DNA of 48,226 bases, from contig CATMOE010000027.1 of assembly GCA_950072105.1 (NCBI GenBank), positions 1-48,226 of the forward strand, written 5' to 3'. The notes under the pieces are model-generated. The model worked only from the letters and a program-made list of their open reading frames with translations. It was not told the DNA's origin and searched no databases. A program made the position numbers and the translations under genes. Within the stretch, counting starts at the first letter, position 1. Every line of letters starts with the position of its first letter. Below are positions 1 through 48,226 of this stretch, piece by piece. This DNA is from an uncultured Dehalococcoidia bacterium (GTDB taxonomy: Bacteria > Chloroflexota > Dehalococcoidia > Lucifugimonadales > UBA3495).

Positions 1-75
1 AGGCCGCCACCTAAAATCGACTCGGTATTCCAGACTCCATTCATTGAACCGGCGTCTGTCTAGGATAGCATCTGT

Positions 76-831
76 ATGACCATTCGAGTAGGACACGTTT
101 CTTACCTTAACCATGAGCCTTTCTACATCGACATGGAGCGCCGGGGCCTACAGCTCCACAATGTCGTGCCCAGCGCCATAGCCGCCTCATTAGAGAACGG
201 CGAGATCGATGCCGGACCCATGCCCATATCCGATACTTTCCGGTTGGAAAGCATCTCCCAGCCGGTTGCGGGCTTTTGCTTGGCCGTTACCAACCGGTCT
301 GGCAGCAGCTTTCTGTTCTCCAAAGAACCCATCTCCCAACTGAACGGTGTCCCGATAGGAGTGGCGGCGGAGGCCGGCGCCTCTAGAGATCTTTTGCGCG
401 TAATCTTGGCGCTTAAGCATGATGTTCGGCCCGAAGCGTTTGTTAGCCTGGACGATTCCCCTCCGGCTTTTCTGCTCACCGGCAATCAAGCGCTGCGCCG
501 CCGCCGGGGACTGCGGGAATACCCCAATAAGTACGACCTGGGAGAAGAGTGGCACACCTGGACTGGACTGCCATTCGTTTTCGCGCGATGGATGCGGCGC
601 AACGACCTGTCTGAAAAGGACGCTGCCTTGTTGGAAGACACGCTTTACGTCGGCCTGGAAGACGGCGTGGATGGCTTGTATCATCTGTCCGAGCCCAGGG
701 AGAATCTGTTGATGCTGGCCAAAGACATTTTGGAATACATCCAGGGAGTACGCTACTTCATCGGTTTCTCGGAGCAAAAAGCGATCAACTTGTTTCGGAA
801 ATACTTGGAACAAGCCGGCGACTCAGTCTAA
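76..831 (+). CDS. mqnA: Chorismate dehydratase (futalosine menaquinone pathway, MqnA family)
   Basis: N-terminal RVGHVSYLNHEPF and the later YDLGEEWHTWTGLPFVFARW match the MqnA pattern; other futalosine-pathway genes lie at 30968-34752. Confidence 0.85.
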   Translation: MTIRVGHVSYLNHEPFYIDMERRGLQLHNVVPSAIAASLENGEIDAGPMPISDTFRLESISQPVAGFCLAVTNRSGSSFLFSKEPISQLNGVPIGVAAEAGASRDLLRVILALKHDVRPEAFVSLDDSPPAFLLTGNQALRRRRGLREYPNKYDLGEEWHTWTGLPFVFARWMRRNDLSEKDAALLEDTLYVGLEDGVDGLYHLSEPRENLLMLAKDILEYIQGVRYFIGFSEQKAINLFRKYLEQAGDSV

Positions 832-868
832 ATTCTCAGCTATCGATCCTCGGTCCGGAGATAAGAAT

Positions 869-1735
869 GTGGCGAAAGTAACCGACCGGTGCTTTGAAGC
901 TACCGGGCATTCCGCCTTCATCTGTGACTTCTCGCCGCCACGCACCGGAGACCCCCAGTCGTTCGCCCAGCCCAATCTGGACGCAAATTTTATCTCGGTG
1001 GCCTACAACCCCGGGAGAGCGGTGCGGGTAAATTCGGCGATGCTGGCGGCGGCCATTAAAGGCGAAACCAGGAAAGACGTGTTGTTCACCCTGGCCACGC
1101 GGGATATGAACAAACTGGCACTGGAATCTCTGTTGCTGGGCGGGCAGATACTGGGACTGGATAACGTGGTGGTGGTGCAAGGCGACCCGTTTACCCAGCG
1201 AGATTTGGACCGAGTCAAGGACGTGAGCGACTTTACACCCACGCAGATGATTTCCGCCATCGCGGCAATGAACCTGGGGACCGATTACCGGGAGGGGCAA
1301 TTAAGGTCTCCAACCGACTATTGCGTAGGCGCGACCTTGGATCTGGGCCGAGGCATCGAAGCTGAGGCCCAACTGGCGCACCGCAAAGTCCAGGCCGGAG
1401 CCCATTTTTTTATCAGCCAGCCTATCTTCGATGTTGACGAAGCGTCTCTCTTCCGGGAGGCATTCAAGGCGGCAGCCGGACACGATCTGGAGTTGCCGGT
1501 TTTCTTCGGCTTACAGGTTTTGGAACAGGACGGCATCATCTTTAGCTCAGTGCCGGAGACGGTAAGGCAAGAGCTGGAACAAGGCCGCCCTGGAGTAGAG
1601 ATAGCGTTAGAGCTATTCCACCGTTTTCAACAAGCCGGCCTCCACAACATCTACCTCGTGCCGCCCATCCGCCGGGGAGGCGCCCGGGGCTACGGTGCGG
1701 CACGGGAGGTGCTGGCGGCAGTCGAGCGACTGTAA
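869..1735 (+). CDS. Methylenetetrahydrofolate reductase (MetF)-family flavoprotein, divergent
   Basis: DFSPP, LATRDMN, VVVQGDP and KVQAGAHFFISQPIFD resemble MTHFR motifs; GTG start. Confidence 0.75.
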   Translation: MAKVTDRCFEATGHSAFICDFSPPRTGDPQSFAQPNLDANFISVAYNPGRAVRVNSAMLAAAIKGETRKDVLFTLATRDMNKLALESLLLGGQILGLDNVVVVQGDPFTQRDLDRVKDVSDFTPTQMISAIAAMNLGTDYREGQLRSPTDYCVGATLDLGRGIEAEAQLAHRKVQAGAHFFISQPIFDVDEASLFREAFKAAAGHDLELPVFFGLQVLEQDGIIFSSVPETVRQELEQGRPGVEIALELFHRFQQAGLHNIYLVPPIRRGGARGYGAAREVLAAVERL

Positions 1736-1802
1736 AGGTTTATCTCTAGTAATCAACCGACGGACTCCAAGCCGTCGCTCGCCACGAACGGGGCGTCTCG
1801 AA

Positions 1803-3473
1803 CTAGGGCCGCCAAGCTGGGGGCGCTATTCCTTCGATGTCGGATACCACATCTATCACCGCCGGCTTGCCCGATGCGATGGCCTGCTCCAAAGCGCTTT
1901 GGATCTGTCCCGGCTGGTCCACCCGGATGCCGAAACAGCCGATCGCTTGGGCCAATTTTGCCAGGTCCACGTCCAGCATGTGCCACAATTCCTCAGGGTT
2001 GCCGGGCTGTCCGGCGTAAAGCCGGTCGTTGCTCCGCTTTTCTTGATTCAACGAGTGGTTGTTGTTGACCACGATGACGGCGTTGATGCCGTACCGTAGC
2101 GCCGTTTCCAACTCGGACATGTGATACCAGAACCCGCCGTCGCCGGTGAAGCAGATCACCGGGCGGTCGGGGAGGGCGCATTTGGCGCCCAAAGCCCCGG
2201 GAAAACCCCAGCCCAGGGAGCCGGCGCAGCGGATGTATTGCTGGGTCTGCTCTTTCAGGTCGATCATGGTTCCCGTCCAGATGCCCGAGTGGCCGGTATC
2301 TGAAACCAACACGGCGTCGGAAGGCAGGTAGTCGGTCAGCTCTTTGCACAGACGTTCCGGGCGGATCGGTGAACCGTCGGAGTTGGACACCTCTGACACT
2401 CCTTCCCGCCACTCCGCCACCAGTTCCTGCGCCCGGTTCACCCACTCGGTCCGTGGCCCCAGAGGCTCTAGGACCTCCATAAGACGGCGAAGACATGCCT
2501 TGGCGTCGCCTTGCAGGGTGGCTTTGGCTGGATAGGACCGTCCCAGCTCGGAAGGATCGATATCTATCTGGATGACTGGGGTATCCAACGACGGGACTGT
2601 CCACTCGTTGGTCACTTGACTGCCGGTGTGACTGCCGATGTACAGAACCAAGTCTGCCTCGGAGACCAACCGGTTGGCGCAAGTCCGGGAATAGGAACCA
2701 CAGACCCCTACTGACAGCGGATGGCCGTCGGGTATCGCCGTTTTGGCGTTGAGAGATGTGGCAACGGGGATGGACATCATCTCGGCAAGTTGCACCACCT
2801 CTTGCTGGGCCCCTGAGGCAGTTACGCCTCCGCCCGCGACGATCACTGGGCGTTGTGCCGCCGAGAGAACCTGGGCCGCGGCCCGCACCATTGCGGCTTC
2901 CGGCTCCGGACGGTATGCCGGGACACGGGTGAAGTTCTCTTCGATGATTACTTCAAGATCGGCCTCTCCTTCCATAACAATGTTTCCCGAAGTTCCCTCC
3001 AGGTCGAGATGAACCGGTCCGGGCGCCCCCGACGTGGCTTCTCGTAGCGCTTGGCGGAGTAGGAAGGGTAGCTGCTCTGCAGAGTCCACCGGCACGCTGT
3101 ACTTGGTGACGGCGCTGAAGGGTCTAAGGTGGTCTACTTCCTGGTAAGAGTTACGGTGCTGGCTCAACCTAGGCTTGCGTCCGGTTATGGCTAAGACGGG
3201 AGACCCGGCCAAGAATGGGTCCTGCAATCCCGCCGCCAGGTTGGCGGCTCCTACGTTCTGCGCCGCACAAACTCCCGGCTTGTGAGACGCTCTGGCGTAG
3301 CCGTCAGCCATGTAGGCGGCGGCTTTCTCGCCGTGGGTCAAGATGCGTTTTATGCCTAGTTTTTCCATCTCCAGCATGGCGCGTTGAATGATTACCGGCA
3401 CGAAAAATACATGGGTGACGCCATACCCGTGCAAGGTTTCGGCCATGAAACGGCCCCCGGTCATCATAGGCAT
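1803..3473 (-). CDS. Thiamine-diphosphate-dependent enzyme (acetolactate synthase-like family)
   Basis: HGEKAAAYMADGYAR, PGPVHLDL and the ThDP-binding motif GDGG...NN; 556 aa. Confidence 0.9.
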   Translation of the reverse strand: MPMMTGGRFMAETLHGYGVTHVFFVPVIIQRAMLEMEKLGIKRILTHGEKAAAYMADGYARASHKPGVCAAQNVGAANLAAGLQDPFLAGSPVLAITGRKPRLSQHRNSYQEVDHLRPFSAVTKYSVPVDSAEQLPFLLRQALREATSGAPGPVHLDLEGTSGNIVMEGEADLEVIIEENFTRVPAYRPEPEAAMVRAAAQVLSAAQRPVIVAGGGVTASGAQQEVVQLAEMMSIPVATSLNAKTAIPDGHPLSVGVCGSYSRTCANRLVSEADLVLYIGSHTGSQVTNEWTVPSLDTPVIQIDIDPSELGRSYPAKATLQGDAKACLRRLMEVLEPLGPRTEWVNRAQELVAEWREGVSEVSNSDGSPIRPERLCKELTDYLPSDAVLVSDTGHSGIWTGTMIDLKEQTQQYIRCAGSLGWGFPGALGAKCALPDRPVICFTGDGGFWYHMSELETALRYGINAVIVVNNNHSLNQEKRSNDRLYAGQPGNPEELWHMLDVDLAKLAQAIGCFGIRVDQPGQIQSALEQAIASGKPAVIDVVSDIEGIAPPAWRP

Positions 3474-3547
3474 AAAATTCCCTCCCCGATTGTTTTGGGA
3501 ATGCCGGTGTTTCTGGTAAGCCTCCGATTCGAAACCCGCGAGACAGG

Positions 3548-3614
3548 TCCTTCGACAGGCTCAGGACGAACGGAAAACACGCCTCCCGCCGTTCTTGGTG
3601 AGCTTGTCGAACCA
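3548..3614. repeat. Inverted-repeat intergenic element (CCTTCGACAGGCTCAGGACGAACGG...CCGTTCTTGGTGAGCTTGTCGAACC)
   Basis: Imperfect inverted arms of about 25 bp around a short spacer; REP-like element between co-oriented genes. Confidence 0.7.
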
Positions 3615-3668
3615 CTCGGTGCGATGTGCGGGGCGGACCAACGTGTTGACCGGCCTCACATCGAACAG

Positions 3669-3980
3669 CTACCCGCGTTCGTCGTAGACGGCTTTGGCGA
3701 TGCCGGCCACGTTGGCGGCGGTGGGGACACCGGCGTAGAAAGCGACGTGGGTGATAATCTCGCCGATCTCATCCTTGGTGACACCGTTGTCTAGGGCCCG
3801 GTTGATGTGACCGGGCAACTGGCCGGAACGGTACAGAGCGGTAAGCACGGCGACGGTTATCATGCTGCGGTCCCGCTTGGACAGGCCGGGACGCTCCCAG
3901 ATATCGCCGAAAAGCACGTCTGCGGTGATCTCCGCCAACTTGGGGGCAACTTCTTGCATAGCGCTACGAGGATTAGTCAT
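3669..3980 (-). CDS. Carboxymuconolactone decarboxylase (CMD)-family protein
   Basis: LFGDIWERPGLSKRDRSMIT, HINRALDNG and HVAFYAGVP; AGGAG RBS upstream. Confidence 0.9.
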   Translation of the reverse strand: MTNPRSAMQEVAPKLAEITADVLFGDIWERPGLSKRDRSMITVAVLTALYRSGQLPGHINRALDNGVTKDEIGEIITHVAFYAGVPTAANVAGIAKAVYDERG

Positions 3981-4017
3981 GGATTCTCCTTTTCATATGC
4001 GGTTAATTTTTGCGGAA

Positions 4018-4060
4018 AGGGGACGAGCTCCCCTGTATCCCCTCCTTCGTAAGGAGGGGA
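4018..4060. repeat. Palindromic repeat, family A (TCCCCTCCTT-CGT-AAGGAGGGGA)
   Basis: Perfect 10-bp stem at 4038-4060; related to copies at 16861, 25580 and 36935. Confidence 0.65.
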
Positions 4061-4067
4061 CTTTCAT

Positions 4068-4859
4068 CTAAGGTGCTGGGATCGGGCCCCAGGTTTGGCC
4101 GAAGTTGGCTCGCTCTACCAGGGTTCCGGTTAGGGTCTGGGCGGTTTGTCCCGCCAGCCAAACGGCCGCGGGGATTATCTCCGAGGGTGGGACCATGGGG
4201 ATGTGCTCGGTGCCCGGCCAGTCGCCGTTGCGGTTCATCCAGGTGTCAACCCGGCCGGGACCCAACACGTTGACCGCTATGTTGTTAGGGCGAACTTCTT
4301 CCGCCAGGTTGAGGAACGTTCGCTCCAGGGCAGCTTTACTCATGGAATAACCTATCCGGCCTACACGGTAGGCGTTGGCCGACCCGGAGGTAACGCAAAA
4401 GATGGAGCCGCCGTCGCCCTGGGCTATCATGGCCGGCAAGGCGAACTTGCAGAGAAGGAACGGGCCACGCACGTTCACCGCCAGGCATCGGTCAAGAAGG
4501 TCCACGTCCAAGTCCGCAACGGGCGATTCGCAGTCGACCCCGGCGTTGGAAATCACGATGTCGATGCGTCCGAATCGTTCGATGGCAGCCTCCACAAGAT
4601 GACGGAGGTCATCGGCTTGGGTGACATCGCACCGAACCGGGAGGGCGGCGCCGCCTAGGTCGTTGATCTGAGCGGCGGTATCGACGATAGTGCCGGAACC
4701 ATATTTCTCAAATCGGGTGCCCGCCGAATCATCTTTCTCGGTTCGGGCCGCAACCACCACCTGGGCGCCCGCGGCGGCGAGTCCAAGGCACATGGACCGA
4801 CCGATCCCCCGGCTGCCTCCGGTAACGATGGCTACTTTGCCATCCAGAGTCTTATTCAC
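4068..4859 (-). CDS. SDR family NAD(P)-dependent oxidoreductase
   Basis: TGGSRGIG Rossmann motif, SNAG and YSMSK catalytic motif. Confidence 0.92.
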   Translation of the reverse strand: MNKTLDGKVAIVTGGSRGIGRSMCLGLAAAGAQVVVAARTEKDDSAGTRFEKYGSGTIVDTAAQINDLGGAALPVRCDVTQADDLRHLVEAAIERFGRIDIVISNAGVDCESPVADLDVDLLDRCLAVNVRGPFLLCKFALPAMIAQGDGGSIFCVTSGSANAYRVGRIGYSMSKAALERTFLNLAEEVRPNNIAVNVLGPGRVDTWMNRNGDWPGTEHIPMVPPSEIIPAAVWLAGQTAQTLTGTLVERANFGQTWGPIPAP

Positions 4860-4883
4860 GACTGGACCTATAGACGGAAGACA

Positions 4884-5306
4884 CTAGGCCGGCCGGAACT
4901 TGGGCAGGCTGATCTTGTCGTCCAAGTCGTCGAAGGTCACCTGCAGAGCCATGCCGATCTTGACGTGTTCCGGATCGGCCTCGACGTCCACTATGTTGGT
5001 CGGCATTCTGGCCCCGCCTTCCAACTCCACGATGGCCGTCACGAACGGTTCCTTACCTCGAAAAGCGGGGGCCGGGGCCCGGTGAACGATGGCGAAGGCG
5101 TGCAAGGTTGCTCGCCCGCTGCTTTGGATCCAGTCGGTGTCCCGGGAGAAACAGCCGGGGCAGATGTCCCTAGGATAAAAGTAGGTGCTGTCGCACGCCT
5201 TGCAGTGGCGGAGCCAAAGTTCGTGCTCTTTGCACTTTTCCCAGTAAAAATCGGACTCCGGCTGGGGCTGTGGCGGCGTGATCGGTGGTGGGGTTTGCTG
5301 GGTCAT
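4884..5306 (-). CDS. Zn-ribbon/OB-fold protein (DUF35 family)
   Basis: CKAC...YFYPRDICPGC zinc ribbon plus OB fold; start reset to ATG 5306 behind an AAGGAG RBS. Confidence 0.88.
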   Translation of the reverse strand: MTQQTPPPITPPQPQPESDFYWEKCKEHELWLRHCKACDSTYFYPRDICPGCFSRDTDWIQSSGRATLHAFAIVHRAPAPAFRGKEPFVTAIVELEGGARMPTNIVDVEADPEHVKIGMALQVTFDDLDDKISLPKFRPA

Positions 5307-5488
5307 AGTTGCTCCTTGAATGAGTAGTCTAAAGTATGGTTCGTCGGCGTTCCTAGAGAATAAGGACAAATCGATATACCGTCAAGACTGGTGTCCGGGT
5401 CAAGGCCTGGGTTGCATCTCCTGGTATCTAGGGGTATTTTGAGGAACGCGGGCGAAGCCGACGACAGAGTTTAGGAGTCAATTTAGTC

Positions 5489-6409
5489 ATGCGAATCGCG
5501 GTAATGGGGGCTGGCAGCATCGGCGGATACTTCGGCGGTATGCTATCCCTGGGTGGGAACGAAGTCACGTTGATCGCTCGGGGAGCCCATCTTGAAGCTA
5601 TCCGGAGCAACGGCCTCCAAATAGTTACGGACTATGGCGAGTTTACCGTCCAATGTGCGGCTACCGACGACCCTCGGCAAGCCGGACCAATGGACCTTGT
5701 CTTACTTACAGTCAAGACCTATCACAACCAAGAAGCCGTCCCGGCCATGCGCCCCATGGTCGGTGAGGAAACCACCGTCCTCTGTTTGCAGAATGGTATC
5801 GACAGTTATGAAGAAGCCGCCCAATTCTTGGGTGCCGGAAGAGTGATGCCCGGCGCCGCATATATCGAAGGCAGTCTCGAACGTCCCGGGGCGGTCAAGC
5901 AAACGGGTGAAGTGGTGGAGATCGTCTTCGGGGAGCCGGATGGCGTCGATTCGCCACGGGGAGAATCTATATTGGAGACTCTCACCAAAGCTGGAATTCC
6001 AGCCCAACTGTCCAATGACATCCAACGGACGCTTTGGACCAAATTCCTATTTATCGCCACGATGGCCGGTGTTACTGCGCTGTCTCGCGAGACCATGGCC
6101 CAGTTGATGCCCCGGCCGGAGTGGCGGCAGGTGATCTTGGGCTGTATGAGCGAGATCGAAGACGTGGGCCGGGCTTCCGGAGTAGACTTGGACCCCGATA
6201 TCGTCCAGAACACCGTGGATTACATCGAGGGCTCACTGGACCAGATGCACGCGTCCATGCACGCCGATATCATGGCGGGACGGCCTCTGGAGTTGGAAGC
6301 CCTGAACGGAGCGGTGGTGCGGGCAGGACGATCCGCCGGGTTACCCACCCCCATCAACGACGTCATCTACGCCGCTCTGAAACCCTTCGTTTCCGGAGGG
6401 GGAGCCTGA
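5489..6409 (+). CDS. panE: 2-dehydropantoate 2-reductase (ApbA/PanE family)
   Basis: GAGSIGG, LQNG, WTKF and SMHADIMAGRPLELEALNG motifs. Confidence 0.85.
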   Translation: MRIAVMGAGSIGGYFGGMLSLGGNEVTLIARGAHLEAIRSNGLQIVTDYGEFTVQCAATDDPRQAGPMDLVLLTVKTYHNQEAVPAMRPMVGEETTVLCLQNGIDSYEEAAQFLGAGRVMPGAAYIEGSLERPGAVKQTGEVVEIVFGEPDGVDSPRGESILETLTKAGIPAQLSNDIQRTLWTKFLFIATMAGVTALSRETMAQLMPRPEWRQVILGCMSEIEDVGRASGVDLDPDIVQNTVDYIEGSLDQMHASMHADIMAGRPLELEALNGAVVRAGRSAGLPTPINDVIYAALKPFVSGGGA

Positions 6410-6518
6410 ATCTTTTGTGGACACATCCCGTCTTTGACAATCGACAAGACCGGGCTTAGGATTTATTTCTCCAATCGGCCTAGCCTAGGCCGCAGAAATC
6501 ACGAAGAGAGGATCAATC

Positions 6519-6986
6519 ATGGATGCAACCGGCGTTTCCCACATCGCTATCTGCGTACGAGACCTGGACAAGTCTTTGGCATTTTACCGGGACATATTGG
6601 GGATGCGGATAATCTTCGACGAAGTGCAGGATACGACCACCGGTGGGCTGCCCCACATCTATAAGCACCTCCGCCAGACACGCCGCACCGTCCACGTCCA
6701 ATCCGGTGAGAGCAACTCCGTACCGGCTCTTGTCTTGACCAGCCACCCAGGCGAAGATCCAGACGGTGAGCCCATAAAGTTGGACCAGGTTGGCATCAGC
6801 CACATCTCGTTCACGGTGAGGGACGTCAAGGCCTTAGCGGCTGAATTGGAATCCAAGGGAGTCCAATTCGCCGGCCCGCTGGATTCATTCACCAACCCTC
6901 AAGGGGACATGAGAACCATCTTCGTTTACGACCCGGATGGCATTCTAGTCCAGTTCGACAGCTACGAAGGGGGGCTGAGCGCCTAA
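6519..6986 (+). CDS. VOC/glyoxalase family protein
   Basis: HIAICVRDLDKSLAFYRDILG, HISFTV and DPDG motifs. Confidence 0.88.
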   Translation: MDATGVSHIAICVRDLDKSLAFYRDILGMRIIFDEVQDTTTGGLPHIYKHLRQTRRTVHVQSGESNSVPALVLTSHPGEDPDGEPIKLDQVGISHISFTVRDVKALAAELESKGVQFAGPLDSFTNPQGDMRTIFVYDPDGILVQFDSYEGGLSA

Positions 6987-6991
6987 CTGAG

Positions 6992-7516
6992 ATGACCCAA
7001 AGTCACGCCGACACTCACGACCTGGACAAGCTATCCCGGTGGCACAAAGACCTGATTGCTGAAACGCCTGGCGCGTTTCCAGTTTACGCAGTGTTCCTTG
7101 TAACTGGGGAAGACCGGGACGCCCACGATGTATTCCGGGCGTTCCGTACCAGTTTCGAAGAGCATGGCGGCGGTTTCCAGCACCTGGTCATCTTCGGTCA
7201 GCACGGTCTGTCCGTCACCACCAAGTCGTTGTTGCCGGAATTGGGCCTGAGCGACGACTCGCTCCCCTCATTAGCGATGTTTACCCAACGAGACGCCAAG
7301 TCGGTCCACCTTCTTCAGCTGATTGAAGGAGACCCTGACCCCTCCAGACCCGAGGAAAGTCAACCCTGGCGAAAAGTCCTAAACCAAGTGGAAGAGGCGG
7401 TCGGCGGTCAAGGAAGCGGATTGGACCTGTCTTCCGTCCAAGGAATCGTGGAGAAGGACACTGGCGATCGACCGATGGTGGAGTTGGTTGGGAAGCTTTT
7501 GTCGGAGCTGTCTTGA
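6992..7516 (+). CDS. Hypothetical protein (174 aa)
   Basis: ORF starts 5 nt after the VOC gene and has protein-like composition; no family recognised. Confidence 0.65.
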   Translation: MTQSHADTHDLDKLSRWHKDLIAETPGAFPVYAVFLVTGEDRDAHDVFRAFRTSFEEHGGGFQHLVIFGQHGLSVTTKSLLPELGLSDDSLPSLAMFTQRDAKSVHLLQLIEGDPDPSRPEESQPWRKVLNQVEEAVGGQGSGLDLSSVQGIVEKDTGDRPMVELVGKLLSELS

Positions 7517-7525
7517 TTCGGCTGA

Positions 7526-8311
7526 CTATCCCAGAAGCCGGGCCGCCACCACAACCCCCCATCCAACCAAAAGCAGACCCGTCGCTTTACTGAGACGCTG
7601 GCCCGCCGGGACTACTTTCTCTAAAAGCACGAATGCGGCCAGGGCGGCGATCCACAGCAGATTCATTACCCCTAGGACGAACAGCAACCCCATCAACACC
7701 CAGCAGCACCCCACGCAGTAGGTCCCGTGTTTCAGACCCATTCTAAGAGCGCTTTGGACACCCTCTTGCCAGTCGCTCATCAAGAAAGAAAGTGGAGACC
7801 GGCAGTGGGTAAGACAGACATATTTAAAGCGGCTCCATTGAAACAAACCCGCCGCTATTAGTAGGCCGCCTCCCAGATAAGCGCTGGTGCTTTCGCCCAT
7901 CATGGACGACAGCAAGGAATTAACGTGCAATGCCCAATTGCCCACGGTAGCCGCGACGGCAAACCCACCCCAGATCACTAGGTATCCCGACAGGAAAACC
8001 ACCGTGGGCACGTAAGGTCCCTGCTGTTCCCGCCGGCGGCGGTTAACCGTGGCGAACAGGAGGATCATGGGGGCGGCGGTGGGCACCATCATCCCAATCA
8101 TCATGACCCACCACATCAGGAACATGAACCCGAAATCGGCAGCGGTCCAGGATTGGAGTTGGGCCATAGCCATGCCCGAACTCATACCGCTCGTGGACTG
8201 GGCCAGGTAGATCACGTAGCCCCAGGCCAAGGCAGTCACCCCGGCCACGCCAACCACCACCACGGCCCGGTCGCGTTTCAGAATTGTTTCAATGGGTGTA
8301 GAGGGTTGCAT
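7526..8311 (-). CDS. DUF2182-family Met/Cys-rich integral membrane protein
   Basis: WWVMMIGMMVP, KYVCLTHCRSP and YCVGCCWVLM; adjacent to DUF1326 gene. Confidence 0.85.
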   Translation of the reverse strand: MQPSTPIETILKRDRAVVVVGVAGVTALAWGYVIYLAQSTSGMSSGMAMAQLQSWTAADFGFMFLMWWVMMIGMMVPTAAPMILLFATVNRRRREQQGPYVPTVVFLSGYLVIWGGFAVAATVGNWALHVNSLLSSMMGESTSAYLGGGLLIAAGLFQWSRFKYVCLTHCRSPLSFLMSDWQEGVQSALRMGLKHGTYCVGCCWVLMGLLFVLGVMNLLWIAALAAFVLLEKVVPAGQRLSKATGLLLVGWGVVVAARLLG

Positions 8312-8411
8312 CTGGAGGTTGGCTCGCGTTTCGGCTGGCGTTCTAAAGGGAAGAGGCCGTACCCGAGCACGGCCCCCTCAAATATACGCTTTGTTCGCTC
8401 TGCCGGAAAAT

Positions 8412-9035
8412 CTATTGGTTGGTCCACTCGATTGGGGCGAAGAAGGCGCTCTGGCCGGTATAGTCGAATTTAATATCTCCATGATCGACCTTCATTACCG
8501 AGGTCGTAGCGGTGTCCCCGTCATCCCAGATCAGCCCGCCGCCGGGGAAAACTATATGGACCTCATTCTCTTCGCCGGTAACCGGATTGATCAGCGGAGT
8601 AAGCTTGGCCTCCAAGATCCCATCGATGCTGAATCCGCTGTTGCGGCCGTTCACGTCCATCTTGATGGACTTTAGGTGAGGGCCGTCCAGCGAAGTGAGC
8701 GTGGTAGCCAGCAACTCCCAAGGCATCCCTCCGGCCTGTCCGGTGAGGATCGTTGCTATGCCGTTCACCTGGTCCTGACTGGCCGATTCATCGATGAAAA
8801 TAGCGGCAGCCCCGTTGCCTTCATGAATCGCCTTTGGCCACTTGATAGCCGGTACAACCTTCATGCCAGACAGGTCTACGTCACCAAACGTCCCTTCGCT
8901 TACATGGATCCCGATGAGGGCTTCACATGATCCGTGGTCCGGAAAACCTCCGAAGTTGCAATTGCACCCGGCATCGCAGTTACAGGTCTCCAGGAATACC
9001 CCTTTTACCCGATAGGGTGTTTGTGTTTGTACCAT
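8412..9035 (-). CDS. DUF1326-family protein
   Basis: ETCNCDAGCNC, GSCE and WPKAIHEGNG; usual partner of DUF2182. Confidence 0.85.
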   Translation of the reverse strand: MVQTQTPYRVKGVFLETCNCDAGCNCNFGGFPDHGSCEALIGIHVSEGTFGDVDLSGMKVVPAIKWPKAIHEGNGAAAIFIDESASQDQVNGIATILTGQAGGMPWELLATTLTSLDGPHLKSIKMDVNGRNSGFSIDGILEAKLTPLINPVTGEENEVHIVFPGGGLIWDDGDTATTSVMKVDHGDIKFDYTGQSAFFAPIEWTNQ

Positions 9036-9327
9036 CTTGACATTCTCCCTTTTATTTTTTCTAGATAAATACCAGATGATGTTAACTGAGATCAGTATGT
9101 GTTACGTATGAATCGCGTAAGGAATGCTCGTCTGAATAAGAACACCGATCGGTTCCGGATATCGCTCACTCCGGCAAATCCCAACTGGAATATACCGGCC
9201 AGGATTGAATTGGACGCCATGGATTGACATAGGATGTGATGTATTGGAGAAGATCACTCCTGGCATTGATCTTGGATCCCCGAGTGTTTGTTGACCGCCT
9301 TTCAGGCCGGGGATAACATAAGGTTGA

Positions 9328-10656
9328 ATGAGTGTCAGCAATCAGTCTAGAGTTCCCGGGCGGCGAGGCCGCCCTTTTTATGGCTGGTGGGTGGTCGCCG
9401 TTGCCTCGATGCAAGGGATGTTCGGCAACGGCACGATCTCCAGCGGTTTCCCCATATTTTTCGAGCCGATCCGCCAGACCATGGGGGTCGGCTATGCCCA
9501 GATGTCCCTGGTGTTCAGTCTGGCCAGAGCGGAAGGGGGCATGGGCAGCCCGGTGGTTGGCTGGTTGGTGGACAAGTTTGGTTCCCGGCCATTGATCTTA
9601 TTCGGCGGTCTTACCGCTGGAGTCGGTCTGGTGGCGCTTTCCATGGCCAACACTTACTTGCAGTTGGTCCTGATTTTCGTGTTCATCGTCTCCACCGGCA
9701 AAACGGCCGGTCTGGGTCAGACCTTAATGGCTACCGTGAATCAATGGTTCATTCGCCGCAAGGCCCTGGCGATGTCCACTTTAATGACCGCCTTCGCCGG
9801 AGGCGGAGCCATCGTCGTGCCACTGTTGAATCTGGGCATCAGCCACCTGGGCTGGCGGGAAACCCTGCGGGTCATGGGTGTCTTTATTTTCCTGCTCACG
9901 ATACCGGTTGCCCTAGTGATAAAAAGCAAGCCAGAGGACATGGGGCTAAGGCCCGATGGAGACCCCGCACCCCGATCAGCGGATAGCGGTGGAGGAACGG
10001 GAAGGACAAGGGCGCAACAGGGCTCGGTGGAGTTCACCGTGCGCCAGGCCCTACGCACCCGGACATTCTGGTTCATGCTCTTCGGCGTGGTGACCAGGGT
10101 GTCCGCGACGAACGCCATCATCATCCACATGTTTCCCATTCTAGAAGACGAGGGATTAACGGCCCAGAGCGCCGCCCTGTACGTCTCGGCAATGTTCTTT
10201 CTGGCCATTCCTCTGCGGTTCGTCATGGGAGTTGCCGGCGGGAAACTGTCGCCCCGGCTGCTCCTATTCGTGGGCATGAACACCGGGGCCTTAGCCCTTT
10301 TGTCCCTGCTTATTTTGGATGGGACACTCGCGGTAGTGTTGTTTGTCCTCGCCCTCGCAGTGGTGGAAGGAGTCAGTTCAGTGAACTGGATCATGTTGGG
10401 CGACTACTTCGGCCGGAGCAGGTTCGCTAGCCTGATGGGGGTGATGAGCATGTTCCACAACGTGGGATTGTTTATCTCTCCGATATTTAGCGGTTGGGTC
10501 AAGGACCATTACGGCAGCTATGATCTGGTGTTCGTTGTCTTTATCCCACTCTACGTAGCCAGCGCCGTGTTGTTTGGACTCTCCATCCGTCCCGCGCCGC
10601 CTAGATCGGACGCAACGGATGTGCCGGAGCCGGAGAGGACTGTGGCCGCCGGTTGA
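9328..10656 (+). CDS. MFS transporter
   Basis: About 12 hydrophobic segments; FYGWWVV, GWLVDKFGSR and DYFGR motifs. Confidence 0.9.
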   Translation: MSVSNQSRVPGRRGRPFYGWWVVAVASMQGMFGNGTISSGFPIFFEPIRQTMGVGYAQMSLVFSLARAEGGMGSPVVGWLVDKFGSRPLILFGGLTAGVGLVALSMANTYLQLVLIFVFIVSTGKTAGLGQTLMATVNQWFIRRKALAMSTLMTAFAGGGAIVVPLLNLGISHLGWRETLRVMGVFIFLLTIPVALVIKSKPEDMGLRPDGDPAPRSADSGGGTGRTRAQQGSVEFTVRQALRTRTFWFMLFGVVTRVSATNAIIIHMFPILEDEGLTAQSAALYVSAMFFLAIPLRFVMGVAGGKLSPRLLLFVGMNTGALALLSLLILDGTLAVVLFVLALAVVEGVSSVNWIMLGDYFGRSRFASLMGVMSMFHNVGLFISPIFSGWVKDHYGSYDLVFVVFIPLYVASAVLFGLSIRPAPPRSDATDVPEPERTVAAG

Positions 10657-10705
10657 CCGTTACCGGTCAGGAGACACAACCCCGGATGCATCCACGCTTA
10701 TGTGA

Positions 10706-10727
10706 TGCTATAATCCCCGCTAGGAGG
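10706..10727 (+). promoter_or_regulatory. Extended -10 promoter (TGCTATAAT) and AGGAGG RBS of the Mo-hydroxylase operon
   Basis: TGnTATAAT at 10706-10714, AGGAGG at 10722-10727, TTG start at 10735. Confidence 0.6.
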
Positions 10728-10734
10728 TGGCAAA

Positions 10735-11610
10735 TTGGATTGGATTGATTTTGCAACACCGAAAACTATTAGTGAGGCCGTCGAACTGCTGGCCTCAAAA
10801 GGGGACCGCGCCAGGCTGATCGCCGGTGGTACCGACTTACTCGTGCAACTTAGGGGCGGACGCCGCAGCGTTGACCTGGTTGTAGATGCCAAACAGATCC
10901 CGGAACTGAACGAGATGTCTTACTCTCCGCAAAACGGCTTGGTTATTGGGGCCGCGGTGCCCTGCTATCGTATCTATGCGGATAACGCCATAGCCGAGGC
11001 CTATCCTGGATTGATCGACGCAGCGAGTCTGATCGGAGGTATCCAGATTCAAGGCAGGGCCAGCTTGGGCGGCAACCTGTGTAACGCAGCGCCCAGCGGC
11101 GACTCCATACCGCCAATCATAGCGTTGGGCGGGGTAGCCCACATCGCCGGATCAAATGGATCCCGGCAGGTGGCGGCAGAAGACTTCTGTACCGGACCCG
11201 GCCGGAATATATTGCAAGACGGCGAGATGTTGGTGTCCATCAATTTCCCGGCGCCTGTAGCCCATTCCGGGGCCAGTTATCTCAGGTTCATTCCCCGTAA
11301 CGAGATGGATATCGCGGTTGCGGGAGTAGGTACCTCAATAGTGCTGGACGAGTCGGGCCAAAATTTCGTCTCGGCCCGCATATCTCTGGCATCAGTGGCT
11401 CCTATACCGGTCTTTGCCAAGGAAGCCGGCGACAGTCTGGCAGGTAAACCCGTATCGGAGGCAACCATTCAACAGGCCTCGGAAAAGGCCATCGCCGCCG
11501 CTACACCCATCAGCGACATGCGCGGGACGATCAGACAGCGGAATCACCTGGTGGGCGTGTTGACCCGCCGAACGCTTAACATTGCCGTAGAACGAGCCAG
11601 AGGGGGATAA
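10735..11610 (+). CDS. Xanthine dehydrogenase family FAD-binding (medium) subunit
   Basis: AGGTDL and ASLGGNLCNAAPSGD motifs. Confidence 0.92.
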   Translation: MDWIDFATPKTISEAVELLASKGDRARLIAGGTDLLVQLRGGRRSVDLVVDAKQIPELNEMSYSPQNGLVIGAAVPCYRIYADNAIAEAYPGLIDAASLIGGIQIQGRASLGGNLCNAAPSGDSIPPIIALGGVAHIAGSNGSRQVAAEDFCTGPGRNILQDGEMLVSINFPAPVAHSGASYLRFIPRNEMDIAVAGVGTSIVLDESGQNFVSARISLASVAPIPVFAKEAGDSLAGKPVSEATIQQASEKAIAAATPISDMRGTIRQRNHLVGVLTRRTLNIAVERARGG

Positions 11611-11612
11611 AA

Positions 11613-12086
11613 ATGCCCGGACCTACCCACGTACAAGCAACCATTAACGGTGAAGAGGTAAATTTCCTTTGCGAGCCGCGCCAAAGCCTGTTGGAGGTCC
11701 TCCGCGACGTGCTGGGCATGACCGGCACCAAGGAAGGATGTAATGACGGCAACTGTGGTGCGTGCACCGTGCTTTTCGACGGTCGCATCGTCGACTCTTG
11801 CCTCGTGCTAGGTGTAGAGATCCAAGGCCGGGAAGTAACCACCATCGAGGGACTGGCCACTGCCGACGGACTTCATCCGATACAGCAGGCGTTCCTGGAA
11901 AATGCCGCCCTCCAATGCGGCATCTGCACTCCTGGTTTCATCGTGGCCTCCAAGGGCCTTTTGGACGAGGAGCCCGGCGCCGACGAAGGCCGGATCCGCC
12001 ATTGGCTGGCGGGAAATCTCTGCCGATGCACTGGGTATGACAAGATCGTGCGAGCGGTATTGGATGCCGGCGAAAAGATGAAGTAA
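11613..12086 (+). CDS. Xanthine dehydrogenase family 2x[2Fe-2S] (small) subunit
   Basis: GCNDGNCGAC...C and QCGICTPG...NLCRCTGY motifs. Confidence 0.95.
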   Translation: MPGPTHVQATINGEEVNFLCEPRQSLLEVLRDVLGMTGTKEGCNDGNCGACTVLFDGRIVDSCLVLGVEIQGREVTTIEGLATADGLHPIQQAFLENAALQCGICTPGFIVASKGLLDEEPGADEGRIRHWLAGNLCRCTGYDKIVRAVLDAGEKMK

Positions 12087-12098
12087 GGCGGTGGACCA

Positions 12099-14390
12099 TT
12101 GGTCGCCAACATAGTTCTGTCCGAAGTTGAGTATACCCACATCGGTAAGAGGCCAATTCGACCCGACGGGGTGGACAAAGTCATCGGACGGGCCCAGTAC
12201 GGACCGGACATCACGCTGAAGGGGCTGTTGCATGGAAAAGTTCTGCGCAGCCCCTATGCTCATGCCCGGATAAAATCCATCGACACCAGTGAAGCCGAAG
12301 ACTATCCCGGCGTCAGGGCTATTATCACCGCCCAAGACCTGCCCTTCGCTTCCCTAAGTAAAGAGGAATTGGGCGCCGGTTATCAGGCTTTGAAGTTCGC
12401 CAGCGACCACGTACTGGCCGGCGGCAAAGTCCTGTTTAAAGGCCATCCGGTGGCCGCCGTGGCGGCCGCCAACCCTCATGTGGCCGAGGAAGCGGCCAAG
12501 CTTATAAAAGTGGAATATGAGGAGTTGCCGCCGGTCATGTCTGTCGTTGAGGCGATGGCCGATGGGGCCACGTTGCTCCATGACGATCTGTACACCTCCT
12601 CCTTAGGGGAAATCTCCCAAACCGCTAGCAACGTGGCAGCCCACGCCCGATACGAAAAAGGGGACGTGGCGCAAGGCTTCGACGAAGCCACCGTTGTTGT
12701 GGAGCGCGAATTCCAGACCGCTTCAGTTCACCAGGGTTACATCGAACCCCATAACGGCACTGCCTTATGGAGCGCCGACGGCCAATTGGACGTGTGGTGC
12801 AGCACTCAGGGGGCGTTCACGGTACGGTCCAGTATGGCCAATGTGTTGCGGCATCCCGTGTCCAAGATTAAAGTTACGCCCATGGAGATGGGGGGCGGCT
12901 TTGGCGGCAAGATATCCATCTATTTGGAGCCTCTCGCCGCCCTGTTGTCCAAGAAGAGCGGACAACCGGTAAAGCTGGTCATGAACAGGGTCGAGGTGTT
13001 CGAGGCTTCAGGCCCCGCCGCCGGCTCGTGGATCAAGGTGAAGATGGGTGCCACCAAAGACGGCAAGCTCACCGCCTGCCAGGCCGAACTGGCCTTAGAC
13101 GCCGGCGCCTATCCCGGTTCACCGGCCATGTCGGCCGCCATGTGCGCTTTCGCTTGCTACGATTATCCAAACGGCTTGCTGGACGCCTACGACGTTGTGG
13201 TGAACAAACCCAAAACGCAGGCGTACCGAGCTCCGGGATCTCCTCAGGCAGCCTACGCTGTCGAGTCGGTAGTGGACGAACTTTGCGAGAAACTAGGGAT
13301 AGACCCGTTTGAATTCCGGCTGAGGAACGCATCTAAAGAGGGTACTCGGCGGATAGAAGGTCCGGTCTACCGGCGTATAGGGCTGGTCGAGTGTTTGGAA
13401 GCCGCCCGCAGCCACGACCATTATCAAACGCCCGTCGACGTCCAACCCAGTGGTAAGCTGAGGGGACGGGGTGTGGCCTCCGGCTTCTGGTTCAACCGTG
13501 GATTCGTATCCAGTTGCAACCTTACGCTCAATCCCGATGGCACTGTCAGCGTGGTTATGGGGTCCGTTGACCTTTGCGGCACCAGGGCATCCATTGCTCA
13601 GCAGACCGCTGAGGCGTTGGGCATCGCTTACGAAGACATCAAACCATCGATAGCCGACACCGACTCCATCGGCTACACGTTCATAACCGGAGGGAGCCGG
13701 ACTACCTTCGCCACCGGTTTGGCAACCATCAACGCCTCACAAGATATTAAACAACGAATGATCGAGCGGGCTGCGGCCATCTGGGAAGCGAAAGTGGAGG
13801 ACGTGGAGTATGTTGACGCCGTACTGCAACACAAGTCCGACTCGGAATTGAGGATGACTTTTAAAGAGTTGGCCGGGCGAACGTTGACCACCGGCGGCTC
13901 TATTACCGCTCAGTGCAACATCGACCCGCCCGGGGAAGGAAACTCCTTCGCGGTCCACATCGTGGACGTGGAAGTGGACCGGGACACGGGCAAGGTGGAC
14001 ATACTGCGCTACACGGCGATTCAGGATTGCGGGAAAGCAGTGCATCCCAGCTACGTGGAAGGGCAGATGCAGGGAGGCGCGGCACAGGGCATCGGATGGG
14101 CCTTGAACGAAGAATACTTCTTTAACGGCCAGGGTCAGATGACCAATTCCAGCTTCCTGGATTACCGCATGCCCATCAGCCTTGACCTGCCCATGATCGA
14201 CACCGTGATCGTGGAGGTGGCCAATCCCGGCCATCCTTATGGGGTCCGCGGCGTTGGCGAGACACCCATAGTCCCGCCCTTGGCGGCGATCGCCAACGCG
14301 ATTTACCAGGCCACCGGTGTGCGGATGCAAAGCTTGCCCATAACCCCAGGCAAAGTGCTCGACGCATTGTGGAGCCAAAACGGGAGCTAA
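12099..14390 (+). CDS. Xanthine dehydrogenase family molybdopterin-binding (large) subunit
   Basis: GGGFGGK, AYRAPG, GQMQGGAAQGIG and RGVGE motifs; TTG start. Confidence 0.93.
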   Translation: MVANIVLSEVEYTHIGKRPIRPDGVDKVIGRAQYGPDITLKGLLHGKVLRSPYAHARIKSIDTSEAEDYPGVRAIITAQDLPFASLSKEELGAGYQALKFASDHVLAGGKVLFKGHPVAAVAAANPHVAEEAAKLIKVEYEELPPVMSVVEAMADGATLLHDDLYTSSLGEISQTASNVAAHARYEKGDVAQGFDEATVVVEREFQTASVHQGYIEPHNGTALWSADGQLDVWCSTQGAFTVRSSMANVLRHPVSKIKVTPMEMGGGFGGKISIYLEPLAALLSKKSGQPVKLVMNRVEVFEASGPAAGSWIKVKMGATKDGKLTACQAELALDAGAYPGSPAMSAAMCAFACYDYPNGLLDAYDVVVNKPKTQAYRAPGSPQAAYAVESVVDELCEKLGIDPFEFRLRNASKEGTRRIEGPVYRRIGLVECLEAARSHDHYQTPVDVQPSGKLRGRGVASGFWFNRGFVSSCNLTLNPDGTVSVVMGSVDLCGTRASIAQQTAEALGIAYEDIKPSIADTDSIGYTFITGGSRTTFATGLATINASQDIKQRMIERAAAIWEAKVEDVEYVDAVLQHKSDSELRMTFKELAGRTLTTGGSITAQCNIDPPGEGNSFAVHIVDVEVDRDTGKVDILRYTAIQDCGKAVHPSYVEGQMQGGAAQGIGWALNEEYFFNGQGQMTNSSFLDYRMPISLDLPMIDTVIVEVANPGHPYGVRGVGETPIVPPLAAIANAIYQATGVRMQSLPITPGKVLDALWSQNGS

Positions 14391-14464
14391 CCGTTCCCCC
14401 GGCTTCTGCAAAATTCCGCCGGCTGATAGCTCATCGCTTACGGCTGACTTGAGGAACTGACACG

Positions 14465-14734
14465 TTGGTCACAGTATTCATACCGACCATGCTCCAGCCG
14501 ATCACCGGTGGAGTCAAACAGTTCGACTGCGAAGCGACGAACCTTCGCCAGGTCATTGAACGGTTAGATCAACTGTTTCCAGGGATAAAAGATAAACTCG
14601 TCGAGGATGGCCGAATCAAGCCAAATCTGGCCGTAGCCATCGACGGCGAAGTCGCACGCATGGGCCTGCTAGAAAAAGTCGGAGAAAATAGCGAAGTTCA
14701 CTTCGTTCCGGCCATCGGGGGCGGCGCCTCCTAA
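14465..14734 (+). CDS. MoaD/ThiS family sulfur carrier
   Basis: Ubiquitin-like 89 aa ending FVPAIGGGAS. Confidence 0.85.
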   Translation: MVTVFIPTMLQPITGGVKQFDCEATNLRQVIERLDQLFPGIKDKLVEDGRIKPNLAVAIDGEVARMGLLEKVGENSEVHFVPAIGGGAS

Positions 14735-14829
14735 AAGGCCCAATTTAGAAGGGAACAATCCAACTATCCCAGCGCCGTGGTACTCCTAAGGGTCACGGTC
14801 CGGGATCTGATTTTCGGGAATAGGGATTA

Positions 14830-15351
14830 ATGGTAAAAAAAGGCAAGACTCGGGTGGAAACCATGGTGTCAGCCGGGGGTGTGGTTTACCGGCAACGGGA
14901 GGGTCGTCTTGAAACCGTGCTATGCGGCCATTGGATAACATCCAATGCCGCGCACAGCCGGAGCGGTCAGGGAGACGGCAACGGCGAGGCCCAGACGAAG
15001 GCCGTCCGTTGGAGCTTGGCTAAGGGCACACCGGATGCGGGCGAGACCATGGAAGAAACGGCCCTGCGAGAAGTGCGGGAAGAGACCGGTCTGGAAGTTG
15101 AGATGCAAGAGCCGATCTCAAGCATCACTTACTGGTTCGCCGACCGGGAAAACGCCGTCCGGTATCACAAGACCGTTCATTTCTACTTGATGGCGCCGGT
15201 CGGTGGGGACGTCAGTCTGCATGATCCTGAGTTTGACGTTGTGCGGTGGTTCTCCATGGACGAGGCTTTGAATATCCTTATCTATCCCAACGAAACAACC
15301 GTGATGCGGCAGGCGAATGAGTTGATAAGCCAACGTATCGGGAATGCCTAA
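14830..15351 (+). CDS. NUDIX hydrolase
   Basis: Nudix box GTPDAGETMEETALREVREETGL. Confidence 0.9.
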   Translation: MVKKGKTRVETMVSAGGVVYRQREGRLETVLCGHWITSNAAHSRSGQGDGNGEAQTKAVRWSLAKGTPDAGETMEETALREVREETGLEVEMQEPISSITYWFADRENAVRYHKTVHFYLMAPVGGDVSLHDPEFDVVRWFSMDEALNILIYPNETTVMRQANELISQRIGNA

Positions 15352-15353
15352 AC

Positions 15354-15947
15354 ATGGTTGAGTTGCGAGGGGCCCGCATAATATTGCGGGACAAACGTAT
15401 CGAGGACGCCGAGCAGGACTACATATGGCGCTCCGACCATGAATTGGCAAGCCTGGACGCGGCTTTCCCTCTTACGATGAGCTATGACCGGTTCTTGAAG
15501 CTCGCCGAAGACCAGATGAGATACCCCACGCCCGGCTCTCATCACTTCGCCACCGAGACCTTGGATGGAAAGTTCATCGGCAACTGCATGTACTACGACC
15601 TAGACAGCGTCAAGATGCAGGCCGAACTAGGGATCGTCATCGGTGACCGCGATTACTGGAGCAACTCCTACGGCTATGATGCCGTTACCACCCTTCTGGA
15701 CCACTGTTTCAATGAAAAAAAGCTGGAACGCGTCTATCTACATACTCTGGAGTGGAACAAAAGGGCCCAGCGGTGCTTCGAAAAATGCGGCTTTGTTCAG
15801 GTAAGACCGGTGCGCCGCATGTCTCACGACTTCATTCTCATGGAAGTATTCCGGGAAGATTGGTTTGCCAAGGCAGAGGAACGGCTGGCGGCAAGATTCA
15901 TTAACCGGGAAGAGAACACTGGGCCCCAGGCGGTCGCTCCGGAATAG
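15354..15947 (+). CDS. GNAT family N-acetyltransferase (RimJ/RimL-like)
   Basis: AELGIVIGDRDYWSNSYG and NKRAQRCFEKCGF motifs. Confidence 0.88.
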   Translation: MVELRGARIILRDKRIEDAEQDYIWRSDHELASLDAAFPLTMSYDRFLKLAEDQMRYPTPGSHHFATETLDGKFIGNCMYYDLDSVKMQAELGIVIGDRDYWSNSYGYDAVTTLLDHCFNEKKLERVYLHTLEWNKRAQRCFEKCGFVQVRPVRRMSHDFILMEVFREDWFAKAEERLAARFINREENTGPQAVAPE

Positions 15948-15980
15948 TACTCTGTCAGCCTAGCCTGTATATCCAGCCAA

Positions 15981-16062
15981 TCACCCCCACTCTAACTCTC
16001 CCCCGTAAAGGGGAGAGAACAAATCCCTTACCCCTTTATTGGGGAAGGCTAGGATGGGGGTG
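15981..16062. repeat. Two-hairpin palindromic repeat, family B (about 80 bp)
   Basis: CACCCCCACTCTAACTCTCCCCCGTAAAGGGGAGAG...GGGGAAGGCTAGGATGGGGGTG, closely similar to 24114-24193; lies between convergent genes. Confidence 0.8.
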
Positions 16063-16105
16063 GACTTTTTAAGAGGGATCACCCCGATCTGGAAGGTAGA
16101 AATTC

Positions 16106-16834
16106 TTACAGGTTAGTGCCGCTCCCAACGGAGATCGCTTCCCGCAAACTGAACGCTTCGGTGTAAAGAGCCCGTCCCAGGATCGCTCCCTCTGCCCCGG
16201 TGTCTACCAATCGTTGGATGTGGTCCAGAGTCGCAATCCCACCGGAAGCCAAGACTGCCATCCCGGTCGTCCTCACCAGGTCGGCGTTCGCCTCGAAGTT
16301 TGGCTCCGTTAGGGTGCCGTCTCGTGAGATATCGGTGTAGAGGATGCGCCGCACCCCCAGCAGCGCCATCCGGTCAACCAAGTCTTGAGCAGTAACGCCG
16401 GTCGTCTCTAACCAACCCTTGATAGCCACCAGCCCGTCCTTCGCGTCCACCGCAACGATTACCCGCTGGCTGCCGTGCTTGCGGCACAGGTCCTCAACCA
16501 GGGAAGGCTCTTCCACTGCCGCCGTCCCGATGACTACCCGGGCAGCTCCGGCGGCGAACAAAGATTCGGCCGTCGCCATGTCTCGGATGCCGCCTCCCAC
16601 TTGAACCGGAATCGTCAGGTTTTGGATAATGGAGGTGATTACGTCGAGATTGACGGGGACGCCACCGGCAGCTCCGTCCAGGTCTACTAAGTGCAGCCTG
16701 GGAGCGCCCTGTTCTTGCCAAGCCAGAGCAACCGACAAAGGGTCGTCGGAAAAGACTGTCTCCTGTTGGTAGTCGCCTTGATAGAGGCGGACACAGAGGC
16801 CCGATTTCAAGTCGATAGCTGGGATTACTTCCAT
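16106..16834 (-). CDS. hisA: ProFAR isomerase HisA
   Basis: IPAIDLKSGLCVRLYQGD, LHLVDLDGA and TDISRDGTL motifs. Confidence 0.95.
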   Translation of the reverse strand: MEVIPAIDLKSGLCVRLYQGDYQQETVFSDDPLSVALAWQEQGAPRLHLVDLDGAAGGVPVNLDVITSIIQNLTIPVQVGGGIRDMATAESLFAAGAARVVIGTAAVEEPSLVEDLCRKHGSQRVIVAVDAKDGLVAIKGWLETTGVTAQDLVDRMALLGVRRILYTDISRDGTLTEPNFEANADLVRTTGMAVLASGGIATLDHIQRLVDTGAEGAILGRALYTEAFSLREAISVGSGTNL

Positions 16835-16848
16835 GGAGATGTTAGCTG

Positions 16849-17559
16849 TCAGCTTTCAGCAAATCCCCCCTTCGCCCCTCTTTGTAAAAGGGGGGTTGGG
16901 GGGATTTCGGTGCTGGACCGTTGAGCGCTTTGAGTTGTAGGATTACCAGCCAGGCTGACGAAGTTTTGATAGATCCGCAAACCCAATCGGCCGCTTTTTT
17001 CCGGGTGGAATTGGGTTGCAACCAAGTTGTCTCTGGCATAGATACTACAAAAGGAAACACCGTAGTCGGTGGTCCCGGCCACCCAAGTATCGTCTTCCGG
17101 GGCGGCATAGTAACTGTGTACAAAGTAAAAGTGGCTGTCCTGGGGGATGCCTTGAAACACGGGATGTTCTTGCTGGAAGCTCACGCTGTTCCAACCCATG
17201 TGGGGCACCTTCTGCCCTTCAGGCAGCCGCTTGACCCGCCCGGCGATGCTGCCCAAGCAGTCGGCGTCGCCCTCTTCGGTCCGCTCCAGCAAGAGCTGCA
17301 ATCCCAGGCATACCCCCAGAAATGGCCGCCCGGAAGCCACGTATTCTCGAATAGGTTCCACCAAGTCACGGCGGCGCAACGCTTCCATGGCCGCGGGACC
17401 CGAGCCAACCCCCGGCAGCACCACGGCATCAGCGGCTCCGATCTCGGCCGCTTTGCCCGTTACCACAGGAGATACCCCCACGGATTCCAGGGCTTTAGCC
17501 ACACTCCGCAGGTTTCCCGATTGGTAGTCAATTACCACCAATTTGATGGAGTTGGTCAC
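16849..17559 (-). CDS. hisH: Imidazole glycerol phosphate synthase glutaminase subunit, with a repeat-derived C-terminal tail
   Basis: LPGVG, GVCLGLQ, VPHMGWN, YFVHSY and QFHPEKS motifs. Confidence 0.95.
   Translation of the reverse strand: MTNSIKLVVIDYQSGNLRSVAKALESVGVSPVVTGKAAEIGAADAVVLPGVGSGPAAMEALRRRDLVEPIREYVASGRPFLGVCLGLQLLLERTEEGDADCLGSIAGRVKRLPEGQKVPHMGWNSVSFQQEHPVFQGIPQDSHFYFVHSYYAAPEDDTWVAGTTDYGVSFCSIYARDNLVATQFHPEKSGRLGLRIYQNFVSLAGNPTTQSAQRSSTEIPPTPLLQRGAKGGFAES
16861..16907. repeat. Palindromic repeat, family A, inside the hisH 3' end
   Basis: AAATCCCCCC...CCCCTCTTTGTAAAAGGGGGG...GGGGGGATTT nested inverted repeat. Confidence 0.8.
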
Positions 17560-17564
17560 GCCGG

Positions 17565-18152
17565 TTAGCTCCGGTCTCCGGTAGCCCGTTCCAGGGGCAG
17601 TTCCCGGTCTTCGTAGCGAGCGAGCACGAATAGCAGGTCACCCAGTCGGTTCAGGTAGGCGATTATTAGGTCGTTGGTTAGCAAACCCGCTTCCTGCAAC
17701 GCCACCACCCGGCGTTCGGACGTCCGGATGATGCACCTGGCCATGTCGATAGCCGACGATGCCGGAGAACCGCCGGGCAGGATGAACACCTTTGGCATCT
17801 CCACGCCCTCTTCCAGAGAGTCTATCGTACTTTCCAGATTCTCCACCATTTCAACGGTGACGGGGGAGAAGTGCTCCTGGAACAATTCGTACTTCTCCGG
17901 GTCGGTGGCCAGCTCGGCAGCGATGGTGAACAACTCCCGTTGCAGATCCCGCAACGTATCCTTGACCCTTTCGTCCGCAGTCAAAGCCCGGGCCAGTCCC
18001 ATGGCGGATACTGCCTCGTCGGTGATCCCGTAGGCCTCGGAATGGGGGTTGTTCTTGGAAACCCGCCCGCCGTACAGCAGACTGGTTTCGCCCTTGTCGC
18101 CAAACTTGGTATAGACCCGTTTCCTGTAGTCAGATGACGATGCAGTCACCAT
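17565..18152 (-). CDS. pduO: PduO-type cob(I)alamin adenosyltransferase
   Basis: YTKFGDKGET, FILPGG, ARCIIRTSERR and YLNRLGDLLFVLAR motifs. Confidence 0.88.
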   Translation of the reverse strand: MVTASSSDYRKRVYTKFGDKGETSLLYGGRVSKNNPHSEAYGITDEAVSAMGLARALTADERVKDTLRDLQRELFTIAAELATDPEKYELFQEHFSPVTVEMVENLESTIDSLEEGVEMPKVFILPGGSPASSAIDMARCIIRTSERRVVALQEAGLLTNDLIIAYLNRLGDLLFVLARYEDRELPLERATGDRS

Positions 18153-18291
18153 TCACGTCCTTTTAGCCTGATTGGTATCAATGATACCACCGGAGGCCGA
18201 GACGGGCCATTTGCCGCCTGAGAAATCCTTGCCGTGGCAGTTGGGTTGGCGGCGGGCTATACTGGGGTACAACCCAGTAGAGGTGATTGCC

Positions 18292-19050
18292 ATGCCACCG
18301 GAGATCCGCGTTATCGGCGTAGAAGGGATGCCAGAGGTCCAAGAGGGAGACGACCTATCAGGCCAGATGATGGATGCCGCTGACCGGCAAGGCACGCCCA
18401 TCGAGGCGGGCGACATGCTGGTCGTCACCCAGAAGGTAGTCTCCAAGACCGAAGGCCGGGTTATAAGCCTAGAAGGCATCGAGCCATCGGAAATGGCCAT
18501 ACGAATCACCGAAGGGCATCGCCGGGACCCAAGACATACCGAGATGATTTTACGGGAGAGCGCCCGGATCGTGCGCATGGACCGGGGTGTCATCATCAGC
18601 GAAACCCACCATGGTTTTCAGTGCGCCAACGCCGGAATCGACGCCTCCAACATCCCCGGATCCGACACGATAGCTTTGCTGCCAGTGGACCCCGACGCCT
18701 CGGCTCGCCGGGTTCGGGACGACGTCAAGAGCCGTTTGGGCGTAGATGTGGCGGTGATAATATCCGACACCTTTGGCCGGCCTTGGCGGGCGGCGGCGGT
18801 GAACGTGGCCATTGGAGTGGCCGGCTTCAACCCATGTTTGAGTTACGTCGGCCAGGAAGACTCCCACGGCAACATGATGTACACCACCGTGATCTGCGTG
18901 GCCGACGAGTTGGCGGCGATGGCCGAGCTGGTAACCGGCAAAGTGGATAACGTTCCGGTGTCGATCATAAGGGGTTATCCCTACGAGCCCATGGAAAATG
19001 CCAGCCACGAAGCCTTGCTGCGCTCGCCCGACAAAGACTTGTTCAGGTAG
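18292..19050 (+). CDS. cofE: Coenzyme F420-0:L-glutamate ligase
   Basis: TQKVVSKTEGR, CANAGIDASN and ISDTFGRPWR motifs; start reset to ATG 18292 behind a GAGGTG RBS. Confidence 0.92.
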   Translation: MPPEIRVIGVEGMPEVQEGDDLSGQMMDAADRQGTPIEAGDMLVVTQKVVSKTEGRVISLEGIEPSEMAIRITEGHRRDPRHTEMILRESARIVRMDRGVIISETHHGFQCANAGIDASNIPGSDTIALLPVDPDASARRVRDDVKSRLGVDVAVIISDTFGRPWRAAAVNVAIGVAGFNPCLSYVGQEDSHGNMMYTTVICVADELAAMAELVTGKVDNVPVSIIRGYPYEPMENASHEALLRSPDKDLFR

Positions 19051-20203
19051 GGTTCTCGGATCTTTGGGCCGTGGCGCCGTCTCCGATCAGTTGCTCCTCG
19101 CCAAACAGCGGAAGCTGAAATTCTTCATCTTCGGTAAACCCGGAAACGCCGATGCCCAGTAACCGGAAGGAACGACCCGGCGTAAGCTCACGGGAAAACA
19201 GCCGCCACGCCGTCTCCAGGATAACCGTGTCTGAGCCGGTGGGGTAGGGCAGGGTTGTCTGCCTGGTGAAGGTGGTGAAATCGGCCAGCCGAGCTTTCAC
19301 TGTCACCGTCTTTCCCTTCAATTGTTTTCCCTCCAAGTGTTGGGCCACCCGGCCGGCTAGGCGGGAAAGGTGAGGGTAGAGGTTGTCCTCTCCGGTGAGG
19401 TCGGTGGCGAAGGTCGATTCGGCGCTTACCGACTTGGCTTCTCTTTCGGTGCGCACCGGCTCCCGGTCTTCTCCCATCGCTCTGGATTGAACGTCCAAAG
19501 CACGCTTACCGAACCTCCGTTGGAACCAGCCGGTGGACTGGGACGCCAAATCACCGATGGTTTCAATACCGTCGGCCCGGAGCCGCTGGCCGGTCTTGGG
19601 CCCGATGCCCCACAGCTTACCCACCACTAGGGGCGCCAGAAATTCCCGTTCTTCTCCGGGAGCCACCACGACCAACCCATCGGGTTTATGCAGGTCTGAA
19701 GCGATCTTGGCCACGGATTTGCTGGTTCCGGCGCCCACGGATAGAGTTAGTCCGGTCTTTTCATGAACGGTGTTTTTAAGTTCCAGAGCAACCGCCAAGG
19801 GCAACCGGCCGGCTTCCACGGCTTCGGTTATATCCAGGTAAGCCTCGTCCATAGACAGGGGTTCCACCAGTTCGGTGAACTCATGGAATACATCCATCAC
19901 GGCGCGGGACAATTGGCGATAACGGTCGAACCTAGGGTGGATGATGATACCGTGGGGACACAATCGAACCGCCGTCCGCATGGGCATCGCCGAGTGGACT
20001 CCGAATACGCGCGCTTCGTAAGATGCCGTCGCCACTACACCCCGGTTCTCCGGGTCGCCACCCACCATCACCGCCTTCCCGGCTAGATCTGGGTCGTCCA
20101 ATACTTCGACAGCCGCATAAAAGGCGTCCAGGTCGGCGTGGAGAATGTGACGCGCCGATGGGCTAGCAGATTGATGGGAACTGGTATGGTTAGTAGTTTC
20201 CAA
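19043..20203 (-). CDS. dinB: DNA polymerase IV (Y family)
   Basis: ILHADLDAFYAAVE, SYEAR, SMDEAYLD and AKIASDLHKPDG; start uncertain (TTG 20203 chosen); 8-nt convergent overlap with cofE. Confidence 0.93.
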   Translation of the reverse strand: METTNHTSSHQSASPSARHILHADLDAFYAAVEVLDDPDLAGKAVMVGGDPENRGVVATASYEARVFGVHSAMPMRTAVRLCPHGIIIHPRFDRYRQLSRAVMDVFHEFTELVEPLSMDEAYLDITEAVEAGRLPLAVALELKNTVHEKTGLTLSVGAGTSKSVAKIASDLHKPDGLVVVAPGEEREFLAPLVVGKLWGIGPKTGQRLRADGIETIGDLASQSTGWFQRRFGKRALDVQSRAMGEDREPVRTEREAKSVSAESTFATDLTGEDNLYPHLSRLAGRVAQHLEGKQLKGKTVTVKARLADFTTFTRQTTLPYPTGSDTVILETAWRLFSRELTPGRSFRLLGIGVSGFTEDEEFQLPLFGEEQLIGDGATAQRSENPT

Positions 20204-20426
20204 CCAGTTAACTCGCTTGGAAAAGAGTACGGTGATGCCGCTGTTCTGCTTATTGTACCTTGGCCGTACGCGGCCGGCAGCCATCGCCGGTCAGCGCTAG
20301 GCGACGGAAATCGTTGCAGGGCCAAAGATTCCCGGCTATGCTGGGTACTGCGGTGCACAGTATGGCGGAACCTCGAATTCTATAACCTACGGCGCCAATC
20401 TTCATATTCACCATGATTCAACTACG

Positions 20427-21728
20427 ATGACTTCCCCGGTGACGAATACCGGGTCTTCCAAGATTTTCTACGGTTGGTGGATGGTCATGGCTTGCTCGGC
20501 CATGGCTTTTTTTGCCAGCGGCATCTTTTTTCGTGGTTTTACCGTGTTTGTCCCAGCGGTGCGCGACTCTCTGGGATTAAGCCAAGCCCAAACCAACCTC
20601 GTTTTCTCAGTAGCTCGGGCTGAAGGCGGGTTGGAAGGTCCGGTGGCGGGTTGGGCCATAGATCGTTTCGGAAATCGAGCCCTTCTAGTCCCCGGTATCA
20701 TCCTGGCCGCCATCGGCTATTTTGTGTTCGCCGGGTTCGTGCACAGCTATTTAACATTTGCCCTGGTATACCTGGGTATGATTTCCTTGGGCAATAGCAT
20801 CGCATTCCAGCATGCTTTGTTCGCCGGCCTTAATCAATGGTTCAGACGCCGCCGCTCTTTGGCTATCTCAACCCTCGCCGCCGTTTCGTCCCTGGGGGGT
20901 CTGATCTTGGTTCCCGTCATGTCGTTGATAATCCTGAACCTGAGCTGGCGATGGGCCATCCTCGGGGCGGGCGGAGCATATCTGGTTGCCATACTGCCGT
21001 TTACACTCATGTTCCGAAACCGGCCCGAGGATATCGGCCTGCTACCCGATGGAGACACGTCCCCGCCGCTGATCTCCACTGGGGCAGGGAGCACGGCAAG
21101 AAATCTGGAGGAACGGGATTACACCGTTAAAGAGGCGCTCAGGACGCGCGCCTATTGGATGCTGATGCTGGGGGCGGGCCTTCGGCAAATGGCAACCATC
21201 GGCATTCTGGTCAGCATCATCCCCATTCTGGAAAGCAAAGGAGTCAGCCGGCAGACCGCCGCTAACCTGACGGGCGCCATATTCGGGATCAACTTCCTGT
21301 CCAGGTTGGCTCTGGGATACTTGGGAGACAAGTGGCCAAAGTCGGGGATATTGGGCGCTACGTTGGCCTTGGAGGCCATTGGATTCGTCTGCTTGTTCTT
21401 CGGCTCCTGGAACGACGGCCGGTTCGTCCTGCTGGTCATGTTCGTGGTGCTGGAGGGCTTTGGCGACGGCGCGGGAATCATCGTCTGGGCTGCGTTGGGC
21501 GAATACTACGGCCGGGATAAATTCGCCAGCCTGCGAGGAATCATTACCTTTTCCCACAGCTGGGCGCTGGTGGCAGCCCCGGTGTTCGCTGGTTGGGCTT
21601 TTGATCATTATGGGAATTTTGACCTGGCCCTTATCCCGGCCATCGGGTTAGCCGTCGCGGCCAGCCTTTGCTTCTTTCTGGTTAAGAAGCCGCCTCAACT
21701 GACCCAGGAGGCGGCGGCAGATCAATGA
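20427..21728 (+). CDS. MFS transporter (paralog of 9328-10656)
   Basis: FYGWW, ARAEGG, DRFG and EYYGR motifs; about 12 TM segments. Confidence 0.9.
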   Translation: MTSPVTNTGSSKIFYGWWMVMACSAMAFFASGIFFRGFTVFVPAVRDSLGLSQAQTNLVFSVARAEGGLEGPVAGWAIDRFGNRALLVPGIILAAIGYFVFAGFVHSYLTFALVYLGMISLGNSIAFQHALFAGLNQWFRRRRSLAISTLAAVSSLGGLILVPVMSLIILNLSWRWAILGAGGAYLVAILPFTLMFRNRPEDIGLLPDGDTSPPLISTGAGSTARNLEERDYTVKEALRTRAYWMLMLGAGLRQMATIGILVSIIPILESKGVSRQTAANLTGAIFGINFLSRLALGYLGDKWPKSGILGATLALEAIGFVCLFFGSWNDGRFVLLVMFVVLEGFGDGAGIIVWAALGEYYGRDKFASLRGIITFSHSWALVAAPVFAGWAFDHYGNFDLALIPAIGLAVAASLCFFLVKKPPQLTQEAAADQ

Positions 21729-21841
21729 TCCCATGGCTAAAGCCCCGGTGACACGCTAAAATACCTGGGGCTTAGTTTCGGCCCCGCTAGTCCGCTAACC
21801 CGTTCGCCAACAAGTCTTCGAATCGCACCGAGGGAGGTAAC

Positions 21842-23176
21842 ATGGCAACCATTCTTGAGGAGTACATCGCCAAACATCCGGGATCGGCCCGCAGGTACGA
21901 GGAATCCACGACACTTTTCCCTGGAGGGGTGACCCATGATTCCCGATACGCCATGCCCTTTCCCCTGTTCATGACCCACGGCACCGGTCCACGGAAGTGG
22001 GACGTGGACGGAAATGAGTACATCGATTACGTTTCCGGTCACGGGGCGTTGCTCTTGGGACACTCCCGACCGGAGATTGCCGAGGCGGTTTCCCAGCAGA
22101 TCCTGCGGGGCACCCACCTGGGCGCATCCACCGACGAGGAACTCCGATGGGCGCGGGCGATCAAGGCGTTGATACCTTCCATCGAGAAACTGCGGTTCCA
22201 TAGCTCGGGTACCGAAGCAACTTTGATGGCCATGCGCCTGTCCCGGGCCTACACCGGGAAGAACAAAATCATCAAACTGCAGGACCACTTCCACGGGTGG
22301 CACGACTACGCCATGGCGGGCTCCGACCGGGCCGCGCCGGGCATCCCGTTGGCTAGTTGGGAGAGCATGATTATCGTACCTTCCGGCGACCTGAATGCAG
22401 TAGAGGACGCTCTCAACGGCGACTCGGATATCGCCGCTTTGATCCTGGAACCCACCGGCGCCCACTACGGCCAGTTGCCCTTCGATGCGCCCAACTATTT
22501 GAAAGGACTTCGAGACCTGACCGCCCAGCACGGCGTGGTGCTCATCTTCGACGAAGTTGTAACCGGGTTCCGGGCATCGCCGGGCGGCGCGCAAGTGCGG
22601 TACGGCATCAATCCCGATCTCACCACCATGGCTAAGATCGTTGCCGGGGCTTTACCCGGTGGCGCCGTGGGCGGTAAGGCTGAAATCATCGACATGATTG
22701 CCCACCGAGGCGATCCGGAGTGGGACAACACACACCGCGTTTATCACCCGGGGACCTTCAACGGCAATCCCTTGACTGCCGTTGCCGGGGCCACTTGCCT
22801 AGAGATAATCGCCAGCCAGCCCATCAACCAGCAGGCCGACGCGATGGGAGCCCGGCTCAAGGTGGGGATCAACGATATATTCGGGAAGATGGAAATGGCC
22901 GGCCACGCCCACGGCATAGCTTCCATGATTCACGTGGTCATGGCTGACTGCGGTTGCGACCGGGAACTTTGCACCATGCCCCACAGCCAGATCAAGGAAG
23001 TCACCGCCTCACCGGCAGTAACGGCCCTCAAGCGCGGCCTCCAAAACCTGGGAGTTGACATAATGGGCCGCGACTCTTTCCTGGTTTCCGCCACCCACAC
23101 CGAACAGGAAGTGGACCAAACCTTGGCCGCCTTTGAAACCACCCTGGCGGCTATTCGGGACGAAGGTTTGGCGTAG
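21842..23176 (+). CDS. Class III PLP aminotransferase (GSA aminomutase-like)
   Basis: WDVDGNEYID, SGTEA, FDEVVTGFR and TTMAK (PLP lysine). Confidence 0.9.
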   Translation: MATILEEYIAKHPGSARRYEESTTLFPGGVTHDSRYAMPFPLFMTHGTGPRKWDVDGNEYIDYVSGHGALLLGHSRPEIAEAVSQQILRGTHLGASTDEELRWARAIKALIPSIEKLRFHSSGTEATLMAMRLSRAYTGKNKIIKLQDHFHGWHDYAMAGSDRAAPGIPLASWESMIIVPSGDLNAVEDALNGDSDIAALILEPTGAHYGQLPFDAPNYLKGLRDLTAQHGVVLIFDEVVTGFRASPGGAQVRYGINPDLTTMAKIVAGALPGGAVGGKAEIIDMIAHRGDPEWDNTHRVYHPGTFNGNPLTAVAGATCLEIIASQPINQQADAMGARLKVGINDIFGKMEMAGHAHGIASMIHVVMADCGCDRELCTMPHSQIKEVTASPAVTALKRGLQNLGVDIMGRDSFLVSATHTEQEVDQTLAAFETTLAAIRDEGLA

Positions 23177-23190
23177 GAGCGGATATTGAA

Positions 23191-23228
23191 CGGGTGTAGG
23201 GGCGCACGGCCGTGCGCCCCTACACCCG
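23191..23228. repeat. GTAG-type REP-like perfect 38-bp palindrome
   Basis: CGGGTGTAGGGGCGCACGG followed by its exact reverse complement. Confidence 0.8.
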
Positions 23229-23327
23229 ATAGAACAACCTTGTTGCTGCCGCCAGCCCGCTTTTCTGCTAGAATCCCCTGGACCGATAAACAAGCGTAAT
23301 TTGAACCCCTCATGGAGGTGAATCGCC

Positions 23328-24050
23328 ATGCCATCCTTCTGGGAAACCCTTCAAGTAGACGGCGAGGAAATGGCGACCTACGTCAGTGTTCCCAGCGGCT
23401 CCGGCCCCTTCCCTGCCGTGGTGGTTGCTCAGACTATCCGCGGCGTCAATCAGTTCATTCAAGACCAGTGCGATAAGCTGGCGGCTGAGGGATATGCCGC
23501 AGTGGCTCCCGAACTGTTCCATCGGATCACCGACCCGGCCCTTACCGATCCGTACGAACGCGGTGCAACCCTAAGCGACCCAGAAGTCGTCGCCGACTGC
23601 AACGCCGCCATGGACTTTTTGCTGGGCCACTCCGCAGTGGACAACGACCGCATCGGCATCGTCGGTTTCTGCATGGGAGGGCGAGCCGCCTGGCTGGCCG
23701 CTGCCACCAACACGCACTATAAAGCCACGGTGCCCTACTACGGCGGTAGCATCATGGTGACCAGAGGCGCCGGAGTCCAAACTCCCTTGGAGCTTGCCGA
23801 CAATATCAATTGCCCGATGCTGTTCCATTTCGGCGAGATCGACGGCAACCCATCCCAGGACGACATGGCCAAGCTGGACGCCGAATTGACCCGCTTGGGC
23901 AAACCCCATCAATTCTTCAGCTACCCCGAAGCCGACCACGGCTTCGCGGACCACACCGGGGCGCGTTATAACCGGGAGGGCGCGGAGATCGCTTGGCCTC
24001 GCACCCTTCAGTTTTTCGCAGCCCATTTAAAAGGCGCGCCGGTCGTTTAG
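23328..24050 (+). CDS. Dienelactone hydrolase family protein
   Basis: GFCMGG nucleophile motif, GEID and ADHGF (Cys-Asp-His triad). Confidence 0.92.
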   Translation: MPSFWETLQVDGEEMATYVSVPSGSGPFPAVVVAQTIRGVNQFIQDQCDKLAAEGYAAVAPELFHRITDPALTDPYERGATLSDPEVVADCNAAMDFLLGHSAVDNDRIGIVGFCMGGRAAWLAAATNTHYKATVPYYGGSIMVTRGAGVQTPLELADNINCPMLFHFGEIDGNPSQDDMAKLDAELTRLGKPHQFFSYPEADHGFADHTGARYNREGAEIAWPRTLQFFAAHLKGAPVV

Positions 24051-24113
24051 AACGGCCGGTATCTTGAGTTACCCGGTACAACTCATGCAAACAAACAAGC
24101 CGACTAATCAACG

Positions 24114-24193
24114 ACCCCCTCTCTAACTCCCCCCGTAAAGGGGGCGAGAACAAATTCCTTCCCCCTCGATGGGGGAAGGTTAGGATGGGGGTG
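24114..24193. repeat. Two-hairpin palindromic repeat, family B
   Basis: Near copy of 15981-16062. Confidence 0.8.
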
Positions 24194-24252
24194 AGGCACT
24201 CGCCATCAGACTCATATTGAGTTAGTGGAAAATTTTTCGGAGGTAAACATAA

Positions 24253-24966
24253 ATGCCATCCTTTACGGATAAGCTCACCGTCAACGGCCATGAAATGGAT
24301 ATGTACGCCAGCGTCCCCAGCGGGTCCGGTCCCTTCCCCGCGGTCGTTATTGCTTTCCATGTCGGAGGCCTGGACGACTTCGACCGGGCAATGGCAGACC
24401 GCTTGGCCGCCGAGGGATACGTGGCCGTGGTCCCGGATTTGTTCCATCGCCTGACCGAGGAGCAAATGAATGGTCCACGATTGGACCGGCTGGGATATTT
24501 GAGCGACCCGGACATAATCGCCGATTGCAACGCCGCGGTCAGCTTTTTGGAAGGCAATTCGGCGGTGGACAGCAACCGCATCGGCGTCACCGGTTTCTGC
24601 ATGGGAGGCCGGGTTGCTTGGTTGATGGCCGCATCAAACCCGGTGTTCAAAGCCACCGTTCCCTACTACGGGGGCCACATCATGCTGCCCTGGGGCGATA
24701 CCACAGAAACACCCTTTGACCTGGCGAGCAACATCAACTGCCCAATGATGTTCCACTTCGGCGCGACCGACGGTAACCCCTCGCCGGATGACCGGGTGAA
24801 ACTAGATGCCGAACTAACCCGCTTGGGCAAAGAGCACGTGTTTTACTCCTACGAAGGGGCAGGGCACGCCTTCATGGACTTCACCAACCCGGACCGCCAC
24901 CACGAAGGGGCGGCGGCGGAATCATGGCCCAGAACCTTAGAATTCTTTGCGACCCATCTAAAGTAA
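24253..24966 (+). CDS. Dienelactone hydrolase family protein (tandem paralog)
   Basis: GFCMGG and AGHAF; extensive identity with 23328-24050. Confidence 0.92.
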   Translation: MPSFTDKLTVNGHEMDMYASVPSGSGPFPAVVIAFHVGGLDDFDRAMADRLAAEGYVAVVPDLFHRLTEEQMNGPRLDRLGYLSDPDIIADCNAAVSFLEGNSAVDSNRIGVTGFCMGGRVAWLMAASNPVFKATVPYYGGHIMLPWGDTTETPFDLASNINCPMMFHFGATDGNPSPDDRVKLDAELTRLGKEHVFYSYEGAGHAFMDFTNPDRHHEGAAAESWPRTLEFFATHLK

Positions 24967-25020
24967 GAATAATTCATTCATCCTGACATCTTATAGCTGT
25001 CTCTTAAAGGAGATCGATTC

Positions 25021-25530
25021 ATGGTTAGAGTAAACCTAGACCTAGAGAAAAAAGATGACCTGCAAGTCCTCGGGACAACCGGTTGGAAGATTGCTTCCGG
25101 CCTTGTGCCAGGCGAACCCAACCAGGGACTGGTAGCCGAGATCTTGGCCAGCCCGGCCCGTCTCCCCGATTACGACGATTCATGGTGGGATCAGGATGCC
25201 GACTTTCAGGAACGCCGGTCGGTGGGTTTCACCTTTGCCTGGTATCGCCTGCACATCACCACGCCCGATCAAGTCCGAGGCACGTCCGTCGCTGGAACGC
25301 GGATGGTATTCGAGACCAACGTTGACAATTATGGCGAGATATACATCGATGGCGTGATCGACCGGGTGACCGGCGTCGTCACCGGCAATAACGTGGGGAA
25401 GCGGGGTATCGTTGAAGACAAAGCCGTGCCAGGAACCAGCCACGTAATCGCCGTACTGGTCGCCAACGCCCCCTTGGGAGAGCCGGTCGGCACCATTTTC
25501 ATGCGCTACGCCACGATTGCCTTCGAGTAA
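25021..25530 (+). CDS. Hypothetical protein, possible galactose-binding-like jelly-roll domain
   Basis: YDDSWW, AWYR and VDNYGEIYIDG resemble GH2 sugar-binding domains; AAGGAG RBS. Confidence 0.6.
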   Translation: MVRVNLDLEKKDDLQVLGTTGWKIASGLVPGEPNQGLVAEILASPARLPDYDDSWWDQDADFQERRSVGFTFAWYRLHITTPDQVRGTSVAGTRMVFETNVDNYGEIYIDGVIDRVTGVVTGNNVGKRGIVEDKAVPGTSHVIAVLVANAPLGEPVGTIFMRYATIAFE

Positions 25531-25579
25531 GCGAGCTATCAGCGCTCTACCAATCTTATTGCAGAGATACGCCGAACTG

Positions 25580-25616
25580 CCCCCTTTCGTAAAGGGGGAC
25601 CGAGGGGGATTTCCCC
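25580..25616. repeat. Palindromic repeat, family A
   Basis: CCCCCTTTCGTAAAGGGGGACCGAGGGGGATTTCCCC; near reverse complement of 36935-36972. Confidence 0.8.
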
Positions 25617-25689
25617 ACAACCCCCAACAATCCGTCCACCCATCAACTAGCTGACTGCTGAACGCTGACAGCTTAAAGACGAGGTTAAT

Positions 25690-27174
25690 CTGGTAGCGTC
25701 TTCATTTGCCGGCAAAACCAACGCTCCGGAATTTCCGGTTGGATTGGAGTGGGTTAATACCGACCGGGCCCTAACCAAGGCCGACTTAGCGGGCAAGATC
25801 GTTATCCTGGACTTCTGGACCTACTGTTGAATCAACTGCGCCCACATCTTTCCGCAGTTGCGGAAACTGGAGCGAAAATACGCCAACGAGTTGATGGTGG
25901 TGGGGGTCCACTCGGCCAAATTCCCGAACGAGAAGGTTAAGGACAACCTCCAAAAAGCGGTCCAGCGCTACGAGCTAGGACATCCGGTCGTCAACGACGT
26001 AGACTTTCAGGTTTGGCAGCAGTATGCCTGCCGCGCCTGGCCGACACTGATGTTCATCGACCCCCTGGGCAAGGTCATTGGCAAACATGAGGGAGAGCTG
26101 TCCTACGAGCAGTTCGACACCTTGATAAGCCAGATGGTCGCCGAATTTGACGAAGCAGGCATCCTGGACCGGACCCCGGTCACTTTCGTTAAAGACGAGG
26201 CGCCCGATTCAACGTTGTCTTTCCCGGGCAAGGTGGTGGCGGACTCTGACTCTAACCGGTTGTTTATATCCGATTCCAACCACAACCGGATCATCGTCGC
26301 CACACTAGACGGCGAGGCGTTGAAGGTCGTTGGCTCCGGAGAACCGGGCTTGGTAGATGGAAGCTTTACCACGGCATCCTTCGATCATCCCCAGGGAATG
26401 GTCCTAGTGGGTGACCTGCTCTACGTGGCCGACGCCGAGAACCATGCCATCAGAAGAGTGGACCTGGCCGCGGAGCAAGTTGAGACTATCGCCGGGACCG
26501 GGGCCCAGGGTCCAATGCGGGAAGGGACCGGTCCTGGTTTGCAAACCGAGCTTAACTCGCCCTCGGATCTGGCGTTTCATGATGGCTCTTTGTACATCGC
26601 CATGGCCGGAATGCATCAGCTATGGTCCATGGAGCTGTCCACCGGGACGGTAGGTCCATATGCGGGTAGCGGACGGGAGTCCCTAGACGACGGCCCTCTG
26701 GCCAGCGCAACTTTAGCCCAACCCAGCGGCATAACGTCCGATGGTAACCGGCTCTATTTCGCCGACAGCGAAACCAGCGCCGTCCGCTCCGCCGATCTTA
26801 ATCCCCACGGTAGGGTGCGCACGATTATCGGACTTGGCCTTTTCGAGTTCGGCGACGTTGACGGTTCGGACCACAATATCCGGCTGCAGCACCCCATCGG
26901 ACTCGCTTACCACGACGGCACGATCTACTTGGCCGATACCTATAACCACAAGATTAAAAAGGTGTTGCCGGTGATGCGAAGCTCCTTCACCATGCTGGGT
27001 AATGGGCAGGCGGGCGACAGGGACGGCGCGGGGAATCAGGCCCAGTTCTCCGAACCCAGCGGATTGAGCATCGCCGGCGGGAAGATTTACATCGCCGATA
27101 CCAACAACCACGCGATACGGGTAGCCGATCTCGAAAGCGGAGAGGTAGTAACGCTGAAATTGAGCGGGATATGA
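25690..27174 (+). CDS. Thioredoxin-like plus NHL-repeat protein (NHLRC2/SOQ1-like), probable selenoprotein with Sec at UGA 25828-25830
   Basis: The frame upstream of the tracked ORF reads [13 protein letters not shown]...[22 protein letters not shown]; the family motif is FWTYCCINC. NHL repeats ([26 protein letters not shown]) follow. Start inferred at CTG 25690 behind GAGG. Confidence 0.85.
25849..25866 (+). promoter_or_regulatory. Candidate bacterial SECIS element for the Trx-NHL UGA
   Basis: TTTCCGC-AGTT-GCGGAAA: 7-bp stem, G in the loop, starting 18 nt after the UGA. Confidence 0.55.
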
Positions 27175-27245
27175 GACAGGGTGAAATTGGGGTTAGGAAG
27201 CATCATTCCAACTAGTTGAACCTGTCGACAATATCGCACCGTCGA

Positions 27246-27273
27246 TAGGGGCAGGTTTAAAACCTGCCCCTAC
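27246..27273. repeat. GTAG-type REP-like palindrome
   Basis: TAGGGGCAGGTTT-A-AAACCTGCCCCTA(C) between convergent genes; same outer arms as 23191-23228. Confidence 0.7.
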
Positions 27274-27301
27274 ATGGCCAAGAGAAACAAGACCAGTGGG
27301 T

Positions 27302-28171
27302 CTAATACCCCTCTTCACCGGCGCGGTTTATCACGAAGACACGGTCGAGATGGGCCAGGTCTTGCTCAATACTGGTCGTGGCTTCCGGGAAAAGTTGCCG
27401 GGACAACTCCTCCACTGCTGGTACCTGCTCCGGGTCCAACTCCAGCAAAATGATTCCATTTTCCTTGAGCTTGTCCGGGGCTTGTGACATCAGGCGCCGA
27501 ATCAAGTCCAACCCGTCGTCCCCTCCATCCAGGGCTGCGCTGGGTTCCCACTGTATCTCCGGTTGGAGCGTGGGAATGCGGCTGGTGGGGATGTAGGGAA
27601 GATTGGCCACGATCAGGTCCACCGGCTCCGGCAGCGGCTCCAGCAGGTCGCCCTTGGCCAGCTTGATCCGGTCGGCCACATTGTGGGTGCGGATGTTGTG
27701 GCTGGCCACGTCCAGAACAGCGTCGGCGGCGTCAATAGCGTATATCCGGGCTGCGGGAAGGTGGATGGCCAGATTTATCGCGATCGCTCCGGTACCGGTG
27801 CCCACGTCGGCAATCACCAACTCCGTTGTCTCCATTCCCATCAGAGCCATGAAAAGGGCGTGCTCCACCATGGTCTCGGTCTCAGGCCGGGGTATGAGCA
27901 CATCGGAATTAACCAGTAGATTTACACCGTAGAATTCCTTGTAGGCCAGGATGTATGCCAGCGGTTCCCGTTTTAGCCGGCGTTCCACGATCTGGGCCAG
28001 CTCCCGTTCTTGCTGAACGTTGACCCCATCTTCCTGGTGCGAGAAGAGGTCCTGGCGAGGCATGCGCATCACGTTCATCACCATGACCTCCGACTCCAAT
28101 CGGGCGTCAGGGATGCCCACGCTCTCCAGATTTCCATGGGTTTGCCTTAACGTTTCTCTGATGGTTGCCAT
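27302..28171 (-). CDS. prmC: Release factor glutamine methyltransferase
   Basis: VLIPRPETE, DVGTGTG, NLPY and ALDGG; downstream of prfA. Confidence 0.95.
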   Translation of the reverse strand: MATIRETLRQTHGNLESVGIPDARLESEVMVMNVMRMPRQDLFSHQEDGVNVQQERELAQIVERRLKREPLAYILAYKEFYGVNLLVNSDVLIPRPETETMVEHALFMALMGMETTELVIADVGTGTGAIAINLAIHLPAARIYAIDAADAVLDVASHNIRTHNVADRIKLAKGDLLEPLPEPVDLIVANLPYIPTSRIPTLQPEIQWEPSAALDGGDDGLDLIRRLMSQAPDKLKENGIILLELDPEQVPAVEELSRQLFPEATTSIEQDLAHLDRVFVINRAGEEGY

Positions 28172-28260
28172 AGGTTTAGAGCGTCCGAACGAAATTTGAA
28201 CTGAAGCAGAGGGCGATGGTTGTCAGGAACTGACCGGGAAACCGGGACCGCACGGGCCGT

Positions 28261-29343
28261 TTAGCCCGCCAGGGTTTCAGCCAAGAGCTTTTCTTGTTCC
28301 CAGATAACCAGGGAGTCGATCAATTCGTCCAGTTCACCATCCATTATCCGGGGAATGCCGTGGAAACTAGCGCCAACCCGGTGGTCGGTGATTCTGTCCT
28401 GTGGATAGTTATAGGTGCGTATCTTTTCCGAGCGGTCGGCGTTACCCACTTGGGCCCGGCGGGTTTCGCTCCTCTCGGCAATGATTTTTTCTTGCTCGGC
28501 ATCGTATAGCTTGGCCCGGAGCATGGCCATGGCCTTAGTTTTGTTTTTGTACTGTGACCGTTCGTCCTGACATATCACTGTCAGACCGGTGGGCTCGTAA
28601 ACTATGCGCACCGCAGTGGCGACTTTGTTAACGTTTTGGCCGCCGTGTCCGCCGGCGTGGAAAATATCGATGCGCAGGTCGTCGGCACTGATCTTGATGT
28701 CCACTTCGTCCGCACGGGCTAGGACGGCCACGGTGGCTGTTGAAGTATGGATGCGGCCTTGAGCCTCGGTATCGGGAACTCTTTGCACCCGGTGAACGCC
28801 CCTTTCGTATTTCAGGCGTCTGAAAGCGCCTTTGCCCTGTATCTCAAAGACTATTTTGTTGAGCCCGCCCAGGTCCGAAGGGTTGGAGTCCATTACATCA
28901 ACTTGCCAGTGGTGCAACTGGGCATAGCGGGTATAGGCACGGTAGAGGTCGCTGGCAAAGAGGCTGGCCTCATTGCCGCCGGCGCCGGAACGGATCTCTA
29001 CTATGACGTCCCGGTCATCATTGGGATCTTTGGGCAAGAGGGCTATCTTTAACTCTTCGGCCAACTGATCGATCTGCTTTCCCGTCTCTTCGAGCTCATC
29101 CTTGGCCATCTTGGTCAACTCGGCGTCGCCGCCTTCTTGAAGCAGGGAGTTCAGGTCCTCCTGCTCGTCGGCCAGTTTTCGGTGGCGGTGAGCGATGACC
29201 ACCAGGATCTCTAACGAAGCGCGCTCCCGGGCAAGGGTCTGTACCTGTTCGAAGTCAGTGGCAACTTCAGGACGGCCCATCGCTTCTTCAATCTCGCTGT
29301 AGCGAGTGAGGACCGCATCTAATTTGTCGAATATTGACGGCAT
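28261..29343 (-). CDS. prfA: Peptide chain release factor 1
   Basis: GGQ motif, PxT (PDT) motif, RIHTS and IRTYNYPQ. Confidence 0.96.
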   Translation of the reverse strand: MPSIFDKLDAVLTRYSEIEEAMGRPEVATDFEQVQTLARERASLEILVVIAHRHRKLADEQEDLNSLLQEGGDAELTKMAKDELEETGKQIDQLAEELKIALLPKDPNDDRDVIVEIRSGAGGNEASLFASDLYRAYTRYAQLHHWQVDVMDSNPSDLGGLNKIVFEIQGKGAFRRLKYERGVHRVQRVPDTEAQGRIHTSTATVAVLARADEVDIKISADDLRIDIFHAGGHGGQNVNKVATAVRIVYEPTGLTVICQDERSQYKNKTKAMAMLRAKLYDAEQEKIIAERSETRRAQVGNADRSEKIRTYNYPQDRITDHRVGASFHGIPRIMDGELDELIDSLVIWEQEKLLAETLAG

Positions 29344-29616
29344 CCCGATTCCTGGTTAGTGATTGATGGCAGACACTGGTGGCGCAAAGCGGCGCCGGTC
29401 TGCGAATTCTGACTATTCGATTACAGTTTATCCCAATTAAATCGGTCTAACAAGGGAAATTACGTAGCACCAACGCCGAGTTAAGATGCTCCCGTCAATG
29501 GACCGGTGACAACGGGCCCATTCGAGCTGTTCTAACACAGTAGTGTAGGATTGGAACCAAGGTTTTGTCTCACAGTGCGCCAAGGCAAGCCTGACTGTTC
29601 TTGCTTGGTGGTTTAA

Positions 29617-30971
29617 ATGCAAAGGTTTCGTCTACAAATCTGTTGGTTCATTATAACTGTGTTGGCCTTCGGATCAGCAGGCTGCAATGGCGATTCAGCC
29701 ATAGGGGTTACAGACATCCCAGAACCTACGATGATTCCCTCTCAAATGGCAGAGCCCAATGCAGTCTCGACCCGCCAGCCATCGGAAATTAGGCTCGGAT
29801 ACACCTACCAGCGCTCCGACGGAAACCGGTATTTGCCTGGACGAGGCAGCTTGCCAGAAGTCGCGCCATTTCACATTCCGCTGGGAGGCAGGCCAATATG
29901 GCTGGTAGCCGCGCCGGCTGGTTATGCCAATATTTGGGTAGCTGTTTTGGAAGATGGGTCGGTTCAGGCATTTTCCATCGCCGACGATCAGGTACAAGAC
30001 CATCCGATCACTCCCGGAAAACTCCAACCGGGGATGCCCCCGCTTTTGATGCTAACGGACGGCGGCGCAACCATGGTCTCTAGCCTGGACGCCAACTCAT
30101 CTAATCTCACGTCTCCGGTGTTGCTCCAACCATCCGGAAATATGGCGTATATCCGGTCTAACGGAGACCTGGTTGTGAGAATAGGCGGCCGATCCACCGT
30201 CTTACCATTGAATGCCCTCCCCGATGCCAGATTGCTAACCGACGAGGATGAGCGATTGCTACTCCTTACCGGTGCTACCGGGAATTATTCTCACGGAGTG
30301 TGGGGGACAGGATCGAAGCGCAGAGTGTGACTATGGTAAGTACGAAGCCGGGGGTGCAGGTTGTCTGGACTGCGCCTTTGCCAGACGGGGACGTAGTGGA
30401 GGGTATATCGCCCATCTGGACCGATCTGGACGGAGACGGCACTCGGGAAATCCTGATCACGGTTAGCAACTCGCGCGTGGGCGCGCGCCTGGTTATTCTC
30501 AACGATGCGGGAGACCCGGTGGCGTTCGGACCTGCAGTTGGCCGCGGCTCCCCTTGGAGACACCAGTTGGCAGCGGCCCCCTTCGGTACGTCGAGCGAAT
30601 TGGAAGTTGTCGATGTGGTTACACCCCACATCGGCGGGACCGTGGAGTTTTACCGTTTGGAAGAAGATAGCCTTCGCGTGGTGGCCAGCGTCCCGGGATT
30701 CAGTACCCACGCTATCGGCTCTAGGAACTTGAATATGGCGGTGGCAGGTGACTTTGACGGCGACGGGCGGATTGAACTACTGGTTCCGAACCAAGCCATG
30801 GATGAGATCGGAGGCATCAGACGTACCGAAGAGGGAGCCGAGATTGCCTGGACTTTGCCGATCGACGGCAAGGTCAGCACCAACTTGGCTGCGGTGTCTT
30901 CTGACTCGGGTGGTTTAACGCTTGGAGTAGGGCGGGACGATGGCGTACTTCTTGTCTGGCCGGCGCCTTAA
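29617..30971 (+). pseudogene. Frameshifted putative lipoprotein with FG-GAP-like (DxDGDG) repeats
   Basis: ORF 29617-30330 (lipobox SAGC) and ORF 30300-30971 (DLDGDG, DFDGDG) join if one base is restored near 30300, giving HGV-L-GDRIEA. Confidence 0.65.
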
Positions 30972-31720
30972 CCGGTTGCTGGGGATGTAGACCCCAGTTC
31001 CATCTTGGGCTTCTCTCCCCAATGCAAAGTCACGGCGCCGAAACCCAGACGGCGGTAAGACACGCCGGTTAATCCCAAGTCTTGGAATCGCCCGGCCAGC
31101 GTCCCGGCATCGATAAAGTGATCAACGGATTGAGGCAAATAGGTGTAAGCGGCGCGGTCTCGCGCGATCAATTTGCCCAGAATCGGCACCAGGCCCTGGG
31201 TGTAGATCCGCATCAGGGCAGACAACCCGCCGGGCCGCATGGGCGTCAATTCCAGCGTGCTGACCCGCCCGCCAGGCCGCACCACCCGCACCATTTCGGA
31301 CAGGGCTTGGTCCAGGTTCGACATGTTACGGAGGCTGAAACCGGCGGTGGCGCAGGCGAAGCTGTCGTTGGGAAAGGGTAAAGCATGGGCATCGCCCAGG
31401 ACGAATGTGACCTTTTGCGCCGGGTCCTTTGACCTTCCCTTTTCCCGCGCCAGGGAAACCATTTGGGGCAACACGTCAACTCCGACGGCGGCGTCGATGC
31501 CGGGGCAACGGGCTAGCGAGAAGGCTAAGTCCCCGGTGCCGGTGGCCACGTCCAGTGCTTTGCCGGTCAGGCCCCCGGTGGTGAGCCGAGCTGTTTTCTC
31601 CTTCCAGCGCAGGTGCAGGCCGCCGGTCATCAGGGTGTTCATCAAGTCGTAACGCCCCGATATCCGGGCAAACATCTCCGATACGTAGCGTTGTTTATCT
31701 TGGCCCTTCAGCTCCGCCAT
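30968..31720 (-). CDS. menG: Demethylmenaquinone methyltransferase (MenG/UbiE)
   Basis: MFARISGRYDLMN, LDVATGTGD and FSLRN motifs. Confidence 0.9.
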   Translation of the reverse strand: MAELKGQDKQRYVSEMFARISGRYDLMNTLMTGGLHLRWKEKTARLTTGGLTGKALDVATGTGDLAFSLARCPGIDAAVGVDVLPQMVSLAREKGRSKDPAQKVTFVLGDAHALPFPNDSFACATAGFSLRNMSNLDQALSEMVRVVRPGGRVSTLELTPMRPGGLSALMRIYTQGLVPILGKLIARDRAAYTYLPQSVDHFIDAGTLAGRFQDLGLTGVSYRRLGFGAVTLHWGEKPKMELGSTSPATG

Positions 31721-31751
31721 TCGATCAAGCCAGCATCATTCGCTATTCGCA

Positions 31752-32339
31752 TCAACAAGCACTCTCCTGGTATTGAAGGTCATCTGGCAGGGCTTGGTCC
31801 AGATTCAACGCTACCATGATCCGGCCGACTATGAACCGCACCACGTCTTCTACGCTCTGAGGCTTTAGATAGAAGGCCGGTTCGGGGGGTAAGACCACCG
31901 CTCCCATTCGAGCCAATTTGAGCATGTTTTCCAGATGGATACTGTGCAGAGGAGACTCCCGGGGAACCAGAACCAGGCGCCGGTTCTCTTTAAGACATAC
32001 GTCGGCGGCTCTCAATAAAAGGTTGCTCGACAGTCCGTTGGCAACTGAGGCGATACTGTTCATGCTGGCGGGTACCATCACCATGCCGCTGGTGGGGTAT
32101 GTACCGCTGGCAATGGGCGCCCGGAGGTCGTTTATCGGGTAGAAGGTGAACTTGGGATGTTCTTGCCAGACGGCCAGAGTTTCGGTGAACGATACGTCCA
32201 GCTCTTCTTGCCAAACCAAACGGCCGGCGTTGGAACAGACCAGCGCCGTGGGTGTATCCCGGCGAAGGAGCTCCTCCACCGTCGCCAGGGCCATCATCGA
32301 CCCGCTGGCGCCGGAGATCCCCACCACCACCGGGTTCAT
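31752..32339 (-). CDS. ubiX: Flavin prenyltransferase UbiX
   Basis: VGISGASG, APIASG, RAADVCLKE, PRESP and PAFY; start reset to ATG 32339. Confidence 0.93.
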   Translation of the reverse strand: MNPVVVGISGASGSMMALATVEELLRRDTPTALVCSNAGRLVWQEELDVSFTETLAVWQEHPKFTFYPINDLRAPIASGTYPTSGMVMVPASMNSIASVANGLSSNLLLRAADVCLKENRRLVLVPRESPLHSIHLENMLKLARMGAVVLPPEPAFYLKPQSVEDVVRFIVGRIMVALNLDQALPDDLQYQESAC

Positions 32340-32408
32340 AGCAACCCCCGGCAAGGTTGTAGCCCGATGCATTGAATGGTGTTTTGCCGTTCGACCGATC
32401 CAGACACC

Positions 32409-33287
32409 CTACACCACCAGAGCCAGGATGGTAAAACCCAGATGCAACATGGACACCCCGCTGTTGTATTTGAAAAAGGGCGCGTTGAGCTTGGATAGAT
32501 CGTCTGGTTTTAGAAAACCGCTTTCAAAGACCAACAGACTCACCGCGAAAGCCCATCCGATGTAGTAGAAGTAGTTCAGACCCATCCAGAGCCCAAGGGC
32601 CAGCATGGAGACGGCCGAGAGGAAGTGCAGCCCCCTGGTGATGCGAAATGCGTTCTTGAATCCAAACCGGCGGGGGATGGAGTGGATGCCGTATTTGCCG
32701 TCGAACTCATAATCGCTACAGGTGTAGAGGATGTCGAATCCGCCCGCCCAGGTTGCCACGGCGAACGCTAGCAGTACCGCCTGAGGTTCCAGGGTCCCGG
32801 TCACGGCGACCCAGGCTCCGATGGGAGCGATGGCCAGGGACCAGCCCAGCAGCAGGTTGCAAGTCCAGGTGTGATACTTGGCGTAGGAGTATAGGACAAC
32901 GTAAACCGCCGCCACCGGCGCCAAAGCGAACGCCAGAGGGTTTAGCTGCGAGGCGGCGAATAAGAAGACTCCCAAACCCACCGCCGCCATCAGCGCAACT
33001 TCCCAAGGCTTGAGCAATCTTTTCGGTAAGTGCCGGTTGGCGGTTCGCGGGTTTGCCGCGTCCTCCTTGCGGTGGATGTAACGGTTGGCCGACATCGCCA
33101 ATGTGCGCGCGCCGGCCATGGCCAGGGTGATCCATATAAACGTGCTCAGCCGAGGCCAACCGCCGGCGGCCAGCACCATTCCCATGTAGGCAAAGGGTAA
33201 GGCGAATAACGACTCCCAAACCCTTATGGAAGCCAGATAGTAAGGGATCCTGGTGAGCGCCCGTGCGGGTAAGGCAGCTACAGTCAT
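32409..33287 (-). CDS. mqnP: UbiA-family polyprenyltransferase (MqnP-like)
   Basis: FALPFAY, NPRTANRHLP and GGFDILY motifs; inside the ubiD/ubiX cluster. Confidence 0.82.
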   Translation of the reverse strand: MTVAALPARALTRIPYYLASIRVWESLFALPFAYMGMVLAAGGWPRLSTFIWITLAMAGARTLAMSANRYIHRKEDAANPRTANRHLPKRLLKPWEVALMAAVGLGVFLFAASQLNPLAFALAPVAAVYVVLYSYAKYHTWTCNLLLGWSLAIAPIGAWVAVTGTLEPQAVLLAFAVATWAGGFDILYTCSDYEFDGKYGIHSIPRRFGFKNAFRITRGLHFLSAVSMLALGLWMGLNYFYYIGWAFAVSLLVFESGFLKPDDLSKLNAPFFKYNSGVSMLHLGFTILALVV

Positions 33288-33294
33288 AACGTGT

Positions 33295-34752
33295 TCACTG
33301 GATGCCGTAGTCTTGCCATTTTCCGTCCACCAAGTCTTTGATCTCCTGGGTCATGATGATGTCCGGCGGCCATTCCCTCTGACGACCTTCCTCGGGACCC
33401 TTCTGGGTGGCGTCGATCCCAACCTTGCCGCCGAACTTGGGGGTCGACGACGCGACGTCCAAATCGTCCAAAGGACCGCTGGTTATCATGATATCCCGGG
33501 AGGGGTCGATGTTGTTGGCCACCCGCCAGGCAAGCTCGGAAGGGTTTTGCACGTCAACAAAATGGTCCACGACAATGATGATTTTGGCCAAGCTCATTAG
33601 ACCCAAGCCCCACAGGCCATGCATCACCTTTCTGGCCTGCCCCGGATACTCCTTCTTGATGGAAACCAGCACCAGATTGTGAAATATTCCCTCCGCCGGC
33701 ATGTTCATGTCAACCACTTCCGGCAAGATCAACTTGATCGCCGGAAGGAATAACCGCTCGGTTACCTTTCCCATCCAATAATCCTCCATGGGAGGACGCC
33801 CCACGATTATGGCGGGATAGATGGGGTTGCGCCGCCGGGTGATGCACTCCACGTGGAATACCGGATATTCGTCCTCCATGGAGTAGTAGCCGGTGTGATC
33901 GCCAAAGGGTCCTTCAACCCGTTCTTCGCCGGGGACCACGTATCCTTCAAGCACGATTTCCGATTGGGCCGGCACCAGCAGGTCCGAAGTTTGGGCTTTG
34001 ACCAAGTCTACGCCGTCTTCCCGGATAAATCCGGCCACGGCCATCTCGTCCATATCCGGCGGCAGCGGCGCCGAGCCGGTCCAGATCGTGGCGGGGTCGC
34101 CCCCTAGAGCCACCGCCACGTCCATCCGTGTTATCCCCTTTTCCTGGTTGATACGGTAATGGCGAGTGCCTACTTTGTGCGTCTGCCAATGCATCCCGGT
34201 GGTCTTGTTGTCGAACACTTGCATCCGGTAGGTGCCGTAGTTCTGTATCCCGGTCTCCGGGTCCCGGCTGATCACCAAAGGAAGGGTGATGTATCGCCCG
34301 CCATCCATTGGCCAGCACTTGATGATGGGAAGCTGGAAAAGGTCAACGTCGCCATCCTTGAGCACCACTTCCTGGCAGGGAGCCCGACTGACAGTCTTAG
34401 GTTGGAACGAGCCTAAATGAACCAATTGGCCCAGCGTCCGCATCTTGTTCAACAACCCCTCGGGAGGACCGTGGATCAGCCCAAGCAGACCCTGGAACCG
34501 GTCCACCAGTTCATCAAGATGCTCCACTCCCAAGGCCCAGGCCATGCGCTTTTCCGAGCCGTACATGTTGATCAGCACCGGAATGTCATAACCGGTGACA
34601 TTTTCAAACAACAGGGCGGGGCCGCCCTGCTTTACCATCCGATCGGCGATCTCGGAGATTTCCAGATCCCAACTCACGGGAGTAGTTATCCGGCGCAGCT
34701 CTCCTTTGTTTTCCAGGAAGGCGATGAATTCCCGCAGGTCCTTGAATTTCAT
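33295..34752 (-). CDS. ubiD: UbiD-family prFMN decarboxylase (menaquinone biosynthesis)
   Basis: DLREFI, GTYRMQ, EGPFGDHTGYY and GRPPMED motifs. Confidence 0.93.
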   Translation of the reverse strand: MKFKDLREFIAFLENKGELRRITTPVSWDLEISEIADRMVKQGGPALLFENVTGYDIPVLINMYGSEKRMAWALGVEHLDELVDRFQGLLGLIHGPPEGLLNKMRTLGQLVHLGSFQPKTVSRAPCQEVVLKDGDVDLFQLPIIKCWPMDGGRYITLPLVISRDPETGIQNYGTYRMQVFDNKTTGMHWQTHKVGTRHYRINQEKGITRMDVAVALGGDPATIWTGSAPLPPDMDEMAVAGFIREDGVDLVKAQTSDLLVPAQSEIVLEGYVVPGEERVEGPFGDHTGYYSMEDEYPVFHVECITRRRNPIYPAIIVGRPPMEDYWMGKVTERLFLPAIKLILPEVVDMNMPAEGIFHNLVLVSIKKEYPGQARKVMHGLWGLGLMSLAKIIIVVDHFVDVQNPSELAWRVANNIDPSRDIMITSGPLDDLDVASSTPKFGGKVGIDATQKGPEEGRQREWPPDIIMTQEIKDLVDGKWQDYGIQ

Positions 34753-34968
34753 ATGTCCACTATGTCCAGCGGCATGGAGATTGGCCGTCCCAGATAAAAA
34801 GCCGCAGCCGCCATTATATAAGTTCTCAAGCCGGTAGGCGCGGATGTCAGATAACCGATCCCGCTGGGAACGAAAAAATAAAGCATGGGGACAGTACCAC
34901 CGTTGAATAATGCCGGAGCGGGTAACGCCGGGTCGGAAAGAGGCTGCAAAACGAGGAGTTGGACCGAC

Positions 34969-35001
34969 TCTAACCCTTCTTGGACAGTCCGGAAGAGGTT
35001 A
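34969..35001. terminator. Hairpin downstream of the zinc-ribbon gene, possible terminator
   Basis: CTAACC-CTTC...GAAG-AGGTTAG inverted repeat; no clear U tract. Confidence 0.35.
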
Positions 35002-35017
35002 GCTCAGACTGGGACCT

Positions 35018-35329
35018 TCACAAGCCGGAAGGCTCGGCGCTCATTTTACTGAAGCAGTCACTGCAGTAAACGGGGCGGTCACCCGTCGGCCGGAATGGGA
35101 CCATGGCATCGTTACCGCACTCGGCGCAGTTAATCGGATACATCTCTCGAGGCGTCTCTTGGTACGTGCCGCCGCCCCTTTGCTCGGTCCGGCGGACCGC
35201 ACGGCAACTCCGGCACCGCTTTGGCTCGTTGGCAAAACCTCGTGAGTTGAAGAACTCCTGCTCGCCGGCGGTAAATATGAATTCCGCACCGCATTCCACA
35301 CACACTAAGGTTTTGTCCGACAGCGCCAC
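35018..35329 (-). CDS. Zinc-ribbon domain protein (two CxxC...CxxC modules)
   Basis: CVEC...PKRCRSC and CAEC...PVYCSDC; AGGAGG RBS and GTG start. Confidence 0.9.
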   Translation of the reverse strand: MALSDKTLVCVECGAEFIFTAGEQEFFNSRGFANEPKRCRSCRAVRRTEQRGGGTYQETPREMYPINCAECGNDAMVPFRPTGDRPVYCSDCFSKMSAEPSGL

Positions 35330-35447
35330 TGGTTCTCCTCCTTGTCGTCAACGCCTAGCGATGAGCTCGCCTAGGCGCTTCAAGTAAAAGCCCTCTAAAA
35401 AACAGCCGAATACCACCTTGGATAGCTTGGGCTTCGTCCCGGCAAAT

Positions 35448-35475
35448 ATTATACTGACTGTTTGCTGGATTTCAA
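35448..35475 (-). promoter_or_regulatory. Sigma70-type promoter for the zinc-ribbon gene
   Basis: Minus strand TTGAAA-16 nt-TATAAT. Confidence 0.55.
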
Positions 35476-35788
35476 CCTTTTACCTAGATTCGTTCCGAAT
35501 AACTACTCTACCTTGCCTACAATGGATGACGGGTTATTGTGGTTTGTCCCATATTTGTTGCGCGAGTAGAATAATCCACTACATCTGCTACCGGGATACT
35601 GTCTATTTGATCAAGTAAATCGGCTGTTAGCATTGTGAGGCAGATCTGATCAAGGTCTGGGAAACTTGGTTACTTCTCTGAAGACGATGATATGCCGTTG
35701 ATTCATCGCAGATTCTGCTATGCGAACGCCGGCGCCGCTAACTTCGGTGGATGGGTCTATGGATGGAAAAACTGAACGGACTGATCCA

Positions 35789-36916
35789 CTACGCCGAGGG
35801 AGACGTCATTTCTTCCTGCACCAGGAAGCACGAAGACGCCTTGAACACCGCCCATATGTTTTGGCCAGGTCTTATGCCCATCTCGGACATGGCCGCTCCG
35901 GTGACCTGTGTCTTTAAGGGGATCCCACAATCAAGAGTAACCTCGTACCCCGGAGGTCGAGGGTCCACGGTGGTTACTGTGCCCGGGAGCCGGTTCCGTG
36001 CCGACGTTCCCCTTGGCTCTTCACTTGCCAGGATGATGTCGGAAGAACGTATCCCAACCGTGATGTTTTCTCTTTGCCGCGGCCCATCGCTTTGATCGGA
36101 TGGGGCGGCGTCCAATGGAACTTCAAGTTTTACACCGCCGCCGATGCAGATCATCGTGCCGTCCTGCGGGTTGCGGCTCTCGACCGTCATCGTCAACAGA
36201 TTTTCCACCCCTGCTAATCTGGCGACTCGACCGCGGCCGGGTTGCCCCAACACCTGGAGGGGCTCGCCCTGGTCCACGATCCTTCCGCCGTCGATAACCT
36301 GGACGGAATCACCAAGGGCCAGGGCCTCTTCCCGGTCGTGGGTTACCAGCATTACTGGGATGGGCGAGTCAACGAGCATGGCGCGGAGCTCCCGCCGTAA
36401 TTCTCGGCGTAACTCGTTGTCCAGGGAAGCGAAAGGCTCATCCAACAGCAGGAGTTGGGGGGTAGTGGCCAAGGCCCGGGCCAGTGCGACGCGCTGCTGC
36501 TGTCCACCGGATAGCTGCCAGGTATAGCGGTCTTCCAAGCCTTCCAATCGCAACATTTTCGCCAATCGTTCGACTGTCCCACGTGCGTCCGGTTGCCGGC
36601 GGTCAGGCAACCCATAAGCGATGTTTCCCGCCACGTTCAAATGGGGAAACAAATGATATTGCTGGGTAAGGTAGCCAACCTGTCTCCGGTGTACCGGAAC
36701 CGATATGTGGCCGGCGCTGTCGTACACCACCCGGCCTCCCAACTCCACCCGGCCTTCCTCGGGGCGAACCAATCCAGCTATGCCCCTCAGGGTGGTGGTT
36801 TTACCCGCGCCGGACGGGCCGAAAAGAACCAGCACTTCCCCTTCTTCGATATGCCAATCGGCCTCCAAAGAGAATCCACCAACCCGGCATTTCAGCCAGC
36901 CTATGCTTACGGGCAT
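35789..36916 (-). CDS. modC: Molybdate/tungstate ABC transporter ATPase with C-terminal TOBE domain
   Basis: GPSGAGKT, LSGGQQQ, LLLDEPF, SARN and FKASS motifs. Confidence 0.88.
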   Translation of the reverse strand: MPVSIGWLKCRVGGFSLEADWHIEEGEVLVLFGPSGAGKTTTLRGIAGLVRPEEGRVELGGRVVYDSAGHISVPVHRRQVGYLTQQYHLFPHLNVAGNIAYGLPDRRQPDARGTVERLAKMLRLEGLEDRYTWQLSGGQQQRVALARALATTPQLLLLDEPFASLDNELRRELRRELRAMLVDSPIPVMLVTHDREEALALGDSVQVIDGGRIVDQGEPLQVLGQPGRGRVARLAGVENLLTMTVESRNPQDGTMICIGGGVKLEVPLDAAPSDQSDGPRQRENITVGIRSSDIILASEEPRGTSARNRLPGTVTTVDPRPPGYEVTLDCGIPLKTQVTGAAMSEMGIRPGQNIWAVFKASSCFLVQEEMTSPSA

Positions 36917-36934
36917 GGTGGTTTCCAGAGGGAT

Positions 36935-36972
36935 GGGGAAATCCCTCTAAATCCCCCTTTACGAAAGGGGGG
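36935..36972. repeat. Palindromic repeat, family A, in the modB-modC spacer
   Basis: GGGGAAATCCCTCTAAATCCCCCTTTACGAAAGGGGGG. Confidence 0.8.
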
Positions 36973-37007
36973 CTTGGTTGATGATTTGGCTGCTACGACT
37001 TGCATAG

Positions 37008-37841
37008 TCATAGGCGGTTTTGCCATTTGGGGCGGGTGGCCAGGCCTAGACCGATGAGTATCGTTACCGACCCGGCTAGCAATAGTACCGACAGGGCTAG
37101 GGCGGAATCCAGACTGGACTCCATGGCGGTCATGATCGCCAGGGGCATTGTTTGGGTTTTCCCCATGAGATTACCGGCAAACATGATGGTGGCGCCGAAC
37201 TCGGATAGAGAGCGCGCCCAAGCCAGGGCGAAGCCGGTCAGGAGAGAAGGGGCAGCCAAAGGCACGGTTAGCCTCCAGAACGTTCCCCAAGGCGATATCC
37301 CCAAGGTTTGAGAGATGTCCTCGTAATCGCGGGCCACCGATTGAAACCCCAATTTGGCCGACCGGATATAGAATGGGGCGGCCACGAATATCTGCGCGAA
37401 GACCACCGCCCCGGTGGTAAAAGGCAGACTAATGCCCAATGTCTCTAAAACGGGCCCCAAAACGCCCTGACGTCCGAAAGCCATCAGCATCGCGACGCCG
37501 GCCACGACCGGCGGCAAAACGATGGGAAGTTCAATGAGACTGTCCACTATCCTAAGTATCCAGGAGGTGTTGCGGGCCAGCAGATAGGCGAACGGCGTCC
37601 CCACCAGTAGGATGATACCCATGGAGATGCCGCTGGTGATCAAGGATAACCGTAATGCGGTCAACGCCAGGTCACTAACCAGACCAGTCAGGAAGTTTCC
37701 GTGCTGGGCCGCCCGGATCAGTAACGCCAGAACCGGCAAGCCGATGAACAGCAGGTAAATGACCGTGGCGGCAGGGCCGAATATCCCGGCTACCGGCAAT
37801 CCGGGAACTCTCCTCAGTCTAGCCAATCTTGCTCCCATCAT
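37008..37841 (-). CDS. modB: Molybdate ABC transporter permease
   Basis: LPIVLPPVVAG and ARSLSEFGATIMFAGN motifs; ATGA overlap with the modA stop. Confidence 0.92.
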   Translation of the reverse strand: MMGARLARLRRVPGLPVAGIFGPAATVIYLLFIGLPVLALLIRAAQHGNFLTGLVSDLALTALRLSLITSGISMGIILLVGTPFAYLLARNTSWILRIVDSLIELPIVLPPVVAGVAMLMAFGRQGVLGPVLETLGISLPFTTGAVVFAQIFVAAPFYIRSAKLGFQSVARDYEDISQTLGISPWGTFWRLTVPLAAPSLLTGFALAWARSLSEFGATIMFAGNLMGKTQTMPLAIMTAMESSLDSALALSVLLLAGSVTILIGLGLATRPKWQNRL

Positions 37842-38695
37842 CGCTGGTTCGAACCGGATGGGCTCTGGATCTGCGCTGGACGCTTGAAACCGTAGCTTTT
37901 CAAGATCGCCTGGGCTCGTTCTCCTAGAAGAAACCGGGCAAATTCCTTCGCCAGTCCGGGGTTAGCCGCGTCGCGTAGAACGGCGATGGGGTATTCGGCC
38001 GCTATGTTTGAACCCTGGGGTATGGACACCACCTGGACTTTTTCCGCCGCATATTCCGTCGCGGCGTCGGTGCGGTAGACGATACCAGCGTCAACTTCTC
38101 CCAAGGCGACTTTTTGGAGGACGCCTCGTACGTTGGGTTCAAGAGTGACTACATTGTCCATGACCCGCGAAGCATATCCGGGTCCCAGCGCTGGGTATTG
38201 GGTCTCCAGGTTTCGGAACAAGGTCAGAGCGTAGCGGCCTGCCGGAACATCTGGCAAGGCCAGGGCCAACTTAACGCCATCACTCGCCAAGTCTTCTAGT
38301 CTTTGTATGTTGACCGCGCTATTTAACCCTGCCAGCGTGCCAGGCAATGGCACAATAACTACCAGACTATTTCCGGCGAAGGGCGCCGGGTTCCCGGCGA
38401 TCAACCCCGCCTCCACCGCCAGGTCCATCTGGCGCCGGTCGGCGGACGCGAAGACGTCGGCCCTGGCGCCGAAATCCAACTGGGTGCGGAGCCTTTGAGA
38501 CCCGGCAAAGTTGAAAGTTACAGATGCGCCCGGGTGCTCTGCTACGAAAGCATCGGCAATCTCAGGGAAAGCGTTGAATAAAGACGCGGCGGCAAAGACC
38601 GTCAGTTCTCTTGAACCGTTTCCGGAAGCCGCATCGGGTTGATAGGCGCATGCTGCCGTGAGCAGCAGCGCCATAACAACGGGCAAGAGACTCAC
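37838..38695 (-). CDS. modA: Molybdate ABC transporter substrate-binding lipoprotein
   Basis: Lipobox TAAC; VFAAASL, FAGS, ADVFASA, VPAGRY and DAGIVYRTD motifs. Confidence 0.92.
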   Translation of the reverse strand: MSLLPVVMALLLTAACAYQPDAASGNGSRELTVFAAASLFNAFPEIADAFVAEHPGASVTFNFAGSQRLRTQLDFGARADVFASADRRQMDLAVEAGLIAGNPAPFAGNSLVVIVPLPGTLAGLNSAVNIQRLEDLASDGVKLALALPDVPAGRYALTLFRNLETQYPALGPGYASRVMDNVVTLEPNVRGVLQKVALGEVDAGIVYRTDAATEYAAEKVQVVSIPQGSNIAAEYPIAVLRDAANPGLAKEFARFLLGERAQAILKSYGFKRPAQIQSPSGSNQR

Positions 38696-39336
38696 AAAGA
38701 ACCGGAGGCCCGGCGGGAGATGTAGTCCGGGGCGCCCCGGACCCGAAATCTCTCCTCGCTGAAACGTTCTACCCAGTGGGCCAAGGGTTGCAGACTGTCA
38801 GAGAACTGGGGGTCGAATTCCCGCCAATTTCTTGCGTGCTCTTCCGAACGGAAGAGGTTCATGCCGGCTCAACGCCAAGGACGGGTCTCGGGTGCCCCTC
38901 CTACATCGGACCGGGTATAACCGACGATAGTATCCGGTGATGCCGATAGCACCTCACCGTCTCGCATCTCTACCGAGATCGCCTCACCGCAATCCAAACA
39001 TGGGCAATCGACACGTATAGTCTCTCCGGGAAACAGCCAGCAGACCGCCAGCGATTCGAACCCTCATTGGGCGAACCATTTCTGTTCGCCGCGCACGGTG
39101 ATCCGGTATTGATTGGGGAGGACATTGAACGGAGGAAATGACACCAGATAATCGGTATCCGGATGCAGCCAGGCCGGAATCCCAGTAGCGATCAGGTCGT
39201 GCAGTGTCTGGCGGCCTTCTTCCAAGGTAAGCCCCAAGTCGGCGGCAAGCTCCGTATAGTGCGGGGCCTGGCCGGTTTCCACCAGGCGCGTCATGATGTT
39301 GGAGAATGCTTTGTCCAGCAACGCCAGCTCTGCCAT
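38692..39336 (-). CDS. MerB (organomercurial lyase)-like protein, 214 aa, with two probable selenocysteines (U91, U156)
   Basis: Reading through UGA 39064-39066 and UGA 38869-38871 gives ...KWFAQ-U-GFESLAVCWLFPGETIRVDCPCLDCGEAISVEMRDG...PWR-U-AGMNLFRSEEHARNW...SGSL*. Length and spacing parallel MerB C96/D99/C159; the final stop overlaps the modA GTG; GGAGG RBS upstream. Confidence 0.85.
38839..38856 (-). promoter_or_regulatory. Candidate SECIS for the second UGA (U156) of the MerB-like gene
   Basis: CTCTTCC-GTTC-GGAAGAG: perfect 7-bp stem, loop begins with G, 12 nt after the UGA. Confidence 0.65.
39036..39052 (-). promoter_or_regulatory. Candidate SECIS for the first UGA (U91) of the MerB-like gene
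   Basis: GCTGGC-GGTCT-GCTGGC hairpin with G-U pairs, 11 nt after the UGA; the GGUCUGC apex resembles the E. coli fdhF SECIS. Confidence 0.6.
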
Positions 39337-39402
39337 GGGTATCCTCCCAGCGTGTTTATCTTGTTTTGACCAGGCTAGTATTGAGCATATTTAGACTAGA
39401 AC

Positions 39403-39460
39403 GATGGCAATTGTGATGGCAATTATAAAGTATACTTGCTAATACATCAAGTTAAGTGTA
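39403..39460. promoter_or_regulatory. AT-rich divergent control region with candidate operators
   Basis: Direct repeat GATGGCAATT at 39403 and 39415; inverted repeat ACTTG-N9-CAAGT. Confidence 0.45.
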
Positions 39461-39470
39461 CGGTATCCAA

Positions 39471-40610
39471 ATGGCGGCCTTACTTAACCAACTCAAACGA
39501 AACCGGCTTGAGGCCGGGCTTTCCCAGCAGGCGCTGGCCGGTTTGGCAGGAATCAGCCGTCAGGCGTACTCGGCGTTGGAATCGGGCAGCGCCAACCCGT
39601 CGACAGAGGTTGCCCTGCGTCTGGCCCGGTCCTTGAAAACCAGCGTCGACCACCTGTTTTCCTTGCCCGAAGCCGCTCCCCAACAGATGCTGGCCCAGTT
39701 AGTCGGCTCTTCGATCGCCAAAGACACCGCCTCCATCTACAAGCCAGCCACCAGAGTCCAACTGGTGCAGGTAGGTAACAGACTCTTGGCAAGGGCGGTA
39801 TCGGGGACTGGGAGCACCCGTCGATCCCTGATCCAAGCCGAAGGTGTCGCCGTCAATGAACCCGATGAAAGCAACCGGGTGACGGTCCAACCCTTCGAAG
39901 ACCATGAAACCCGGTCGCCAACCTTAGGCTTGCTGGGTTGCGACCCTGCCGGAGCGCTTCTGGAGCCGGGCTTGAATCGGCACGGCATCAACTTGGTATG
40001 GTGGGAGGAAGGGAGTCACCAGGCCTTGTCCGGATTGGCTCGAGGGGAAGCCCATGTGGCGGGTTGTCATCTTCGGGACGAGGACACAGGTGAGTTCAAT
40101 ATCCCCTGGGTCCTGAAGCTGATCCCTTTTCCCTGCACTATGGTCACTTTCGCGGCCTGGCAGCAAGGGTTCATCGTGGCGCCGGGCAACCCTCATGGAA
40201 TACGGAGCGTGGAAGACTTGTCCAGGCCGGAAGTTAGGATCATTAACCGTCAGTCTGGGTCGGGCAGCCGTTCCCTTTTGGACCGGTTATTGCTGCGGGG
40301 AGGAGTACCATCGGCCGCCGTCACCGGCTACAACCGGGAAGCCGGCGGCCATATGTCCGTGGCGTCTACCGTCGCTTCGGGACAAGCCGACGCCGGGGTG
40401 GGAGTGCAGGCCGCCGCCACCGCGCTGGGTTTGGGTTTTGTATCTCTGGAGGAGGAACGGTACGACTTGGTGATTCCCAACCACTTCCTGAACAACAGTG
40501 GTGTTCAGGTGCTGCTCGACCTGCTTCGTCAGCCCGGCCTTCGGCGCCGGGTGGAGACGCTGGGCGGCTATGACGTTTCAGCCATGGGCCTCCCGGTTTC
40601 TCACAGCTGA
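39471..40610 (+). CDS. XRE-type HTH regulator with C-terminal molybdate-binding PBP-like domain
   Basis: LSQQALAGLAGISRQAYSALESG HTH; GSHQAL, AHVAGCHL, NRQSGSGSR and EERYDL; divergent from the mod operon. Confidence 0.88.
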   Translation: MAALLNQLKRNRLEAGLSQQALAGLAGISRQAYSALESGSANPSTEVALRLARSLKTSVDHLFSLPEAAPQQMLAQLVGSSIAKDTASIYKPATRVQLVQVGNRLLARAVSGTGSTRRSLIQAEGVAVNEPDESNRVTVQPFEDHETRSPTLGLLGCDPAGALLEPGLNRHGINLVWWEEGSHQALSGLARGEAHVAGCHLRDEDTGEFNIPWVLKLIPFPCTMVTFAAWQQGFIVAPGNPHGIRSVEDLSRPEVRIINRQSGSGSRSLLDRLLLRGGVPSAAVTGYNREAGGHMSVASTVASGQADAGVGVQAAATALGLGFVSLEEERYDLVIPNHFLNNSGVQVLLDLLRQPGLRRRVETLGGYDVSAMGLPVSHS

Positions 40611-40685
40611 TCAGGCCACTGGGTGATTCTCCTCATATTCATCGACCCAGCCATCGATTTTTCTCCTCCACCTCTTCTTATTCAC

Positions 40686-40714
40686 TTGACTCGGCCAGTT
40701 CACGGGAGTCTAAT
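40686..40714 (+). promoter_or_regulatory. Sigma70-like promoter
   Basis: TTGACT-17 nt-TCTAAT. Confidence 0.4.
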
Positions 40715-40848
40715 GTGGCTTCGGGAAGCGGCTTGAGCAATCAGGCTTATGCACATCTCCATCGCCACAGCGTAGATAGCGGGCTCCAAAACGCAAACTT
40801 CCCAAGAGATGAGACGGCGGAATAACCGCCATTTGAGGAGACATAAGT

Positions 40849-41193
40849 ATGGCTCTAGTTCGATGCATCATGGAAATGGGCATGGGTGTTGACGTACATG
40901 GAAGAGACTACACCAACGGTGCGAAACGGGCGGTTTTCGATGCCCTGCACCACAGTAGTCTGGGGTTTCAACGGCTGATCGGAAAGACGGCCGACGACAT
41001 GCAGGTCGAAATCACCATCGGGTCGCCCCAGCCCAGCCAGGTCGACACGGCAGCGGTTGTGGCCACTCTGCCCCACGGCACCGGCAGTTGCAAAGTAGTG
41101 GTGGGTGGTTTGGAGATCCCCAACGAGGCGGGGGATGACGCGATGGTCATCACCAATGCCGCAGTAATCGTACTCTTCGACGACGGGAAGTAA
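40849..41193 (+). CDS. Lin0512-family protein
   Basis: EMGMGVDVHGRDYT, AVFDAL, LPHG and GGL; GAGGAG RBS. Confidence 0.82.
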   Translation: MALVRCIMEMGMGVDVHGRDYTNGAKRAVFDALHHSSLGFQRLIGKTADDMQVEITIGSPQPSQVDTAAVVATLPHGTGSCKVVVGGLEIPNEAGDDAMVITNAAVIVLFDDGK

Positions 41194-41277
41194 TTCACGA
41201 ACCCGCCGGCGGCCGGCACTTTAACGGCCGCCTTGCCAGATTGGTCTGTTGTCTATATCGCCGGGCCTTCCACAACA

Positions 41278-41306
41278 TACCAGCCCCGACAACGTCGGGG
41301 CTGGTA
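41278..41306. terminator. Perfect 13-bp hairpin between convergent genes, possible bidirectional terminator
   Basis: TACCAGCCCCGAC-AAC-GTCGGGGCTGGTA. Confidence 0.5.
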
Positions 41307-41448
41307 AACAAATCTAATTTTTTGCCGGACACGCCCGGATTCACCGGTAATCCGGAAGCGCCGCACTGAATCCCCAAATACCCAACGGGATCCCCGGTAG
41401 ACCATTAATACATTTGGTGGCGATGCCCGTTGGCAGGTGGGGTCAGCC

Positions 41449-41685
41449 TCAGTGTTCGGCCGGCGGCCGGTTGTTTAGGTTCTTGGTCTTGGTGGTTTTT
41501 GTTACCGCCTTGATGTTGTTTAACAGGTCGGCCGGATCAACGCTGTGCACGCTCTCTATGTGAGTGCTCATTGTGGCCACGACACCATCCGTGGTGTCAG
41601 CTGTGGCCATGAAACGGCAAGGGTCGCCATTCTCGTCTAAGGCCAGTGACAGCATCCAGTTGCAACGCGCGTACTGCATCGTCAT
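41449..41685 (-). CDS. Small putative metal-binding protein (DUF1059-like)
   Basis: C...C-x-F...H-x4-H pattern; strong AGGAGG RBS. Confidence 0.6.
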   Translation of the reverse strand: MTMQYARCNWMLSLALDENGDPCRFMATADTTDGVVATMSTHIESVHSVDPADLLNNIKAVTKTTKTKNLNNRPPAEH

Positions 41686-42017
41686 TTGCTAATCCTCCTA
41701 GACATTTTCCGCCAGACCGCTTCGGTAAAACTCATGTGTTCCGGCCGAACGTTCATCGCAGCAGAGATTTCGCCCCAATTATACACATTCCGGCAAGCCT
41801 GACACCAGTTTTTTGGACCAGATCAGAAAGGACATGGACGGACCGGCTATAAAGCGTCTGCTTCGAAGACGAATTTACAATAGTCTTGAGGCTAAATGAC
41901 AAAGCAAGCTAGCCTCAATCTCCATCCTTAATTAGAATCGTACCGTTGTCAGGGCCGCAGCGTCGAAGATTTGTCTAAACGGATATGATTCAGTCCCGTC
42001 ATTAGAGAAGGCAAGCC

Positions 42018-43148
42018 ATGACCCAGGGTTTTTCTGCCCAAAAAGGCGACGTGATGGTTCTGTTGGGCACCCGCAAGGGGGCCTTCATCTTGTCCAGCGA
42101 CAGATCGCGAAAAAACTGGCAAGTGTCCGGCCCCTACAGTCCGGGGAGTGAGGTATTTCACTTGACCTACGACGATCGGGAAGGTGGGACTGTGTTCGCG
42201 GCGGTCAACCAGATGATATGGGGACCGACAGTTCAACGCAGCCACGATCTGGGGACAACTTGGTTATCTCCCCAAGAGCCGCCCCGATTCACCAGCGGCG
42301 CCGCCGAAACCATAGACCAAGTTTGGCACCTGGCGCCGGGAAGAGATGGGGAACCGGGGGTTGTATATCTGGGAGTTGCCCCGGCCGGCTTGTTCAAAAG
42401 CGATGATTACGGGTCGACCTGGCAAGAGGTTGCCAGCCTGTCTAAGCATTCATCCCGGGACCAATGGCAGCCTGGATTGGGGGGCCTGTGCCTTCACAGC
42501 ATCGTCTTGGACCAGGCGGACGCCGGCCGGATGTGGGTTGGGATCTCGGCGGTAGGAGTATTCGGCACCACCGACTCTGGGGAGTCTTGGGAAACCCTGA
42601 ATCAGGGTGTGCGGGCCGACTTTCTACCCGACAGGTTTCCCGATTTCGGCCAATGCCCTCACAAAGTTTTGACCCACCCATCCAAACCTGGTTTGCTTTA
42701 TCAGCAGAACCACTGCGGGGTATACAGAAGCGATTCGGCTGGCGAAGAGTGGCAAGACATAACCGAGGGTTTGCCTTCCAGATTTGGGTTCGTTCTGGGA
42801 CTCCACTCCAAAGATCCGGATACCCTATTCGTGCTCCCGGAAGACGATGTGTTAGGGGAAGATGTAGGCGGCGGTAAGCGCTACGTGACAGATGCTAAGT
42901 TCCGCGTATACCGCAGCCGGAATGGGGGCCGGGACTGGGAGCCGTTAACACGGAGACTGCCCCAGCAGGGCGCCTACCTGCACGTTCTCCGGGAAGGCAT
43001 GGCCACCGATAGTCTGGACGATTGCGGCATCTACGTGGGCACCACGACCGGACAACTCTTCTACAGCCGGGACAACGGCGACAATTGGGAACTGATGATG
43101 GAGCATCTCCCGCCTATTTTGGCAGTGGAGTGTGGCGTTACGGTCTAA
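42018..43148 (+). CDS. BNR/Asp-box repeat beta-propeller (sialidase/Ycf48-like)
   Basis: LLGTRKG and repeated S-x-D-x-G-x-x-W Asp boxes; CLHSI and QQNHCG. Confidence 0.88.
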   Translation: MTQGFSAQKGDVMVLLGTRKGAFILSSDRSRKNWQVSGPYSPGSEVFHLTYDDREGGTVFAAVNQMIWGPTVQRSHDLGTTWLSPQEPPRFTSGAAETIDQVWHLAPGRDGEPGVVYLGVAPAGLFKSDDYGSTWQEVASLSKHSSRDQWQPGLGGLCLHSIVLDQADAGRMWVGISAVGVFGTTDSGESWETLNQGVRADFLPDRFPDFGQCPHKVLTHPSKPGLLYQQNHCGVYRSDSAGEEWQDITEGLPSRFGFVLGLHSKDPDTLFVLPEDDVLGEDVGGGKRYVTDAKFRVYRSRNGGRDWEPLTRRLPQQGAYLHVLREGMATDSLDDCGIYVGTTTGQLFYSRDNGDNWELMMEHLPPILAVECGVTV

Positions 43149-43245
43149 TGGCCGTTTTTCAACCCATCTCTTACTTAAGCCCAGACCTGCTACCTGAACA
43201 TCATGTCGGGGAACTAGCGCCTCGTCGCCCTGTGGTGGGGGAAAT

Positions 43246-43452
43246 ATGTCTGGACTGGTAACGCTGCTGCTTATCTGGGGAATCGTGGCAGTCGCGCTGG
43301 TAGGCGGAATGGTGGGAGTTGCGCTACATATCAGGGACGAAACTCGCAAGGGACACCGGGCAGCTTTGGTATATGGCCCTCTGGTGTTGGCGGTTATAGC
43401 CGCCTTTGGAGTCTGGGTTATAAGAAGCTGGATCTTCAACTGGGGTAATTAG
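43246..43452 (+). CDS. Small two-TM membrane protein
   Basis: Two hydrophobic segments in 68 aa. Confidence 0.55.
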   Translation: MSGLVTLLLIWGIVAVALVGGMVGVALHIRDETRKGHRAALVYGPLVLAVIAAFGVWVIRSWIFNWGN

Positions 43453-43556
43453 CCGTCAGGATGACCCATCAGTTAGGAATTCCAGGAGGTTAACCGCACA
43501 CCACCTTCTACCAATCCTCAGTGGCCCTCCAACCTTCGCCGCCAATCGAACAAATA

Positions 43557-44417
43557 CTAAAGCCCCGCCAGCAGATCGACGTTTTTGTCCGCGTTTTCAG
43601 GGAATGCCAAGGTGAAATACTCGGTGCTCATTATTTCCCGCATCATTTCTTCGGGCATCTTGGCGAATGCGCCGTCCAACCTCATTTGGGTTCGATGGCG
43701 ATTCAGCGACTCTCGCTTGATATCCACATAGGCGCTCACATCAAGGGTCGTCGTCACCGCTTCGTCGGGGGAACCTATGCTATCCACCATCTGACTGGCG
43801 AAGGGAGGCTCTAACCCCAATTCCTTCATCTGTTGCCACATCCGGCGGAAGTTGCTACGGGGAAAGCAAACATAGTACAGCCGCTGGGGACCCCAGGTCC
43901 GGTCTCCGCTACCCGATTCTCCCGCGGTCAGCGCGTCCACGGCCAAGGGGAAAGCCCGGGTGGTAAACTCATAGACCATTTTATGGTCGGGGTGCCCGTA
44001 ACCTCCGGTTGGATCGTGGGTCAGGACCAGGTCGGCTTGGACTTCAACCATGATTTCGGCCAGCCTTTCGGCAACCTTGTCCGGTTGAGCTTGGAATAGA
44101 CAGTCGGGATGGTCATTATCCGGCGTGCCGTCCATTCCTGAATCCCGGTAACCCAGAAAACGAACGTCCTGTATACCGGTAACGGCCATGGCCTCGCGCA
44201 ATTCCTCCTGTCGCACCTGGAACAGATTCTCGGGAGTAGCCAGAGCCGGGTCGCTTATCTCACCGACATCACCGTTGGTGGCGCAAACTATGGATACCCG
44301 GGCGCCCCGGTCTACCAGCATAGCCAGGGTGCCGCCGGATCCGAAACCTTCATCATCGGGATGAGCGAACGACCCAAGGACGGAGAGGCCGGATAGGTCG
44401 CTGGATTTGCCAAGCAT
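43557..44417 (-). CDS. PIG-L/LmbE family deacetylase (MshB/Mca-like)
   Basis: AHPDDE, GYRDSGM and GGYGHPDH motifs. Confidence 0.9.
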   Translation of the reverse strand: MLGKSSDLSGLSVLGSFAHPDDEGFGSGGTLAMLVDRGARVSIVCATNGDVGEISDPALATPENLFQVRQEELREAMAVTGIQDVRFLGYRDSGMDGTPDNDHPDCLFQAQPDKVAERLAEIMVEVQADLVLTHDPTGGYGHPDHKMVYEFTTRAFPLAVDALTAGESGSGDRTWGPQRLYYVCFPRSNFRRMWQQMKELGLEPPFASQMVDSIGSPDEAVTTTLDVSAYVDIKRESLNRHRTQMRLDGAFAKMPEEMMREIMSTEYFTLAFPENADKNVDLLAGL

Positions 44418-44452
44418 AAATGCAGTCTCCTCATTTTTATCCGCAAGATTCG

Positions 44453-45280
44453 CTATGCGGGATGGTTAGGTTGCCACGAAACCAGGGCCGGGCGCAGGGG
44501 CTGGGAGTCTCGGATATGCAAAGCGCCTTCTTCTTCCGTTAATAATCCGGGCAGCACTTGTTCCAACCGATGTGCTTGGGCGCTGCCCTCCGCCACATAG
44601 AGCCGCCGGCTCAATTGGCTTATAGCATCTTCCAGGTTATCAAACCCCCGGGGCGACTGAGGCGGCATCAAGTCCACTTGATGGTTTATCCCCAGTTCTT
44701 CCAGCACTTCCTTCAGTTCGGGCAGGCTGGGCAGTGGCAAGCGTTCCTTGCCGTGGACCTCCTGCCAAATGCCGTAGATCTGGCTCTGGGGAGGAGCATT
44801 GTAGACCACCAATAACACGCTTTTCTTGGCGTGGGCGTCCAGTTTCTTTAAGAAACCCCCGATGTCCCGAATGGTGTAAATAACGTGGGCGCACAGCACG
44901 ATGTCGACCGGGTCGACTTGAGCGTCTTGCCACTCTTCTTGCACCACGGAAACGATCTCGATGCCGGATTCCTGGGCCTGTTGAGTCAGCACATCGGCCA
45001 TGCTTTCGGAGGGCTCCACGGCGACCAGGCTTCGGCATTTGAGCGCGATCGGTAACGCCAGGCGGCCCCCGCCAGCGCCCACGTCCAGCACGGTTTGATC
45101 CGGGCTGATGTACTCCAATAAAAGATCAACCAGATCGTCTCCGGTACGCCGAGGGTCCGCCCGGAAGTTGGCAGCGTAGGGCCGCCAGTGGTCGGTAGGC
45201 GCAGGAACGGCGCCGCGCATCTCATCCGACTGGGCGTGCTCCACATCAATCATCTGCCGCCAACGTTCGGTGGCTAACAT
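44453..45280 (-). CDS. Class I SAM-dependent methyltransferase
   Basis: VLDVGAGGG and AVEPS motifs. Confidence 0.85.
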   Translation of the reverse strand: MLATERWRQMIDVEHAQSDEMRGAVPAPTDHWRPYAANFRADPRRTGDDLVDLLLEYISPDQTVLDVGAGGGRLALPIALKCRSLVAVEPSESMADVLTQQAQESGIEIVSVVQEEWQDAQVDPVDIVLCAHVIYTIRDIGGFLKKLDAHAKKSVLLVVYNAPPQSQIYGIWQEVHGKERLPLPSLPELKEVLEELGINHQVDLMPPQSPRGFDNLEDAISQLSRRLYVAEGSAQAHRLEQVLPGLLTEEEGALHIRDSQPLRPALVSWQPNHPA

Positions 45281-45503
45281 TTCAGGCCGCTCCTATACAA
45301 CGATTCGTTTAATTTGGCGGGTGTTCCGAAGTCCATGGCGCCCGTTCCGCAGGAGCCGAAGTCTGCTCTGTGGCTACCTGGGGTTTCTTCAACTCTAACC
45401 CAAGGTAGTGTATCAGCCAGGCGCCCGTCGTTCCGGCCCTTCGGCGGAAGGGGGGATCCAGGGAATCGTCCGCTTTAGCCGCACGCCTCAGCCGGTGTGA
45501 CGA

Positions 45504-46028
45504 TTAAATCTCCCCAGAGATCGATGCTGATCTGGCGAGATATGAATTGTAAGTCAGGTCGTTAAAGCAAACGAAATCGACATTCTCTACCGGAAGGTCA
45601 TTTTTGAGAAATTCCGCCACTTCTTTGGTAGCGATCTGTGACGCCAGGTCCACGGGAAACCGGTAGACCCCGGTGCTGATCGCGGGAAAAGCAATGGTCC
45701 GGATCCCGTATTCACTGGCCAATGCCAGGCAATTTTGGTAGCACCTGGCCAGCATTTCCTCTTCGCGAGAACCGCCGCCGTTCCAAACCGGCCCAACGGT
45801 GTGAATCACCCAGCTAGCGGTCAGGTTGTACCCCTTGGTAATCTTTGCTTCTCCGGTGCGGCAGCCGCCCAGTCCCCGGCACTCTTCCAATAACTCCGGT
45901 CCCGCGGCCCGATGGATCGCGCCGTCCACACCCCCGCCGCCCAGGAGGGAAGGGTTTGCGGCGTTAACGATGGCATCAACCCTCAGTTGGGTAATATCGC
46001 CCTGGGTGACTGATATCCGGCCGGTCAC
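45504..46028 (-). CDS. Macrodomain O-acetyl-ADP-ribose deacetylase (YmdB-like)
   Basis: [25 protein letters not shown] and AISTGVY motifs. Confidence 0.93.
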
Positions 46029-46046
46029 GATAGTCAGTAGCCGGGG

Positions 46047-46760
46047 TTACGGGTCGATGAGGGCGATGCGAAGCCGCTTGTTGATGCGCCCTTTGCTTTC
46101 GTGGCCGACCACCTTGATGCCGCCCACTTCCCGAGTGTTGGCGACGTGGGTGCCACCGTCCGCTTGCATGTCCAATCCTTGTATGTCTATGGTGCGAACT
46201 TCCTCTATGTTTGCCGGAAGGAGATTGATCTTGGTTCTGATCAGGTCGGGTTGCATCTCGGCTTGTTGGCGGGTTAGACGATTCACCAACACGTCACGGG
46301 CCGCCGCGACTTCCGCGTTGATCCGCTCGGCGATCTCTTCGGCGAACTCGGCGCTCATGGATTCCAGTTCGAAATCCATCCTAGCCTCGCCGGGCCGCAT
46401 GTCCCCTCCGGTAACCTTTGCCCCGTAATCCCGCCAGATCACGCCGCATAGGATGTGCAATGCGGTGTGGGTTCGCATCAGAGAAAACCGCCGATCCCAG
46501 TCGATACGCCCAGTGACAACGGTCCCTGGCGAAGGCACCGGCCCTTCTATAGTATGTACGATATCTCCGGCCAACCTACCGACTTTTGTTACAAGCCGTT
46601 CTTCATTTTCAACGACCAGCGTACCGGTGTCATAGGGCTGGCCGCCCCCTCCTATGTAGAATCCGGTGCGGTCCAGGACGACTCCATCATCGGTCACACC
46701 AGTAACCTTGGCATCGAACTCCCGTAGATAGCTATCGTCATGGAACAGAAAATCCGTCAT
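46047..46760 (-). CDS. alaX: Alanyl-tRNA editing protein AlaX
   Basis: GGGQPYD, HTALH and DGGTH motifs; 237 aa. Confidence 0.9.
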   Translation of the reverse strand: MTDFLFHDDSYLREFDAKVTGVTDDGVVLDRTGFYIGGGGQPYDTGTLVVENEERLVTKVGRLAGDIVHTIEGPVPSPGTVVTGRIDWDRRFSLMRTHTALHILCGVIWRDYGAKVTGGDMRPGEARMDFELESMSAEFAEEIAERINAEVAAARDVLVNRLTRQQAEMQPDLIRTKINLLPANIEEVRTIDIQGLDMQADGGTHVANTREVGGIKVVGHESKGRINKRLRIALIDP

Positions 46761-46847
46761 ATTAGACCCCGTCTCCGGTACGTGCCGGAGAGAAAGCAGC
46801 GCTGGAATCAGTGGCTGAGCCTGGGTAGGCGGTCGTTGCCGGAGGCT

Positions 46848-46856
46848 ATTATAGCA
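46848..46856 (-). promoter_or_regulatory. Extended -10 promoter (TGCTATAAT) for alaX
   Basis: Minus strand TGCTATAAT about 90 nt upstream of alaX. Confidence 0.5.
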
Positions 46857-47090
46857 AACGCAGGAGTGGAAATTAGGCCGAACCCGAATGACGCCATCGA
46901 TACGTCTCAGATACGGTGAATGATATAGCTTTACATAAGTTGTTTTTGTCGCCTTGGGGTGCCATAATATCCGTTACCATTCAGGCGAGCCTGTCCGGGC
47001 TGGACGGGCCAAGCTTGCCCATAAGGGAAATCTACCTCTGTTGATACCAGAATTGTACCAATCATCATCTTCATGTCAGGTGATCCGACT

Positions 47091-48226
47091 ATGAAATTAT
47101 CTTGCTTGCAGGAAAACCTGAGCCGGGGACTAGGTATCGTCGGCCGGGCGGTAGCCAACCGGTCCACCTTGCCCATCACCCAGAACGTGCTGATCAGCAC
47201 GGACCAGTCGATGCTAAAGCTGTCGGCGACGAACCTGGAGATCGCCATGACTACCTGGATCGGGGCGATGGTTGAGGAAGAAGGAACCATTACTGTTCCC
47301 GCCAGGCTGCTCACCGAATTCGTCAACTCCTTGCCCAGCGAACGGATCGACATTGAATTGGAGCAGGGGTCAGGTGTTTTAAAGCTTTCCTGCGGGCAAA
47401 ATAAGGCTAACATTCACGGCGCGGATCCCAGCGAATTTCCTCCCATTCCCACGGTGGAAGACGGAATCGCGGCTAGCATCGACCCTGCAGTATTGAGGGC
47501 GGCCATCAACCGTGTAGCCTTTGCAGCGGCCACTGAGGAATCCCGCCCAGTTTTGACTGGGGTTGAACTCAAGTTGGGAGGAGACAAGTTCAGCTTGGCC
47601 GCCGCCGACGGGTTCCGCTTGGCGGTGCAGCACGGCGCTTTGAACGCACCGATTGATACCGAGATGAAGGTTATAGTTCCGGCCCGCACGTTGAACGAGA
47701 TTGGCAGGATGTTGAGCGATCAAGAGGAGCCGGTCGAAATTGTGATGTCTCCGGCCAAGGGACAGGTCCTGTTCCGGATTACCGGCAGCCAGACGATCGA
47801 GACGGTTTCCCAATTGCTGCAAGGCTCCTTCCCCAACTACGAGCAACTTATTCCCCAATCCTACGAAACTCGCGCTATCTTCGACCTGCCGGCGTTGCTG
47901 CGGGCGGCGCGCACGGCGGCCATTTTCGCCCGGGACGGTAGCAACATTATCCGGCTTCATGTGGTGCCCGGCGAGAACGGCGATTCCCCGGGCAAGGTGA
48001 TTATCTCGGCCAAGTCGGAAGAGATCGGAGACAACGAGGACGAAGTGGTGGCCGATTCCATCGAAGGTGGGGAGGGCAAGATCGCCTTCAACAGCCGGTA
48101 TTTGCTAGACGTGCTGCAGGTGCTGGAACGAGGTAAAGTTGCCCTAGAAACGACCACATCGTCCAGCCCCGGCGTCTTCAAACCCACCGACTCCGAAGAC
48201 TACATCCACGTGGTCATGCCGATGTT
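47091..48226 (+). CDS. dnaN: DNA polymerase III beta clamp, truncated by the window end
   Basis: Not in the ORF track because it has no stop. Reads MKLSCLQENLSRGLGIVGRAV..., ATNLE, SRPVLTGV, ADGFRL, FPNYEQLIP and ends VVMPM. Confidence 0.95.
   Translation, partial: MKLSCLQENLSRGLGIVGRAVANRSTLPITQNVLISTDQSMLKLSATNLEIAMTTWIGAMVEEEGTITVPARLLTEFVNSLPSERIDIELEQGSGVLKLSCGQNKANIHGADPSEFPPIPTVEDGIAASIDPAVLRAAINRVAFAAATEESRPVLTGVELKLGGDKFSLAAADGFRLAVQHGALNAPIDTEMKVIVPARTLNEIGRMLSDQEEPVEIVMSPAKGQVLFRITGSQTIETVSQLLQGSFPNYEQLIPQSYETRAIFDLPALLRAARTAAIFARDGSNIIRLHVVPGENGDSPGKVIISAKSEEIGDNEDEVVADSIEGGEGKIAFNSRYLLDVLQVLERGKVALETTTSSSPGVFKPTDSEDYIHVVMPM

Follow-up and report, generated by a model that had tools for sequence, protein, structure and literature searches.

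The stop codon TGA at positions 25828-25830 of the window (the whole stretch of 48,226 nt that was analysed) is almost certainly read as selenocysteine (Sec) at the redox centre of a thioredoxin-NHL (Trx-NHL) gene, as judged from the sequences of the gene and its relatives. The reading as a whole, in which we have high confidence, is that the gene is an orthologue of SOQ1 and NHLRC2 whose UGA would be decoded as Sec47 by SelA, SelB, SelD and tRNA-Sec with the aid of a hairpin, Sec replacing the attacking Cys. An earlier note, made from the letters of this DNA, had proposed that Sec replaces the N-terminal redox Cys (a UxxC motif with a vicinal Cys-Sec pair); the alignment, the conservation of the codon, the hairpin and the machinery of the genome all support this proposal.

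Reading frame and start codon

With TGA read as U, the forward strand carries a single open frame at 25690-27171; its sole internal TGA is the one at 25828-25830, in the peptide DFWTYC-U-INC. Translation of 25600-27174 in this way showed the frame to be bounded by TGA at 25666-25668 upstream and TGA at 27172-27174 at its end. Under table 11 the sole ORF in the frame is 25858..27174 (TTG start, 438 aa), which opens inside the Thioredoxin_8 match (residues 35-129 of the read-through protein). Read through from 25690, the product is 494 residues long, with the TGA as residue 47. Thus the earlier note, which saw an ORF beginning mid-domain with DFWTYC-UGA-INC upstream in the same frame, is borne out by the sequence, the ORF list and Pfam; its estimate of about 494 aa with U47 holds when one counts from 25690, a non-canonical CTG placed by alignment to orthologues. 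The parts of the gene are listed in Table 1.

At the codon aligned to 25690, the 23 loci compared had ATG in 18 cases, ATG one codon off in two (after it in L016, before it in L018), GTG in one and TTG in one; CTG stands in the window and in its congener L003. The codon after CTG is GTG in the congener and GTA, again non-canonical, in the window, so the window copy has no canonical start at the conserved position. In public contigs we observed C>T at 25690 in part of them (giving TTG) and A>G at 25695 in most (giving GTG at the next codon). Were translation to begin at the following canonical start in frame, a TTG in G-L-E-W, the conserved A-P-E-F-P segment would be lost. Position 25690 is the likely start of the window gene by its alignment.

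Table 1. Features of the Trx-NHL gene and their positions in the window
Feature	Position	Strand	Basis
Shine-Dalgarno-like GAGG	25681..25684	+	5 nt before the presumed start; several orthologues have acGAGGt at equal spacing ahead of their ATG
Presumed start codon, CTG (non-canonical)	25690..25692	+	Alignment to start codons of orthologues
Whole gene, putative Trx-like/NHL selenoprotein of 494 residues with U47; stop TGA 27172-27174	25690..27174	+	Sequence, translation, Pfam, PDB alignment
Thioredoxin-like (TlpA/ResA/DipZ-type) domain, residues 12-129	25723..26076	+	Thioredoxin_8, 55.3 bits; AhpC-TSA, 39.8 bits; DipZ and ResA chains
Cys46, vicinal to Sec	25825..25827	+	C in 69/70 Sec forms
In-frame TGA, predicted U47, corresponding to the first Cys of CxxC	25828..25830	+	Alignment, conservation, independent contigs
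Cys50, presumed resolving Cys of U-x-x-C	25837..25839	+	Invariant column, alignment of ten forms
SECIS-like hairpin, 7-bp stem 25849-25855/25860-25866, loop AGUU 25856-25859	25849..25866	+	Fold, covariation
Pro118 of the A-W-P-T loop, presumed cis-proline of the Trx fold	26041..26043	+	Invariant; aligned with WPT of SOQ1; available text of PMC6107167
Six-bladed NHL beta-propeller, residues 174-494	26209..27171	+	Aligned to 7djm and 6g7w; NHL repeats, 112 bits; number of blades by homology

Identity and domains of the protein

Among the Pfam matches of the read-through protein, AhpC-TSA (PF00578) at residues 12-129 stood well above its cut-off of 26 bits, and the motif U-I-N-C fits UxxC; the ResA subfamily model, with 56 bits, stayed under its cut-off. 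A search of all PDB chains returned the lumenal region of Arabidopsis SOQ1 as the top match (7djj, E 5.9e-132, query 10-494) together with human NHLRC2 (6gc1, E 3.9e-117, query 11-487). Propeller-only constructs were matched over residues 174-494 (7djm, E 5.5e-81) and 174-487 (6g7w, E 1.3e-66), so that the NHL propeller directly follows the Trx-like domain, as it does in the SOQ1/NHLRC2 family. In these alignments WTYC-U-INC overlies WTYCCINC of SOQ1 and NHLRC2, U47 falling on the second C of CCINC, i.e. on the first Cys of the CxxC pair; the 46 codons before the TGA align with both structures from residue 10 or 11 on. The claim that this family carries FWTYCCINC with CINC as its CxxC motif thus agrees with the PDB alignment, as well as with the available text of PMC6107167 and 10.1101/2024.11.01.621559. 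By these alignments the gene product is orthologous to the Trx-NHL core shared by plant SOQ1 and human NHLRC2.

Alignment of ten Sec and Cys forms (A2) left invariant C46, position 47 (U or C), I48, N49, C50 and A116-W117-P118-T119. In the larger sets the position of Cys46 is occupied by C in 69 of 70 Sec forms (G in L057) and in 48 of 57 Cys forms (G in the other nine). On this comparison the vicinal Cys is not essential, because one Sec form and nine Cys forms have G in its place.

The protein ends 447 residues past U47, where the propeller ends, and has no C-terminal beta domain. We treat this domain, which carries the Cys pair C1006/C1012 in SOQ1, as accessory to the family because it is termed non-conserved in the available part of PMC6107167. 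From the same part of that paper, CCINC of NHLRC2 sits in the cleft between the two domains, beside a cis-proline; NHLRC2 was inactive in an insulin-reductase assay, and the authors were doubtful that it takes part in thiol-disulfide exchange. For SOQ1, the accessible text of 10.1101/2024.11.01.621559 describes C431 and C434 of the Trx-like domain as a disulfide-forming redox pair and reports methionine sulfoxide reductase activity of recombinant lumenal domains.

Conservation of the TGA codon and Sec/Cys interchange

Nearly all of the best database proteins (118 of 120) are 426-454 residues long, cover 86-90% of the query and are cut N-terminally at the point of the TGA. Of nine hits that were retrieved, seven begin just past the TGA (MHIFPQ..., MNC..., MFPQ...); the other two, 676 and 674 residues long, are full-length Cys forms with CCINC. 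When whole genomes of relatives were searched with stops read through, one in-frame TGA was present in all 23 matches covering the site, at 95% to 56% identity. The pattern FWTYC*[IV]NC occurs in 23/23 of the loci L002-L024 (the window and 22 relatives), with TGA in 22/22 full-length orthologues; a further locus, L025, is interrupted by a contig end. The 15 nt preceding the TGA differ solely at synonymous third positions, and protein-level selection on the 46 codons upstream is seen in 70 genomes, at identities as low as ~50%. As the peptide with its TGA recurs in 22/22 full-length orthologues and the 46 upstream codons align, the arrangement is not due to chance.

A sample of 401 genomes, spread evenly over the phylum, gave 82 matches outside the window's genome: 62 with one TGA and 20 with none, two of the latter being short of residue 47. 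Among matches covering the site there were thus 62 of 80 with TGA and 18 of 80 without; these and the other counts of the TGA form come from related genomes and are not independent. Of 29 loci from this sample, 27 had TGA at the codon (one with G for the vicinal Cys) and two had TGC. Genomes of named species yielded 75 loci with the motif, 20 with TGA and 55 with TGC or TGT, proportions that are biased to Cys as the scan pattern could be matched by Cys forms only. The 20 TGA records comprise 16 from Dehalococcoidia and one each from Chloroflexota, Chloroflexia, Thermomicrobia and an NC10 bacterium; all named records of other phyla are within the 55 TGC/TGT loci. The interchange of TGA and TGY among homologues, a check that the earlier note had suggested, is therefore seen at one and the same codon: TGA in Sec forms, TGC or TGT in 57 homologues.

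A SECIS-like hairpin downstream of the TGA

The suggested search for a bacterial SECIS element was also carried out, and a conserved, covarying 7-bp hairpin was found after the TGA. It begins 18 nt past the UGA, with 25 nt between UGA and loop; bacterial SECIS elements usually have a UGA-to-loop distance of 16-37 nt and prefer G or U in the loop. The fold of the window sequence (7 bp, loop AGUU) had z = -2.27, and 3 of 200 shuffles were as good. In 21 of 23 loci at family and order level the six codons of the stem-loop agree down to their third positions, the exceptions being L003 with a loop change (its loop AUUU is without G) and L024 with compensated stem changes; the codons flanking the hairpin and those before the TGA are free to vary at synonymous sites.

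In 50 Sec forms, 98.6% of helix cells were paired, compared with 33-71% when partners were slid by 1-3 columns. Changes on both sides were observed in three of the seven pairs (24 cells: U-A to C-G, U-A to G-C and C-G to G-C). The covariation score was 0.221 versus 0.110 for shuffled data and was reached by none of 500 shuffles; relatedness inflates such counts, and the slid-partner controls are the fairer comparison. The peptide is altered in L121 and L134, both Sec forms of other classes, yet a 7-bp stem persists; in one of the two the loop has 5 nt, in the other a C-G pair is swapped to G-C. At the same location the NC10 Sec form carries a 7-bp hairpin that differs from this one. No comparable stem was found in the Cys forms folded, L052 and L060 from inside the Sec clade and four others. 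A scan of 25500-26000 against Rfam placed no family on the hairpin and gave a lone chance snoRNA match (E 0.73). The pairing pattern argues that 25849-25866 is under selection at the RNA level, and the hairpin offers a small, well-covarying example of a bacterial SECIS element within a conserved peptide.

Selenocysteine machinery of the genome

The source genome (164 contigs, 92% complete, 6% contamination) could have lacked selABC, which would speak against Sec; we found selA, selB, selD and tRNA-Sec, all of them. SelA scored 448 bits, SelD 385 bits (with an in-frame TGA of its own), the wing domain of SelB 43.7 bits and tRNA-Sec 66.4 bits; ARAGORN called the latter as tRNA-SeC with anticodon tca. 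In the phylum sample SelA (E <= 1e-40) is present in 308 of 401 genomes, in 60 of 61 genomes with the TGA form (the exception being 93% complete) and in 15 of 18 with the Cys form. One genome of the window's own order, G395, has the Cys form and no SelA candidate. Co-occurrence of SelA with the TGA form is consistent with the Sec reading and discriminates weakly, because SelA is so common in the phylum.

Alternative explanations of the TGA

An erroneous letter in place of TGC or TGT would be one alternative; the assembly is fragmented (164 contigs with 6% contamination), and Cys forms of the gene exist. This concern, which the earlier note had raised as well, was checked on contigs of public data. 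The stretch is present in 20 public marine runs, and in four of these from four studies (two RNA libraries and two DNA) the contigs have TGA throughout, with no alternative letter at 25828-25830 at summed contig depths of 69, 1790, 243 and 106; the depths refer to contigs, in which rare variants drop out, not to raw reads, and presence of the stretch in RNA libraries is not proof of its transcription. Contigs identical to the window span the codon, e.g. 25696-25842 and 25815-26160. As four independent runs agree and the same TGA is found in 69 other genomes, we regard the chance of an error as close to negligible.

If the TGA were a real stop, the locus would encode a 46-residue leader and a separate 438-residue protein from TTG 25858, or else would be a decaying pseudogene. 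Table 11 indeed lists the ORF 25858..27174 only, gene callers gave such short proteins in 118 of the 120 best database matches, and the upstream start codon is non-canonical in the window. However, a product begun at 25858 would have neither the CxxC centre nor the Trx fold's first strand; the codons upstream of the TGA are, as we saw, under protein-level selection; and the truncated starts differ among relatives (MHIFPQ, MNC, MFPQ), falling on internal residues of the Cys forms. A pseudogene would not retain one TGA at one codon throughout the phylum. We therefore consider a real stop highly improbable. Read-through of UGA without selenium, e.g. with Trp or Cys inserted by near-cognate decoding or under a reassigned code, deserves little credence as well. 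The Sec identity of the inserted residue does rest on sequence, and under selenium limitation some read-through of UGA by other tRNAs is conceivable; yet TGA is a stop in this genome, because the terminator of the gene (27172-27174) and the upstream closure of its frame (25666) are both TGA. In addition, the genome has complete Sec machinery, the site is the catalytic Cys position, a classic place of Sec/Cys exchange, and a dedicated hairpin is conserved there and is gone where the codon is TGC.

Architecture and history of Sec and Cys forms

All 70 Sec forms end 431-458 residues past the Sec codon (all <=470 past the motif), and none has the hydrophobic N-terminal segment present in 40 of 57 Cys forms. 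More than 540 residues after the motif, indicating the C-terminal domain, are found in 33 of 52 Cys forms with known end and in none of the 70 Sec forms. Lacking a signal peptide, a membrane anchor and a C-terminal domain, the Sec forms are probably cytoplasmic, and the DsbD-like relay that has been described for SOQ1 is probably not used by the protein.

For a quick maximum-likelihood tree we masked the Sec column, omitted four short Cys rows and used the remaining 123 rows. This tree, which is unrooted, has one supported clade of Chloroflexota and Thermomicrobia with 69 Sec and five Cys forms (SH-aLRT 95), and the NC10 Sec form stands alone amid Cys forms. At least four changes between the Sec and Cys states are needed, gain and loss being indistinguishable in an unrooted tree. 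The short anchor-less architecture goes with the clade and not with Sec as such, because Cys forms inside the clade share it.

Proposed mechanism

In the mechanism that we propose, UGA 25828-25830 would be decoded as Sec by the bacterial SelA/SelB/SelD/tRNA-Sec system, insertion being directed by the hairpin within the CDS (18 nt past the UGA, loop AGUU), and Sec47 would take the place of the N-terminal attacking Cys of CxxC, producing C-U-I-N-C. The selenolate of Sec47 would attack an oxidised substrate in the cleft that lies between propeller and Trx-like domain. This substrate could be an oxidised protein side chain, either a protein disulfide or, by analogy with SOQ1, methionine sulfoxide. 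A selenenylsulfide may then form with Cys50 (as resolving Cys) or with the vicinal Cys46, and may be re-reduced by the cytoplasmic thioredoxin system. The papers on SOQ1 and NHLRC2 are our basis for the substrate and electron donor and for what Cys46 would do.

One could speculate, with considerable doubt, that the Sec forms are a separate cytoplasmic two-domain branch of SOQ1/NHLRC2, in which a self-sufficient Cys-Sec-x-x-Cys centre replaces the relay through the C-terminal domain. Such a protein might act as a stand-alone repair selenoenzyme (e.g. on methionine sulfoxide of propeller-bound substrates), and Sec might have been recruited at least two times with different hairpins, in Chloroflexota and in NC10. 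If this were true, no member of the family would be more active or easier to work with than the bacterial form in finding the long-sought catalytic activity of human NHLRC2.

Comparison with known systems

The SOQ1 lumenal region (7DJJ) and NHLRC2 (6GC1) have the same two-domain core as the window protein: a Trx-like domain with WTYC-C/U-INC and, after it, a six-bladed NHL propeller, with an invariant A-W-P-T. Here, unlike in both, Sec stands for the first Cys of CxxC, and the C-terminal beta domain with its Cys pair, the HAD domain, the membrane anchor and the transit peptide are missing. With neither anchor nor transit peptide, the protein is probably cytoplasmic rather than lumenal as SOQ1 is; the DsbD-like relay from the Trx-like to the C-terminal domain, described for SOQ1 in the accessible text of 10.1101/2024.11.01.621559, is impossible within it. 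Bacterial Cys forms (e.g. P0080 and P0093; from Planctomycetota, Acidobacteriota and Anaerolineae, L077-L150) share the orthologous core at 41-63% identity and have CCINC or GCINC in the same place, whereas the Sec forms are without their N-terminal hydrophobic segment and C-terminal domain; the Cys forms that were folded show no hairpin after the codon.

A vicinal Cys-Sec pair able to form a selenenylsulfide is known from mammalian thioredoxin reductase, where the sequence Gly-Cys-Sec-Gly lies on the flexible C-terminal tail of a flavoenzyme. Here, in contrast, the pair would sit where helix 1 of a Trx fold begins, beside UxxC.

Closer parallels are the UxxC selenoprotein families with a Trx fold in Table 1 of PMC13188914: the Prx-like thiol:disulfide oxidoreductase (PF00578), the thiol-disulfide isomerase-like family (cd02966) and the Redoxin family (PF08534). 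The event is alike, with Sec in place of the attacking Cys of CxxC in a thioredoxin fold and a hairpin within the ORF, and the window protein too matches PF00578. However, in the available text of the review it is the redox domain alone that defines these families, and for none of them is an NHL propeller described. The 'Prx-like 3' sequences of the GOS paper have the motif U-G-x-C, unlike U-I-N-C here.

We looked for the Sec Trx-NHL form in several inventories. NCBIfam has no model dedicated to it, and none of its selenoprotein models matched. The term 'NHL' is absent from the full text of the 2026 review of prokaryotic selenoproteins (PMC13188914), as well as from the 2022 review, the deep-Sep paper with four supplements, the GOS paper and the BSepDB paper. 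The BSepDB supplement (~4.0 million characters, possibly incomplete) contains no NHL, PF01436, PF13905, SOQ1 or CUINC, and the GOS sequence supplements contain no CUINC, CUVNC, FWTYCU or FWTFCU. A literature search returned no paper pairing selenoprotein with SOQ1; co-mentions of selenoprotein with NHL repeat, NHLRC2 or SAR202 were unrelated as far as titles and the openings of abstracts tell. Thus we found no name for the Sec Trx-NHL form in the selenoprotein inventories searched; it could be counted there under a generic 'Prx-like' UxxC family. Mechanistically it is an ordinary selenoprotein, but a new family member.

To our knowledge, Sec occurs almost only at catalytic redox positions, so that its presence in dozens of bacterial orthologues, in place of the first Cys of C-I-N-C, would be natural evidence for a working redox nucleophile in the SOQ1/NHLRC2 family. 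The suggestion that Sec here supports a real redox role for a family of poorly defined activity is, on these sequence grounds, upheld. According to the available text of PMC6107167, NHLRC2 is an essential protein, mutations of which occur in FINCA disease.

Public annotation shortens the gene in 118 of the 120 best matches; counts of the selenoproteome of marine Dehalococcoidia, as well as the domain annotation, are therefore systematically wrong. The BSepDB paper places Dehalococcoidia bacterium UBA1141 among the ten most selenoprotein-rich bacteria, and this genome carries a TGA orthologue (L085).

Methionine sulfoxide reductases and gene neighbourhood

MsrB (PF01641) was not found in the window's genome, which is 92% complete, and MsrA was found. 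MsrB occurs in both congeners and in 18 of 23 genomes from the same family, and most of these genomes carry the Sec form as well. In the phylum sample MsrB is present in 19 of 80 carriers of the gene versus 149 of 320 non-carriers; many of the carriers belong to one genus, and 171 genomes have neither. The idea that Trx-NHL stands in for MsrB was dropped as a phyletic argument, the gap in this genome being taken as incompleteness.

Inspection of the neighbourhood of 51 Trx-NHL loci gave no functional lead. Upstream, a dienelactone hydrolase and an ORF of 169 aa of unknown function are neighbours in 14 of the 51 loci, all within the family; downstream, in convergent orientation, lie prmC and prfA.

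Variation among Sec forms

Outside Chloroflexota and Thermomicrobia, the sole Sec form of the Trx-NHL gene (with TGA in place of a Cys codon) was found in the candidate division NC10 bacterium CSP1-5. In the tree it was placed among Cys forms; also, the 7-bp hairpin following its TGA is different from that of other Sec forms. Because of this tree position and the different hairpin, a separate recruitment of Sec is suggested for the NC10 gene.

Among the aligned Sec forms, the loop of the SECIS-like hairpin differs in three loci only (L003, L047 and L062). In L003, from a genome (G001) of the window's genus, the loop is AUUU vs AGUU, and codon CAG is changed to CAT (Q to H); the loop G absent from this locus is present in 47 of the 49 other aligned Sec forms.

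At the aligned start position, where orthologues keep ATG, the window has CTG followed by GTA (25690-25695). Contigs from public marine runs carry either TTG at 25690 or GTG at 25693-25695; therefore, start-codon variants coexist in the population.

One contig of another genome (G258:C157) contains two copies of the Sec-form gene, 31142-32605 and 37864-39327, with identical scores and in opposite orientation, ∼5 kb apart. This arrangement reflects an inverted duplication, or else it is an artefact of the assembly.

Region upstream of the Sec gene

Features upstream of the Sec gene
Feature	Window coordinates	Remarks
Dienelactone hydrolase gene	24253-24966	
169-aa ORF	25021-25530	directly upstream of the Sec gene; without Pfam match
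Stretch with a short G/C hairpin	25581-25622	intergenic, just upstream of the Sec gene

Of 51 related loci, 14 also have both the 169-aa ORF and the dienelactone hydrolase gene as a conserved pair, and each of these 14 is from the window's family. In contigs from each of the four public runs compared, the intergenic stretch with the G/C hairpin was covered tens of times more deeply than the adjacent sequence (maximum 13 289 vs ∼150), and numerous contigs part from the window sequence at 25580 and at 25612-25622. This stretch looks like a short dispersed repeat common to many marine genomes.

Other genes of the window's genome

MsrB (PF01641) was not found in the window's genome (G000, 92% complete); MsrA is present there, and both congeners have MsrB. 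The missing MsrB is probably an assembly gap.

The selenophosphate synthetase gene of the same genome (L034, G000:C60:2148-3071) contains one in-frame TGA and is a second selenoprotein gene there. The tRNA-Sec model also matches a second locus (L040, G000:C11:747-832), barely above the gathering score (47.6 bits vs 47); this locus may be another long-arm tRNA.

Follow-up and report, generated by a model that had tools for sequence, protein, structure and literature searches.

The window analyzed here comprises 48,226 nucleotides of DNA from an uncultured Dehalococcoidia bacterium. On its minus strand, a single reading frame containing two in-frame TGA codons (positions 38692-39336, stop codon TGA at 38694-38692) encodes a 214-residue product with a MerB fold, and is followed by modA, modB and modC. 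Gene modA (37838-38695, GTG start), the only modA match obtained in the genome by profile search, encodes a molybdate/tungstate-type binding lipoprotein (TIGR01256, 147 bits versus a cut-off of 62.5). The permease gene modB (37008-37841) matches TIGR02141 (193 bits versus 182.6) and TIGR01581 (229 versus 210), and modC (35789-36916) encodes an ATPase with a C-terminal TOBE domain (ABC_tran, 1.9e-34; TOBE, 2.1e-11) that scores 263.6 bits on TIGR02142, just below the cut-off of 285. In agreement with the preliminary description of this DNA, translation demonstrated that the MerB-like frame reaches the GTG of modA only after read-through of both TGA codons, its terminal TGA overlapping the modA start as GTGA, and coordinates and family matches confirmed that modA overlaps modB as ATGA, with modC starting after another 91 nt. 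A divergent regulator gene (39456-40610, plus strand) encodes an XRE-type HTH (HTH_3, 5.4e-14) and a PBP_like domain (PF12727, 3.2e-63). It is separated from the MerB-like gene by 119 nt when the GTG start is used, and by 134 nt when the second possible start, the ATG at 39471, is used; the latter agrees with the distance of about 135 bp given before.

The operon is preceded by a sigma-70-like promoter (39422-39450, minus strand; TTGATG, 17 nt, TATAAT) with 10 out of 12 consensus matches, and the promoters of all relatives contain TACAAT or TATAAT at equal spacing. An operator-like palindrome, CTTGAT-N5-ATCAAG (39435-39451), which has one mismatch in the window, overlaps the -35 hexamer. By eye, this palindrome or the variant CTTGTCA..TGACAAG was found upstream of the first gene at all 12 linked loci, at locus L120 and in genome G011. 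The strict form (at most one mismatch) is present once each in six of the 12 relatives' loci, making seven linked loci when the window is counted, whereas the remaining six (five linked ones and L120) lack it and have the variant; genome-wide it matches 11 times versus about 4.6 expected, one of these matches lying in the window. Each locus has one operator/promoter, 5′ of the MerB-like gene. The latter also has a Shine-Dalgarno sequence, GGGAGG (39343-39348, minus strand), and most intergenic regions of the relatives have a site of the GGAGG type before the ATG, although such sites are not evident in the loci of genus g23 or in L125. Within the MerB-like gene, the coding strand showed nothing resembling a promoter, and no Shine-Dalgarno sequence precedes modA in the window; an independent modA promoter with ribosome binding site within the gene, which had been named as evidence against the proposed system, was not encountered.

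ModE of E. coli and TunR of Desulfovibrio, the latter combining an HTH with a PBP-like domain, are Mo/W-responsive regulators paired with modABC. The window has in common with these systems a divergent regulator, a palindrome that covers the transporter promoter as operator, and a PBP-like sensor domain, but differs in the XRE-type HTH, in a ligand that is still putative and in the selenoprotein gene between operator and modA. In 13 genomes an orthologue of the regulator faces modABC, and in one it faces a MOT1-type molybdate transporter; the protein is probably a sensor of Mo/W oxyanions. Its C-terminal portion aligns with the PBP portion of PRK14498, a MoeA-PBP fusion, and a passage of PMC10102598 likewise describes PF12727 fused to MoeA.

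The MerB-like frame matches PF03243 (MerB) above the Pfam threshold (E 4.2e-17). Profile alignment to structures 5c17 and 3f2g places the first UGA (39064-39066, minus strand; residue 91) in the column of MerB Cys96 and the second (38869-38871, minus strand; residue 156) in that of Cys159, and aligns Glu94 to Asp99. Judged by these alignments, this protein has selenocysteine in place of both cysteines with which organomercurial lyase ligates its metal. The AlphaFold2 model of the full-length protein has a pLDDT of 95.5, and all 11 Foldseek PDB matches at E <= 0.001 were MerB or MerB2 (TM 0.52-0.68 on the query); a likeness to NosL, suggested previously, was absent. MerB/MerB2 (PF03243; PDB 3f0o, 5c17) are among the closest known proteins, having the fold in common and three active-site columns that align. 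Their site is however Cys/Asp/Cys versus Sec/Glu/Sec here, the identity is 15-20%, and on the NCBIfam MerB models the protein reaches 34 and 27 bits, well short of the cut-offs of 193 and 200. The MerB-like gene, unlike merB, is not part of a mer operon. None of the window's 50 non-overlapping ORFs of at least 90 amino acids (thresholds E <= 1e-8 for 40 and E <= 0.01 for 10) matched MerA, MerR, MerT or MerP, which bears out what had been noted, and in the genome, which is 92% complete, the best MerA score was 387 bits, below the curated cut-off of 454. It counts against a MerB-like reaction on mercury that no MerA was found to which Hg(II) could be handed over, and that turnover might fail if Hg were held very tightly by an Hg-Se site.

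Each UGA is followed by a hairpin. SECIS-1 (39029-39063, minus strand) has a 7-bp core stem (39036-39052) with a GUC triloop. Its loop-closing pair was seen as CG, GU, AU and GC, with both sides changed in 14 of the 21 sequences of the consensus fold, and its stem is fully paired (7/7) in 19 of the 21 loci with Sec91 versus only 23 of 80 homologues with Cys91. SECIS-2 (38839-38856, minus strand; CUCUUCC, loop GUUC, GGAAGAG) is almost invariant, including at synonymous sites; 7/7 pairs are formed in 67 and 6/7 in 13 of 80 loci, and L081 carries a fully compensated variant. Rfam searches with these hairpins matched no family. The genome contains selA, selB, selD (which itself carries one TGA) and tRNA-Sec. 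These patterns show that each UGA is recoded via its own downstream SECIS hairpin. As in the bacterial SECIS of E. coli fdhF, the hairpins begin about 11-15 nt 3′ of the UGA and have a G/U-containing apical loop, the counterpart in SECIS-1 of the window being GGUCU; the presence of two separate elements within one short gene is a difference from fdhF.

Both sites are TGA at all 21 family loci. Matches with two TGA codons (20 out of 20) were found in 16 of 202 genomes of the same bacterial family. The exact coincidence with the Cys96 and Cys159 columns, this retention in 20/20 matches and the presence of cysteine there in homologues together argue that the TGA codons are not due to chance. TGA occupies the second site at 80/80 genome loci and at 78 of 80 metagenome loci chosen by SECIS-2 alone; about half of these metagenome loci have Sec at the first site, and genome-collection homologues have Cys there. 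Cys/Sec pairs thus occur at the aligned sites, and two Cys/Cys homologues, P0003 and P0204, are known. Public gene calls of the family end at residue 155 or 90, resulting in truncated database entries. These results show that the family is large, nearly always with Sec at the second site, and, as the 116 ORFs flanking the gene at 24 loci included no recurrent family, that it is a stand-alone gene with changing neighborhoods across many phyla. The double-Sec MerB-like selenoprotein is real and new.

SaoL (NF040728), as described in a preprint (Haft & Gwadz, bioRxiv 10.1101/2022.07.06.499078), is a MerB-like selenoprotein with a single Sec in a CU dipeptide, encoded in a nine-gene SAO neighborhood and reported there from anaerobes only. 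It resembles the present protein in being MerB-like, in having database entries cut at the UGA and in its Sec aligned to MerB Cys159; the present protein differs in that the second site is R-U-A/G without adjoining Cys, that an extra Sec occupies the Cys96 position, and that its neighborhood is variable or modABC. Identity with SaoL was rejected (34 bits on the SaoL model versus a cut-off of 140).

We consider it most plausible, with a probability of roughly 60%, that the gene encodes a cytoplasmic MerB-fold selenoprotein whose basic job is independent of molybdenum, and which, in one lineage, came to stand in an operon regulated by Mo. The functional gene would yield a MerB-fold protein in which U91 and U156 act as metal ligands and Glu94 as the proton-donating acid. 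Most likely, the Se/Se (or S/Se) pair together with the carboxylate would bind a soft (thiophilic) metal or organometal, and a carbon-metal bond would be cleaved by protonolysis as in MerB; we infer this chemistry from the homologous MerB proteins of solved structure, to which the identity is 15-20%. Those solved structures include Hg, organotin and organolead complexes, entries of which are among the profile-alignment matches. In one family, the gene has come to lie behind a conserved operator/promoter as the first cistron ahead of modABC, and from this position it would be co-transcribed with the transporter genes and controlled by the divergent HTH/PBP_like regulator. Contigs from four RNA libraries bridge the junction between the MerB-like gene and modA (two have 1-2 mismatches); two others span both TGA codons, with neither TGA affected among the 40 differences listed (134 more lie beyond these), and contigs end at 39387-39394, 3′ of the operon promoter; these are assembled contigs, for which DNA carry-over is possible and which do not prove a single transcript. 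The selenoprotein is widespread, and as first gene of a modABC operon it is known from one group of marine bacteria, the lineage in which the new double-Sec protein has been recruited into this Mo-regulated operon.

A dedicated Se-Mo/W system, in which the diselenol/Glu site handles Mo or W or protects a cofactor and ModABC is its working partner, appears rather unlikely. Examples would be binding of thio- or seleno-molybdate, Mo-versus-W discrimination after import, or shielding of the molybdopterin dithiolene from thiophilic metals. In its favor, the MerB-like gene leads the only modA operon of the genome, behind a Mo-type operator. The arrangement of regulator, operator/promoter, MerB-like gene and modABC is present in 12 of the 16 genomes with an orthologue, which cover four genera of one family, and persists while ModA identity falls to 48-55%. 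Furthermore, G015 has a 3′-end relic of the gene at the syntenic locus before a MOT1-type molybdate transporter, the gene follows a sulfite-oxidase-type molybdoenzyme in the unlinked relative G010, and 2 of 24 wider loci have a molybdopterin oxidoreductase at a distance of up to about 2 kb. The persistent linkage, its retention in 12/16 genomes and the neighbor in G010 make some Mo-related role possible. The wider gene order (PIG-L ... UbiD, UbiA) is however likewise conserved between genera, so that retention of the linkage cannot distinguish selection from inheritance in either direction.

Other observations argue against such a system. G011 has the same regulator, operator/promoter, modABC and wider gene order but lacks the MerB-like gene, which shows that ModABC can do without it. 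The gene is present in only 16 of the 202 family genomes, and in genus g14 it follows groEL (2/2 genomes). Neither modA, modB nor the regulator was found within up to 7 kb at any of 80 genome loci of other phyla, and modA adjoins the gene at only 2 of 80 metagenome loci, both from same-genus relatives (modA 69-82% and regulator 78-93% identical); at metagenome loci with at least 1 kb downstream, linkage was seen in 1/27 Sec/Sec and 0/18 Cys/Sec cases. Also, MerB-type Cys/Cys/Asp sites bind soft cations and not oxyanions. The comparison of neighborhoods proposed in the preliminary description hence supports linkage among related genomes and not beyond them. Of the metal handling tied to Mo/W uptake that it put forward, the MerB-like nature without mer context and the co-orientation with modABC stand, whereas the tie itself is lineage-specific and G011 lacks the gene. 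A functional Se/Mo link is speculative.

It is improbable that the gene serves as a selenium-gated leader, its two UGA codons sensing the capacity for Sec decoding such that scarce selenium causes an early stop and less ModA through loss of coupling or polarity. The GTGA stop/start overlap, the absence of a Shine-Dalgarno sequence before modA, the sole promoter upstream of the Sec gene and a strong hairpin predicted over the modA start region (z -3.7 in the window, -3.55 in G001) are consistent with this possibility. The overlap is however restricted to the window's genus, g1; in g23 the two genes are about 14 nt apart, and in g3 and g27 the distance is 70-155 nt. The hairpin is missing in G002, which belongs to the window's genus (z +0.9). 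In G011, modA is the first gene and also lacks a Shine-Dalgarno sequence, showing that its initiation does not need coupling. Bacterial Sec decoding has a low efficiency, and after two such codons in a row very few ribosomes would remain for coupling. The assembly shows no PF00384 or YqeB/YqeC-associated molybdoenzyme needing selenium: its four PF00384 molybdopterin oxidoreductases are free of in-frame stops, and a search of the genome detected no YqeB/YqeC, so there is no evident reason for tying Mo import to selenium. Selenium-dependent Mo/W import, as formerly envisaged, is for these reasons not upheld. Under the preferred reading of a recruited MerB-fold protein, if ribosomes stopping at UGA made ModA synthesis depend on Se at all, this would be a by-product confined to the one genus that has the GTGA overlap.

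Finally, that the TGA codons are true stops in a decayed merB-like pseudogene or in three small ORFs, as the public gene calls would have it, is highly improbable, because both codons and the frame are kept over 51-99% protein identity at 21/21 family loci, the SECIS hairpins covary, homologues have Cys in the same columns, the Sec machinery is complete, and the confident full-length fold needs the C-terminal part.

On the minus strand of the window, the MerB-like frame extends from an ATG at 39336 to a TGA at 38692 and is interrupted by an in-frame TGA at 39066-39064 and by another at 38871-38869. Its terminal codon shares the sequence GTGA with the GTG start of modA, modA and modB overlap by ATGA, and modC is located 91 nt beyond modB. 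A divergent gene encodes a protein with HTH_3 and PBP_like (PF12727) domains (Pfam), and the intergenic distance is 119 nt to the GTG of this regulator gene and 134 nt to its first ATG. All elements of the layout given in the preliminary description, i.e. a frame requiring double read-through, the GTGA and ATGA overlaps, modC and the divergent regulator, are present. The MerB-like frame matched PF03243 (MerB) with an E-value of 4.2e-17 and 62.7 bits versus a gathering score of 27 (Pfam). ModA scored 147 bits versus an equivalog cut-off of 62.5, ModB 193 versus 182.6 and ModC, which contains ABC_tran and TOBE domains (Pfam), 263.6 versus 285 (NCBIfam), and these family matches do not distinguish molybdenum from tungsten. 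The modA gene is single-copy in the genome. In 13 genomes the regulator gene faces modABC, and in one further genome it faces a MOT1 transporter; its domains and these Mo/W-transport neighbours make it a candidate Mo/W-oxyanion sensor.

The reading that we favour, with a probability of about 0.6, is that the locus encodes a MerB-fold Sec/Glu/Sec protein (Sec, selenocysteine) for a soft metal or organometal that has been recruited under a Mo/W-responsive regulator. Two SECIS-directed recodings would generate this protein, and in one lineage its gene leads a modABC operon, with a conserved operator ahead of it. The selenolate pair would bind soft metals or organometals, and carbon-metal bonds might be cleaved with Glu94 as the proton donor, by analogy with MerB. 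Recruitment under the Mo/W-responsive regulator would have left the protein dispensable for transport.

A profile of homologues aligned residue 91 (site 1), Glu94 and residue 156 (site 2) to Cys96, Asp99 and Cys159 of MerB, and the nearest solved relative is MerB2 (5c17, E 9e-27). An AlphaFold2 model based on 21 sequences (mean pLDDT 95.5) gave 11 PDB fold matches at E <= 0.001, all of them MerB or MerB2 (E 3e-10 to 4e-7); NosL, whose fold kinship with MerB had been put forward in the preliminary description, is not among these 11. The window protein thus shares with the organomercurial lyase MerB the fold and a PF03243 score above the gathering score, but it stays below the cut-offs of both MerB equivalog models (NF009710/NF033555 pair), with 33.7 bits versus 193 and 26.8 versus 200. 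Its Sec/Glu/Sec site is chemically analogous to Cys96/Asp99/Cys159 of MerB, although the defining residues differ. Whereas MerB belongs to a mer operon (merA, merR, merT/P), the window gene lacks a mer context. No mer family was found among the Pfam matches of the 50 non-overlapping ORFs of the window (E <= 1e-8 for 40 and <= 0.01 for 10), which bears out the earlier claim that merA, merR and merTP are absent from it, and no MerA above the cut-off was detected in the 92%-complete genome (best MerA-like match 387 bits versus 454).

A MerB-like gene is present in 16 of the 202 genomes of the bacterial family, and all 20 matches contain two TGAs, including locus L129, whose row is labelled CysSec in the tree. 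The order in which the regulator diverges from MerB-like gene, modA and modB was found for 12 of the 16 primary orthologues (64-99% identity), spread over four genera; the four linked loci fetched with long flanks also showed modC. The linkage to modABC that the preliminary description expected among homologs therefore recurs within this bacterial family, but not elsewhere. Outside it, modA, modB and the regulator were found in none of 80 genome loci (the best 80 of 159, within stored flanks), nine of which contain unrelated ABC ATPases with 27-44% identity to ModC. A conserved neighbourhood beyond the bacterial family was rejected, as no Pfam family recurs in the 116 flanking ORFs of 24 loci outside it; a molybdopterin oxidoreductase is nearby in two of these 24. 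Among the 80 listed metagenome loci, modA adjoins only in L187 and L204, where the operon proteins are 69-93% identical to those of the window, and among those with at least 1 kb downstream, modA-linked genes account for 1/27 of the Sec/Sec and 0/18 of the Cys/Sec forms.

The four exceptions in the bacterial family are two genomes of genus g14, plus G023 and G010. In both g14 genomes the two-Sec gene immediately follows groES-groEL in the same orientation (L116 of G015, 686-3413; L127 of G128), and in G128 selA lies about 2.5 kb further along the contig. In G010 (L115, contig C74, 5834-7581) the gene follows, on the same strand, one for a sulfite-oxidase-type molybdoenzyme (Oxidored_molyb plus Mo-co_dimer); a gene for a Sortilin/BNR protein adjoins, and the window has one too, at 42018-43148. 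A paralogous MerB-like clade (51-54% identity) is unlinked to modABC.

Since a wider gene order (PIG-L, Lin0512, ..., UbiD, UbiA) is common to several genera as well, retention of the linkage may reflect inheritance rather than selection. A quick-search tree with a weak backbone placed the 12 linked rows in two neighbouring groups, and the linkage may have had a single origin. Genome G011 is without a MerB-like gene and keeps, in corresponding surroundings, the regulator, modABC and the same operator/promoter. At the syntenic locus of G015 (L120, contig C183, 1747-3237), the partner facing the orthologous regulator is a molybdate transporter of the MOT1 family (PF16983) in place of modABC. The ORF of this transporter opens with a relic (3051-3146) that shares 62% identity with MerB-like residues 182-213 and looks like a replacement scar. 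Together these two loci indicate that regulator, operator and molybdate transporter form the stable unit, with the MerB-like gene as an accessory first cistron. A treble-clef zinc-finger gene is located downstream in L120, as in the window (35018-35329); in G001, G011 and G015 it shares synteny with the Mo-transport locus. Upstream of the window copy stands the top promoter-like match of the region (35448-35475, minus strand; TTGAAA, 16 nt, TATAAT; 11/12).

These comparisons bear on the alternative that the MerB-like protein has a true role in Se-Mo/W handling, which the 12 linked loci would favour and which we consider unlikely in view of its absence from G011 and of the unlinked relatives outside the bacterial family. 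Slightly less likely still is a joint reading, in which the diselenol protein would be a working part of Mo/W acquisition in Chloroflexota-like bacteria, its Se-Se-carboxylate site binding or handing on Mo/W or a thiophilic contaminant entering alongside, and in which, more widely, the family could be an overlooked organometal lyase. If the first part were true, the use of Mo or W would hinge on selenium via a protein other than formate dehydrogenase; if the second were true, a lyase, e.g. for methylmercury, would work without MerA, in a family common in marine and soil metagenomes and hidden from annotation by truncation. None of the four PF00384 molybdoenzymes of the genome contains an in-frame stop, and the xanthine-dehydrogenase-type enzyme of the window is an ordinary Mo hydroxylase (Pfam). 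The trait of selenium-dependent molybdenum hydroxylases was rejected, as a search of the 92%-complete genome found neither YqeB nor YqeC. At 10735-14390 and 7526-9035, the window contains a three-gene molybdenum hydroxylase of the xanthine-dehydrogenase/CO-dehydrogenase type (FAD, 2Fe-2S and MoCo subunits), also free of in-frame stops, so that the organism employs Mo in enzymes lacking them; genes for a PpoB2 copper chaperone and a DUF1326 protein are located nearby. Of the candidate new Se/Mo(W) system in the preliminary description, what stands is a new Sec family captured by a Mo-regulated operon in one lineage, but not the demonstration of a Se/Mo system.

Recruitment under a Mo/W-responsive regulator, as the favoured reading has it, is consistent with the control region. 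In all linked loci, as well as in G011 and G015, a palindrome (CTTGAT-N5-ATCAAG or the variant CTTGTCA..TGACAAG) lies over a TTGAYG/TTGTCA -35 element, which is followed after 17 nt by TACAAT/TATAAT. Comparison of the linked loci places the operator-like palindrome of the window at 39435-39451 and, together with a promoter scan, the -35/-10 elements at 39450-39422. The strict palindrome pattern occurs once per locus in six related loci, and the variant was identified by eye in the other six; across the genome, one match to the strict pattern falls in the window. An internal modA promoter had been named in the preliminary description as an observation that would speak against its proposal; within the MerB-like gene, the coding strand showed no promoter-like site. 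The MerB-like ATG has a GGGAGG Shine-Dalgarno sequence ahead of it; modA lacks one in the window and likewise in G011, where modA comes first. The MerB-like/modA junction is bridged by contigs of four marine RNA libraries, X1 (record 5, two mismatches), X2 (record 13, one mismatch), X3 (record 22) and X6 (record 29), which, being assembled and possibly including DNA carry-over, show presence and bridging rather than a single transcript. Both TGAs are spanned by X1 record 6 and X6 record 30, and none of their 40 listed differences (134 more exist) is at either TGA. Contig ends fall at 39387-39394, on the downstream side of the predicted -10 element; coverage has a gap at 39366-39456, which as a gap in contigs proves nothing. 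A terminator-like site just before the junction (38714-38701) was discarded as weak: nine such sites were found versus 4.1 expected, and the RNA-library contigs cross it.

The junction also invites the idea that the MerB-like gene is a selenium-gated leader for modA. Polarity caused by failed Sec decoding would matter with a single-copy modA; nothing indicates designed control. The GTGA overlap is found only in genus g1, that of the window, whose place is taken by a gap of about 14 nt between MerB-like gene and modA in g23, and of 70-155 nt in both g3 and g27. A hairpin over the modA start, in the signal-peptide region (38635-38680; -25 kcal/mol, z -3.7), is very stable and encloses the in-frame AUG. 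Retained in the near-identical G001 alone and missing from G002, it was discounted as a conserved element and is probably a by-product of Leu/Ala codons. We regard such a leader as improbable.

The recoding on which the favoured reading depends is well supported. The genome contains selA, selB, selD and tRNA-Sec, and a hairpin follows each TGA of the MerB-like gene. SECIS-1, the hairpin after the first, has a 7-bp stem with a GUN triloop in 21 loci of the bacterial family, and its closing pair is CG, GU, AU or GC, with both sides changed in 14 of the 21 sequences; this covariation runs via linked changes in an Ala codon and the next Cys/Arg/Gly codon. Among 80 control homologues with Cys at site 1, just 23 retain full pairing of the SECIS-1 stem, and 32 have at most four pairs. 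SECIS-2, after the second TGA, consists of CUCUUCC, a loop and GGAAGAG, and is almost invariant, synonymous positions included; in the best 80 of 159 genome-collection loci its pairing is full in 67 and 6/7 in 13, and the variant in L081 is fully compensated. Rfam gave no match to any family, either in the window (gathering thresholds) or in nine related loci (E <= 0.1), hence neither a Moco riboswitch nor a known SECIS model. Judged from these sequence features, the MerB-like frame almost certainly encodes a selenoprotein, the selenium content of which is predicted. That the TGAs are true stops and the locus a pseudogene is extremely improbable given the paired hairpins and the two TGAs retained in all matches of the bacterial family. 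The possibility that the Sec trait is maintained for the MerB-like protein is ruled out by the presence of selA in 193 of the 202 family genomes versus 16 with a MerB-like gene. The selD gene (G000:C60:2148-3071) has one in-frame TGA, so that SelD itself is a selenoprotein here. In all four RNA libraries, contigs of foreign organisms match just the 38-base SECIS-2 stretch (38834-38871) and diverge beyond it (loose ends at 38834 and 38871), and the 91-base bin 38820-38910 has the greatest depth on the gene, which indicates that many different MerB-like homologues are present in these libraries.

An exhaustive profile-free search returned 551 relatives at E <= 0.001, many of which end at query residue 90 or 155. 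A word-index search showed that public 155-aa entries bear names such as 'organomercurial lyase' or 'hypothetical protein'. Entries from JGI that appear full-length have W at both Sec positions, i.e. TGA read as Trp (P0152, P0153, P0155, P0158, P0191 and P0208), evidently because the gene caller took TGA as W on short contigs; clusters of up to 123 members share this error. Hundreds of public entries are thus cut at residue 155 or 90 or carry Trp at UGA, and surveys of merB-like genes and of selenoproteomes consequently miss or misread the family. In a collection of species-representative genomes, 159 stretches encode relatives, and the record titles of the best 80 name Acidimicrobiia/Actinomycetota, Chloroflexota, Rokubacteria/Methylomirabilota, Deltaproteobacteria, Nitrospinae and others. 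TGA occupies site 2 throughout these 80. Site 1 is Cys in 80/80, a frequency that cannot be read as such, since the search pattern demanded Cys there and biased the scan toward Cys91 forms. A scan of metagenome contigs by the SECIS-2 motif alone, unbiased at site 1, yielded at least 120 stretches; of the 80 loci compared, 35 have Sec at site 1, 37 have Cys and 8 are unresolved there, and 78 have TGA at site 2. Cys at site 2 is seen in P0003, P0010, P0012 and P0204, the last being a true Cys/Cys protein. The two-Sec form is therefore common, and the family occurs in marine and soil lineages and is not confined to anaerobes.

SaoL is described as a MerB-like selenoprotein of anaerobes with a single Sec in a CU motif, encoded in a nine-gene SAO locus (Haft & Gwadz, bioRxiv 10.1101/2022.07.06.499078). 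In the literature searchable here (MerB-like/alkylmercury or organomercurial lyase plus selenocysteine), no other MerB-like selenoprotein was found, and the selenoprotein tables of a 2022 and a 2026 review (MerB, alkylmercury, PF03243) contain only SaoL, with one Sec. The window protein scored 34 bits on the SaoL model NF040728 versus a cut-off of 140, over residues 60-137 only, which indicates that it represents a second, distinct family of MerB-like selenoproteins. Where SaoL has its CU dipeptide at the Cys159 position and sits in the SAO neighbourhood, the window protein reads W-R-U-A-G and its gene neighbours are modABC and the HTH/PBP_like regulator; the SaoA model gave 141 bits versus 360 on the ModC of the window. 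What is new is thus a second MerB-like Sec family, widespread and mis-annotated, with a two-Sec active site and captured lineage-specifically by a Mo-regulated operon. A predicted metal site of two selenocysteines plus a carboxylate on a MerB scaffold is absent from the selenoprotein families of the two reviews. Should the family cleave carbon-metal bonds, it would be relevant to the turnover of organomercury in settings in which canonical merB is scarce. With a Sec gene as the first cistron of the sole modABC operon, the locus also offers a natural system for testing whether selenium supply and the uptake of another trace element influence each other. The MerB-like proteins of loci L042-L078, from sponge-associated Actinomycetota (Poriferisodalis/Acidimicrobiales), have an additional C-terminal stretch of about 150 residues, which is conserved among them.
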